DNA from: Alphaproteobacteria bacterium
GTDB lineage: Bacteria; Pseudomonadota; Alphaproteobacteria; CAAHEQ01; UBA3637
Direction: 5' to 3'
Assembly: GCA_017457425.1 (NCBI GenBank)
Contig: JAFTHM010000086.1
Span: forward strand, 1-34,412
Length of the DNA: 34,412 bases
This document shows, piece after piece, positions 1 to 34,412 of this stretch (positions within the stretch are counted from its first letter, which is position 1; every line of letters starts with the position of its first letter). The position numbers were made by a program, and so were the translations under genes. The notes under the pieces are model-generated. The model saw only the letters and a list, made by a program, of their open reading frames with translations, searched no databases and was not told the origin of the DNA.

Positions 1-30
1 ATATCTTTCAATCGGTGTTGTACGAGCCAT
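1..30 (-). CDS. fusA: Elongation factor G, N-terminal 10 codons (runs off the window edge)
   Basis: Reverse complement reads ATG GCT CGT ACA ACA CCG ATT GAA AGA TAT = MARTTPIERY, with a GGGGGA RBS, directly after rpsG as in the str operon. Confidence 0.9.
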   Translation of the reverse strand, partial: MARTTPIERY

Positions 31-39
31 GTGTTCCCC

Positions 40-510
40 CTACCATTTAAAGTGAGCAAAAGCTTTGTTAGCATCAGCCATACGGTGTGTATCTTCACGT
101 TTACGGATGGCATTACCACGATTGTTATAAGCATCTTGCAATTCGCCGAACAAACGTTGTTCCATTGTTTTTTCACTGCGACCACGAGCGGCGGCAATAA
201 TCCAACGAATGGCTAAAGCTTGTTGACGATCCGGACGAACTTCTGTCGGAACTTGGTAAGTTGCACCACCAACACGACGAGAACGAACTTCCACTTGAGG
301 TTTCACATTGTTCAAAGCTTCTGTAAAGATTTCCAAAGCCGGTTTTTTGATAGCGGCTTCTAATCTGTCAAAAGCACCATAAACAACAGCTTCAGCAATG
401 GATTTTTTACCATCGTACATTAAGCTGTTCATAAATTTCATAACGACAACGTTGCCATATTTGGCATCCGGTGTCACTTCACGTTTTACTGCTGCGTGTC
501 TACGAGACAT
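40..510 (-). CDS. rpsG: 30S ribosomal protein S7
   Basis: MSRRHAA...[19 protein letters not shown]...[13 protein letters not shown]; follows rpsL. Confidence 0.99.
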
Positions 511-521
511 AATTCACTCTC

Positions 522-893
522 CTATTTAGGGCGTTTAGCACCGTATAAAGAACGGCTTTGTTTACGTTTAGCAACGCCTTGAGTATCAAGCGTACCACGG
601 ATAATATGATAACGAACACCAGGCAAGTCCTTTACACGACCGCCACGAATCATAACGACTGAGTGTTCTTGTAAGTTGTGACCTTCACCAGGAATGTAGC
701 AAGTCACTTCGAATCCATTTGTTAAACGAACACGAGCTACTTTACGCAAAGCAGAGTTCGGTTTTTTCGGTGTTGTTGTATAAACACGTGTACAAACCCC
801 ACGACGTTGAGGGCATTCTTGCAAAGCTGGCACTTTATCTCTGGCCACTTTGGCTTTCCGCGGTTTGCGGATTAATTGGTTAATTGTAGGCAT
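522..893 (-). CDS. rpsL: 30S ribosomal protein S12
   Basis: [10 protein letters not shown]...[19 protein letters not shown]...[12 protein letters not shown]. Confidence 0.99.
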
Positions 894-1217
894 TAATTTA
901 TTCCTTTTTATCTACCTATTACAAAAAATCTTTCAACAACCTATTTCAGGCGGTCAAAAGCACGAAATTTCAAATCCATCAAATTAACTTATTGATTTCA
1001 TTGACTACTTTGTTAAACAACTTCACTTTAAAATACCCAAAAATGGGACGAATCGTTTTCTAAAGTACGCTTATTAAAGCATATTTTTGTCATTAAGTCA
1101 AGCACTTTTTTGAATAAAAAGACAGTAATTTTTCATTATTTACACAATATATATAATAAAAAGACAGCCATTTTATTAAGCTGCCCTTTTGTAAAACAAT
1201 TAAACAAATCTTCTCAA

Positions 1218-1553
1218 TTAATCCCTTGGTGCTTTTATCAAATTGCGAATCGCACGTACATATTCGGGATTTTGATCTTGAAGTTCATGCATAATTTCCA
1301 CCAAATCAGATGATAAATCTTCAATGGTAAGCAATGGCGCCTCTAAAAACAACTGATAGACCTCAACACCCAGCACATCGGCAATTTCATTGACGGTAGA
1401 AATTTTCGTACTGGAGATACCATTTTCAAGTTGACACACCATTTCAACAGTTTTGTGGATTCGCTGCGCCAGTTGCGCTTGTGTAATCTTTTTTAACTTG
1501 CGATACTTACGAATATTTTGTGATAAAATCAAGCTAGCGCTGTCTTTTGCCAT
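1218..1553 (-). CDS. XRE/Cro-C1 family helix-turn-helix regulator
   Basis: NIRKYRKLKKITQAQLAQRI...VCQLENG...IADVLGV is an HTH_3 pattern; divergent from the autotransporter. Confidence 0.9.
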   Translation of the reverse strand: MAKDSASLILSQNIRKYRKLKKITQAQLAQRIHKTVEMVCQLENGISSTKISTVNEIADVLGVEVYQLFLEAPLLTIEDLSSDLVEIMHELQDQNPEYVRAIRNLIKAPRD

Positions 1554-1699
1554 TTTTTTTAATTCCTTTTAATTTTTATATTGCAATTAAATTTAAAATA
1601 TGCTCAAATCATTAATAGTTGGTTAAAATATGCAATAAAATTTCAATCAATGCAAGTTTTTTTTGAAAATATTTTTTTTGAAAAGGAGTAAAAAAATGC

Positions 1700-1728
1700 T
1701 TGACATACCCCCCCCCCCCCGTTATATT
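1700..1728 (+). promoter_or_regulatory. sigma70 promoter of the autotransporter with a C13 homopolymer in the spacer
   Basis: TTGACA (1700-1705), 17-nt spacer containing C13 (1708-1720), TATATT (1723-1728). Confidence 0.85.
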
Positions 1729-1801
1729 ATATACATCGGAGCGAATCGTTTTCGGTTCGTAAAGATTTAATCTAAGGCAACTAATAGAGAAAGGAGACTT
1801 T

Positions 1802-4234
1802 ATGAAATACTCAAATACAGCCTTAAAAAACCTGAGCGCCCGTTATGGCAAAGTTTTGCGTAAGTGCGCTTATTTAAATGCTATCGTTTTAACAGCCGCA
1901 ATGATGGCAACACCGGCAATGGCCGAAACAGGCATCGCCTCAAGCGATTCTCCTGTTACTAAAACATGGGCAGCCGATATGACTAGTGGCAAGTATCAAG
2001 AATCATTAGGACATAGATTGCAATTAATCGGTATGACCGAAGGAAAATACAGTTATGATGCAGATAACTTGGCCTTGACTGTTTCCGCATCTGATAACAA
2101 CAAAATCAGTGCCACAAAATTCCATACAGGTATTCAAACATTTAAAGCCGAAGACAAACACCCGACTTTCACAGTGGTTGGTGATGCCAATACAACAATT
2201 GACTTAAGTGCAACCGGAACAGAATGGAATATCGTTTCCCGCTTTTCCAAAATGAATATCGGCTCGGCGAATTCGGCTATCGGCACACTTAATGTTACAA
2301 ACGAAAATATCGAAACCGGCAGTCTAATTTACGTTACCAGCGGAAACAGCAAAGCTGACGGAAATGTACACGAATTAAACATCTATGCCAATAACATTTC
2401 ACTGAAAACGAATGGTACGGCTATTACAGGTAACGAAGGTAAATTAACTTTGGTTGCCAATGAAAAATTGGACATTACCGGTGATATTAATGGATATAAC
2501 GATGTTTATGGCGGACATGCCGATTTAACATTTAACATCAACCAAAATGCCGGCAATACCGCCATCACGACAATCAAAGGCAATATCGATGCCGCCAAAG
2601 GATCCGTTGTCAATATCGGATTAAAAGGGGCCGGTTCTTCCATTACAGGTGATTTATTGGTCAGCGCCAACGGAACAACATTACCGGGTGGTGAAATTAA
2701 TTTAGGATTCGGAACTGGTGGTTCAATTACCGGTAATATGACGGCTCAAGATGAAGGCCATATCTCCATTTCCGGTGATGATTTAGTGGCTGTAAACGGC
2801 AACATCAGCATTGATGACAAATCTTCATTAACAGCCAGCAATATTTCCCATAATTCCGGTACAATCGCTAACGATGGTACATTAACATTGGGAAATAACA
2901 TTGTCTTGACAGAAGGTGTCACAGGTACCGGTTCCGTTGTATTTAAAGAAGGTTCTTCATTGAAAACAGCTCTGAACAATTCTACCTCTTTGATTTCCGG
3001 CAATACTGTCACAGGTACAACTTCTTTAGTCATTGACAATGGAACAACAAATGCCACATTGAATATGTTTGATGCTTCTCAAAGCGGATTTACATTTGCC
3101 AATAACACATTGTATGATATTATTGAAGATACAACAACCGCCGGAACATATAACATTTCTAAAAAATCCACAGAAGCTATTACGGAGTCTTTGACATCTG
3201 CCGGTGCCGATACGACAACGGCTGAAACAGTGGCTGCCGTTACAGAGGCTCAACCGACGACTCCGGAGGCTGCCGCCATTGTAGAAGCTATTACAACGGC
3301 CGCTCAATCGGGTGATATCGCTGCGGTTGCCGAAATCACGGAAAAAATCAATCCGACAACAACACCAGTTGTGCAACAACAATCCGTTGCTATGGCTTCC
3401 CAAATCTTCAACGTAACGGGTAATCGTATGAGTGCTCATGGTTTTGGACGCAGCGGTGGTGACCTTAACATAACGGTTGGTCCGTGGATTCAAGGGTTAT
3501 ACAACAAAACACACAACAGCCAAGGCGTCGGTTTTGACGGATACAGCCAAGGTTTTGCCCTCGGTTTAGACTTTGATGTTTGCAAAAACTTCATGTGGGG
3601 TTTCGGTTACGGTTATACGGCAACAGATGTTAAATCAAACGGCCGTAAAACTCAAATCTATGCCGATAACATCTTCTTATACGGTAAATATCAACCAAGT
3701 AAGTGGTATGTCAGCGGTATTGCCAACTATGGCCATTCCAACTATAAGGAAGCTGCCTTGGGCTTAACCAGCAAATACAACGTGGACACATACTCTGCAG
3801 CCGCTACAGTCGGTTACCAAGAAGGTATCTTTGATAACTATGCTGGACTTCGTTATAGCTATATCACACCGGACAGCTATTCCAATGGCTTAACAACGGT
3901 TGAAGGTAAAAACGCTCAAGTCGGTACTGCCGTTATCGGAACAAAGATTTCCAAAGCTTACAAAACAGATGGAGCCGTTTGGAAACCGGAAGTTCGTTTG
4001 GCTGCCACATATGATATCAAATCCGATAATTCTTCCAGCATTGTCGGTATCGTCGGCGGTTCCAGCACTTACATGGTGGAAGGCAAACGTCAAAAACGCT
4101 TTGCTGTTGAAGCCGGTGTCGGTTTAACAACAACAGTTGCCCGTAATTTAGATATTACGTTAAATTACGATGCTAACTTGCGTTCAAAACAAACATCTCA
4201 AACGGGTTCTGTGAAGTTGAAATACAGCTTCTAA
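1802..4234 (+). CDS. Type V autotransporter (adhesin-like passenger plus C-terminal beta-barrel)
   Basis: Long signal peptide ending ATPAMA; G/N/T/S-rich beta-helix-like passenger; barrel from about GRSGGD...PWIQGLY; terminal KLKYSF; AAGGAG RBS. Confidence 0.92.
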   Translation: MKYSNTALKNLSARYGKVLRKCAYLNAIVLTAAMMATPAMAETGIASSDSPVTKTWAADMTSGKYQESLGHRLQLIGMTEGKYSYDADNLALTVSASDNNKISATKFHTGIQTFKAEDKHPTFTVVGDANTTIDLSATGTEWNIVSRFSKMNIGSANSAIGTLNVTNENIETGSLIYVTSGNSKADGNVHELNIYANNISLKTNGTAITGNEGKLTLVANEKLDITGDINGYNDVYGGHADLTFNINQNAGNTAITTIKGNIDAAKGSVVNIGLKGAGSSITGDLLVSANGTTLPGGEINLGFGTGGSITGNMTAQDEGHISISGDDLVAVNGNISIDDKSSLTASNISHNSGTIANDGTLTLGNNIVLTEGVTGTGSVVFKEGSSLKTALNNSTSLISGNTVTGTTSLVIDNGTTNATLNMFDASQSGFTFANNTLYDIIEDTTTAGTYNISKKSTEAITESLTSAGADTTTAETVAAVTEAQPTTPEAAAIVEAITTAAQSGDIAAVAEITEKINPTTTPVVQQQSVAMASQIFNVTGNRMSAHGFGRSGGDLNITVGPWIQGLYNKTHNSQGVGFDGYSQGFALGLDFDVCKNFMWGFGYGYTATDVKSNGRKTQIYADNIFLYGKYQPSKWYVSGIANYGHSNYKEAALGLTSKYNVDTYSAAATVGYQEGIFDNYAGLRYSYITPDSYSNGLTTVEGKNAQVGTAVIGTKISKAYKTDGAVWKPEVRLAATYDIKSDNSSSIVGIVGGSSTYMVEGKRQKRFAVEAGVGLTTTVARNLDITLNYDANLRSKQTSQTGSVKLKYSF

Positions 4235-4250
4235 TCCTTTGGGATAAAAC

Positions 4251-4286
4251 AAAAGACACTCTCACAAAACGTGGGAGTGTTTTTTT
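4251..4286 (+). terminator. Intrinsic terminator after the autotransporter
   Basis: ACACTCTCAC-aaaac-GTGGGAGTGT followed by a T run. Confidence 0.8.
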
Positions 4287-4349
4287 GTTGCATTTCATTT
4301 TTTTTGGCGTTATAAAAAAGTCAACTCAATCAATATCGGAGAAAATCCC

Positions 4350-5321
4350 ATGGCAAATATCACAACAGAATTTTGTTTTGCGTTGGATGGTCAAGGCGGT
4401 GGCGAAAAGCTGGACTTGGAACAAGAAAACGTTTTTAAACGTAAAAATATTTGGATTCATATTGACTATAAAGACCAAGAAAATCAAGAATGGCTTGAGG
4501 AAATGGGTCTTGATGAAACCGTTATTGAAAATTTAACGGACGAAGATACCTCCCCACGGTATTTTGCACATGATAACGGATTATTGGTCGTGATGCGGGG
4601 TGTTAAAACACACAAAAAAGATGACGTAGACGATATGATTGCCATTCATATGTGGATTGAAAAAAATCGTATTTTAACACTGTCGCACCGCTCTATGCCG
4701 GCCGTTAAAATGGTCAGTTCAAAAATCAAACACGGTGAAGGTCCCATATCCCCGATTGATTGCTTTGTAACACTTGCCGAAACAATGACGGACAGTATCA
4801 CAAAAGCCATTGATAAAATTGATGATGAGGTAGATGAAATTGAAGAAGCCGTTATTAAAACGGACAGTTTTAAGGATAAACACTTGCGAGATGACATTTC
4901 CGATTTACGACACAAAATTGTGGGATTACGTCGGTATTTGGTCCCTCAACGCAATATCGTTAAAATTATGAAAAATATTTCTCATCCTTTGCTCAGTGAA
5001 GACGATTCGGTTCGTTTGCGTGATGTGTATATGGATTTGGCCAAAGCTGTGGAAGATTTAGATTTTGCCCGAGATCATTCAACCGTGACTCAAGAAGAAT
5101 TGGATTCAAAAACTAATGTAAACTTAAACCAAACAATGTATATGATGTCCATTGTGATGGTTATTTTTACGCCGTTAACATTTATCACAGGATTGTTAGG
5201 GGCCAATATCGGTGGTATTCCGTTTGCTTCCAATCAAATGGGATTTATTTTCATATCCTTGATTATGTTGATTATTGTCATATTCCAAATTATTGTATTC
5301 AAAAAAATGAAGTGGTTTTAG
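4350..5321 (+). CDS. CorA/ZntB family divalent cation transporter
   Basis: WIHIDY N-terminal motif; coiled helical domain; two C-terminal TM helices with PLTFITGLLGANIGGIP (ZntB-like GxN). Confidence 0.9.
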   Translation: MANITTEFCFALDGQGGGEKLDLEQENVFKRKNIWIHIDYKDQENQEWLEEMGLDETVIENLTDEDTSPRYFAHDNGLLVVMRGVKTHKKDDVDDMIAIHMWIEKNRILTLSHRSMPAVKMVSSKIKHGEGPISPIDCFVTLAETMTDSITKAIDKIDDEVDEIEEAVIKTDSFKDKHLRDDISDLRHKIVGLRRYLVPQRNIVKIMKNISHPLLSEDDSVRLRDVYMDLAKAVEDLDFARDHSTVTQEELDSKTNVNLNQTMYMMSIVMVIFTPLTFITGLLGANIGGIPFASNQMGFIFISLIMLIIVIFQIIVFKKMKWF

Positions 5322-5322
5322 T

Positions 5323-5958
5323 ATGAAAAAATGGTTGGCCGTATTTTTGTGTTTTGTGTGGTCAAATGGTGTTTGGGCGGCATGTCCAAATGATAAACCG
5401 TATGTTTTACTGACAACCTCAAAAGGGTCGGTAAAATATATTACCAATATGGCCCGAAAAGACTTTATTGCAAAATACCCAGGGACCCCCAACACAACTT
5501 TAGGTCTAACCGTTGCTGATTTACAAGTTAAAATGGCCGGAAAACCCAGAATTTCACAAAATGGTCGGCAGGCGTGCGTCAGCTTAAAAGAAGTCAATTT
5601 TCAAATCGGATATGATGATATTTTAGTGTATATTCACAAAGATTATAAACCCGGTTCATGCCAATACCGCGTTGTCAAAGACCACGAAAATTACCATGTC
5701 GGCGTTCATCGGCAAGCTATGACTTTCTTTAAATCCGACATTGAAACAGCCTTAAGAAAAGCTGTGGCTAAATTAAAACCGGTACCGGTTCACTCTTCGG
5801 CCCAAGCTCAACGTGTTGTGGACAAACAATTTGCTCAAATACAAGCGGAAATTGCGCCTTTATTAAATCACATTAACAAAAAAATTCGGGAAAAAAATGC
5901 CGCCATTGATACACCCGAATCCTATAAAGCTTCCAGTAAACTCTGCAAAAGTTGGTAG
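5323..5958 (+). CDS. Secreted hypothetical protein with an HExxH motif (possible Zn peptidase, DUF922-like)
   Basis: Signal peptide MKKWLAVFLCFVWSNGVWA; CQYRVVKDHENYH. Confidence 0.6.
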   Translation: MKKWLAVFLCFVWSNGVWAACPNDKPYVLLTTSKGSVKYITNMARKDFIAKYPGTPNTTLGLTVADLQVKMAGKPRISQNGRQACVSLKEVNFQIGYDDILVYIHKDYKPGSCQYRVVKDHENYHVGVHRQAMTFFKSDIETALRKAVAKLKPVPVHSSAQAQRVVDKQFAQIQAEIAPLLNHINKKIREKNAAIDTPESYKASSKLCKSW

Positions 5959-6035
5959 TATTTTCGGCCCCATTCTTTTAATTGACTTTTTATCCGTTTT
6001 GTGATAGGATACTCAGCAATTTAAAGGAAGTCAAA

Positions 6036-6878
6036 ATGTATCATCAATTAACACTCACCGATATTCAAAAAAATAAAAAATTAGCAAAAACATGGGATTT
6101 AGTCTGCCAAGCACATCAAGGCCAAACCCGAAAAGGTCATAATAAAAATGGCGAGACAATCCCCTACACTGCTCATTTATTTCGGGTGATGGAAATTACG
6201 GCTAACGCCTTGGGTAATCCTCATTTAGTTTTACAAAATGAAAAATTAACCCCTTTTTTAATAATGGCCTTAACACACGATACCATTGAAGATACAGTTT
6301 TAAACTCTAAGAAAAAATTAACCGATGCGTTAACACCGATTGTCGGAGAATATCGGGCTATACAAATTGCTCATGTTGTTATGGAGTTATCAAATCCGGC
6401 TGACGGTTTTCCGGGGGCAACCAAAACCGAGCAAGACACCAACAAAAAAATTTGGCAAACAAATCATACTCAAAATATGTCATATCCTGCCAAAATCATC
6501 AAAATGGCAGATCAAATCGCCAATACAGCCGATTGCGTAGATTTACAAATGTCGTGTAAAGAAAAAAGCGGTTGGTCCGATGATAAAAAGAAATCTTATA
6601 CCGATAAAGCATTAGCCGTTTGTGAAGCCTGTCTTTGTCATACAGAGCGTGTTTCAGATGTTCAAAAAAATGTGTTTGCTTTTTTAATGAATTTAGAAAA
6701 ACAAGTATATCATTATGCCATGCAAAAAATACAAATACCTCACACTGATGATATGACATTTTTTGAACAATTAAATGGCAAAATGCTCCCCGAAAACGAA
6801 CCGATGTATTTATTGCATCAGCCTAGTTTACCAAGCCAATTTTCAAATACCACCACTTTTTCACAAACACGAGTATAA
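6036..6878 (+). CDS. Stand-alone RelA/SpoT-type HD domain protein (small alarmone hydrolase-like)
   Basis: AHQGQTRK...PYTAHL...ALTHDTIEDT...IIKMADQIAN; ATG at 6036 follows an AAGGAAG RBS. Confidence 0.8.
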   Translation: MYHQLTLTDIQKNKKLAKTWDLVCQAHQGQTRKGHNKNGETIPYTAHLFRVMEITANALGNPHLVLQNEKLTPFLIMALTHDTIEDTVLNSKKKLTDALTPIVGEYRAIQIAHVVMELSNPADGFPGATKTEQDTNKKIWQTNHTQNMSYPAKIIKMADQIANTADCVDLQMSCKEKSGWSDDKKKSYTDKALAVCEACLCHTERVSDVQKNVFAFLMNLEKQVYHYAMQKIQIPHTDDMTFFEQLNGKMLPENEPMYLLHQPSLPSQFSNTTTFSQTRV

Positions 6879-6900
6879 ACACTTATAACCCGATAAATAT

Positions 6901-6930
6901 AACCATTTTGATGATATCAGAGTGGTTTTT
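6901..6930 (+). terminator. Intrinsic terminator after the HD-domain gene
   Basis: AACCATTTTGAT-gat-ATCAGAGTGGTT followed by Ts. Confidence 0.6.
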
Positions 6931-6963
6931 ATCTTATTTACCTCATTTAACGAAAAATACCTA

Positions 6964-6992
6964 TTGCATTTACGGATAAAATTTGGTACTGT
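6964..6992 (+). promoter_or_regulatory. Putative sigma70 promoter of RNA copy 1 and the pilin-like gene
   Basis: TTGCAT-17 nt-TACTGT with TG upstream of the -10; the first hairpin starts about 8 nt downstream. Confidence 0.6.
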
Positions 6993-7000
6993 ACAGCCAA

Positions 7001-7180
7001 GGCATGTATTATGCCCCGAGGTTTAGAAGCCTCTTGAAAGTTGTCTGAGTGCAGACGTAAAAAACTACCTTTTTGCCATTGGCAGGAAGGTAGTAGAATA
7101 AGGGTTTTATACCCCAATATACTACACTATTCTTTCAATAGCTTCTAACTTCCTGCCACTTTTAAAGTGGTTTTTGTTTT
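7001..7180 (+). ncRNA. Structured RNA family copy 1 (C4-antisense-like leader of the pilin-like gene)
   Basis: Hairpin GGCAT/ATGCC; GAGG-loop-CCTC; TTGAAAG/CTTTCAA; GTAGTA/TACTAC. TTAGAAGC and GGCAGGAAG pair with the contiguous GCTTCTAA-CTTCCTGCC (7141-7157). Ends in a hairpin plus T run. Confidence 0.75.
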
Positions 7181-7207
7181 AACGTAATGGACAAGAAAGG
7201 GAATTTT

Positions 7208-8401
7208 ATGACGATGAAACATTATGACTCCGGTCGTTCTATGGTTGAAATGCTGGGAACATTGGCGATTATCGGTGTTCTATCTGTTGGCGCTATCGCA
7301 GGATACAGCTACGGAATGGATAAATACCGTGCCAATCAAACGATTAATGATGTGATGCTGTTGGGGGTGGATGTAATTACACAAGCCTCACGAACTGCCG
7401 GAATGCCGAACTTATCTGCCGATTGGGGAACTAAAACAACAGCCGGATATGATTTTACGGTTGTACCAAACCCCTCAGATGATACGCAATACGGCCTTCA
7501 AATCAGCGGGGTTCCCGCCCGAGTGTGTAAAATGGTGGGTGATGCGTTAAAACCCATGGCCTCAGTTTATGTAAATGATGATGAACATATCACCGAAGAA
7601 GACCCGTGCGACGAATCGGACAACAACACCATGGAATTTTATTTTGACGTTTCCGCCACTTCGGGAGACCAATGTAAAATTGATGCCGATTGTGGAACCG
7701 ATAAATATTGCGATATGGGATTATGCTTTAGTGGGAATCACCCCGAAGTAATGGCCAATATCGTGGGTGGAACGTGTACCTCGGATGCTGATTGTAATAA
7801 GGGGTGGACAGGAACGAATTGCGCGTATTGTGATGCGACCTATGGATGTGTGGAAAAGTTTAATAATCACAATAAAGCGTGCACCTTAACGGATGGCAAT
7901 ATCGCCGGTAAATGTGCTGGTGGCCAATGTTTACCAACAGGTTGTACCTACGATACGAATAAATGCAGCGATAAAGAATATTGCGCCAGTCCGAACAATA
8001 GCTGTACCGAAGTCTTCCAAAGTGGAGAAACAGGTATGTGTGTGCCTATCAATACTACCTTTTCTAAAATCTCGGGAACCGAGTATTACATCTCCAATGG
8101 TCTGCTCAGTTGGTGGGATGCGGATGCCGCGTGTAAATCCATTAAAAAAGAGTTGTTGAGTGTATCTGACCTTGTTACGGAAAAGGATGGTAGTGCTTGG
8201 AAAGGAGATAATGGCGTTCACACCACAACGGCTCTTGCCAATGAATTATATAGTAAAGGATGGAACAGTACTGGGTATCCGTTCATCTGGACGAAAAACT
8301 GGCTAAATGATTCTTGCTACGCGTACGGCGTGTACCTGCGTAATGGTAACGTCTACAACGGCAATCGCTACGCCGAGGGCTACTACGTAGTCTGTAAGTA
8401 G
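7208..8401 (+). CDS. Type IV pilin-like protein with a Cys-rich stalk and C-terminal C-type-lectin-like domain; probable DGR target
   Basis: Prepilin-like SG|RSMVEMLGTLAIIGVLSVG (Glu at +5); CxxDADC repeats; CLec-like LSWWDADAACKS...IWT...AYGVYL..G......R.....VVCK; ATG at 7208 follows GAAAGG. Confidence 0.8.
   Translation: MTMKHYDSGRSMVEMLGTLAIIGVLSVGAIAGYSYGMDKYRANQTINDVMLLGVDVITQASRTAGMPNLSADWGTKTTAGYDFTVVPNPSDDTQYGLQISGVPARVCKMVGDALKPMASVYVNDDEHITEEDPCDESDNNTMEFYFDVSATSGDQCKIDADCGTDKYCDMGLCFSGNHPEVMANIVGGTCTSDADCNKGWTGTNCAYCDATYGCVEKFNNHNKACTLTDGNIAGKCAGGQCLPTGCTYDTNKCSDKEYCASPNNSCTEVFQSGETGMCVPINTTFSKISGTEYYISNGLLSWWDADAACKSIKKELLSVSDLVTEKDGSAWKGDNGVHTTTALANELYSKGWNSTGYPFIWTKNWLNDSCYAYGVYLRNGNVYNGNRYAEGYYVVCK
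8312..8401 (+). other. Candidate DGR variable region (VR)
   Basis: Run of NNC codons (7 of 7 Tyr are TAC; AAC, GGC, GCC) on a fixed A-x-x-V-x-L-x-x-G-x-V scaffold at the end of a CLec-like domain. Confidence 0.65.
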
Positions 8402-8435
8402 TTTTTCGGCTTTTTAATAGGGGGGACTTTTGTCT

Positions 8436-8469
8436 ATCGCCGATACTTATAGGCATCGGCGATTTTTTT
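8436..8469 (+). terminator. Hairpin after the pilin-like gene (terminator and/or DGR target-recognition stem-loop)
   Basis: ATCGCCGAT-10 nt-ATCGGCGAT followed by a T run, 35 nt after the stop. Confidence 0.7.
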
Positions 8470-8484
8470 AATTCCATATTCCTC

Positions 8485-8853
8485 TTATCTCACGCACGCA
8501 TCGCCGGACCAAGAATAATCCACAATAATATCGTTTTCGGTCGTAAATGTGGTTTCGCAGTAATACAATGTTTCGGATTGCATGGCATCATTGGCGGGGC
8601 TGTACAGAGAGTAATTACCAAAATTCACATCTTGCGGATTCATCCCCGTTTCCATGACCGTTTTTTGTTTCATATAGGTAAACAGCTGACGCCCAGCTCC
8701 CAAATTTTGCATTTGTGCCGGAGCACCCCAAGTGGCGACCAAATCGGCCTCACTACGCCCAACCCAACTTTCCAAATAATCATCATAATTTTGTACCGAA
8801 TGACATGCCGTCAGCATCATGAGGCACCCTGCCCCTAATACCCATTTTTTCAT
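8485..8853 (-). CDS. Hypothetical lipoprotein
   Basis: MKKWVLGAGCLMMLTAC lipobox; SWVGRSEADLVATWGAP resembles small outer-membrane lipoproteins. Confidence 0.8.
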   Translation of the reverse strand: MKKWVLGAGCLMMLTACHSVQNYDDYLESWVGRSEADLVATWGAPAQMQNLGAGRQLFTYMKQKTVMETGMNPQDVNFGNYSLYSPANDAMQSETLYYCETTFTTENDIIVDYSWSGDACVR

Positions 8854-8907
8854 TGTTTCCTCCTAAAAAAAATAGGGCTTACTTTTTTTAGCAAGCCCCC
8901 TTTTCAC

Positions 8908-9252
8908 TTAATCATCATACACGATGACATCTTCTACAACCGCCGATGTATCAGAAGATTTTGCCGGTGTATAGGTCAGCTCAATCCAATCATCTTCCTC
9001 TACCATTGGTTTATAGTAAGAGTCCCCTTTTTTATACATTTTTCCGTGTTTTTTCTTAGCATGTTTCATCATTTTTTTCTTGCGATACGTTGTATCATCC
9101 GTCAAAATCATTGTGGCTTGTTGCCCTGCATCCGTTTGAACGGTAATCATATTCCCTTCTTGTGAGACAACACGTCCTTTTGCGGTTTCGGCACTGGCTC
9201 CAAAGGCCACAAATAAAGCTGCCATGGCAACTGTCAAACATAATTTTTTCAT
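8908..9252 (-). CDS. Small secreted hypothetical protein (OB-fold-like beta strands with a Lys-rich insert)
   Basis: Signal peptide MKKLCLTVAMAALFVAFGASA; GGGG RBS before ATG at 9252. Confidence 0.75.
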   Translation of the reverse strand: MKKLCLTVAMAALFVAFGASAETAKGRVVSQEGNMITVQTDAGQQATMILTDDTTYRKKKMMKHAKKKHGKMYKKGDSYYKPMVEEDDWIELTYTPAKSSDTSAVVEDVIVYDD

Positions 9253-9413
9253 TGTTTCCCCCTTTTTTGTTATGTTAAACACATTTTTCACATAAGCGTT
9301 CTTTTAAGGGCGTGCAATACCGTTTAAAGCATAGTTTTACCCCCGATAAATTCATCACATAAAATCGCATTTTTTGCTTGAATTTATAAATTTTTTGGGC
9401 TAAAATCACACCC

Positions 9414-11627
9414 ATGACACAAACAGATTTAGAACAAATTAAAGAAACAAAATTGGCAGATGCTTTGTCTGAACGGTATTTGGCCTATGCCATGAGTACG
9501 ATTGTGGCACGGTCTTTACCGGACGTTCGGGACGGCTTAAAACCGGTACACAGACGGTTATTGTTTGCCATGCGTGGATTAAAATTGGACCCCGCTACAG
9601 GCTTTAAAAAATGCGCTCGTGTGGTCGGGGATGTGATTGGTAAATATCACCCTCACGGAGATACCGCCGTTTATGATGCTATGGTGCGTTTGGCACAAGA
9701 TTTTGCCGTGCGTTATCCGCTTGTGGACGGGCAAGGAAACTTTGGTAATATTGATGGGGACCGTGCCGCCGCTATGCGTTATACTGAGGCCAGATTAACC
9801 TCGGTTGCTATGGCGATTATGGACGGGTTAGACGACAATGCCGTTGATTTTGATAAAACCTATGACGGTACGGAAGACGAACCCTCCGTTATGCCTGCCG
9901 GATTTCCGAATTTACTTGCTAACGGTTCTAGTGGTATTGCCGTAGGTATGGCAACCAATATTCCGCCTCACAACGTTGGGGAAGTATGTGATGCCCTCAT
10001 CCATTTGATTAAACATCCGGAGGCTGATGTAGCCAAATTAATGGATTTTGTGTTGGGACCTGATTTTCCAACCGGCGGGTTGTTGGTGGAAAGCAAAGAA
10101 AGCCTCATCAAAACTTATACAACCGGTCGTGGGGCGATGAAGGTGCGTGCCAAATGGGAAAAAGAAGAATTATCCCAAGGCCGTTATCAAATCGTCATTA
10201 CTGAAATTCCGTATCAAGTTCAAAAATCCGACTTGATTATGAAAATTGCCAAATTATTGGCTGAGAAAAAATTACCGCTACTGGCCGATGTGCGTGATGA
10301 ATCGGCCGAAAATGTGCGTATTGTGTTGGAACCGAAATCTCGTTCAGTGCAACCGGAACAATTAATGGAACATCTGTTTAAATTTACGGATTTGCAAGTT
10401 AATTTCAACTTGAACATGAACGTGTTGGATGCCGATCATACCCCCAGAGTCATGAGTTTAAAAGAGGTCTTACAAGCCTTTTTAAAACATCGTGAAATCG
10501 TTCTAATTCGCCGTTCCAATTATCGGTTAGATAAAATCCGTCATCGTATGGAATTGTTGCAAGGTTTCATCTTGGCCTACCTCAATTTAGACCGTATTAT
10601 TGAAATCATTCGCAACGAAGATGAACCCAAACCCATTATGATTGAGGAATTCAGTCTCAGCGAAGTTCAAGCCGAAGCCATTTTAAATATGCGTTTACGG
10701 TCTTTACGTAAATTGGAAGAAGAACAATTGCGCCGTGAATTTGAAGATTTGGCTTTGGAGAAAGCCGGCCTTGAAACAATGCTGAGTGATGAAGGATTGC
10801 GTTTCAAAAAATTATCCGAAGAAATTTCGCTCATCAAAAAACAATTCGGACAAAAAACGGAACTTGGTGCCAGACGTACGGTTGTAGCCGATGCTCCGAT
10901 TGATATTGATGTGCCGATTGAAGCGATGGTTGAAAAAGAACCCATTACGGTTGTATTATCAAAACTCGGCTGGATTCGTGCGTTAAAAGGGCATACCAAC
11001 ATATCCGATTTGAAATTTAAAGAAGGCGATAAGATGAAATTATCGCTGACAACCTACACAACGGATAATATCTTGTTCTTTGCCACAAATGGGCGTTTCT
11101 ATACGCTTCTTGGTGATAAAATCAGTGGTGGTCGAGGCTTTGGTGAACCCATTCGTTTATCCATTGATTTACCGCAAGATGCCGATATAATCGCTATGTT
11201 TGTGTATAAACCAGATGAAAACCTATTTGTCGCCTCATCAAAGGGTAAAGGCTTTATCGTTGCTGCTAAAGATGTGATTGCTCAAACACGGGCCGGTAAA
11301 ATCATTATGAACATAACGGATGATAAAGCTATTTTGTGTACGCCGGCTAACGGTAATCATGTCGCCGTTATTGGTACAAACCGTAAAATGGTGGTCTTTA
11401 AGGCCGAAGAAATTCCGACCATGGCCAGAGGCAGTGGCGTTATCTTGCAAAAATATGCCGGCGCCACGTTGTCTGACGTCAAATTCTTTAATGTAGAGGA
11501 TGGTTTAGCTTTCCCATCAGGAAATGGCACACGTATTGAACGGGATATTACACCATGGCTTGCCAGACGAGCAACGGTCGGTAAAATTCCACCGGTCGGA
11601 TTCCCACGTTCCAATAAATTTAAATAG
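9414..11627 (+). CDS. parC: DNA topoisomerase IV subunit A
   Basis: [50 protein letters not shown]; 737 aa; no GyrA box seen. Confidence 0.95.
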
Positions 11628-11636
11628 GAGAAAATT

Positions 11637-12122
11637 ATGTCCGATACCTCCCTATCCGGTCATATCAGAACAGCTACCTTAGATGATGTCCCCACAATTT
11701 TAAAGCTTATCAACGGACACGCTAAAAAGGGATTAATGTTGATGAAATCACCCGTTGATATTTATCATAATATTTTTAACTTTGTCGTCTTTGAAACAGA
11801 TGGAAAAGTGGTTGGATGTTCCAGATTATCCGTTTTATGGAAAGATATCGGAGAGGTAGCCTCTTTGGCCGTATCGGATAATTATAAACGCCGTGGCATT
11901 GGGAAACTGTTGGTTAATGCGTGTTTGGATAAAGCAAAAAATATTGGTCTGCCTCAAGTTTTTACACTGACCTATCAAGTGGACTTTTTCAAAAACTGTG
12001 GGTTTAAAAAAGTAAAAAAGGAGACACTGCCCTACAAAGTTTTTGGTGATTGTTTAAAATGTCCAAAGGTAGAATGTTGTGATGAAACGGCGATGCTGTA
12101 CACAATTAATACAGCTAATTAG
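11637..12122 (+). CDS. GNAT N-acetyltransferase (short ArgA-like)
   Basis: EVASLAV...RRGIGKLLV...VFTLTYQVDFF...LPYKVFGDCLKCPKVECCDE. Confidence 0.85.
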   Translation: MSDTSLSGHIRTATLDDVPTILKLINGHAKKGLMLMKSPVDIYHNIFNFVVFETDGKVVGCSRLSVLWKDIGEVASLAVSDNYKRRGIGKLLVNACLDKAKNIGLPQVFTLTYQVDFFKNCGFKKVKKETLPYKVFGDCLKCPKVECCDETAMLYTINTAN

Positions 12123-12426
12123 TTTTTAGCTTGCCACATATGTTCTAAAGCATAATAGTCACGCGTTTCTTCGGTAAAAAGATGCACAATAACATCACCG
12201 GTATCCACAACAACCCAATTACCATCAGAATTTTTGCCCTCTATATAAGCCGAATATCCGTTCATTTTTAATTCTTTTGCTAAATTATCGGCCAATGCCA
12301 TCACATGACGGGTAGATGTTCCGGTTGCGATAATAAGATAATCGGCAAAACCTGCACGACCTGTCAAATTAATTTTGATGAGATCTAAGGCTTTGCCGTT
12401 ATCTAAACAGTCAAAGATAAAATCAA

Positions 12427-12430
<4 letters not shown>
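12119..12430 (-). CDS. rsfS: Ribosome silencing factor RsfS; start codon unresolved
   Basis: Frame is open from 12436 and reads [43 protein letters not shown]...[14 protein letters not shown]...[10 protein letters not shown]. Confidence 0.9.
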
Positions 12431-13990
<1,560 letters not shown>

Positions 13991-14177
13991 TCACCTTTTT
14001 CATTTACCTTTTATAATTAAAAAAAAATCTTGTCAACATACTTTCGTAAAAAAATTATTTTTTTTATCTATTTTTCAATTATTTTACGTTTAATATTTGG
14101 CACCTTCACAAAAAATATCTCTCTTGACATTATATTCTTTTTAATAGTATGCTTTAGGTTAGAAAGGATATTTGACT

Positions 14178-14741
14178 ATGACAAAAATTGCTATTTGGTG
14201 TCGCCATACAAACGATAATATTATCGGTATTGGACCCAATATTCCTTGGCATATTTCATCTGATTTCAAACGTTTTAAACGCATTACATCCGGTCATCAT
14301 TTAGTCGCCGGACAAACAACATATGAAAGCTTTCCGAACAGAACTTTGCCAAACAGAAAATTACATGTTTTAACTTTTGAAAAAGATTATCAAGTTTCCG
14401 ATTCAGACAATCATTTTGTACACACAGATTATCATGATTTTGATGCGTTTAATCATGATTTATTCATTGTCGGCGGTGCCAGTATTTATAAGTTATTTAT
14501 GGCTGATGAAACAGCTATGCCGGACATTATTATTGATTCGGAATACTTACCGGATTTAAGTACTGAATTCTCCGGTATGCCCGTCAATATCACCCCTTGT
14601 ATTGAAGCCATGCGATTGCATTATGAACCAATCGGAACTCCACAAAGATTAGACGATATTATCACAACTGTCTGGGTTAAAAAAGGCATTCAAACACCAA
14701 AAATTTTAGAACACATTTTAAACGCCATTCACCAACAATAA
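14178..14741 (+). CDS. folA: Dihydrofolate reductase (divergent)
   Basis: [23 protein letters not shown]...TYESF...LPNR...IVGGASIY; immediately upstream of thyA. Confidence 0.88.
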
Positions 14742-14754
14742 GAAAGGACATATT

Positions 14755-15555
14755 ATGGAACAAGCAATGGAACAACTATACTTAGATGTACTGAAAGACA
14801 TTTTACAAAACGGTACCGATAAAACAGACAGAACCGGCGTCGGTACACGCAGTGTTTTTATTCGCCAAATGCGTTTTGATTTAAGTAAAGGTTTTCCGCT
14901 TATCACCACAAAAAAAGTCCATCTTAAAAGTATCATTCACGAATTATTGTGGTTTATTAAGGGCGAAACAAATATTAAATATTTAAAAGACAACGGTGTT
15001 ACCATTTGGGATGAATGGGCCGACGAAAACGGCGATTTAGGACCGGTCTACGGATATCAATGGCGGAATTGGAACGGAGATGGCATTGATCAATTAGGTA
15101 ATTTAATTGAACGCATTAAAACAAAACCAAATGACAGACGTTTAATTTTAACGGCATGGAATCCATCCCAAGTGGATAAAATGAAATTACCACCGTGTCA
15201 TATGATGTGCCAATTTTATGTCGCAAACGGTAAATTATCTTGCCATTTATATCAACGCAGTTGCGATATGTTTTTGGGCGTTCCGTTTAATATTGCCTCA
15301 TATGCCCTGTTAACCATGATGATGGCTCAAGTATGTGGATTAGGATATGGCGAATTTATTCATACATTGGGTGATGCCCATATTTACAACAATCACTTTG
15401 ATCAAGTCAAAGAACAATTAACCCGCACACCTTATCCGGCTCCTCAAATGAAAATCAATCCAAATGTCAAAGATATTAATGATTTTGTGTATGAAGATTT
15501 TACGTTAGAAAATTATCAATGTCATCCAACAATTAAAGCACCCGTTGCGGTATAA
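14755..15555 (+). CDS. thyA: Thymidylate synthase
   Basis: [38 protein letters not shown], terminal IKAPVAV. Confidence 0.98.
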
Positions 15556-15560
15556 AGATG

Positions 15561-15589
15561 AAACGGAAGGCTGTTCCTTCCGTTTTTTT
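15561..15589 (+). terminator. thyA terminator
   Basis: AAACGGAAGG-ctgtt-CCTTCCGTTTTTTT. Confidence 0.85.
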
Positions 15590-15639
15590 ACATAAAAAAG
15601 GATAGACTTTTAAAAAATTGTATGCTAACCTATATATGC
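15581..15639 (+). repeat. 59-bp promoter block identical to the reverse complement of 22084-22142
   Basis: CGTTTTTTTACATAAAAAAGGATAGACTTTTAAAAAATTGTATGCTAACCTATATATGC; contains TAGACT-17-TAACCT with an extended -10 TG. Confidence 0.92.
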
Positions 15640-15830
15640 ATTCGGCATGATACCGAATGTGGAGGGCTCAAAACCTCCTCAAAGACGCCCTATCGCATGG
15701 GGCTTCCTCCAATTATGCGACTTCCGTCATGGCTGGAAGGTGGTAGAATAGCCCTAGGTCAATATACCACACTATTTCTTTGAGTAGTTTTGAGCTTCCA
15801 GCCACTCTTTTTTTAAGTGTGGCCTTTTTC
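15638..15830 (+). ncRNA. Structured RNA family copy 2 (orphan, no downstream CDS)
   Basis: GCATTCGG/CCGAATGT; GGAGG-loop-CCTCC; CTCAAAGA/TCTTTGAG; GTGGTA/TACCAC. CTCAAAAC and GGCTGGAAG pair with GTTTTGAG-CTTCCAGCC (15787-15803). GCCAC/GTGGC hairpin plus Ts. Confidence 0.78.
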
Positions 15831-15878
15831 TTAAAAAAACAGGTGCCTCTAAACACCTGAAAAAAAATTAAATGAACG

Positions 15879-15908
15879 AAAACGGATACTGTGACGGTAT
15901 CCGTTTTT
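15879..15908. terminator. Bidirectional terminator between RNA copy 2 and nagB
   Basis: AAAACGGATAC-tgtgacg-GTATCCGTTTTT. Confidence 0.8.
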
Positions 15909-15933
15909 ATATTTGAATAATATGGGGCTATGC

Positions 15934-16671
15934 CTATTTTATAGCCGCTTTATCGCACACAAATTCGGCATATTCGTGATTTTGCAACATACTGGCCGGA
16001 CAGTTGACTGATACGGGGGCTTGTGTAGCCAAACGAATGGCCTCGGCTTTTTTAGGGCCGGTCGCCAATACAATCACACGGCGTGCGTCAAAAATGGTTT
16101 TGAGTCCGATTGTAACGGCCCGAGTTGGTACGTCTTCTATTTTATCAAAAAATCTGGCATTTGCCTGAATCGTGCTTTGTGTTAAGCTTTGTTCATGTGT
16201 CGGCGTATCAAACGGCGTATTTGGTTCATTAAAGGCTAAATGCCCATTTTCACCAATACCGGCCAATTGAATATCTATTCCACCGGCGTTTTGAATAGCC
16301 ATTTCATACGCTCGGCAAAATGCGGGAATATCATCGGCCATACCATCCGGAATATTGATATTTTCGGGATGAATATCCACATGCTTAAATAAGTTTTCTT
16401 GCATAAAATAATGATAACTTTGCGGATGATCCGGCGTTAATCCGACATACTCATCCATATTAAAGGTTTTAACGTTTTTAAATGAAATATCGCCATTGTT
16501 ATAGGCTTGCACCAATCGTTCGTAAACCGGTATGGGTGTGGATCCCGTGGGCAATCCCAAAACTAAATAGGGTTTTGCCTCGGTCGGTACAAATGTTTTA
16601 ATGGCCTTTATCATTTCACCGGCGGCATAGTCGACTACTTCGGATACTGTTTCAAATGATATAACTTTCAT
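15934..16671 (-). CDS. nagB: Glucosamine-6-phosphate deaminase
   Basis: LVLGLPTGSTP, TFNMDEYVGL, GIGENGHLAFNEP, ANARFF. Confidence 0.96.
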   Translation of the reverse strand: MKVISFETVSEVVDYAAGEMIKAIKTFVPTEAKPYLVLGLPTGSTPIPVYERLVQAYNNGDISFKNVKTFNMDEYVGLTPDHPQSYHYFMQENLFKHVDIHPENINIPDGMADDIPAFCRAYEMAIQNAGGIDIQLAGIGENGHLAFNEPNTPFDTPTHEQSLTQSTIQANARFFDKIEDVPTRAVTIGLKTIFDARRVIVLATGPKKAEAIRLATQAPVSVNCPASMLQNHEYAEFVCDKAAIK

Positions 16672-16809
16672 GAACTCTCCTTTCGTTTTTTGACAGTATA
16701 ATTAATCTGATGCAGTTATGCAAGCACCCATATAAACCTTTTGCCGTATTTTCTTTATTTTTAAAATATGCTTTCTTATAGACTGAATGATTTTTCAAAA
16801 GGGGGACAA

Positions 16810-17961
16810 ATGAAAAAAATATTCTTATCGGGTGTGATGTGTTTACTGTGTGTACCGGCTTTGGCAGATACGCATGAAGCAAAATCCATTGCCCAAAAAT
16901 ACAATGATTTTAAACAAGAATTACAAGATAAAATAGGTTTATCTTATTCTGTAGATGTGTCGGCTTTGATGCAACGAGGCGCTCCAAATGGCAAAGGAAC
17001 AGCATGGCAAACCATGTATTATGGTGAAGCCAACTGGGATATGTTTAACAGCGATACATTTGGGGCCGGGTCTGTACAGATAGCTTATAACGCCGTACGG
17101 TATTGGGGCAAAAGTGCAACGTATGTTGGCAACCGAATCGGTGTAATTACGGATATCAATGATTACCCAAGCAATTCCAATGAATTTGACCAGCTCAGTT
17201 ATACACACCAATTTCCCGGCAAGATGAAATGGTTATCACTTACACTGGGTCAATTTCCAATTTACAATTTTGACGGTAGTGCCTATTTGGCCAATCAACA
17301 AACGAACTTTTTAAATTATGCTTTATCGCAAAATGGGTCATCCACTTATCCAACCGCCAGTTTAGGGGCCTATGCCACAATTACTCCGAATAACGAATGG
17401 TCATTCAGTGTTGGTATGCAAGATGCGCATAACATAGACGGCGAAACCATTTCTTCCAATAAATTCGGTAAAGGCAAATATACATCCTTTGCCAGTGTCA
17501 GCTATACCCCGACCGACAAAAACGGCAACCAAAACCAATACAGTTTGATGGTATATAATCAACCGAGTGTTCCTCAACAACCGGGGACCAGCAATGGATG
17601 GAGTGTGAACTTTTTGCAATATTTAACGGATAAATTTGCCGTAACAGGACGTGTTAATGGAGCTAGTAATTCCCCCGAAACCATTAAGCAATCTTATGTG
17701 TTAGGTGTTGTTTACAATAATCCCTTCAATCGCAACAAGTTAGACCAAATCGGATTTGCCGGAGCCGTTAATAAACTCAATAAATCCGTCAACGGTGCGG
17801 GAACTCGGTCGGTTGAAAATGTGCTAGAGGCCTACTATGCTTTTGGTCTGTCCGATTTTATGACTATTACGCCGGATATCCAATTTTATATTAACCCCGG
17901 TGATAACCAAAAATCCAATACAGCTACCGTGGCATCGGTCCGAGCCACTATGATGTTCTAA
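16810..17961 (+). CDS. Carbohydrate-selective porin (OprB-like)
   Basis: Signal peptide MKKIFL...PALA; ANQQTNFLN; LEAYY...ITPDIQFYINP; terminal Phe. Confidence 0.82.
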   Translation: MKKIFLSGVMCLLCVPALADTHEAKSIAQKYNDFKQELQDKIGLSYSVDVSALMQRGAPNGKGTAWQTMYYGEANWDMFNSDTFGAGSVQIAYNAVRYWGKSATYVGNRIGVITDINDYPSNSNEFDQLSYTHQFPGKMKWLSLTLGQFPIYNFDGSAYLANQQTNFLNYALSQNGSSTYPTASLGAYATITPNNEWSFSVGMQDAHNIDGETISSNKFGKGKYTSFASVSYTPTDKNGNQNQYSLMVYNQPSVPQQPGTSNGWSVNFLQYLTDKFAVTGRVNGASNSPETIKQSYVLGVVYNNPFNRNKLDQIGFAGAVNKLNKSVNGAGTRSVENVLEAYYAFGLSDFMTITPDIQFYINPGDNQKSNTATVASVRATMMF

Positions 17962-17976
17962 AAAGGACCAGCATTT

Positions 17977-18009
17977 AAAAACCTCTGGCAATTTGTCAGA
18001 GTTTTTTTT
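17977..18009. terminator. Terminator between the porin gene and a convergent gene
   Basis: AAAAAC-CTCTGGCA-att-TGTCAGAG-TTTTTTTT. Confidence 0.75.
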
Positions 18010-18033
18010 ATATCCGTCCGAAAAGCATAGCGC

Positions 18034-18540
18034 TTACTCTTGTCGTTCGTTTTGAGATGAATTACCACTGCCTACTGTGGTCGGATAAGAACACACCTGA
18101 CGAATATGGTTGCATCTTTCTTGAACCGCCGCCATTTTTTGTTGTACAGTCCGTACCTGTTGTTGATATTCGGGAGAATTTCTAACTTCTTGTATAGCGT
18201 TAGCCACTTCCGGATTTTCATGTTCCATTTTGCGTACAGCCTTTGATATATCACGGCTAACACGGTGCATATCCCCCATTATGGCTTGAAAATCTTCTCT
18301 TAAGCCCCCGACAGATGATTGACGTTTTTTATAGCTAGGTAAACCATCGTTTTCCCCAATATCCTTAGGTTCTTGATAAGGTCTAGGTCGGTACTCTCCA
18401 AAAGTGATAACGCAGGCCAATCCTTCAAAAAACGGATGAAGCTGTTTATCAATAAAACGACATACTTTCAAAATTGCAGGGCCGTATTTTTCACAAAAAC
18501 GATCCAATAATGAGGGGCGAGGTCTTCTTCTTTTTTTCAT
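18034..18540 (-). CDS. Hypothetical protein (basic N-terminus, helical C-terminal half)
   Basis: 168-aa ORF with an AAGGAG RBS; no recognisable family. Confidence 0.7.
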   Translation of the reverse strand: MKKRRRPRPSLLDRFCEKYGPAILKVCRFIDKQLHPFFEGLACVITFGEYRPRPYQEPKDIGENDGLPSYKKRQSSVGGLREDFQAIMGDMHRVSRDISKAVRKMEHENPEVANAIQEVRNSPEYQQQVRTVQQKMAAVQERCNHIRQVCSYPTTVGSGNSSQNERQE

Positions 18541-18662
18541 ATTTTCTCCTTTGAAAAAGGATATAATAAAATCTTTAAAAAATCAACAAAAAAACTTTGC
18601 TTTTTTGAAAAAAAACTGTATAATGCCGAATATTATTTGACTAACATAAAAAGGAAAAACAA

Positions 18663-21167
18663 ATGTCTGAATATAATCATCTTGAAATTGAACAAAAATG
18701 GCAAAAATATTGGGATGAACACAAATCATTTCATGTTGAAATTGATAAATCCAAACCAAAATATTATTCGTTGGTGATGTTTCCGTATCCGTCCGGTGCC
18801 GGATTACACGTCGGACATGCCGAAAACTACACGATTTCAGATATTATGTCCCGTTATAAACGGATGCGTGGTTTTAACGTATTGCAACCAATGGGATGGG
18901 ATGCTTTCGGATTGCCGACAGAACGATATGCCGAACGTAGTGGATTGCATCCGGCCGAAGTAACATCACAAAATGCCGATGTATTTCGCACACAATTAAA
19001 GGCTATGGGACTTTCCTATGATTGGGACAGAGAAATCAATACAACAGACCCAAGCTATTACAAATGGACACAATACATTTTTAAAATTTTGTTTGATAAA
19101 GGGTTGGCATACGAAGTTATCACTCCTGTAAATTGGTGCCCGAAACTGGGAACTGTTTTGGCTAATGAAGAGGTCAAGGACGGCAAATATGTGGAAACGG
19201 GTGATGAAGTGATTAAAAAACCCATGCGTCAATGGATGTTGAAAATCACAGCCTATGCCGAAAGATTGTTGCAAGACATTGATAAATTGGATTGGCCGGA
19301 AGGCATCAAAACCATGCAACGTGAATGGATTGGTAAATCCACCGGTGCCGATGTGAATTTTAAAGTGGCCGGAACCAATGCCGAATTTACGGTCTATACA
19401 ACTCGTCCGGATACGTTATTTGGGGCAACATACTGTGTGTTGGCTCCGGAACATGCTCTTGTGAAAGAAATTACCACAGATGACAGACGTGCCGAGGTTG
19501 AAAAATACGTTGAGGAGGCCGGCAAAAAATCCGCTCAAGACCGTATGGCTGAGGCTAAAGAGAAAACAGGTGCTTTTACAGGGGCTTATGCCATTAACCC
19601 GTTAAACGGTACACAAATCCCTATTTACATTGCCGACTATGTGCTTGGCGATTACGGATATGGAGCCATTATGGCAGTGCCGGCTCACGACCAACGGGAC
19701 TATGACTTTGCGAAAAAATTCAATATTCCAATCATTCAAGTGATTGAAGGTGGCGATATTTCCAAAGAGGCACACGAAGGCGATGGTGCTTTAATCAACT
19801 CAGAATGGTTGAACGGATTACATGTTAAAGAATCCAAAGCCAAAATGATTGAATGGTTAGAGGCCAACGGTGTTGGTAAAGGAACCGTCAACTATAAACT
19901 GCGGGATTGGTTGTTTGCGCGTCAACGTTATTGGGGTGAACCGTTCCCGATTATTCATTGTGAAGACGGCACAATTAAATCTTTACCGATGGAAGATTTG
20001 CCGGTCTTATTGCCACCGATGGCCGATTTCAGACCAACGGCAGACGGTGAACCGCCCCTCGCCCGTCAAACTCAGTGGGTGGAAACAATTGATAAAGAAA
20101 CGGGAAAACCGGCTAAACGTGAAACGAACACAATGCCTCAATGGGCCGGTTCCAGCTGGTATTTCTTGCGTTACTGCGACCCACATAATGATACGGCTTT
20201 TGTCAGCAAAGAAGCCGACGAGTACTGGATGCCGGTTGATTTATATGTCGGTGGTGTAGAACACGCCGTATTACACTTGCTGTATGCTCGTTTCTGGCAA
20301 AAGGTATTGTTTGATGCCGGTTTGGTCTCTACGGATGAACCGTTCCAACGCCTTGTCAACCAAGGGATGATTTTGGCTTATTCTTACCGTGATGATAACG
20401 GCAAATACTACTATCCGAAAGATGTGGAACGCCGTGGAAATGATTGGTATGTTAAAGGAACAGACACCCGTGTGAATACGCAAGTGGAAAAAATGAGTAA
20501 ATCACGTTATAACGTTGTTAATCCGGATGATGTGGCCAAAGAATTTGGTGCCGATTCCATGCGTTTATACTTGATGTTTATGGGACCGATTGAGGCCGAA
20601 AAGCCTTGGGCCTCTGATGGTATTAACGGTGTTAATCGTTTCTTAAAACGCACTTGGAATGTGTTTGAAACAGACGGTAAAATTGCCGAAACGGGCGATG
20701 AGGCTTTAACAAAATTAATGCATAAAACCATTAAAGGTATTACCGCCGATATGGAAGCTTTGTCCTATAATACGGCGATTGCCAAATTAATGGAGTTTTT
20801 AAATGCCGTTTATAAATCCGATAAACCGGTTTCTAAGGCCGATATGGAATCTTTTGTATTGATGTTGGCTCCTCAAGCCCCACATATTGCAGAAGAATTG
20901 TGGGAACGTCTGGGACATACTGACTCTTTGACTTATGCGCCATGGCCGACATATGATGAAGCCATGACTCAAGATAACGAAATGGAAATCGTTGTTCAGG
21001 TGTTGGGCAAAAAACGGGCCAATATTATGGTGGCTACAAATGCAACAAAAGAAGATGTTTTGGCCGCAGCCAAAGCCAATGAAAACGTTGCCACTCATTT
21101 AAACGGCAAAGAGATTGTCAAAGAAATCTATGTGCCAAATCGCTTAGTGAACTTTGTGGTGAAATAG
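18663..21167 (+). CDS. leuS: Leucine--tRNA ligase
   Basis: MFPYPSGAGLHVGH (HIGH), YTTRPDTLFG editing domain, KMSKS. Confidence 0.98.
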   Translation: MSEYNHLEIEQKWQKYWDEHKSFHVEIDKSKPKYYSLVMFPYPSGAGLHVGHAENYTISDIMSRYKRMRGFNVLQPMGWDAFGLPTERYAERSGLHPAEVTSQNADVFRTQLKAMGLSYDWDREINTTDPSYYKWTQYIFKILFDKGLAYEVITPVNWCPKLGTVLANEEVKDGKYVETGDEVIKKPMRQWMLKITAYAERLLQDIDKLDWPEGIKTMQREWIGKSTGADVNFKVAGTNAEFTVYTTRPDTLFGATYCVLAPEHALVKEITTDDRRAEVEKYVEEAGKKSAQDRMAEAKEKTGAFTGAYAINPLNGTQIPIYIADYVLGDYGYGAIMAVPAHDQRDYDFAKKFNIPIIQVIEGGDISKEAHEGDGALINSEWLNGLHVKESKAKMIEWLEANGVGKGTVNYKLRDWLFARQRYWGEPFPIIHCEDGTIKSLPMEDLPVLLPPMADFRPTADGEPPLARQTQWVETIDKETGKPAKRETNTMPQWAGSSWYFLRYCDPHNDTAFVSKEADEYWMPVDLYVGGVEHAVLHLLYARFWQKVLFDAGLVSTDEPFQRLVNQGMILAYSYRDDNGKYYYPKDVERRGNDWYVKGTDTRVNTQVEKMSKSRYNVVNPDDVAKEFGADSMRLYLMFMGPIEAEKPWASDGINGVNRFLKRTWNVFETDGKIAETGDEALTKLMHKTIKGITADMEALSYNTAIAKLMEFLNAVYKSDKPVSKADMESFVLMLAPQAPHIAEELWERLGHTDSLTYAPWPTYDEAMTQDNEMEIVVQVLGKKRANIMVATNATKEDVLAAAKANENVATHLNGKEIVKEIYVPNRLVNFVVK

Positions 21168-21608
21168 ATGAGTGAAAACGGTGCATTGTACGACATCATT
21201 GAAAAGGGCACTTTATCCGATTTAAAACAGGCTTTAGAAACCTACAAAATTAATACCAAAGATGAAGAGGGTATGAGTTTGCTGGCATGGGCTTGTGTTG
21301 CGGGTAAGAAACAAAAGGTTACTTATTTGTTAGAACAAGGGGCCGATCCGAACATCAAATGTAATGATGGCAGAACACCGCTGATGTATGCTGCCTCTAA
21401 TGATTATCCTGAAATTATTCGGGTGTTATTAAAGGCTGGAGCCGACCCGAAAATCGGAGACAAAACCGGTTGGACGGCGGAAACTTGGGCCGATGTTTTG
21501 TGGAATGAAAAATCCAAATTTGTGTTGCGAGAACATCGCAAAGGACGATTATTATCACAAGCCCCAAAGGGCAAACGTCCCCATAACGATAAAGGCCATT
21601 CAAGGTAG
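21168..21608 (+). CDS. Ankyrin repeat protein
   Basis: GMSLLAWAC...LLEQGADPN, GRTPLMYAA...LLKAGADP, GWTA; abuts the leuS stop. Confidence 0.9.
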   Translation: MSENGALYDIIEKGTLSDLKQALETYKINTKDEEGMSLLAWACVAGKKQKVTYLLEQGADPNIKCNDGRTPLMYAASNDYPEIIRVLLKAGADPKIGDKTGWTAETWADVLWNEKSKFVLREHRKGRLLSQAPKGKRPHNDKGHSR

Positions 21609-21630
21609 AAGTTATCAAGTTTAATAGGGT

Positions 21631-21660
21631 AAAACGGAAGGGATTATTCCTTCCGTTTTT
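21631..21660. terminator. Bidirectional terminator with the same stem as the thyA terminator
   Basis: AAAACGGAAGG-gattatt-CCTTCCGTTTTT. Confidence 0.85.
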
Positions 21661-21662
21661 GT

Positions 21663-21863
21663 TTATTTCATATTAATTTCTTGCGTATAACAATTTTCGG
21701 TAGTGATGACCCCTAATCCCCATTTGTATTCAATTTGGCATTTTTCAATGACCATGTGATTTCTGTCTCCGGAAATATTGGTAACAAACGGAGCGGACCG
21801 TGTATAGGTTGATGAACACGCCGAACACATTAAACCCAAAACAATTAAATTGACATATTTCAT
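21663..21863 (-). CDS. Small putative lipoprotein (66 aa) downstream of RNA copy 3
   Basis: GAAAGGA RBS; MKYVNLIVLGLMCSAC|SSTY lipobox-like; two further Cys. Confidence 0.72.
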   Translation of the reverse strand: MKYVNLIVLGLMCSACSSTYTRSAPFVTNISGDRNHMVIEKCQIEYKWGLGVITTENCYTQEINMK

Positions 21864-21887
21864 TTGAAGTATCCTTTCTTTAAAGTT

Positions 21888-22085
21888 AAAAGAAAGCCAC
21901 ACTTAAAAAAAGAGTGGCTGGAAGCTCAAACCTATTATCACAAATAGTGCGGTGTATTCGTCCAAAGGATTTATTTCACCGCCTTCCAACCACGTGGAAA
22001 ACGCACCTTTGTTTTTAATCCTCGTGCGTAAGGATATTGTGATATGAGGGTTTGAGTCCCCAACGCCCGAGAATTCCTCAGACGC
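21888..22085 (-). ncRNA. Structured RNA family copy 3 (leader of the small lipoprotein gene)
   Basis: On the minus strand: GCGTCTGAG/CTCGGGCGT; GGG-loop-CCC; TATCACAA/TTGTGATA; GCGGTG/CACCGC. CTCAAACC and GGTTGGAAG pair with GGTTTGAG-CTTCCAGCC. The 35-bp 3' block is identical to copy 2. Confidence 0.78.
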
Positions 22086-22142
22086 ATATATAGGTTAGCA
22101 TACAATTTTTTAAAAGTCTATCCTTTTTTATGTAAAAAAACG
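22084..22142 (-). repeat. Second copy of the 59-bp promoter block
   Basis: Exact reverse complement of 15581-15639 by eye alignment. Confidence 0.92.
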
Positions 22143-22144
22143 TT

Positions 22145-23092
22145 TTAAAACTTTCTGGGATGCAGTGGTTTTGCGTCCCATTTTTGAACAAACTCAGTCA
22201 AATCCGCATTGGAATGTTCGGGTAAAACAATCATTAATTTAACCAATTGATCGCCTTTATCTTTAACGCCTCGTCCTTTTAATCGTAAGGTTTTACCTGA
22301 ACTGGAATACGGCGGAACGGTCAAGGCTACCTCGCCATATGGTGTTGGCACCGTAATTTTTGCCCCCAAAACAGCCTCTTTTAAAGTAATCGGCACATTT
22401 AATAAGACGTTATTCCCCTCTCGTGTATATAGGGCGGACGGTTGCACTTTAATATTAATCAAAGCATCCCCCTTTTGCCCGCCATAACCGGCATCGCCCT
22501 GCCCTTTTAAACGCAAAGTTGACTCATTATTAACACCGGCCGGAATTTTAATTTTTAAATTTTTACCATTAGCAAGTCCTACGGTCGTTTCGCCTCCGGT
22601 AATGGATAAATCAAAGGCTACAGTCAAATTATAGGATACATCTTGACCGGCACCATATGCTTCATGCGTATGCGTGCGGCGGCGACCACTTCCGGCGCCC
22701 ATACCGCCCATATTACCGAACAAATCGGAAAAATTAAATCCACCCATACCGCCACCAAACATACTGGCCAAATCTTCCGGATTGATGTTATAGGTTTGAT
22801 ACCGACCGTTACCACCACCGAAACCACCGCCAAAACCGGCTTGGTCATAGGCACCGGCACCAAATGGTGTCGGATTCCCGTTTTCATCAATTAAGCCGTC
22901 ATCATAACGTTTACGTTTTTCTGCATCCGATAAAATTTCATAGGCGGCACTGATTTTTTTAAACTTTTCTGCGGCCGCTTTATCCGGATTCACATCAGGA
23001 TGCAGTGAGCGAGCCAATTTATGATAGGCTTTTTTAATTTCCGCAGAAGTTGCCGTTTTTGAAACACCTAATAAATCATACAATTTTGCCAT
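22145..23092 (-). CDS. DnaJ-class (CbpA-like, class B) chaperone
   Basis: J domain with HPD, G/F-rich linker, C-terminal domain, no zinc finger. Confidence 0.92.
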
Positions 23093-23188
23093 AATAAAAT
23101 GCTCCTTTGATTCTAAATATACTACAATATAGTTTAAAATGCAAAAAAATCTATGGAAAAGTTTTTAAAAATACGCTATAAAAACACT

Positions 23189-24085
23189 ATGATGCAAAAA
23201 AATATTGATAAAAACAAATTGATGAAAACGGCCAGTCATGCTTCTATGGCAACGGCCACTTTGTTGATTGTTTTAAAATTAATCACCTTTTTAATTACCG
23301 GCTCTATGGCCATTTTATCCAGCTTGTTTGATTCCATTCAAGATGCCATGACCTCTACGGTTAATCTGATTGCCATTCGTCATGCAACGGAACCGGCCGA
23401 TAAAGAACACAGCTTCGGTCATGGAAAGGCCCATGCCTTAGGCGGTGTATCACAAGCCTTTATTATCGCCATTGCCAGTTTATTTTTATTAAAAGAATCT
23501 ATCCACAGATTATTTGACCCGCAAGAAATCACTCAAATCGGGTTAGGGATTGGTATAACCCTTTTTGCATTGATATTGACGTTATTTTTAATTCGTTTTC
23601 AAAAATATGTTATTCGTAAAACAGGCTCTTTATCCATTAAGGCCGATATGGCCCATTACACCGGTGATATTTTAATGAATGTTGGTGTGATTGTGTCTAT
23701 GGTACTCAGCTATTATTTGGGATGGACCTGTCTTGATGCATTGTTTGGTATCGGCGTTGCCGTTTATTTATTAGTGGTTGTTTACCAAATTACGATTGAG
23801 TCATTTAAAATGTTAATGGATACGGAAATGCCCCCTGCTTTTCGTAAAAAAATAACCGATATTGCTATGAGTTTTTCTGAAGTCATTGACATGCATGATT
23901 TAAAAACAAGACAATCAGGGGATTGCATTTTTATTCAATTTTGCATTCATATGGATAAAGATTTAACATTAGAGCAAGCGCATACCATCACTGATGAGAT
24001 TGAACAAGCTATTATCAAAAAAATTCCGGAAGCTCAAGTCCTTATCCACTTTGAACCGCATTTACATAAGGAAAACATCGCATGA
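23189..24085 (+). CDS. Cation diffusion facilitator (FieF/YiiP-like); start may be 23153
   Basis: SLFDSIQD, PADKEHSFGHGKA, ADMAHYTGD, HDLKTRQSG, LIHFEP. Confidence 0.92.
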   Translation: MMQKNIDKNKLMKTASHASMATATLLIVLKLITFLITGSMAILSSLFDSIQDAMTSTVNLIAIRHATEPADKEHSFGHGKAHALGGVSQAFIIAIASLFLLKESIHRLFDPQEITQIGLGIGITLFALILTLFLIRFQKYVIRKTGSLSIKADMAHYTGDILMNVGVIVSMVLSYYLGWTCLDALFGIGVAVYLLVVVYQITIESFKMLMDTEMPPAFRKKITDIAMSFSEVIDMHDLKTRQSGDCIFIQFCIHMDKDLTLEQAHTITDEIEQAIIKKIPEAQVLIHFEPHLHKENIA

Positions 24086-25638
24086 TATTATCCGATCAAA
24101 CCGACATTATTGAAGCCCTCAGCAATCCACAAACATATGGCAAATCCGTCAATAAGGTTGAGGTACATCGTTCTCATATTGCCATTATTTTCTTCGCCGG
24201 CGATTATGTATACAAACTCAAACGAGCCGTTATTTATCCTGGGGTTGATTTTTCTACCGCCGAAAAAAGAAAATTGGCCTGTATTGCCGAGATGAAACGC
24301 AGTACCGTGTATGCCCCTCATTTAATTATCGGTGTTAAACCCATTAAGCGTTTAAAAAACGGTACCATTAAAATCGGTGGGACAAACGGAGAGGAAATTG
24401 ACACCGTTATTGTGGAAAAAAGATTACCGGATAAAGCTATTTTAAGTTTTGCCTTACCCTCCCCCGATTTTGACAGATTTGAAGCCATGGATTTAGCAGA
24501 ACATTTGGCTGATTTACATTCAAAAGCTAAAGTTTTCCATAACAAATGGGGTGTTGACGTTATTCAAAATATTATTTTGGAAAATGAAGCCGTTTTATCA
24601 TGCTTTCCAAGCTCTATTGACCTATCTCTATTAAACACTCTGACACGTCAAAGCTTAGAAATTTTAAAGAAAAATGAAAATTTGATAAAATTCCGTCAAA
24701 AAAGCGGATTCGTCAAAAAATGCCATGGTGATTTGTTGTTATCCAATATTGCCTATGACAAAGGGCAATTTTTATTTTTCAGTCCGGTAGAATACAATGA
24801 TGCATTGGATTGTATTGATACCTTGTATGACTTAGCATTCTTAACAATGGATTTGGAATTCAAAGGGTTGAGACGCCTCAGCAATATCCTTTTTAATCAT
24901 TACATGTCCTATATCAATGATATTGAAGGTATATCGTTGATGGGATTATACCAATCTATGCGAGCCCTCTCACGAGCCGCTGTTTGTGCAAAAACCAGCG
25001 CGTTATTACAAGGAACCGAAAAACAACACGCCATTAATAAAACCAAAAAATATTTTGAACTGGCCTGTCGCTTTTTAATTGAGTGCACACCGGTTTTAAT
25101 TGCTTGTGGTGGATTGTCTGGCAGTGGTAAATCCCGTATTGCCCGTGAAATCGGGGGATTAATGAATCCGGCGCCAGGGGCCGTTATTTTAAGAGATGAT
25201 GTCGTCAAAAAACAAATTACGGGACTGGCTCCACACCAACGCTTTAATAAAACGACTAACTCTCCGGCTTTTGATAAAATCGTTTATGAAGTCCTCCGGC
25301 AACAAGCCACCTGTGCTCTACAAAACGGTGCAAGTGTTATTATTGATGCTTTGTTTGATAATGATCTTGAACGCATGGCTGTTCAAGCTTTGGCAGATAG
25401 TCTCAATATTCCGTTTATCGGGTTATGGATGGATGCCCCGATTGATGTCAGAAAAAAACGTGTAGAAGCCCGAAAAAAAGCGCCCTCAAGCAATCGTAAA
25501 GAAAAAGAGTTAGAATGCCAACTATGTTTGGAAACGGGTCATATTACATGGCATCAAGTTAATACAGATATGCCAAAAAATGATACCTTACAACAAGTTA
25601 TCAAAATTTTAAACGCTCATTTAAAAATGAATTTATGA
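24082..25638 (+). CDS. Aminoglycoside-phosphotransferase-like domain fused to a P-loop kinase
   Basis: SHIA...VYKLKR, CHGDLLLSNI, DTLYDLAFLTMDL, then GGLSGSGKS and IIDA. Confidence 0.88.
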   Translation: MILSDQTDIIEALSNPQTYGKSVNKVEVHRSHIAIIFFAGDYVYKLKRAVIYPGVDFSTAEKRKLACIAEMKRSTVYAPHLIIGVKPIKRLKNGTIKIGGTNGEEIDTVIVEKRLPDKAILSFALPSPDFDRFEAMDLAEHLADLHSKAKVFHNKWGVDVIQNIILENEAVLSCFPSSIDLSLLNTLTRQSLEILKKNENLIKFRQKSGFVKKCHGDLLLSNIAYDKGQFLFFSPVEYNDALDCIDTLYDLAFLTMDLEFKGLRRLSNILFNHYMSYINDIEGISLMGLYQSMRALSRAAVCAKTSALLQGTEKQHAINKTKKYFELACRFLIECTPVLIACGGLSGSGKSRIAREIGGLMNPAPGAVILRDDVVKKQITGLAPHQRFNKTTNSPAFDKIVYEVLRQQATCALQNGASVIIDALFDNDLERMAVQALADSLNIPFIGLWMDAPIDVRKKRVEARKKAPSSNRKEKELECQLCLETGHITWHQVNTDMPKNDTLQQVIKILNAHLKMNL

Positions 25639-25733
25639 TATTTTTCAGTACATTAAAATTATAGCTTTCATTTTTTTCATAAAAAACACTTGCAATTATA
25701 AAAAAAATAGTGTAAAAGATATGTCATCACGAT

Positions 25734-25810
25734 GCGCCCGTAGCTCAATTGGATAGAGCATCTGACTACGGATCAGAAGGTTGTAAGTTCGAATCCTGCC
25801 GGGCGCGCCA
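25734..25810 (+). tRNA. tRNA-Arg(ACG)
   Basis: GCGCCCG/CGGGCGC acceptor stem, TCTGA-CTACGGA-TCAGA anticodon arm, TTCGAAT T loop, encoded CCA; T stem is imperfect. Confidence 0.95.
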
Positions 25811-26016
25811 TAAAATTAAAACCTCCTATTTCTAGGGGGTTTTATTTTATTGTGGGCAGTGGCGGATTTGAACTTACAAGGTAAGTTCGTATACGTCAGT
25901 AGACGCCTTTAGGCGGTCCGAACAACGTGAGGACGAGGGATAATATCCCGAGCAATCCTGCCGGGCGCGCCATAAAATTAAAACCTCCTTTTTTAGGGGG
26001 TTTTATTTTATTGTGG
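25792..26016 (+). repeat. tRNA-linked direct repeat: tRNA 3' end plus terminator duplicated (25792-25855 and 25954-26016)
   Basis: AATCCTGCCGGGCGCGCCATAAAATTAAAACCTCCT...TAGGGGGTTTTATTTTATTGTGG occurs twice, 162 bp apart, differing only in the terminator loop. Confidence 0.92.
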
Positions 26017-26127
26017 ACAGAGAATAATATCTGATTTAAAAATGCCCCTTTGTAAAAGGGGCGCTATGTATATCTCAAAAAATAATTTTTGTGAAGGTAT
26101 TTTTACAATACCTCCCCACTAAAAAAA

Positions 26128-27801
26128 CTATCGTTCAATCGGTTTATATTTAATACGGTGCGGTGTATCGGCATCCGTACCCAAACGGCGGTGTTTGTCG
26201 GCTTCATATTCAGCATAGTTGCCTTCAAACCAAACCACTTTGGAATCGCCTTCAAACGCCAAAATATGCGTTGCCAAACGGTCCAAGAACCAACGGTCGT
26301 GGGATGTAATAACGGCGCATCCCGGGAAGTCCATTAAGGCCTCTTCCAACGCACGCAAGGTATCCACATCCAAATCGTTTGTCGGTTCGTCCAACAACAA
26401 AACGTTGGCACCGGATTTTAACATTTTTGCCATATGCACACGGTTGCGTTCCCCACCGGACAAAACCCCGACTTTCTTTTGTTGGTCCGGCCCTTTAAAG
26501 TTAAATTGAGATACATAGCCACGGGACGGCACTTCACGTTTGCCTAAGGTTAAAATATCTAAGCCACCGGAAATTTCTTGCCATACCGTTTTATTATCAT
26601 CAAGTGCATCACGGCTTTGATCCACATACCCAAGTTTCACCGTTTCACCCACACGGAATGTCCCACTGTCCGGTGTTTCTTGACCAGTAATAATACGCAT
26701 CAGTGTTGTTTTACCGGCACCGTTCGGCCCGATAATACCAACAATACCACCAGCCGGCAAATTAAAGGTCAAATCTTCAAACAATAACTTATCACCAAAA
26801 GCTTTACTTAAGTTATTAGCTTCCAAAACCACATCCCCCAAACGAGGACCCGCCGGAATAACGATTTGAGCCACATCTGGTGTTTTTTCAACCGATTTTT
26901 TCAAGAGTTCTTCATAAGCCGTAATACGGGCTTTGGATTTTGCCTGACGTGCTTTCGGAGATTGACGCACCCATTCCAATTCCTCTTTGAGTGTGCGTTG
27001 ACGTGCTTTTTCGGCATTTTGTTCAACCTCTAAGCGTTTTTGTTTTTGCTCCAGCCAAGACGTATAGTTGCCCTCATACGGAATACCTTCACCACGGTCC
27101 ATTTCCAAAATCCAACCGGTTACGTTATCTAAGAAATAACGATCGTGGGTTACCATTACGACTGTACCGGCATAGTTTTTCAAATATGTTTGAAGCCAAG
27201 CCACCGATTCGGCATCTAAGTGGTTTGTCGGTTCGTCCAATAACAACATATCCGGTTTGCTGAGCAACAATCGGCACAAAGCCACACGCCGTTTTTCACC
27301 ACCGGATAATTTTGTCACATCGGCATCGGACGGTGGACAACGCAAAGCATCCATCGCAATTTCAATCGTGCGTTCAATTTCCCAACCGTTACACGCATCA
27401 ATTTTTTCTTGTAATTCGGCTTGTTCGGCCAGCAACGCATCCATATCGGCATCTGGATCGGCAAATTTCATATTCACTTCTTCATAACGTTGCATCAAAT
27501 CACGAATTTCACCGACACCATCCATGATATTACCCATCACATCTTTAGTCGGATCAAGTTGTGGTTCTTGAGGTAAATAACCTACTTTCACACCGTCGGC
27601 CGCCCATGCTTCACCCGTAAAATTATCATCTAATCCGGCCATAATTTTTAAAAGGGTTGACTTACCGGCTCCATTCGGACCCAACACACCGATTTTTGCC
27701 CCTGGGAAGAAACTCAACCAAATATGCTTTAAAACTTCTTTTCCACCAGGGAATGTTTTGCATAAATCTTTCATCACATAGATATATTGATAACTTGCCA
27801 T
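26128..27801 (-). CDS. ettA: Energy-dependent translational throttle protein (ABC-F)
   Basis: [22 protein letters not shown], two ABC domains, [17 protein letters not shown], terminal PHRIKY. Confidence 0.96.
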
Positions 27802-27899
27802 AAATACTCCTTTTAGTTAATGATTAAATTGGGGGTATTATACAAAAACACCCTATAAAAGTCAAGAAAAAAGGGCTGATTAAAAGCCCCCTTTCTATT

Positions 27900-28883
27900 T
27901 TACTTTTTACCACATATTTTTTGTTTTAGTCTGGATAATTTATGTTTAATGAAATATTTTACAATTAAATACACATCCCGTTGTTTCATATTCCGATAAT
28001 CCACATCTGCATAATGTTTAATAATCTTACGACGACGGGCTTTTTCAATTGGTCCATCAAAAATATTAGATAAGAATTTCAAAATACTTTCATCAGAATA
28101 TCTATCCGGTAATTTTCCACCGACAAAGGCCGGTTCATTCAGCATTTGTAAATACGCTTCATCATCATTATCCAGTTGTTTGATTTTTTCTATAACCTCA
28201 TCAATACTGGCATAATCATGACAATTAATAAATGCCTTAGGGTTAAAATCTTGAACAGCTGTTTCATCCCCATAGTAAATCGGAATCGTACCGGCGGCAA
28301 AAGATTCCAAAATTTTCTCTGTACAATATCCACGGGCAGCCACATTTTCAAAAGCAAATGAAAATTTATAGTCCTTTTGAAACTCAATTTTATCCGGAAC
28401 AGGACCACCGACATTATTTTTATACTTACCACCAGAATCCACTTGTTTATAGGCCGACAGCTTTTCAAAAAATTCCTCTCTGAAACCATCCGTTTGTTTG
28501 ATATTAGAAATCACCATACAGCAAAACTTGCGTTTTGTCGCCTCTACATCCATAGGGGATTTACTTAAAGTGGCATCCAAAGCTTTACCATACCGACGCC
28601 ACAATGGCAAACGCATATAACGGTCTTCAAATTCTATATGATGAAATCCAAAGGCATAATCGCAATAATTAAAATTCGGCACAACATTTTCGCCCGTAAA
28701 GAAAATACGAATACCATCAAACGTATGGTGATTATTCCCATACACGCTATAGAATAAATAATCCGGATTATCTGTAATTTCTATATGATATTTTTGCGAG
28801 AGTAATTTGAAAAAAAAATCTTCCTGCGCATTATAATTACCACTATGCGCACAATCCAAATACCCTAGTTTAATTGTTTTCAT
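27900..28883 (-). CDS. GT10 alpha-1,3/4-fucosyltransferase-like protein
   Basis: NPDYLFYSVYG, RIFFTGEN, YKFSFAFEN...GYCTEKI...AGTIPIYYG, FNPKAFIN. Confidence 0.92.
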   Translation of the reverse strand: MKTIKLGYLDCAHSGNYNAQEDFFFKLLSQKYHIEITDNPDYLFYSVYGNNHHTFDGIRIFFTGENVVPNFNYCDYAFGFHHIEFEDRYMRLPLWRRYGKALDATLSKSPMDVEATKRKFCCMVISNIKQTDGFREEFFEKLSAYKQVDSGGKYKNNVGGPVPDKIEFQKDYKFSFAFENVAARGYCTEKILESFAAGTIPIYYGDETAVQDFNPKAFINCHDYASIDEVIEKIKQLDNDDEAYLQMLNEPAFVGGKLPDRYSDESILKFLSNIFDGPIEKARRRKIIKHYADVDYRNMKQRDVYLIVKYFIKHKLSRLKQKICGKK

Positions 28884-28891
28884 ACTTAACT

Positions 28892-29362
28892 CTACTGTTT
28901 TCCTGTTGACCCAAATCCACCGATACCACGTGTGGTATCATCATCCACACTGTCCACTGTGGCAAAGTCAACACACATAACTGGAGCAACAACCCCCTGA
29001 GCAATTCTGTCCCCCGGTTCTATAATAAAATCTTCGGCTCCATGATTAACTAAAATAGCACGTACTTCGCCACGATATCCCAAATCTACCGTACCGACAC
29101 CGTTCATCATCGTAATCCCGTGCTTAGCTGCCAATCCGGATCTGGCCCGAATTTGGATTTCATAATTTAATCCCACCGGAATTTTTCCCGTTTCCAGTTG
29201 AAATTTAACACCGGTTGGAATTGGCCTATACTCACGAGGTTTTAACACAATGCGTTCCGATATGGCCGCTCGTAAATCAAACCCTGCATCACCGGCATGT
29301 TTATACCCCAGTTCACCCCAATCTTTATTATAATTTTGCAAATATTCAATATTTAATTTCAT
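28892..29362 (-). CDS. dut: dUTP diphosphatase
   Basis: AGFDL, RSGLA, GTVDLGYRGE, DRIAQ, RGIGGFGSTG; ATG at 29362 follows AGGAG. Confidence 0.96.
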   Translation of the reverse strand: MKLNIEYLQNYNKDWGELGYKHAGDAGFDLRAAISERIVLKPREYRPIPTGVKFQLETGKIPVGLNYEIQIRARSGLAAKHGITMMNGVGTVDLGYRGEVRAILVNHGAEDFIIEPGDRIAQGVVAPVMCVDFATVDSVDDDTTRGIGGFGSTGKQ

Positions 29363-29513
29363 GTAAATCTCCTTTTTTATGGTAGGATACTTTTTTTCAC
29401 CCAAAATGTCAAATATCAAAATGATTAAAACGACACAAAAACATAAAAAATAAGTTGATTTTTACGGCAAAAGTTGTATATTATTGCCATTATTATTTAA
29501 TGAAAGGAAAAAC

Positions 29514-29843
29514 ATGTTTATATCTGAAGCAATGGCTCAAACGGTACAAACAGCCACAAATACAGCTGCCACATCTGGCAGTGGCATTGCCGCTTTTGCC
29601 CAACTGATTTTAATTTTCGGAATTTTATACTTATTACTCATCCGTCCGCAAAAGAAAAAACTGTAACGTCATGAGGCGGCCTTAAATGCCATTACTAAAG
29701 GCTCTAAAGTTGTTATCGGCGGAATTATCGGTACGGTATCAAAGGTAGAAGATAACAATGAATTGACGGTTAAAATCGCTGACAATACCGAAATTAAAGT
29801 TATCCGTGGCTATATTTCACAGGTTTTAGAAGAGGAAAAATAA
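29514..29843 (+). pseudogene. yajC: yajC interrupted by one in-frame TAA (29664-29666); pseudogene or base-call error
   Basis: MFISEAMAQ...YLLLIRPQKKKL*RHEAALNAITKGSKVVIGGIIGTVSKV...VKIADNTEIKVIRGYISQVLEEEK*; directly upstream of secD. Confidence 0.85.
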
Positions 29844-29844
29844 G

Positions 29845-31416
29845 ATGTTTGGATATTCAAAAGTAAAGTCTTGGACGGTTATCGTCACGATTTTAATTGG
29901 TATTATTTTTGCTTTGCCGACTTTTTTACCGGCATCGGTTTACGAAAAAACACCCAAAGATATGCACTCTTGGTTTAAACCGATTACGTTGGGTTTGGAT
30001 TTACAAGGTGGATCCTACCTATTAATGGAAGTAGACACCAAAAATTTGGTATCCGAAAAACTGGAAAGTTTAGCGGATTTAACTCGGTCTGCACTACGTT
30101 CGGAAAAAGTTCGTTTTTCCGGTTTAAAAGTGGAAAATGATACTTTGGTCTTAAAGGTATTAAAGGCCGAAGATTTAAATAAAGTGCGTGAAACAATTCG
30201 CAAACAAGAATCAGGCATTCCTCTGCAAATTGATACAGAGGGGACAAACGTCAGTGTACGTTATACCGAAGATGCCTTGAATATTATGAAACGCCAAGCC
30301 GTTATGCAATCTTTGGAAATTGTTCGTAAACGTATTGATGAATTGGGAACAAAAGAACCTCAAATTCAACAACAAGGGGCTGACCGAATTGTCATTCAAT
30401 TACCTGGCGTTCAAGATCCATCCGAAATTAAGGCTTTAATGGGTAAAACCGCTAAATTAACGTTTCATTTGGTTGATGAAAACACAAATGTTATTATGGC
30501 CAGACAAGGTAAAATTTCACCCGATTCCATGTTGATGGATGGTGATGAAACGGGACCAATCGTTTTAAAACGTGCCGTTGTTGTGGGCGGGGAAAGTTTG
30601 GAAAGCGCTAAAATGAGCTATGATGAACAAGGCCGTCCCGCTGTGGCCTTTGCGTTTAAATCCGTTGGCGCCAAAAAATTTGCCAATGCCACCCGTGAAA
30701 ATGTCGGTCGTCGATTGGCTATTGTGTTAGATGGAAAAGTCATCAGTGCCCCCTCTATCAATACACCGATTACGGGCGGACAAGGTATCATTACGGGCAA
30801 CTTTACGGTTTCGGCCGCTAATGATTTAGCCTTATTATTGCGTTCCGGTGCATTGCCGGCTCCATTAATTGTTCAAGAAGAACGTGTTGTGGGTCCGGGG
30901 CTGGGTGATGATTCCATTCGTGCCGGCACAACCGCTTGTATTTTAGGCTTACTGTTCGTCTTTGTCTTTATGATTGTGGTTTACGGCGGATATGGTATTT
31001 TTGCGGATATCGCCTTACTGACGAACGGTATTTTATTGTTGGCATTGCTCAGCATTTTTGATGCCACATTAACATTACCGGGGCTTGCAGGTATCGCTTT
31101 GACAATCGCCATGGCCGTTGATTCCAATATTTTGGTTTTTGAACGTATGAAAGAAGAAATTCAAAAAGGCGTTACACATCCGATGGAGGTTTTAAACCGT
31201 GGGTTTGAAGGGGCCTTTTCCGCTATTTTAGACGGCCAATTAACAACATTTTTTGCCGCATTATTCTTGTTCTGGCTCGGTTCCGGTCCGGTACGTGGAT
31301 TCGGCATTACATTGGGTTTAGGGTTAGCTACCACAATGTTTACGGCCCTTTTGGTAACCCGTATGCTGATGACAATCTGGATTGCAGTCAGAAAGCCAAA
31401 AACAATTAATTTATAA
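29845..31416 (+). CDS. secD: Protein translocase subunit SecD
   Basis: LGLDLQGG, RIDELGTKEP, LRSGALPAP, VGPGLG, MAVDSNILVFER. Confidence 0.97.
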   Translation: MFGYSKVKSWTVIVTILIGIIFALPTFLPASVYEKTPKDMHSWFKPITLGLDLQGGSYLLMEVDTKNLVSEKLESLADLTRSALRSEKVRFSGLKVENDTLVLKVLKAEDLNKVRETIRKQESGIPLQIDTEGTNVSVRYTEDALNIMKRQAVMQSLEIVRKRIDELGTKEPQIQQQGADRIVIQLPGVQDPSEIKALMGKTAKLTFHLVDENTNVIMARQGKISPDSMLMDGDETGPIVLKRAVVVGGESLESAKMSYDEQGRPAVAFAFKSVGAKKFANATRENVGRRLAIVLDGKVISAPSINTPITGGQGIITGNFTVSAANDLALLLRSGALPAPLIVQEERVVGPGLGDDSIRAGTTACILGLLFVFVFMIVVYGGYGIFADIALLTNGILLLALLSIFDATLTLPGLAGIALTIAMAVDSNILVFERMKEEIQKGVTHPMEVLNRGFEGAFSAILDGQLTTFFAALFLFWLGSGPVRGFGITLGLGLATTMFTALLVTRMLMTIWIAVRKPKTINL

Positions 31417-31428
31417 AGGATACGACAA

Positions 31429-32361
31429 ATGAAAAAATTATTTAGAAAACGTAATTTTAATATTAATTTTTTGGGAATGCGTAAAATCGGTTATTCTATC
31501 GCATTTATGTTATTGGCTCTATCCGTATGGGGATTATTCAGCAAAGGGTTAAATTACGGCGTTGACTTTGAAGGGGGAGTTTTGGTAGAAGTATCTGCCG
31601 AACAAGCCATTGACATGGATAAAATGCGGTCCGATTTATCCTTCTTAAAGGAATTGTCAATTCAATCCATTGGTATGGGTGATGAAATTAAATCCGTATT
31701 AATTCAAACACAAGCCGAAGATGCGGGTTTAACCGGACCTCAATTGGTTGAAAAAATCAAATCTGTATTGGGTGCCGGGTATACATATGACCGGGTGGAA
31801 ACAATCGGGCCCAGAATCGGACAAGAATTAAAGGAAAAAAGCTTACTCGCCTCTGTTTTGGCATTACTGGCTATTTCCATTTATATTTGGCTGAGATTTG
31901 AATGGCCGTTTGCTATCGGCTGTATGGCGTCACTGGCCTATAACTTAATTGTGGTTGTCGGAACATTTGCCGTATTCGGTTGGGAATTTGATATGATTGT
32001 GGTGGCCGGTTTATTGTCTTTGGCCGGTTATGCCTGTAATGACACTATCGTTACCTATGACCGAGTTCGTGAAAACTTACAAAAATTCCGTAAAATGGGC
32101 AAAGATGACTTACTCAATAAAAGTATCAATGAAACATTATCCCGCACTATTTTAACAGGTGTAACCACGTTATTCGTCTTGTTGGTATTATTGTTCATCG
32201 GTGGACAAACCTTGCAAGGGTTCTCCATTTCTATGGCTTTGGGATTGGTGGTTGGAACATATGCTTCAATCTTCTTGGCCGTTCCAATGCTCAGATACTT
32301 TGACATTGCACAAGTGGCTAACAAAGGTGAAACAGGCCCCTATGCCAATGCCGAAAAATAG
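31429..32361 (+). CDS. secF: Protein translocase subunit SecF
   Basis: GLNYGVDFEGG, IGPRIG, YIWLRFEW, NDTIVTYDRVREN, TLSRTILT. Confidence 0.97.
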   Translation: MKKLFRKRNFNINFLGMRKIGYSIAFMLLALSVWGLFSKGLNYGVDFEGGVLVEVSAEQAIDMDKMRSDLSFLKELSIQSIGMGDEIKSVLIQTQAEDAGLTGPQLVEKIKSVLGAGYTYDRVETIGPRIGQELKEKSLLASVLALLAISIYIWLRFEWPFAIGCMASLAYNLIVVVGTFAVFGWEFDMIVVAGLLSLAGYACNDTIVTYDRVRENLQKFRKMGKDDLLNKSINETLSRTILTGVTTLFVLLVLLFIGGQTLQGFSISMALGLVVGTYASIFLAVPMLRYFDIAQVANKGETGPYANAEK

Positions 32362-32369
32362 GATAAAAT

Positions 32370-32444
32370 TAAAGCCGACTGCGATGGTCGGCTTTATGTT
32401 TGATTTCCAGAATATAAAAAAAACTCTCCAATTGGAGAGTTTTT
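32370..32444. terminator. Two tandem hairpin terminators between convergent genes
   Basis: TAAAGCCGAC/GTCGGCTTTA and AAAAACTCTCC/GGAGAGTTTTT. Confidence 0.75.
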
Positions 32445-32449
32445 GTTTC

Positions 32450-32812
32450 TTACTTACTCTTATAATAGACGTGTCCGTTAACACAACGGTGGACAAAAAC
32501 CCTTGTTGGACGATGGTAAGAAGAATGATGTGTGTTACCTCCATAACAATTTCCTCCTCTACGCACATATCCACCTAATTTGTTAATAGCATTGTTATCA
32601 GTTGCAATACCACCCACAATTGCCACTCCTTGTAAAATCTGCCCTGCAGAAATACCAGAACTTTGCGTACGTTCCCAATAACCGGTAGCATTAGAGTAAG
32701 TTGTCGTTGTACAAGAAGACATAGACATAGCAGCACCCGCTAAAATAGCTAACTTACCAACCGTACTTTTAAAAAAATTATTCATCCATGAACCTTTATT
32801 TTCGTTTGACAT
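32450..32812 (-). CDS. Hypothetical lipoprotein-like protein with a His/Tyr-rich tail
   Basis: GAAAGGAG RBS; LAILAGAAMSMSSC; TTGACA-17-TATATT promoter upstream. Confidence 0.7.
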   Translation of the reverse strand: MSNENKGSWMNNFFKSTVGKLAILAGAAMSMSSCTTTTYSNATGYWERTQSSGISAGQILQGVAIVGGIATDNNAINKLGGYVRRGGNCYGGNTHHSSYHRPTRVFVHRCVNGHVYYKSK

Positions 32813-32906
32813 AGTAAACTCCTTTCTATTTATCTGTACTTTCAATATAACATACTTTTAATCATTTGTCAATTAATTAAAAATAACCATTTGTTTTTAA
32901 TAAATT

Positions 32907-33401
32907 TTATCTACAATAATGATAGTGACGGTGATGGCAATGAGAAGGAGAATAAAAATGACAATTTCTAACTCCATAAGAGTACATATAAACATCTCCA
33001 CACCCATTAACGGCATTGTACGGTACACCACTGTTAGAGTAATTCATATTTGCTTCAATTACCCCCGGAGAAGGAACAATCATCGGACCATTATATCGGA
33101 CTGGTTGTACATTCATCGCCGGTTGCACTTGAGAAAACGGACTTTGACGTACCGGTTGTTGATACACAGGTTGCTGTACCGGTGCTGTCAATGTCGTACC
33201 TTCGGCGCTGGTCGGTTGAATATACCCCAGCGTTCCACGAACTGTACCGCCATCTTTATAATTAACAACACGTGGTGCCGTAGCGTATACATTTTGTTGA
33301 TTTTGTCTATAAGCGGCATTAGCCCCTTTATTACAACAACAAGAACTTAAAGCTGCAGACATAGCAACCATAGAGCCAAGTAAAACTAATTCTTTTTTCA
33401 T
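32907..33401 (-). CDS. Hypothetical lipoprotein-like protein, Gln/Pro-rich with a His/Cys-rich tail
   Basis: MKKELVLLGSMVAMSAALSSCCC; ends CHFYSPSHCHHRHYHYCR; TTGACA-17-TAAACT promoter upstream. Confidence 0.7.
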   Translation of the reverse strand: MKKELVLLGSMVAMSAALSSCCCNKGANAAYRQNQQNVYATAPRVVNYKDGGTVRGTLGYIQPTSAEGTTLTAPVQQPVYQQPVRQSPFSQVQPAMNVQPVRYNGPMIVPSPGVIEANMNYSNSGVPYNAVNGCGDVYMYSYGVRNCHFYSPSHCHHRHYHYCR

Positions 33402-33541
33402 ATCCATCCCCTTTTTATTTTGGTTAAACGGCATTGTGCCTGAATTAAGTACAGTTTACCATTATTTTATATATTTGTCAACAATTTTTTAAAAATTTTA
33501 ATAACATATTGTTTTTTTATAATAATAATTTTAATTTTTTA

Positions 33542-34363
33542 CTATTTCTCATTTAAAAAGCGAAAAATTTCACTCATAAAACCATAGGCTGGTAATTCAC
33601 GATGTCCCGCCTCAGCGCTTGAGAAAAATTCTTTTAGTTTCTTTGCTCGTTCAAATAACCGTTCGCCTTGGGCATAAGGAACCACTTTATCCGCCATACC
33701 ATGCCCGATTAACAAACGAGTGTTAATCTGTCCGATATGCACCATACTATCGTAAGTATTCCCACATAAAATCAAACGAACGGGGAATAAATGGAAACTT
33801 TCCTTGTCTGCAACATCCGCCACACTGGTAAACGGCGCTTCCAAAATAACCGCGTCAAACGGATTAGTTTGCCCCAATTCTTTTGCACCATACACCGCCA
33901 AATACGTTCCCATGGAATGACCATACAATACGATATCAGTATTTTTAAAGCCTTGTTTATTTAAAAACGCTACCGCCAATTTGATATCTGTTTCCATTGA
34001 GGCTTGATTGGGTTTTCCTTTTCTACCGCCGAATCCTTGATATTCCGGCACTAAAACGGCATAGCCTTTATCCGCTAAGGATTTTACCCGATTTAAGAAA
34101 TATGAAGCATTATCCGAATTACCATGAAAGAAAATGACAGCTTTTTTGGCATTATCGGGACACACATACCACCCATACGCATCTGTAGCATCAGATAACG
34201 ATACTTCCCGTATATCCGGTATTTTTTCCGTCATTTTTTGTAAAGAGGGCTTAACCGTGTCAGGATGATACAAAAACACATGCGGCATAAAATAAACAAG
34301 TAACGCAAAACCAATATACGCAATCACACATCCCAATAAGACAATTTTCAAAAACGATATCAT
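33542..34363 (-). CDS. Membrane-anchored alpha/beta hydrolase
   Basis: N-terminal TM helix, FFHGN, GHSMG nucleophile elbow, HGMADKVVP, AGH. Confidence 0.92.
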   Translation of the reverse strand: MISFLKIVLLGCVIAYIGFALLVYFMPHVFLYHPDTVKPSLQKMTEKIPDIREVSLSDATDAYGWYVCPDNAKKAVIFFHGNSDNASYFLNRVKSLADKGYAVLVPEYQGFGGRKGKPNQASMETDIKLAVAFLNKQGFKNTDIVLYGHSMGTYLAVYGAKELGQTNPFDAVILEAPFTSVADVADKESFHLFPVRLILCGNTYDSMVHIGQINTRLLIGHGMADKVVPYAQGERLFERAKKLKEFFSSAEAGHRELPAYGFMSEIFRFLNEK

Positions 34364-34412
34364 AATTTGAGTTCCTGTTCTTCTAAATGTTTAATTTTAT
34401 CACGCAGACGGG

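Follow-up and report, generated by a model that had tools for sequence, protein, structure and literature searches.

What are the three stretches of about 190 nt that recur in this window (the whole stretch of 34,412 nucleotides analysed here), and do they govern the genes that follow them? The first-pass annotation had described them as dispersed copies of one structured RNA and had expected many more in the genome. The copies were placed at 7001-7180(+), 15638-15832(+), and 22085-21888(-), and a scan of the 1.34-Mb genome with a covariance model gave 49 matches. The covariance model R1 scored window copies 1, 2, and 3 at 148.1, 128.0, and 127.3 bits (E 1.8e-37 to 5.4e-32), a match that is partly by construction, as R1 was built from 39 sequences including all three window copies. 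The search of other genomes returned 106 element matches in 99 loci. Within the order, whose members are uncultured gut and rumen Alphaproteobacteria, 74 of 80 genomes had the family, which was kept across 15 of 16 genera. Judged from its sequence, the element is a structured leader RNA of about 190 nt, distantly related to the immunity antisense RNAs of phages P1 and P4, and it probably controls a built-in transcription terminator. Its anatomy suggests that the gene behind it is controlled in this way.

The order of parts proposed from the sequence was recovered in all copies: a hairpin, a second hairpin carrying segment a, the closing stem P2, an insert, segment b, an internal stem with A-rich loops, ACUAU, the closing stem again, contiguous a' and b', and a terminator hairpin. 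The coordinates are listed in Table 1.

Table 1. Parts of the three window copies and adjoining genes; the core architecture was mapped on the sRNA-Xcc1 and C4 models.
Feature	Coordinates	Strand	Remarks
Copy 1 promoter-like region	6964..6992	+	-35-like 6964-6969; -10-like 6987-6992
Copy 1 5' domain, c4-a1b1/isrK-like	7001..7040	+	from covariation; P0 hairpin 7001-7015
Copy 1 P1 hairpin	7018-7033	+	loop segment a (a1-like) 7023-7030
Copy 1 P2 5' arm (b1-like)	7034-7040	+	
Copy 1 P2a hairpin	7043-7056	+	in region 7043..7077
Copy 1 decoy b''	7068-7077	+	pairs with b
Copy 1 C4-like core	7081..7157	+	b 7081-7089; P3 7090-7125; a' 7141-7148; b' 7149-7157
Copy 1 P4 hairpin	7127-7141	+	loop is P2 3' arm 7132-7138
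Copy 1 intrinsic terminator-like hairpin and T run	7155..7180	+	scan: 7155-7171 and T run; first bases shared with b'
Pilin-like gene	7208..8401	+	class III signal-like N-terminus; 27 nt past copy 1 T run
Copy 2 promoter region	15603..15635	+	identical to copy 3 promoter region
Copy 2 5' domain and b''	15639..15728	+	P0 15639-15659; P2a 15687-15703; b'' 15721-15728
Copy 2 P1 hairpin	15661-15678	+	a 15667-15674; P2 5' arm 15678-15685
Copy 2 C4-like core	15731..15803	+	b 15731-15739; P3 15740-15770; a' 15787-15794; b' 15795-15803
Copy 2 P4 hairpin	15772-15787	+	around P2 3' arm 15777-15784
Copy 2 terminator-like hairpin and T run	15801..15832	+	copy 2 is an orphan
Copy 3 promoter region	22088..22120	-	
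Copy 3 5' domain and b''	21994..22084	-	P0 22064-22084; P2a 22019-22034; b'' 21994-22001
Copy 3 P1 hairpin	22046-22061	-	a 22049-22056; P2 5' arm 22037-22044
Copy 3 C4-like core	21916..21991	-	b 21983-21991; P3 21949-21982; a' 21925-21932; b' 21916-21924
Copy 3 P4 hairpin	21932-21947	-	around P2 3' arm 21936-21943
Copy 3 terminator-like hairpin and T run	21888..21918	-	
Small lipoprotein-like gene	21663..21863	-	66 aa from internal ATG; directly 3' of copy 3

Folding of copies 1, 2, and 3 gave z values of -5.9, -6.1, and -5.6 against their own shuffles, with none of 200 shuffles as good. The stems and long-range pairs had been said to change with compensation, and every listed helix did covary, both in the own genome and in copies from other genomes. 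In 104 distinct copies from other genomes, the whole structure was paired in 97.0% of cells, compared with 73.9% in shuffles (0/500 reached the observed value), and sliding the partners lowered pairing to 35-55%; the 48 own-genome copies showed 93.8% against 72.4% (again 0/500). Helix by helix, a:a' was paired in 99.4% of cells of the 104 copies (99.4-100% with the own-genome set), b:b' in 99.4% (99.4-99.7%), the internal stem in 97.7%, the terminator helix in 95.8%, and the variable stem P2 in 93.5%. The b:b' helix had been left out of the model, and the alignment was therefore unbiased towards it. Compensatory change kept every helix, the short internal ones included, at sequence likeness down to about 50%. 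Hairpin P4 changed on both sides in subtype II (248-268, UA 38 and CG 6; 249-267, AU 41 and GC 3). The unpaired nucleotides of the P3 internal loop and the P3/P4 junction were highly conserved.

The first-pass annotation had read b:b' as a guide/target pair and P2 as a plain closing stem, and these two assignments had to be revised. The 3' arm of P2 is the loop of a 4-bp hairpin, P4, that had been overlooked. The b:b' pair is the 9-bp closing stem of a C4-like core, and P2 is the second guide/target pair; the two predicted antisense/target pairs are a:a' and P2. Its own two-part code was found in each of the 39 copies parsed for this purpose, in agreement with the suggestion of at least two specificity classes. 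Among 139 parsed copies, 136 had an a' that matched their own a at 6-7 of 7 positions, and 106 had P2 arms matching at 7 of 7; non-cognate a/a' and P2 pairs mostly scored 4-5. When a' and the P2 3' arm were queried against cognate and non-cognate regions, no downstream a2/b2 target was found in the 75 nt past the terminator of the 139 parsed elements, complementarity being equal to the non-cognate control.

A relationship to phage P1 C4 and P4 CI RNAs had been proposed, and comparison with Rfam supported it below threshold. A gathering-threshold scan of the window returned only a tRNA; no Rfam family reached its gathering score, and no Rfam riboswitch family matched. The best scores were 40.8 bits for sRNA-Xcc1 (gathering score 53), 26 for C4 (45), 19.2 for c4-a1b1 (46.7), and 19.4 for isrK (50). 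Genome-wide, the 16 sRNA-Xcc1 matches with E<=1 scored 27.6-40.8 bits and all fell inside elements, and the core of copy 2 (15731-15811) aligned full-length at 40.7 bits (gathering score 53; E 4.4e-6). All 10 subtype II copies matched sRNA-Xcc1 at 27.6-40.8 bits and five of them matched C4 at 23.6-26 bits; one subtype II 5' domain matched c4-a1b1 and one isrK, below threshold, the c4-a1b1 match at 19.2 bits spanning P0 and hairpin P1 full-length. For window copy 1 and four further copies of type I, no match of this sort emerged at E<=1-10. The full-length alignments (1-87 of 87) placed b:b' on the closing stem, P3 on hairpin 1, P4 on hairpin 2, and a' on the junction. In the elements, accordingly, a closing stem encloses two hairpins and the 3' junction is single-stranded; upstream there are a1/b1-type sites complementary to the junction and the hairpin 2 loop, the a1-like site lying in the 8-nt loop of a 4-bp hairpin; phage P1 served as the positive control for these sites. 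The immI region of P1 has the order c4-a1b1, isrK-like, C4, with annotated a1, b1, c4, a2, and b2. On the order of parts and the sub-threshold homology, the element is best described as a diverged chromosomal version of this known kind of phage immunity RNA.

Segment b can pair with either b' or b''. The two pairings are mutually exclusive, and both partners covary with b: b'':b was paired in 93.6% and 95.4% of cells in two copy sets, and at A6 column 193, where subtype II has U in place of A in b, compensating changes occur both in b' (column 283: AU 32, UA 9, GU 6) and in b'' (column 128: UA 31, AU 9, UG 6). Over 48 copies, the median energies were -14.5 kcal/mol for b:b' and -12.3 for b'':b, with b:b' the stronger in 45. 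The predicted terminator stem includes the final 4 nt of b' in 44 copies; its median energy is -10.8 kcal/mol, and -4.45 without those nucleotides. The terminator that overlaps the closing stem and the decoy b'' are features specific to this family, as is the lack of a downstream a2/b2 target.

A terminator-like hairpin had been reported to close each copy, and the helix data above and a scan call for copy 1 agree with this; those of copies 2 and 3 were not called because their stems carry a mismatch or bulge. The T columns past the hairpin were invariant, and a G+C-rich hairpin with T run lies between promoter and start codon, being kept in nearly all copies. The claim of a sigma70-like promoter before each copy stood in part: in 47 own-genome copies, a TTGCA-type -35 (position -34/-33) and a TG-extended -10 (about -13) stood at fixed distance from the RNA start, and 28 of these copies satisfied a strict promoter pattern, but a generic sigma-70 scan flagged none of the proposed sites and found no excess over shuffles (43 vs 41.6).

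The leaders had also been said to stand before surface genes at non-prophage loci. Tabulation of the downstream genes showed that pilin-like or other envelope genes predominate, with outer-membrane proteins, lipoproteins, and glycosyltransferases among the products. The window flanks carry housekeeping genes (DnaJ-like protein, thymidylate synthase, 6-phosphogluconolactonase), and no phage or prophage context was seen: the window neighbours were housekeeping or envelope genes, and the genes downstream in relatives encoded pilins, outer-membrane proteins, and glycosyltransferases. The orientation of the element to the downstream gene is fixed. Among 50 elements examined, a recognisable gene begins within about 35 nt in 40; clear orphans numbered two (window copy 2 and the first of a tandem pair on contig C22), and one more element ran off its contig. 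After the T run of copy 2 there is no gene on the same strand, and the next gene (15934-16671) is convergent. A start codon with a Shine-Dalgarno-like site stands about 20-35 nt past the T run, so near that no room is left for a second promoter. Such a site precedes the gene at 7208..8401, whose product had 1551 homologues, called 'type II secretion system protein' by some sources, and no Pfam or NCBIfam match; the lipoprotein-like product of 21663..21863 had no NCBIfam match. In a related strain, one complete cassette of promoter, leader, and gene is missing (joint 6929 to 8485). Leader copy number parallels that of paralogous gene families.

We consider it fairly probable that each copy is a 5' leader acting as a C4/CI-type terminator/antiterminator switch. 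The transcript would start at the leader's own sigma-70-type promoter and carry a fused, diverged version of the P1/P4 immunity RNA module. Its 5' domain (P0, hairpin P1 with a in the 8-nt loop, and the P2 5' arm) would correspond to the a1/b1 target region (c4-a1b1, isrK, P4 SeqA), and its 3' domain to the C4/CI/sRNA-Xcc1 antisense RNA, with the 9-bp b:b' stem around a long P3 and a 4-bp P4. The P4 loop (P2 3' arm) and the 3' junction (a') would be the antisense elements, with the P2 5' arm and a as their cis partners. Added to this are the intrinsic terminator, whose 5' arm takes the last 3-4 nt of b', and a wobble-rich decoy, b'', upstream of b. In the OFF state, b:b'' would leave b' free and the terminator would form; in the ON state, b:b' would close the core and cripple the terminator, allowing read-through into the gene 20-35 nt on. 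Docking of a' and the P4 loop on a and the P2 5' arm in cis may provide a toehold by which b' displaces b''. In trans, core RNA made earlier from the same locus, possibly released by RNase P, might occupy the sites of the nascent leader and favour termination, by analogy with P4 CI; this would give locus-specific negative feedback. Several points weigh against the switch: all Rfam scores stay below their gathering thresholds, the downstream a2/b2 site that defines C4 function was not found, the leader is fully paired in cis without an obvious sensor, the conserved A-rich internal loops of P3 have no role in the model, the overlap of b' and terminator is only 3-4 nt, and codes unique to each copy could also arise by neutral drift of structural helices.

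The immI region of P1/P7 (RF03163 c4-a1b1, RF01695 C4) shares with the leader the succession of promoter, hairpin, 4-bp hairpin with a1 in an 8-nt loop, b1, hairpin, and C4 core; the C4 core is likewise a closing stem around two hairpins, with the second-hairpin loop and 3' junction as antisense elements. Passages on the C4 RNAs in PMC5320573 describe how RNase P cuts C4 out of a longer transcript, at a GGW motif, and how the antisense loops set target specificity through small differences; the element core begins with GG, like the reported site. P1, too, has a segment upstream of C4 that is able to pair with the closing stem's 5' strand (-23.8 vs -32.5 kcal/mol for the stem itself). Unlike P1/P7, however, the elements here have a closing stem of 9 bp (about 17 in P1), scores below the Rfam thresholds, a long first core hairpin with conserved A-rich internal loops, an intrinsic terminator overlapping the closing stem instead of a2/b2 over a downstream ribosome-binding site, and a chromosomal location with up to about 50 copies per genome. 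The closest logic to the proposed switch is that of P4 immunity, compared here by its description in one passage of a paper on IsrK (PMC4825925): CI RNA, cut from the leader of the operon that it controls, pairs with seqA and seqC, a complementary site lying upstream within that leader, and transcription terminates prematurely. P4 also uses the downstream seqC, whereas no counterpart was found here. The best-scoring known family for the core, with 16 full-length genome matches, is sRNA-Xcc1 of Xanthomonas (RF02221), reported in part of PMC2996969 as a verified 88-nt sRNA and in part of bioRxiv 10.1101/2025.06.18.660453 as lying upstream of the gene symE in integron cassettes. It differs in its gammaproteobacterial hosts and integron cassettes, all matches here fall below 53, and the passages describing it mention neither a fused 5' target domain nor an overlapping terminator. 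The Group 1 C4-like sRNAs of A. baumannii, in the relevant passages of PMC5320573, are likewise repeated many times on one bacterial chromosome: there are 21, which share a conserved extension at the 5' end (Region 1) and differ in the loop that sets specificity, and a GGW motif is their apparent processing site. Those RNAs reach the Rfam C4 motif and are described there as free sRNAs rather than gene leaders, whereas the elements here are leaders of pilin-like and envelope genes, each copy pairs with the 5' domain that it carries, and the genome is roughly one third as large. As in classical terminator/antiterminator/anti-antiterminator leaders (riboswitch expression platforms, attenuators), the middle of three segments pairs with either neighbour and one pairing takes bases from an intrinsic terminator; in contrast to these, nothing here points to a ligand, leader peptide, or binding protein, and the sensor part is an antisense-RNA fold.

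The elements might instead be free-standing genes for trans-acting C4-type sRNAs, in which the terminated RNA of about 190 nt, or a processed core, is the product and acts on other mRNAs through its two antisense elements, the genes behind being merely read through or sharing the promoter. Their own promoter and terminator, the orphan copies (window copy 2 and the C22 one), and the discrete nature of sRNA-Xcc1 and of the 21 A. baumannii RNAs in the passages cited (PMC2996969; PMC5320573) are in its favour. We nevertheless regard it as unlikely, since clear orphans are so few, most elements leave no promoter room before their gene, and each leader itself contains the sites that match its antisense elements. 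Somewhat more doubtful is a small-molecule or ion riboswitch in which a:a', P2, b:b', and P3 form a pseudoknotted aptamer and a ligand stabilises b:b' against b'' and prevents termination; a second messenger would be one candidate, as surface and pilus genes would be the ones controlled. The three-segment layout, the conserved unpaired nucleotides of P3 and the P3/P4 junction, the position directly before genes, and the two GGDEF proteins encoded in the genome are consistent with this. The fold, however, is accounted for by its homology to antisense RNAs of a family in which ligand binding is not known, the conserved unpaired positions are few for a 190-nt aptamer, and the downstream genes share no metabolic theme.

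Less probable again is a constitutive structured 5' UTR, a processing or stability module copied along with an expanding gene family, in which RNase P might, for instance, cut where the core begins and so leave the mRNA with a defined, protected end. According to the same passages of PMC5320573, RNase P acts on C4 precursors, the core here starts with GG as in C4, the copy number follows the gene families, and the cassette is absent as a whole in the related strain; but covariation of both b'' and b' with b, and retention of a strong terminator-like hairpin and T run, would be left unexplained. That the repeat is a MITE-like mobile element, or one whose long-range complementarity stems from terminal inverted repeats and not from RNA structure, seems to us very improbable. 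High copy number and the cassette present in one strain and absent in another would suit it, whereas compensatory change in every helix at such low likeness, the fixed orientation, and conservation across genera argue against it.

A further extension of the switch model, tentative and rather doubtful, is a self-addressed RNA 'immunity' circuit: core RNA set free from terminated or processed leaders would act in trans on nascent leaders, binding the a and P2 sites of the same locus, and of that locus only, because each copy has a unique two-part code, and would tip the b''/b' competition to termination. If true, about 50 orthogonal RNA-only autoregulatory loops would act on pilin-like and envelope genes in one 1.3-Mb genome, the orphan copies would be pure regulators, and a phage immunity device would have been turned to general use by the cell, to dose or vary its surface.

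The stretches of the window at 7001–7180(+), 15638–15832(+), and 22085–21888(−) (copies 1, 2, and 3) were clear homologues of one another by sequence comparison, and the folding energy of each was beaten by none of 200 shuffles (z of approximately −5.6 to −6.1). This result agreed with the first-pass annotation, which had described three dispersed copies of a structured RNA. A profile made from the three copies revealed about 40 additional copies in the genome of the window (1.34 Mb, 154 contigs, 39% G+C, 98.8% complete). A covariance model of this leader RNA, R1, was built from 39 aligned and trimmed copies with a hand-written nested structure (188 positions, 41 pairs). R1 gave 49 matches in the same genome at E ≤ 0.01, consisting of the 39 model seeds, nine more copies of a second sequence class (subtype II; the window copies are type I), and one truncated copy; the annotation had expected many copies genome-wide, and this proved correct.

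The leader has a 5′ domain (helix P0, helix P1 carrying segment a, and the 5′ arm of P2) and a C4-like 3′ domain, the core (b, P3, P4, a′, and b′), in which a′ and b′ are complementary to a and b. Its anatomy is listed in the table, and it contains mutually exclusive pairings: an upstream decoy, b″, also pairs with b, and the end of b′ is shared with the terminator. The last 4 nt of b′ were used by the predicted terminator stem in 44 of the 48 copies of the window's genome, and the median energy of this stem was −10.8 kcal/mol, compared with −4.45 kcal/mol when those nucleotides were withheld (48 copies, one mis-parsed). The b:b′ helix (median −14.5 kcal/mol) was stronger than b″:b (−12.3 kcal/mol) in 45 of 48 copies (one mis-parsed). 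A tally of T runs in these copies (18 of 48) was discarded as artefactual, because folding of the entire 46-nt piece had let A/T runs pair with one another. A generic promoter scan showed no enrichment and did not flag the promoters of the leader family.

Features of the leader RNA in 5′ to 3′ order
Feature	Position	Description
Promoter	−35 at −34/−33 and −10 at about −13 from model start	TTGCA-type −35, TG-extended −10; 47 copies compared
P0	3′ of promoter	First hairpin of leader
P1		4-bp hairpin; segment a lies in its 8-nt loop
P2 5′ arm	After P1	Variable sequence
P2a		Hairpin, followed by A-rich linker, b″, and then b
P3	3′ of b	Long hairpin; two conserved A-rich internal-loop strands
P4	After P3	4-bp hairpin; loop is P2 3′ arm; followed by a′ and then b′
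Terminator-like hairpin	5′ arm starts within b′	G+C-rich, with T run
Shine-Dalgarno-like site and start codon	About 20–35 nt 3′ of T run

Covariation was analyzed in 104 distinct copies from other genomes, using a structure comprising P0, P1, a:a′, P2, b:b′, P3, P3a, and P4. Pairing reached 97.0%, compared with 73.9% in shuffles (reached by 0 of 500, a count that overstates significance because the copies are related) and 35–55% with slid partners; the control with slid partners and the many kinds of pair seen in each column are sturdier evidence. Two-sided changes occurred in 37 of the 41 pairs. The b:b′ helix was paired at 99.4% and P1 at 98.1%; b:b′, P1, and P4 are absent from R1, and the alignment was therefore not biased towards them. 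The structure of R1 itself was paired at 95.5% (71.3% shuffled), the terminator helix at 95.8%, and b″:b, which was rich in G-U pairs, at 93.6%. The 48 copies of the window's genome gave 93.8% against 72.4% in shuffles for the structure with b:b′, and 92.5% against 68.3% for the structure of R1. In these 48 copies, position 193 of b changed from A to U in subtype II, and the change was compensated in b′ (AU 32, UA 9, GU 6) and also in b″ (UA 31, AU 9, UG 6). This result indicated that b is under selection to pair with two partners that exclude each other. P4 showed two-sided changes in subtype II (248–268, UA 38 and CG 6; 249–267, AU 41 and GC 3) and was also altered in a few distant copies. 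The leader family is real and non-random.

An extended outer helix, in which the 5′ arm of hairpin 2 and the start of b′ prolong a:a′ in minimum-free-energy folds, was dropped as a conserved feature because it showed no covariation, was mismatched in the subtype II sequences as read by eye, and competed with the well-supported b:b′. Mutual exclusion of P4 and P2 was initially argued and was withdrawn after the loop geometry was considered: as with P1 and a:a′, only the 3′ part of the loop takes part in pairing to a strand outside the hairpin, and 1–2 nt remain on the 5′ side.

C4/CI-type RNAs are textbook phage immunity factors; to our knowledge, their role outside phages (sRNA-Xcc1, Group 1 RNAs of A. 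baumannii) is largely unknown. At gathering thresholds, an Rfam scan of the window matched only a tRNA (25734–25807, 64.9 bits), and copy 1 and four other type I copies had no related match in permissive scans either. Only the subtype II copies and a scan of the whole genome with sRNA-Xcc1 revealed the link to C4. In permissive scans, sRNA-Xcc1 matched all 10 subtype II copies at 27.6–40.8 bits (gathering score 53) and the C4 antisense RNA matched five of them at 23.6–26 bits (gathering score 45), while c4-a1b1 (a1, b1 targets of C4 antisense RNA) and isrK each matched one 5′ domain, at 19.2 bits (gathering score 46.7) and 19.4 bits (gathering score 50), respectively. These sub-threshold matches were consistent and full-length. 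The whole-genome scan with sRNA-Xcc1 gave 16 matches at E ≤ 1, all within leader elements and six of them of type I; the core of window copy 2 scored 40.7 bits (E about 5e-6). Comparison with Rfam, which the annotation had proposed, thus yielded no family at its gathering score, and the full-length matches to families of the C4 clan lay below threshold.

In the alignment to sRNA-Xcc1 and C4, b:b′ corresponded to the closing stem. P3, with its A-rich loop strands, and P4 aligned with the first and second hairpins, respectively; a′ fell on the 3′ junction, and the first part of the terminator lay on the conserved 3′ tail. The first-pass annotation had read a:a′ and b:b′ together as a two-part guide/target code. 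The a:a′ pair stood, and b:b′ was reassigned from guide and target to the C4 closing stem, so that the antisense/target pairs become a′:a (the junction with an a1-like loop) and P2. On this reading, P2 joins the loop of hairpin 2 to a b1-like arm. As a positive control, the immI leader of phage P1 matched c4-a1b1 (51 bits), isrK (35.1 bits), and C4 (68.8 bits), arranged in the same order as in the gut-lineage leader and with similar spacing; the record of this phage is annotated in the order a1, b1, c4, a2, b2, and then icd. The relationship to C4/CI RNAs claimed by the annotation was right in substance. In phage P1 (AF234172), the segment 48318–48360, just 5′ of C4, was able to pair with the C4 5′ strand at −23.8 kcal/mol, compared with −32.5 kcal/mol for the C4 closing stem. 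This segment resembles the decoy b″, which suggested that the decoy may be old.

No a2/b2-like site was found 3′ of the core, where the cognate downstream complementarity of 139 parsed elements equalled that of the non-cognate control. The leader thus differs from C4 in having no downstream a2/b2 target, in an intrinsic terminator that overlaps the closing stem, and in context and copy number. Missed at current thresholds, it belongs in diverged and composite form to a known kind of RNA; its fused target domain, decoy, overlapping terminator, and lack of a downstream target form a new architecture. A literature search found no prior account of C4 antisense RNA in Alphaproteobacteria.

Segment a′ matched its own upstream a at 6–7 of 7 positions in 136 of the 139 parsed elements, and the arms of P2 matched at 7 of 7 in 106 of them. 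For a′ and the P2 3′ arm together, 39 parsed copies of the window's genome matched their own leader at 12–14 of 14 positions; among non-self pairs, none matched at 13 of 14 and six at 12. Every copy thus has its own two-part code. The unique codes fit selected orthogonality, but also plain drift of structural helices.

Since the only available promoter of the gene lies 5′ of the terminator, expression requires read-through, and because b:b′ withdraws bases from the terminator while b″ competes for b, we propose a switch. The b″:b hairpin would form first. On emerging, a′ and the P4 loop would then dock on segment a and on the 5′ arm of P2, setting b′ beside b so that b′ could displace b″; the core would close and the polymerase would read on into the gene. 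If the docking sites were blocked, termination would be favored. By analogy with phage P4, the blocker may be a trans-acting mature core RNA that carries the same code, giving locus-specific negative feedback. Passages of PMC4825925 state that the CI RNA of phage P4 pairs with seqA and seqC, leading to premature termination, and passages of PMC5320573 that a GGW motif is where RNase P cuts out C4, whose loops determine specificity. The anatomy of the leader and its mutually exclusive pairings are observed; we infer that termination is conditional and which way the switch acts, and likewise the toehold role, the feedback in trans, and the processing. Rival explanations of the element are a riboswitch that senses a ligand, free sRNAs acting in trans, a leader for constitutive processing or stability, and a mobile repeat.

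Fifty elements were classed from the N-termini of the downstream ORFs, read by eye. The downstream product was pilin-like, beginning with a class III signal-like sequence, for 25 elements, a small Cys-rich secreted protein for 10, and a small lipoprotein-like protein for five; the class was unclear for the other 10, which included two orphans, one contig end, and three probably mis-called frames arising from crude ORF picking. The surface-gene setting proposed by the annotation applied to most of the elements. The pilin-like protein of the window (7208–8401) had no Pfam or NCBIfam match; its 1551 homologues, annotated as "type II secretion system protein" or as "hypothetical", came from Alphaproteobacteria MAGs, and shorter relatives matched PilS and Bundlin. 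The family (350–450 aa, at least 25 members in this genome) has a class III signal peptide-like N-terminus with an arginine after a conserved glycine, a motif of which a literature search found no account. The Cys-rich secreted family (about 135 aa, about 10 copies) lay behind a leader in each case, e.g., after 5931–6146 and 12817–13039 of contig C1. Among 97 downstream ORFs of other genomes, some of which are surely spurious, Pfam matches were to PilS (12), Bundlin (12), OMP_b-brl (7), Opacity (7), Surface_Ag_2 (6), Glycos_transf_1 (4), OmpA_membrane (4), PagL (3), and others. The window's genome encodes one prepilin peptidase, three T2SS-E ATPases, two GGDEF proteins, and one NusG, counts that serve as context only; a search for ANTAR domains was silent there but also in control genomes, and therefore carries no information.

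Within the family to which the window's genome belongs, R1 matched 23 of 24 further genomes (1–51 matches each); among 16 genomes that represent other families of the class, it matched two (E about 1e-11). In an order-level survey, in which at most 32 candidates per genome were scored, 74 of 80 genomes (the window's genome counted) and 15 of 16 genera had a match at E ≤ 1e-6. Four genera had at least 20 matches, indicating that amplification happened repeatedly. A conserved-pattern search of public genomes found at least 112 places; the 80 loci listed were nearly all from MAGs of uncultured Alphaproteobacteria, proteobacteria, or Rhodospirillales from rumen, gut, or faeces. Three came from cleaned bins labelled "uncultured Eubacteriales" or "[Ruminococcus] gnavus"; the same pilin-like family lay downstream in them, so that they are probably mis-binned alphaproteobacterial DNA. 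Throughout an order of uncultured gut and rumen Alphaproteobacteria, pilin-like, outer-membrane, and glycosylation genes have as their standard leader a diverged C4/CI-type RNA, which is amplified to 20–50 copies in several genera with genomes of about 1–1.5 Mb; service as a standard leader of surface-protein genes is a new role. The pairing of a1/b1 with C4 is little understood. This family, overlooked by present Rfam thresholds, adds hundreds of natural variants in which covariation exposes that pairing, the closing-stem decoy, the overlapping terminator, and per-copy codes, so that the purpose of the C4 a1/b1 sites and the coupling of antisense pairing to termination become testable in vitro on simple templates.

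A 9.9-kb contig of run X5, a run of unrecorded kind, joined 6929 directly to 8485, indicating a related strain without the whole of 6930–8484, that is, the promoter, leader copy 1, and the pilin-like gene; this leader and gene behave as a gain/loss cassette. In RNA run X1, one 1009-nt assembled contig covered 21335–22300, comprising copy 3 and both neighbors, which shows presence in the library and not a transcript. Uncovered stretches and low shares in runs X3 and X4 carry no evidential weight.

The subtype II copies were located on contigs C133, C120, C58, C63, C1 (766), C85, C37, C38 (27129), C118 (16477), and C40 (18463). Their closing stem, decoy, and P4 differ from those of type I and are mutually compensated, and segment a is nearly constant; they precede the same two gene families as type I and form the bridge to the Rfam C4 clan. 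Contig C22 (1587–2123) carries two tandem leader copies separated by about 130 nt. The first is nearly identical to copy 2 of the window; the second is nearly identical to copy 3 and, like it, precedes the small lipoprotein gene. The window counterparts are 6 kb apart on opposite strands, and the two arrangements may reflect a rearrangement or heterogeneity of strains within the assembly. No gene follows copy 2; several strong terminator-like hairpins surround it (15561–15585, 15840–15859, and 15879–15907), some of which could serve on either strand, and the cluster sits between the thymidylate synthase gene and a convergent lactonase gene. Promoter-like matches with identical hexamers at 18605, 18682, and 18736, at the start of an 834-aa ORF (18663–21167), suggested a short tandem repeat within 18605–18765. 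The adjacent 21168–21608 encodes an ankyrin-repeat protein of 146 aa, an unusual find in free-living bacteria.

What the first reader, a model, noticed from the sequence alone, without database searches (positions are those of the whole stretch)
8312..8469. Type IV pilin-like gene ends in an apparent DGR variable region (remote target)
Seen: the final codons read tgc TAC gcg TAC GGC gtg TAC ctg CGT AAT ggt AAC gtc TAC AAC GGC AAT cgc TAC GCC GAG GGC TAC TAC gta gtc tgt aag tag. This is an abrupt shift to NNC codons and higher GC at the end of a C-type-lectin-like domain, followed 35 nt later by a 9-bp inverted repeat. Established: DGRs mutate adenines of AAC/AAT-rich template repeats, leaving NNY codons at ligand-binding positions of CLec folds, and a downstream stem-loop aids targeting. 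Inference: a template like AAC GCG TAC AAC GTG AAC CTG AAT AAT GGT AAC GTC AAC AAC AAC AAT CGC AAC AAC... lies elsewhere beside an RT. That would give hypervariable pilus adhesins, here also placed under the structured RNA leader.
Basis: partly seen in the sequence, partly recalled or inferred. Interest (0 to 1): 0.85.

Follow-up and report, generated by a model that had tools for sequence, protein, structure and literature searches.

The report
Retroelement-diversified tip of a pilin-like adhesin
The last 30 codons of this pilin-like lectin gene were rewritten by a mutagenic retroelement (DGR) found on another contig, one of several such genes in a small gut alphaproteobacterium, though the element's reverse transcriptase now looks broken.

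Summary
The observation and the interpretation both hold. ORF 7187-8401 encodes a 404-aa protein with a pilin-like N-terminus, a Cys-rich middle and a C-type-lectin-fold end. Its last 30 codons (8312-8401) are a DGR variable region (VR).

The predicted template exists on contig C69 of the same 1.34-Mb assembly, in a bAvd-TR-RT cassette. Window VR against TR: 16 of 31 template adenines differ, but only 2 of 41 other bases (Fisher p=6e-6).

At least three more paralogs in this genome fit as well or better, as do at least 10 in a sister species. Across 12 VRs, identity is 94% at non-A template positions, 38% at A positions and 64% just upstream. A conserved 3' element and hairpin follow the VRs.

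Present activity is doubtful. The only RT has an in-frame TAA. The window VR carries non-A changes. Contigs from two of the four runs laid (one from each of two studies) cover the whole VR without a difference; a third covers its first 51 nt.

This is a new member of a known kind: a multi-target DGR acting on modular pilin-like adhesins.

The parts
7187..8401 (+). Target gene: a 404-aa modular pilin-like protein. The probable true start is near 7208-7214, by comparison with paralogs. One of about 29-50 pilin-like paralogs in this genome.
   Evidence: ORF list; paralog N-termini; 50 matches in G000.
7208..7393 (+). Short leader ending in Gly, then the hydrophobic N-terminal helix (G|RSMVEMLGTLAIIGVLS..., Glu at +5). 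This is a class III (prepilin-type) signal resemblance.
   Evidence: Sequence. AF2 model has a helix at residues 10-62. The 9 best Foldseek rows are type IV pilins, E 3e-3 to 6e-2. HMMs are below cut-off.
7694..8050 (+). Cys-rich middle region (repeated CxxDxDCG-type motifs); a likely spacer or stalk. It is the part that varies most between paralogs.
   Evidence: Translation; weak DUF7107 match, E=0.035; paralog comparison. Function not tested.
8054..8398 (+). C-type-lectin-like (CLec) fold domain that carries the VR on its last strands and loops.
   Evidence: AF2 model pLDDT 80. VIA-align Z 10.1 to Bdellovibrio Bd2740 C-terminal domain, Z 8.4 to Legionella Lcl C-terminal domain, many CTLDs. 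Foldseek best E 1e-3.
8312..8383 (+). Mutagenised part of the VR: 24 codons, 14 of them at template AAC/AAT positions. It has one more NNC codon than the TR's (AAC)4 run.
   Evidence: TR/VR codon alignment: A mismatches 16 of 31, non-A 2 of 41, Fisher p=6e-6.
8384..8435 (+). 3' end of the VR plus a conserved 3' element, the candidate IMH. It comprises the last 5 codons, the stop and a T-rich/G-run motif. TR homology continues to 8416 and then stops.
   Evidence: Alignments of VR loci and TR. 5 of 16 non-A positions differ from the TR in the tail.
8436..8463 (.). Hairpin with a 9-bp stem and 10-nt loop, followed by T7 (8464-8470). It could be a DGR target-recognition hairpin, an intrinsic terminator, or both.
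   Evidence: Fold z=-3.86. 11-pair consensus stem in 12 loci, 4 pairs with compensatory changes.

Best explanation
Window 8312-8401 is a variable region of a diversity-generating retroelement (DGR). It lies in a remote (trans) target gene that encodes a modular, type-IV-pilin-like protein ending in a C-type-lectin fold.

The cassette, bAvd - template repeat - reverse transcriptase, lies on contig C69 of the same genome. The mechanism below is inferred from the established DGR model of Bordetella phage BPP-1 and Legionella. TR RNA is copied by the RT/Avd complex, which misincorporates opposite adenines. The cDNA then replaces the VR, guided by the conserved 3' element and hairpin. AAC/AAT codons in the template become NNC/NNT codons in the ligand-binding face, while scaffold codons are copied faithfully.

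One TR has served several paralogs: at least 4 clear ones in this genome and at least 10 in a sister species. That gives a repertoire of hypervariable adhesin tips, presumably displayed through the cell's type IV filament machinery.

Shown here: the cassette, the TR, the adenine-specific pattern, scaffold homogenisation among paralogs, the CLec fold, the conserved 3' element and hairpin, and the machinery genes.
Inferred: retrohoming itself, pilus display, and ligand binding.

In this strain the system is probably idle or recently dead. The RT is interrupted by a TAA, and this VR has begun to collect ordinary (non-A) substitutions.
For: Cassette and template:
- C69 holds bAvd at 270-695 (PF22296 2e-16, 60.8 bits over a cut-off of 40; best NCBIfam match is DGR Avd NF033474, 54.5 bits, below its 80-bit cut-off). 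It also holds an AAC-rich TR at 843-929 and an RT at 981-2129 (RVT_1 in both halves, with YVDD).

Adenine specificity, A mismatches against non-A mismatches:
- window VR: 16 of 31 against 2 of 41;
- C13: 23 of 43 against 0 of 47;
- C105: 18 of 33 against 1 of 42;
- C54: 20 of 31 against 1 of 41.

Homogenisation:
- Among 12 VRs from three species, mean pairwise identity is 93.8% at non-A template positions, 38.5% at A positions and 63.7% in the 120 nt upstream.

The same scaffold elsewhere:
- It occurs in at least 10 VRs of G004, one of G005 and one metagenome contig.
- Homologous avd-TR-RT cassettes with homologous TRs and intact RTs (396-432 aa) occur in three other genera of the family.

Likely cis target:
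- C69 begins with the 3' arm of the VR hairpin. In G004 the syntenic target gene sits directly upstream of that point, so a cis target probably precedes avd.

Fold, 3' element and machinery:
- CLec fold.
- 3' element and hairpin conserved.
- A24 prepilin peptidase, three T2SSE ATPases, and a T2SSF platform and secretin clustered on C87.
Against: - The only RT found in the assembly has an in-frame TAA, at a position where intact homologs have Thr or Ala.
- The window VR has 2 non-A mismatches in variable codons, a 3-nt length difference, and 5 of 16 non-A mismatches in its last six codons. It is therefore not a fresh copy of the present TR.
- Contigs from X1 and X3 (two samples, two studies) cover the whole VR, and one from X2 covers it to 8362, all with 0 differences. 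X3's contig for the downstream flank has 14 differences in 495 nt. One of these runs may be the source of the assembly.
- Contigs hide minority variants, so this is weak evidence of stasis, but no evidence of ongoing variation was obtained.
- The same-genus genomes G001, G002, G004 and G005 gave no RT match. G004's syntenic site lacks the cassette.
- The pilin assignment is below family-model cut-offs.
Confidence: 0.88

Rival explanations
1. The DGR is still active in this lineage. On this reading the TAA in the RT is an assembly or consensus error, a minority allele or is read through, and the window VR is merely held stable by selection or by low homing frequency.
For: C13, C105 and C54 show 0-1 non-A mismatch to the TR outside the last six codons, and every non-A change would have been erased only by recent homing. 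The X5 contig over 8246-8423 has 10 differences in 178 nt, against 24 in 832 nt for the preceding contig. The positions were not shown, so they could lie at A sites. bAvd is intact.
Against: The TAA is in the assembly consensus, and no second RT was found. The window VR has identical letters in X1 and X3, and in X2 as far as its contig reaches. The window VR carries non-A changes.
Confidence: 0.3
2. The window VR was written by a different template from the one on C69: an older TR version, or a second unassembled one with a longer AAC run and a ...TGT AAG tail.
For: VRs fall into two tail types...TGT CGG TAG like the TR and ...TGT AAG TAG as in the window, C105, C9 and three G004 loci. The number of NNC codons after CGC ranges from 4 to 11 against 4 in the TR. 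Almost every VR examined has GTC where the G000 TR has GTT; none has GTT.
Against: Only one RT, one bAvd and one TR-like AAC tract were found in a genome estimated 98.8% complete. Tail differences are expected if the cDNA crossover lies upstream of them (IMH). Length changes are confined to AAC runs, where slippage is plausible.
Confidence: 0.12
3. There is no retroelement involvement. On this reading the N/Y/G/D-rich end is an ordinary fast-evolving loop region of a paralog family, homogenised by gene conversion, and the AAC-rich copy on C69 is a decayed gene fragment.
For: The TR is evidently derived from a target-gene 3' end: homology extends a few codons upstream and 18 nt past the stop. 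Gene families can undergo conversion.
Against: Differences fall on template adenines at p=6e-6 to 6e-10 in four VRs. The fragment sits exactly between bAvd and an RT, in the canonical order. The same arrangement recurs in three other genera. Third-codon positions of scaffold codons are identical across paralogs that are only about 64% identical just upstream.
Confidence: 0.02

Closest known systems
Canonical DGRs with CLec-fold variable proteins (Bordetella phage BPP-1 Mtd, Treponema denticola TvpA, Legionella pneumophila LdtA). Recalled from the literature, not fetched here.
   Same: Avd-TR-RT cassette; AAC-rich TR; adenine-specific TR/VR differences; VR at the extreme C-terminus of a C-type-lectin fold; conserved 3' element and hairpin after the VR.
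   Different: This target is remote from the cassette and is one of several targets. It has a pilin-like N-terminus rather than a phage fibre or lipoprotein. The hairpin loop is 8-10 nt, whereas I recall a 4-nt loop in BPP-1. VR length differs from the TR at AAC runs. The RT is interrupted.
Multi-target DGRs with remote targets, such as the one in multicellular bacteria (PMC10907252, abstract seen) and those I recall for cyanobacteria. Roux et al. 2021 (PMC8144416, passage seen) state that remote targets escape contig-based surveys.
   Same: One cassette serves many paralogous target genes scattered over the genome.
   Different: The targets here are pilin-like surface adhesins in a 1.3-Mb gut alphaproteobacterium, not putative antigen sensors or regulators of large-genome bacteria.
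Bacteroides DGRs that diversify adhesive tips of type V pili (bioRxiv 10.1101/2024.11.15.621889, abstract and one passage seen).
   Same: A gut bacterium in which a DGR diversifies a pilus-associated adhesive component; AAC-codon logic.
   Different: A different pilus system (type IV-like class III signal here), a different phylum, and many trans targets.
Modular type IV pilins with a grafted functional module, for example Streptococcus sanguinis PilB (PMC8179133, abstract in listing only).
   Same: A pilin N-terminal module followed by a C-terminal functional (adhesive or lectin) module.
   Different: The module here is a DGR-diversified CLec domain behind a Cys-rich stalk. Incorporation into a filament is untested.
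[quoted passage not shown]
   Same: A pilin-type N-terminal domain in a DGR target.
   Different: The survey gives no detail in the text seen. Whether any of its cases belongs to this family is unknown.

Membership tests
Diversity-generating retroelement (DGR) target/VR | A reverse transcriptase next to a template repeat in the same genome | tested here: met
   The RVT_1 match spans C69:1224-1898 in an RT frame at 981-2129 (62 bits over the 29.6 cut-off, read through 1 TAA). The halves score 25.5 and 35.4 bits. The TR ends about 50 nt upstream. YVDD and an IGNLTSQ motif are present; that the latter is DGR-typical is recalled. Caveat: the frame is broken by one TAA.
Diversity-generating retroelement (DGR) target/VR | Accessory protein Avd | tested here: met
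   Pfam bAvd 60.8 bits (cut-off 40), E=2e-16. NCBIfam DGR Avd NF033474 is the best match but below its cut-off, 54.5 against 80 bits.
Diversity-generating retroelement (DGR) target/VR | TR/VR pair whose differences fall almost only on template adenines | tested here: met
   Window VR: 16 of 31 A against 2 of 41 non-A mismatched, outside the last six codons (p=6e-6). Three paralogs give p from 1.5e-7 to 6e-10.
Diversity-generating retroelement (DGR) target/VR | VR at the C-terminal end of a C-type-lectin (or Ig) fold | tested here: met
   AF2 model pLDDT 80. VIA-align Z 7.8-10.1 to 50 C-type-lectin-like domains. The VR is the last 30 codons.
Diversity-generating retroelement (DGR) target/VR | IMH-type 3' element and hairpin that set the direction of transfer | tested here: inconclusive
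   A conserved 3' element and an 11-pair hairpin follow 12 VR loci. The TR shares only the first 15-18 nt after the stop. Function cannot be tested here, and in the window the hairpin plus T7 also fits a terminator.
Diversity-generating retroelement (DGR) target/VR | Ongoing VR diversification within populations | tested here: inconclusive
   Contigs only. The VR letters are identical in X1 and X3, and in X2 as far as 8362. X5 has 10 differences in 178 nt at positions not shown. Raw reads were not available.
Type IV pilin / pseudopilin (type IV filament subunit) | Class III signal peptide: short basic leader, Gly at -1, Glu at +5, hydrophobic helix | tested here: inconclusive
   The motif is visible in the sequence and invariant in 17 aligned relatives (G9, E14). 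Residue +1 is Arg, which is atypical. Pfam N_methyl 13.2 bits (cut-off 21.2) and TIGR02532 10.4 bits (cut-off 16.3).
Type IV pilin / pseudopilin (type IV filament subunit) | Pilin fold: long N-terminal helix packed on a beta-sheet | tested here: inconclusive
   Model pLDDT 73.6, helix at 10-62 followed by 4 strands. The 9 best Foldseek rows are type IV pilins (TcpA, an ETEC type IVb pilin, S. Typhi type IVb pilin, C. difficile PilA1), but E is only 3e-3 to 6e-2.
Type IV pilin / pseudopilin (type IV filament subunit) | Assembly machinery in the same genome | tested here: met
   Peptidase_A24 on C114. T2SSE on C87, C108 and C137. T2SSF and secretin on C87 beside the ATPase.

The most novel reading that the evidence does not exclude
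A whole family of reduced-genome gut Alphaproteobacteria keeps a retroelement-driven repertoire of surface adhesins. One Avd-TR-RT cassette rewrites, in trans, the lectin tips of many (4 to at least 10 per genome) modular type-IV-pilin-like proteins. Slippage on the template's AAC runs adds length variation to the binding loop, a second axis of diversity not part of the standard DGR model. Cassette loss or decay, as in this strain and in G004, then freezes a repertoire.
Probability: 0.4. Interest if true: 0.72.

Novelty: new member of a known kind. Interest (0 to 1): 0.55.

Why it matters
This is a clean worked case of a DGR acting on remote targets. The largest metagenome survey says it could not detect that class (PMC8144416, passage seen).

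It also links DGR hypermutation to type-IV-pilin-like modular adhesins in an uncultured, small-genome gut alphaproteobacterium from ruminants. About 29-50 pilin-like paralogs take up a sizeable part of its 1.3-Mb genome.

If the proteins are displayed on filaments, this would parallel the type V pilus tip diversification reported for Bacteroides, in a different pilus system.

The series of fresh, ageing and decayed VRs, together with a nonsense-interrupted RT, gives a natural picture of how a DGR repertoire freezes and decays. The length variation confined to AAC runs is a testable hint of template slippage during retrohoming.

Tried and rejected
- Rfam at gathering thresholds found only a tRNA at 25734-25807. 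Nothing was found near the gene or its leader.
- Pfam and NCBIfam gave no family above cut-off for the target protein.
- NCBIfam has no DGR-specific RT hit. The RT halves hit only general RT families (group II intron, Drt, retron), all far below cut-off.
- A weak RT-like stretch at C105:10721-11011 (E=7e-4, 3 TAA) was not confirmed by the RVT_1 family search, so I dropped it.
- I considered a genetic-code explanation for the TAA in the RT and rejected it. Neighbouring long ORFs on C69 (argS-like, dnaX-like, groEL-like) are uninterrupted.
- The metagenome-contig scan found no near-identical ortholog of the window gene (best 73% identity). No allele comparison was therefore possible. It did yield one more VR that fits the TR (L077).
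- Read laying used assembled contigs only. In one search, joints that skip the VR (for example 8300>8390 in X3 and 8281>8379 in X5) go with contigs about 85% identical upstream. I read these as paralogs, not alleles.
- Literature searches for a type IV pilin DGR target found only one passing mention of a G-type pilin domain. Search terms: 'diversity-generating retroelement'+'pilin'; +'type IV pil'+'variable region'; a 6-term search; 'Alphaproteobacteria'+'RF32'+'gut'+'pilin' (0 papers). The mention is in PMC11661182. Supplementary tables of that paper and of PMC8144416 were not seen and may list such targets.
Full report
**Observation.**
The window ORF 7187-8401 (+) encodes 404 aa.

This block differs from the rest of the gene. 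17 of 29 sense codons end in C, against 87 of 375 elsewhere (Fisher p=1e-4). No other 29-codon window of the ORF has more than 13. GC is 54% against 44.5%.

Thirty-four nucleotides after the stop lies a 9-bp inverted repeat (8436-8444 / 8455-8463) followed by seven T. As single-stranded DNA it folds at -10.5 kcal/mol, z=-3.86, and 0 of 200 shuffles fold as well.

**The template exists.**
A BLAST of 8250-8470 against the window's own assembly found similar 3' gene ends on contigs C13, C105, C54, C68, C9 and C137. The assembly (G000) is 1.34 Mb in 154 contigs, estimated 98.8% complete, with 39% GC. The search also found one copy on C69 in which the variable codons are AAC or AAT.

That copy (C69:843-929) translates as SCNAYNVNLNNGNVNNNNRNNNNYAVCR*.

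It sits between two genes:
- a bAvd gene at C69:270-695 (Pfam bAvd 60.8 bits, cut-off 40). Its best NCBIfam match is DGR Avd, though below that model's cut-off;
- a reverse transcriptase at C69:981-2129 (RVT_1; a YVDD box and an IGNLTSQ motif).

Only one RT and one bAvd were found in the assembly, both on C69. The window gene is therefore a remote target, as far as a fragmented assembly can show.

**Adenine specificity.**
I aligned TR and VRs codon by codon in three parts: the first 19 codons ungapped, the following run of template AAC codons, and the last six codons counted from the end. Mismatches in the first two parts:

| VR | A positions mismatched | non-A positions mismatched | Fisher p |
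|---|---|---|---|
| window (C76) | 16 of 31 | 2 of 41 | 6e-6 |
| C13 | 23 of 43 | 0 of 47 | 6e-10 |
| C105 | 18 of 33 | 1 of 42 | 1.5e-7 |
| C54 | 20 of 31 | 1 of 41 | 4.6e-9 |
| C137 | weaker | | 1e-3 |
| C68, C9 | largely decayed | | about 0.03 |

A further NNC-rich end on C19 lacks the 3' element and has many non-A changes.

In the last six codons the window VR differs from the TR at 5 of 16 non-A positions. It ends ...TGT AAG TAG where the TR has ...TGT CGG TAG.

**Homogenisation across paralogs and species.**
A sister species of the same genus (G004) carries at least 10 VRs built on the same scaffold. G005 carries one, and a metagenome contig (L077) another.

For the 12 clear VRs, mean pairwise nucleotide identity is 93.8% at non-A template positions, 38.5% at A positions and 63.7% in the 120 nt just upstream. 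Scaffold codons are identical even at synonymous sites, while the surrounding gene has diverged. That is what repeated overwriting from one template produces.

Homologous avd-TR-RT cassettes with homologous TRs and uninterrupted RTs (396-432 aa) occur in three other genera of the same family. One of them has a nearby target with a signal-peptide N-terminus rather than a pilin-like one.

**3' element and hairpin.**
Twelve VR loci share a T-rich/G-run element after the stop codon, followed by an 11-pair consensus stem. Four of its pairs show compensatory changes. The TR shares only the first 15-18 nt after the stop and then diverges. This is the layout expected for IMH against IMH*.

A role in targeting is an inference from the BPP-1 and Legionella work, which I recall rather than fetched. 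In the window the hairpin plus T-run would also serve as a terminator. In two loci (L007, L032) no T-run follows, which argues that termination is not its only role.

**Cassette context.**
C69 begins with the 3' arm of the VR hairpin. In G004 the syntenic region runs target gene - VR - hairpin - the same 33 nt, and then joins the argS side at 94.5% identity. However, about 370 nt stand there in place of avd-TR-RT.

So a cis target probably precedes avd in G000. C13 ends immediately after its VR and is the obvious candidate, though this is unproven. The cassette is absent from the syntenic site in G004.

**The protein.**
- C-terminal domain. The last 121 residues model as a C-type-lectin-like domain (pLDDT 80). 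All 50 best VIA-align rows are such domains, with Z 7.8-10.1. They include the Bdellovibrio Bd2740 C-terminal domain, the Legionella Lcl C-terminal domain and intimin. Foldseek's best E-value is 1e-3.
- N-terminal domain. The N-terminus has a short leader ending in Gly, Glu at +5 and a hydrophobic stretch that is invariant in relatives. The model gives a 53-residue helix followed by a sheet (pLDDT 73.6). The nine best Foldseek rows are type IV pilins, at weak E-values of 3e-3 to 6e-2. The pilin HMMs stay below cut-off, and residue +1 is Arg. I therefore call the protein pilin-like, not a proven pilin.
- Machinery. The genome encodes an A24 prepilin peptidase, three T2SSE ATPases, and a T2SSF platform and secretin clustered on C87.
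- Family size. It holds about 29 (motif count) to 50 (protein search matches) pilin-like paralogs. Sixteen ORFs have the SWWDA-type lectin domain. All 24 genomes of the family that were searched have relatives.

**Is it active now?**
Three points argue against present activity:
- The RT frame contains a TAA where intact homologs have Thr or Ala.
- The window VR carries non-A changes and a one-codon length difference.
- Assembled contigs match the window with 0 differences across the VR: the whole VR in X1 and X3 (two samples, two studies), and as far as 8362 in X2. X3's contig for 8406-8900 has 14 differences.

There are caveats. One run may be the source of the assembly, and contigs hide minority variants. 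A fourth run (X5) has a contig with 10 differences in 178 nt over the VR, at positions that were not listed. C13, C105 and C54 are nearly free of non-A changes, which argues for homing not long ago.

My estimate is about 0.3 that the element is active in this strain. It is about 0.9 that this VR was written by this or an immediately ancestral DGR.

**An unusual detail.**
VR length differs from the TR only at runs of template AAC codons, always by whole NNC codons. There are 4 to 11 codons after the CGC codon, against 4 in the TR, plus single-codon insertions in the earlier AAC run in two G004 VRs. Slippage during reverse transcription, or past TR length variants, could explain this. Neither was tested.

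**Organism and habitat.**
Relatives are titled 'MAG: Alphaproteobacteria bacterium', one of them from sheep rectum. The runs that hold the stretch are gut metagenomes, several labelled goat or sheep.

**Comparison with the literature.**
- DGRs with CLec VRs, Avd and AAC-rich TRs are well known.
- Multi-target and remote-target DGRs are known (PMC10907252, abstract). Roux et al. state that contig-based surveys miss them (PMC8144416, passage).
- Pilus-tip diversification is reported for Bacteroides type V pili (bioRxiv 10.1101/2024.11.15.621889, abstract).
- A 'G-type pilin' domain is mentioned among rare VR-holding domains (PMC11661182, passage).
- I found no description of a family of type-IV-pilin-like DGR targets.

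**Verdict.**
This is a genuine DGR variable region in a remote, pilin-like, lectin-tipped target. It is a new member of a known kind, with a notable multi-target repertoire and signs of recent inactivation.

Noticed in passing
window 6960-7185: The roughly 200 nt upstream of the gene are shared at 70-88% identity with the upstream regions of many other pilin-like genes (C48, C38, C117, C147, C137, C19, C9, C52 and others), and with window 15730-15809. There is no Rfam match. I did not test its structure.
   Followed up: partly
G000 C69:1476-1478 (locus L004): An in-frame TAA splits the only DGR reverse transcriptase into 165-aa and 217-aa frames. Intact homologs in other genera have Thr or Ala at that position.
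   Followed up: partly
L032 (G004:C23) 1231-1603 against G000 C69:34-2129: At the syntenic site a sister species has about 370 nt, with a small ORF on the minus strand, in place of the avd-TR-RT cassette. It nevertheless carries at least 10 clean VRs. No RT match was found in that genome, which is estimated 77% complete.
   Followed up: partly
G000 C69:3-150 and C68 (reverse strand, just after its VR hairpin): A GC-rich, hairpin-rich repeat of about 150 nt (77% identical between the two copies) follows the VR hairpin at both places. Its nature is unknown.
   Followed up: no
window 7351-8132 (run X5): One contig matches the pilin N-terminal part and the lectin domain but has 660 other letters in place of the 780-nt Cys-rich middle. 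This suggests the middle 'stalk' is exchanged as a cassette between paralogs or strains.
   Followed up: no
L021 (G022:C50) 2666-3073: In another genus, the homologous DGR cassette has a nearby target with a cleavable signal-peptide or lipoprotein-like N-terminus instead of a pilin-like one. It ends in the same scaffold (…YAYNVNLSSGAV…YALCE).
   Followed up: no
G000 C19:20187-20315: A further pilin-like paralog has an NNC-rich end (19 of 29 codons) but many non-A changes, a TGA stop and no conserved 3' element. It looks like an old, decayed VR.
   Followed up: partly
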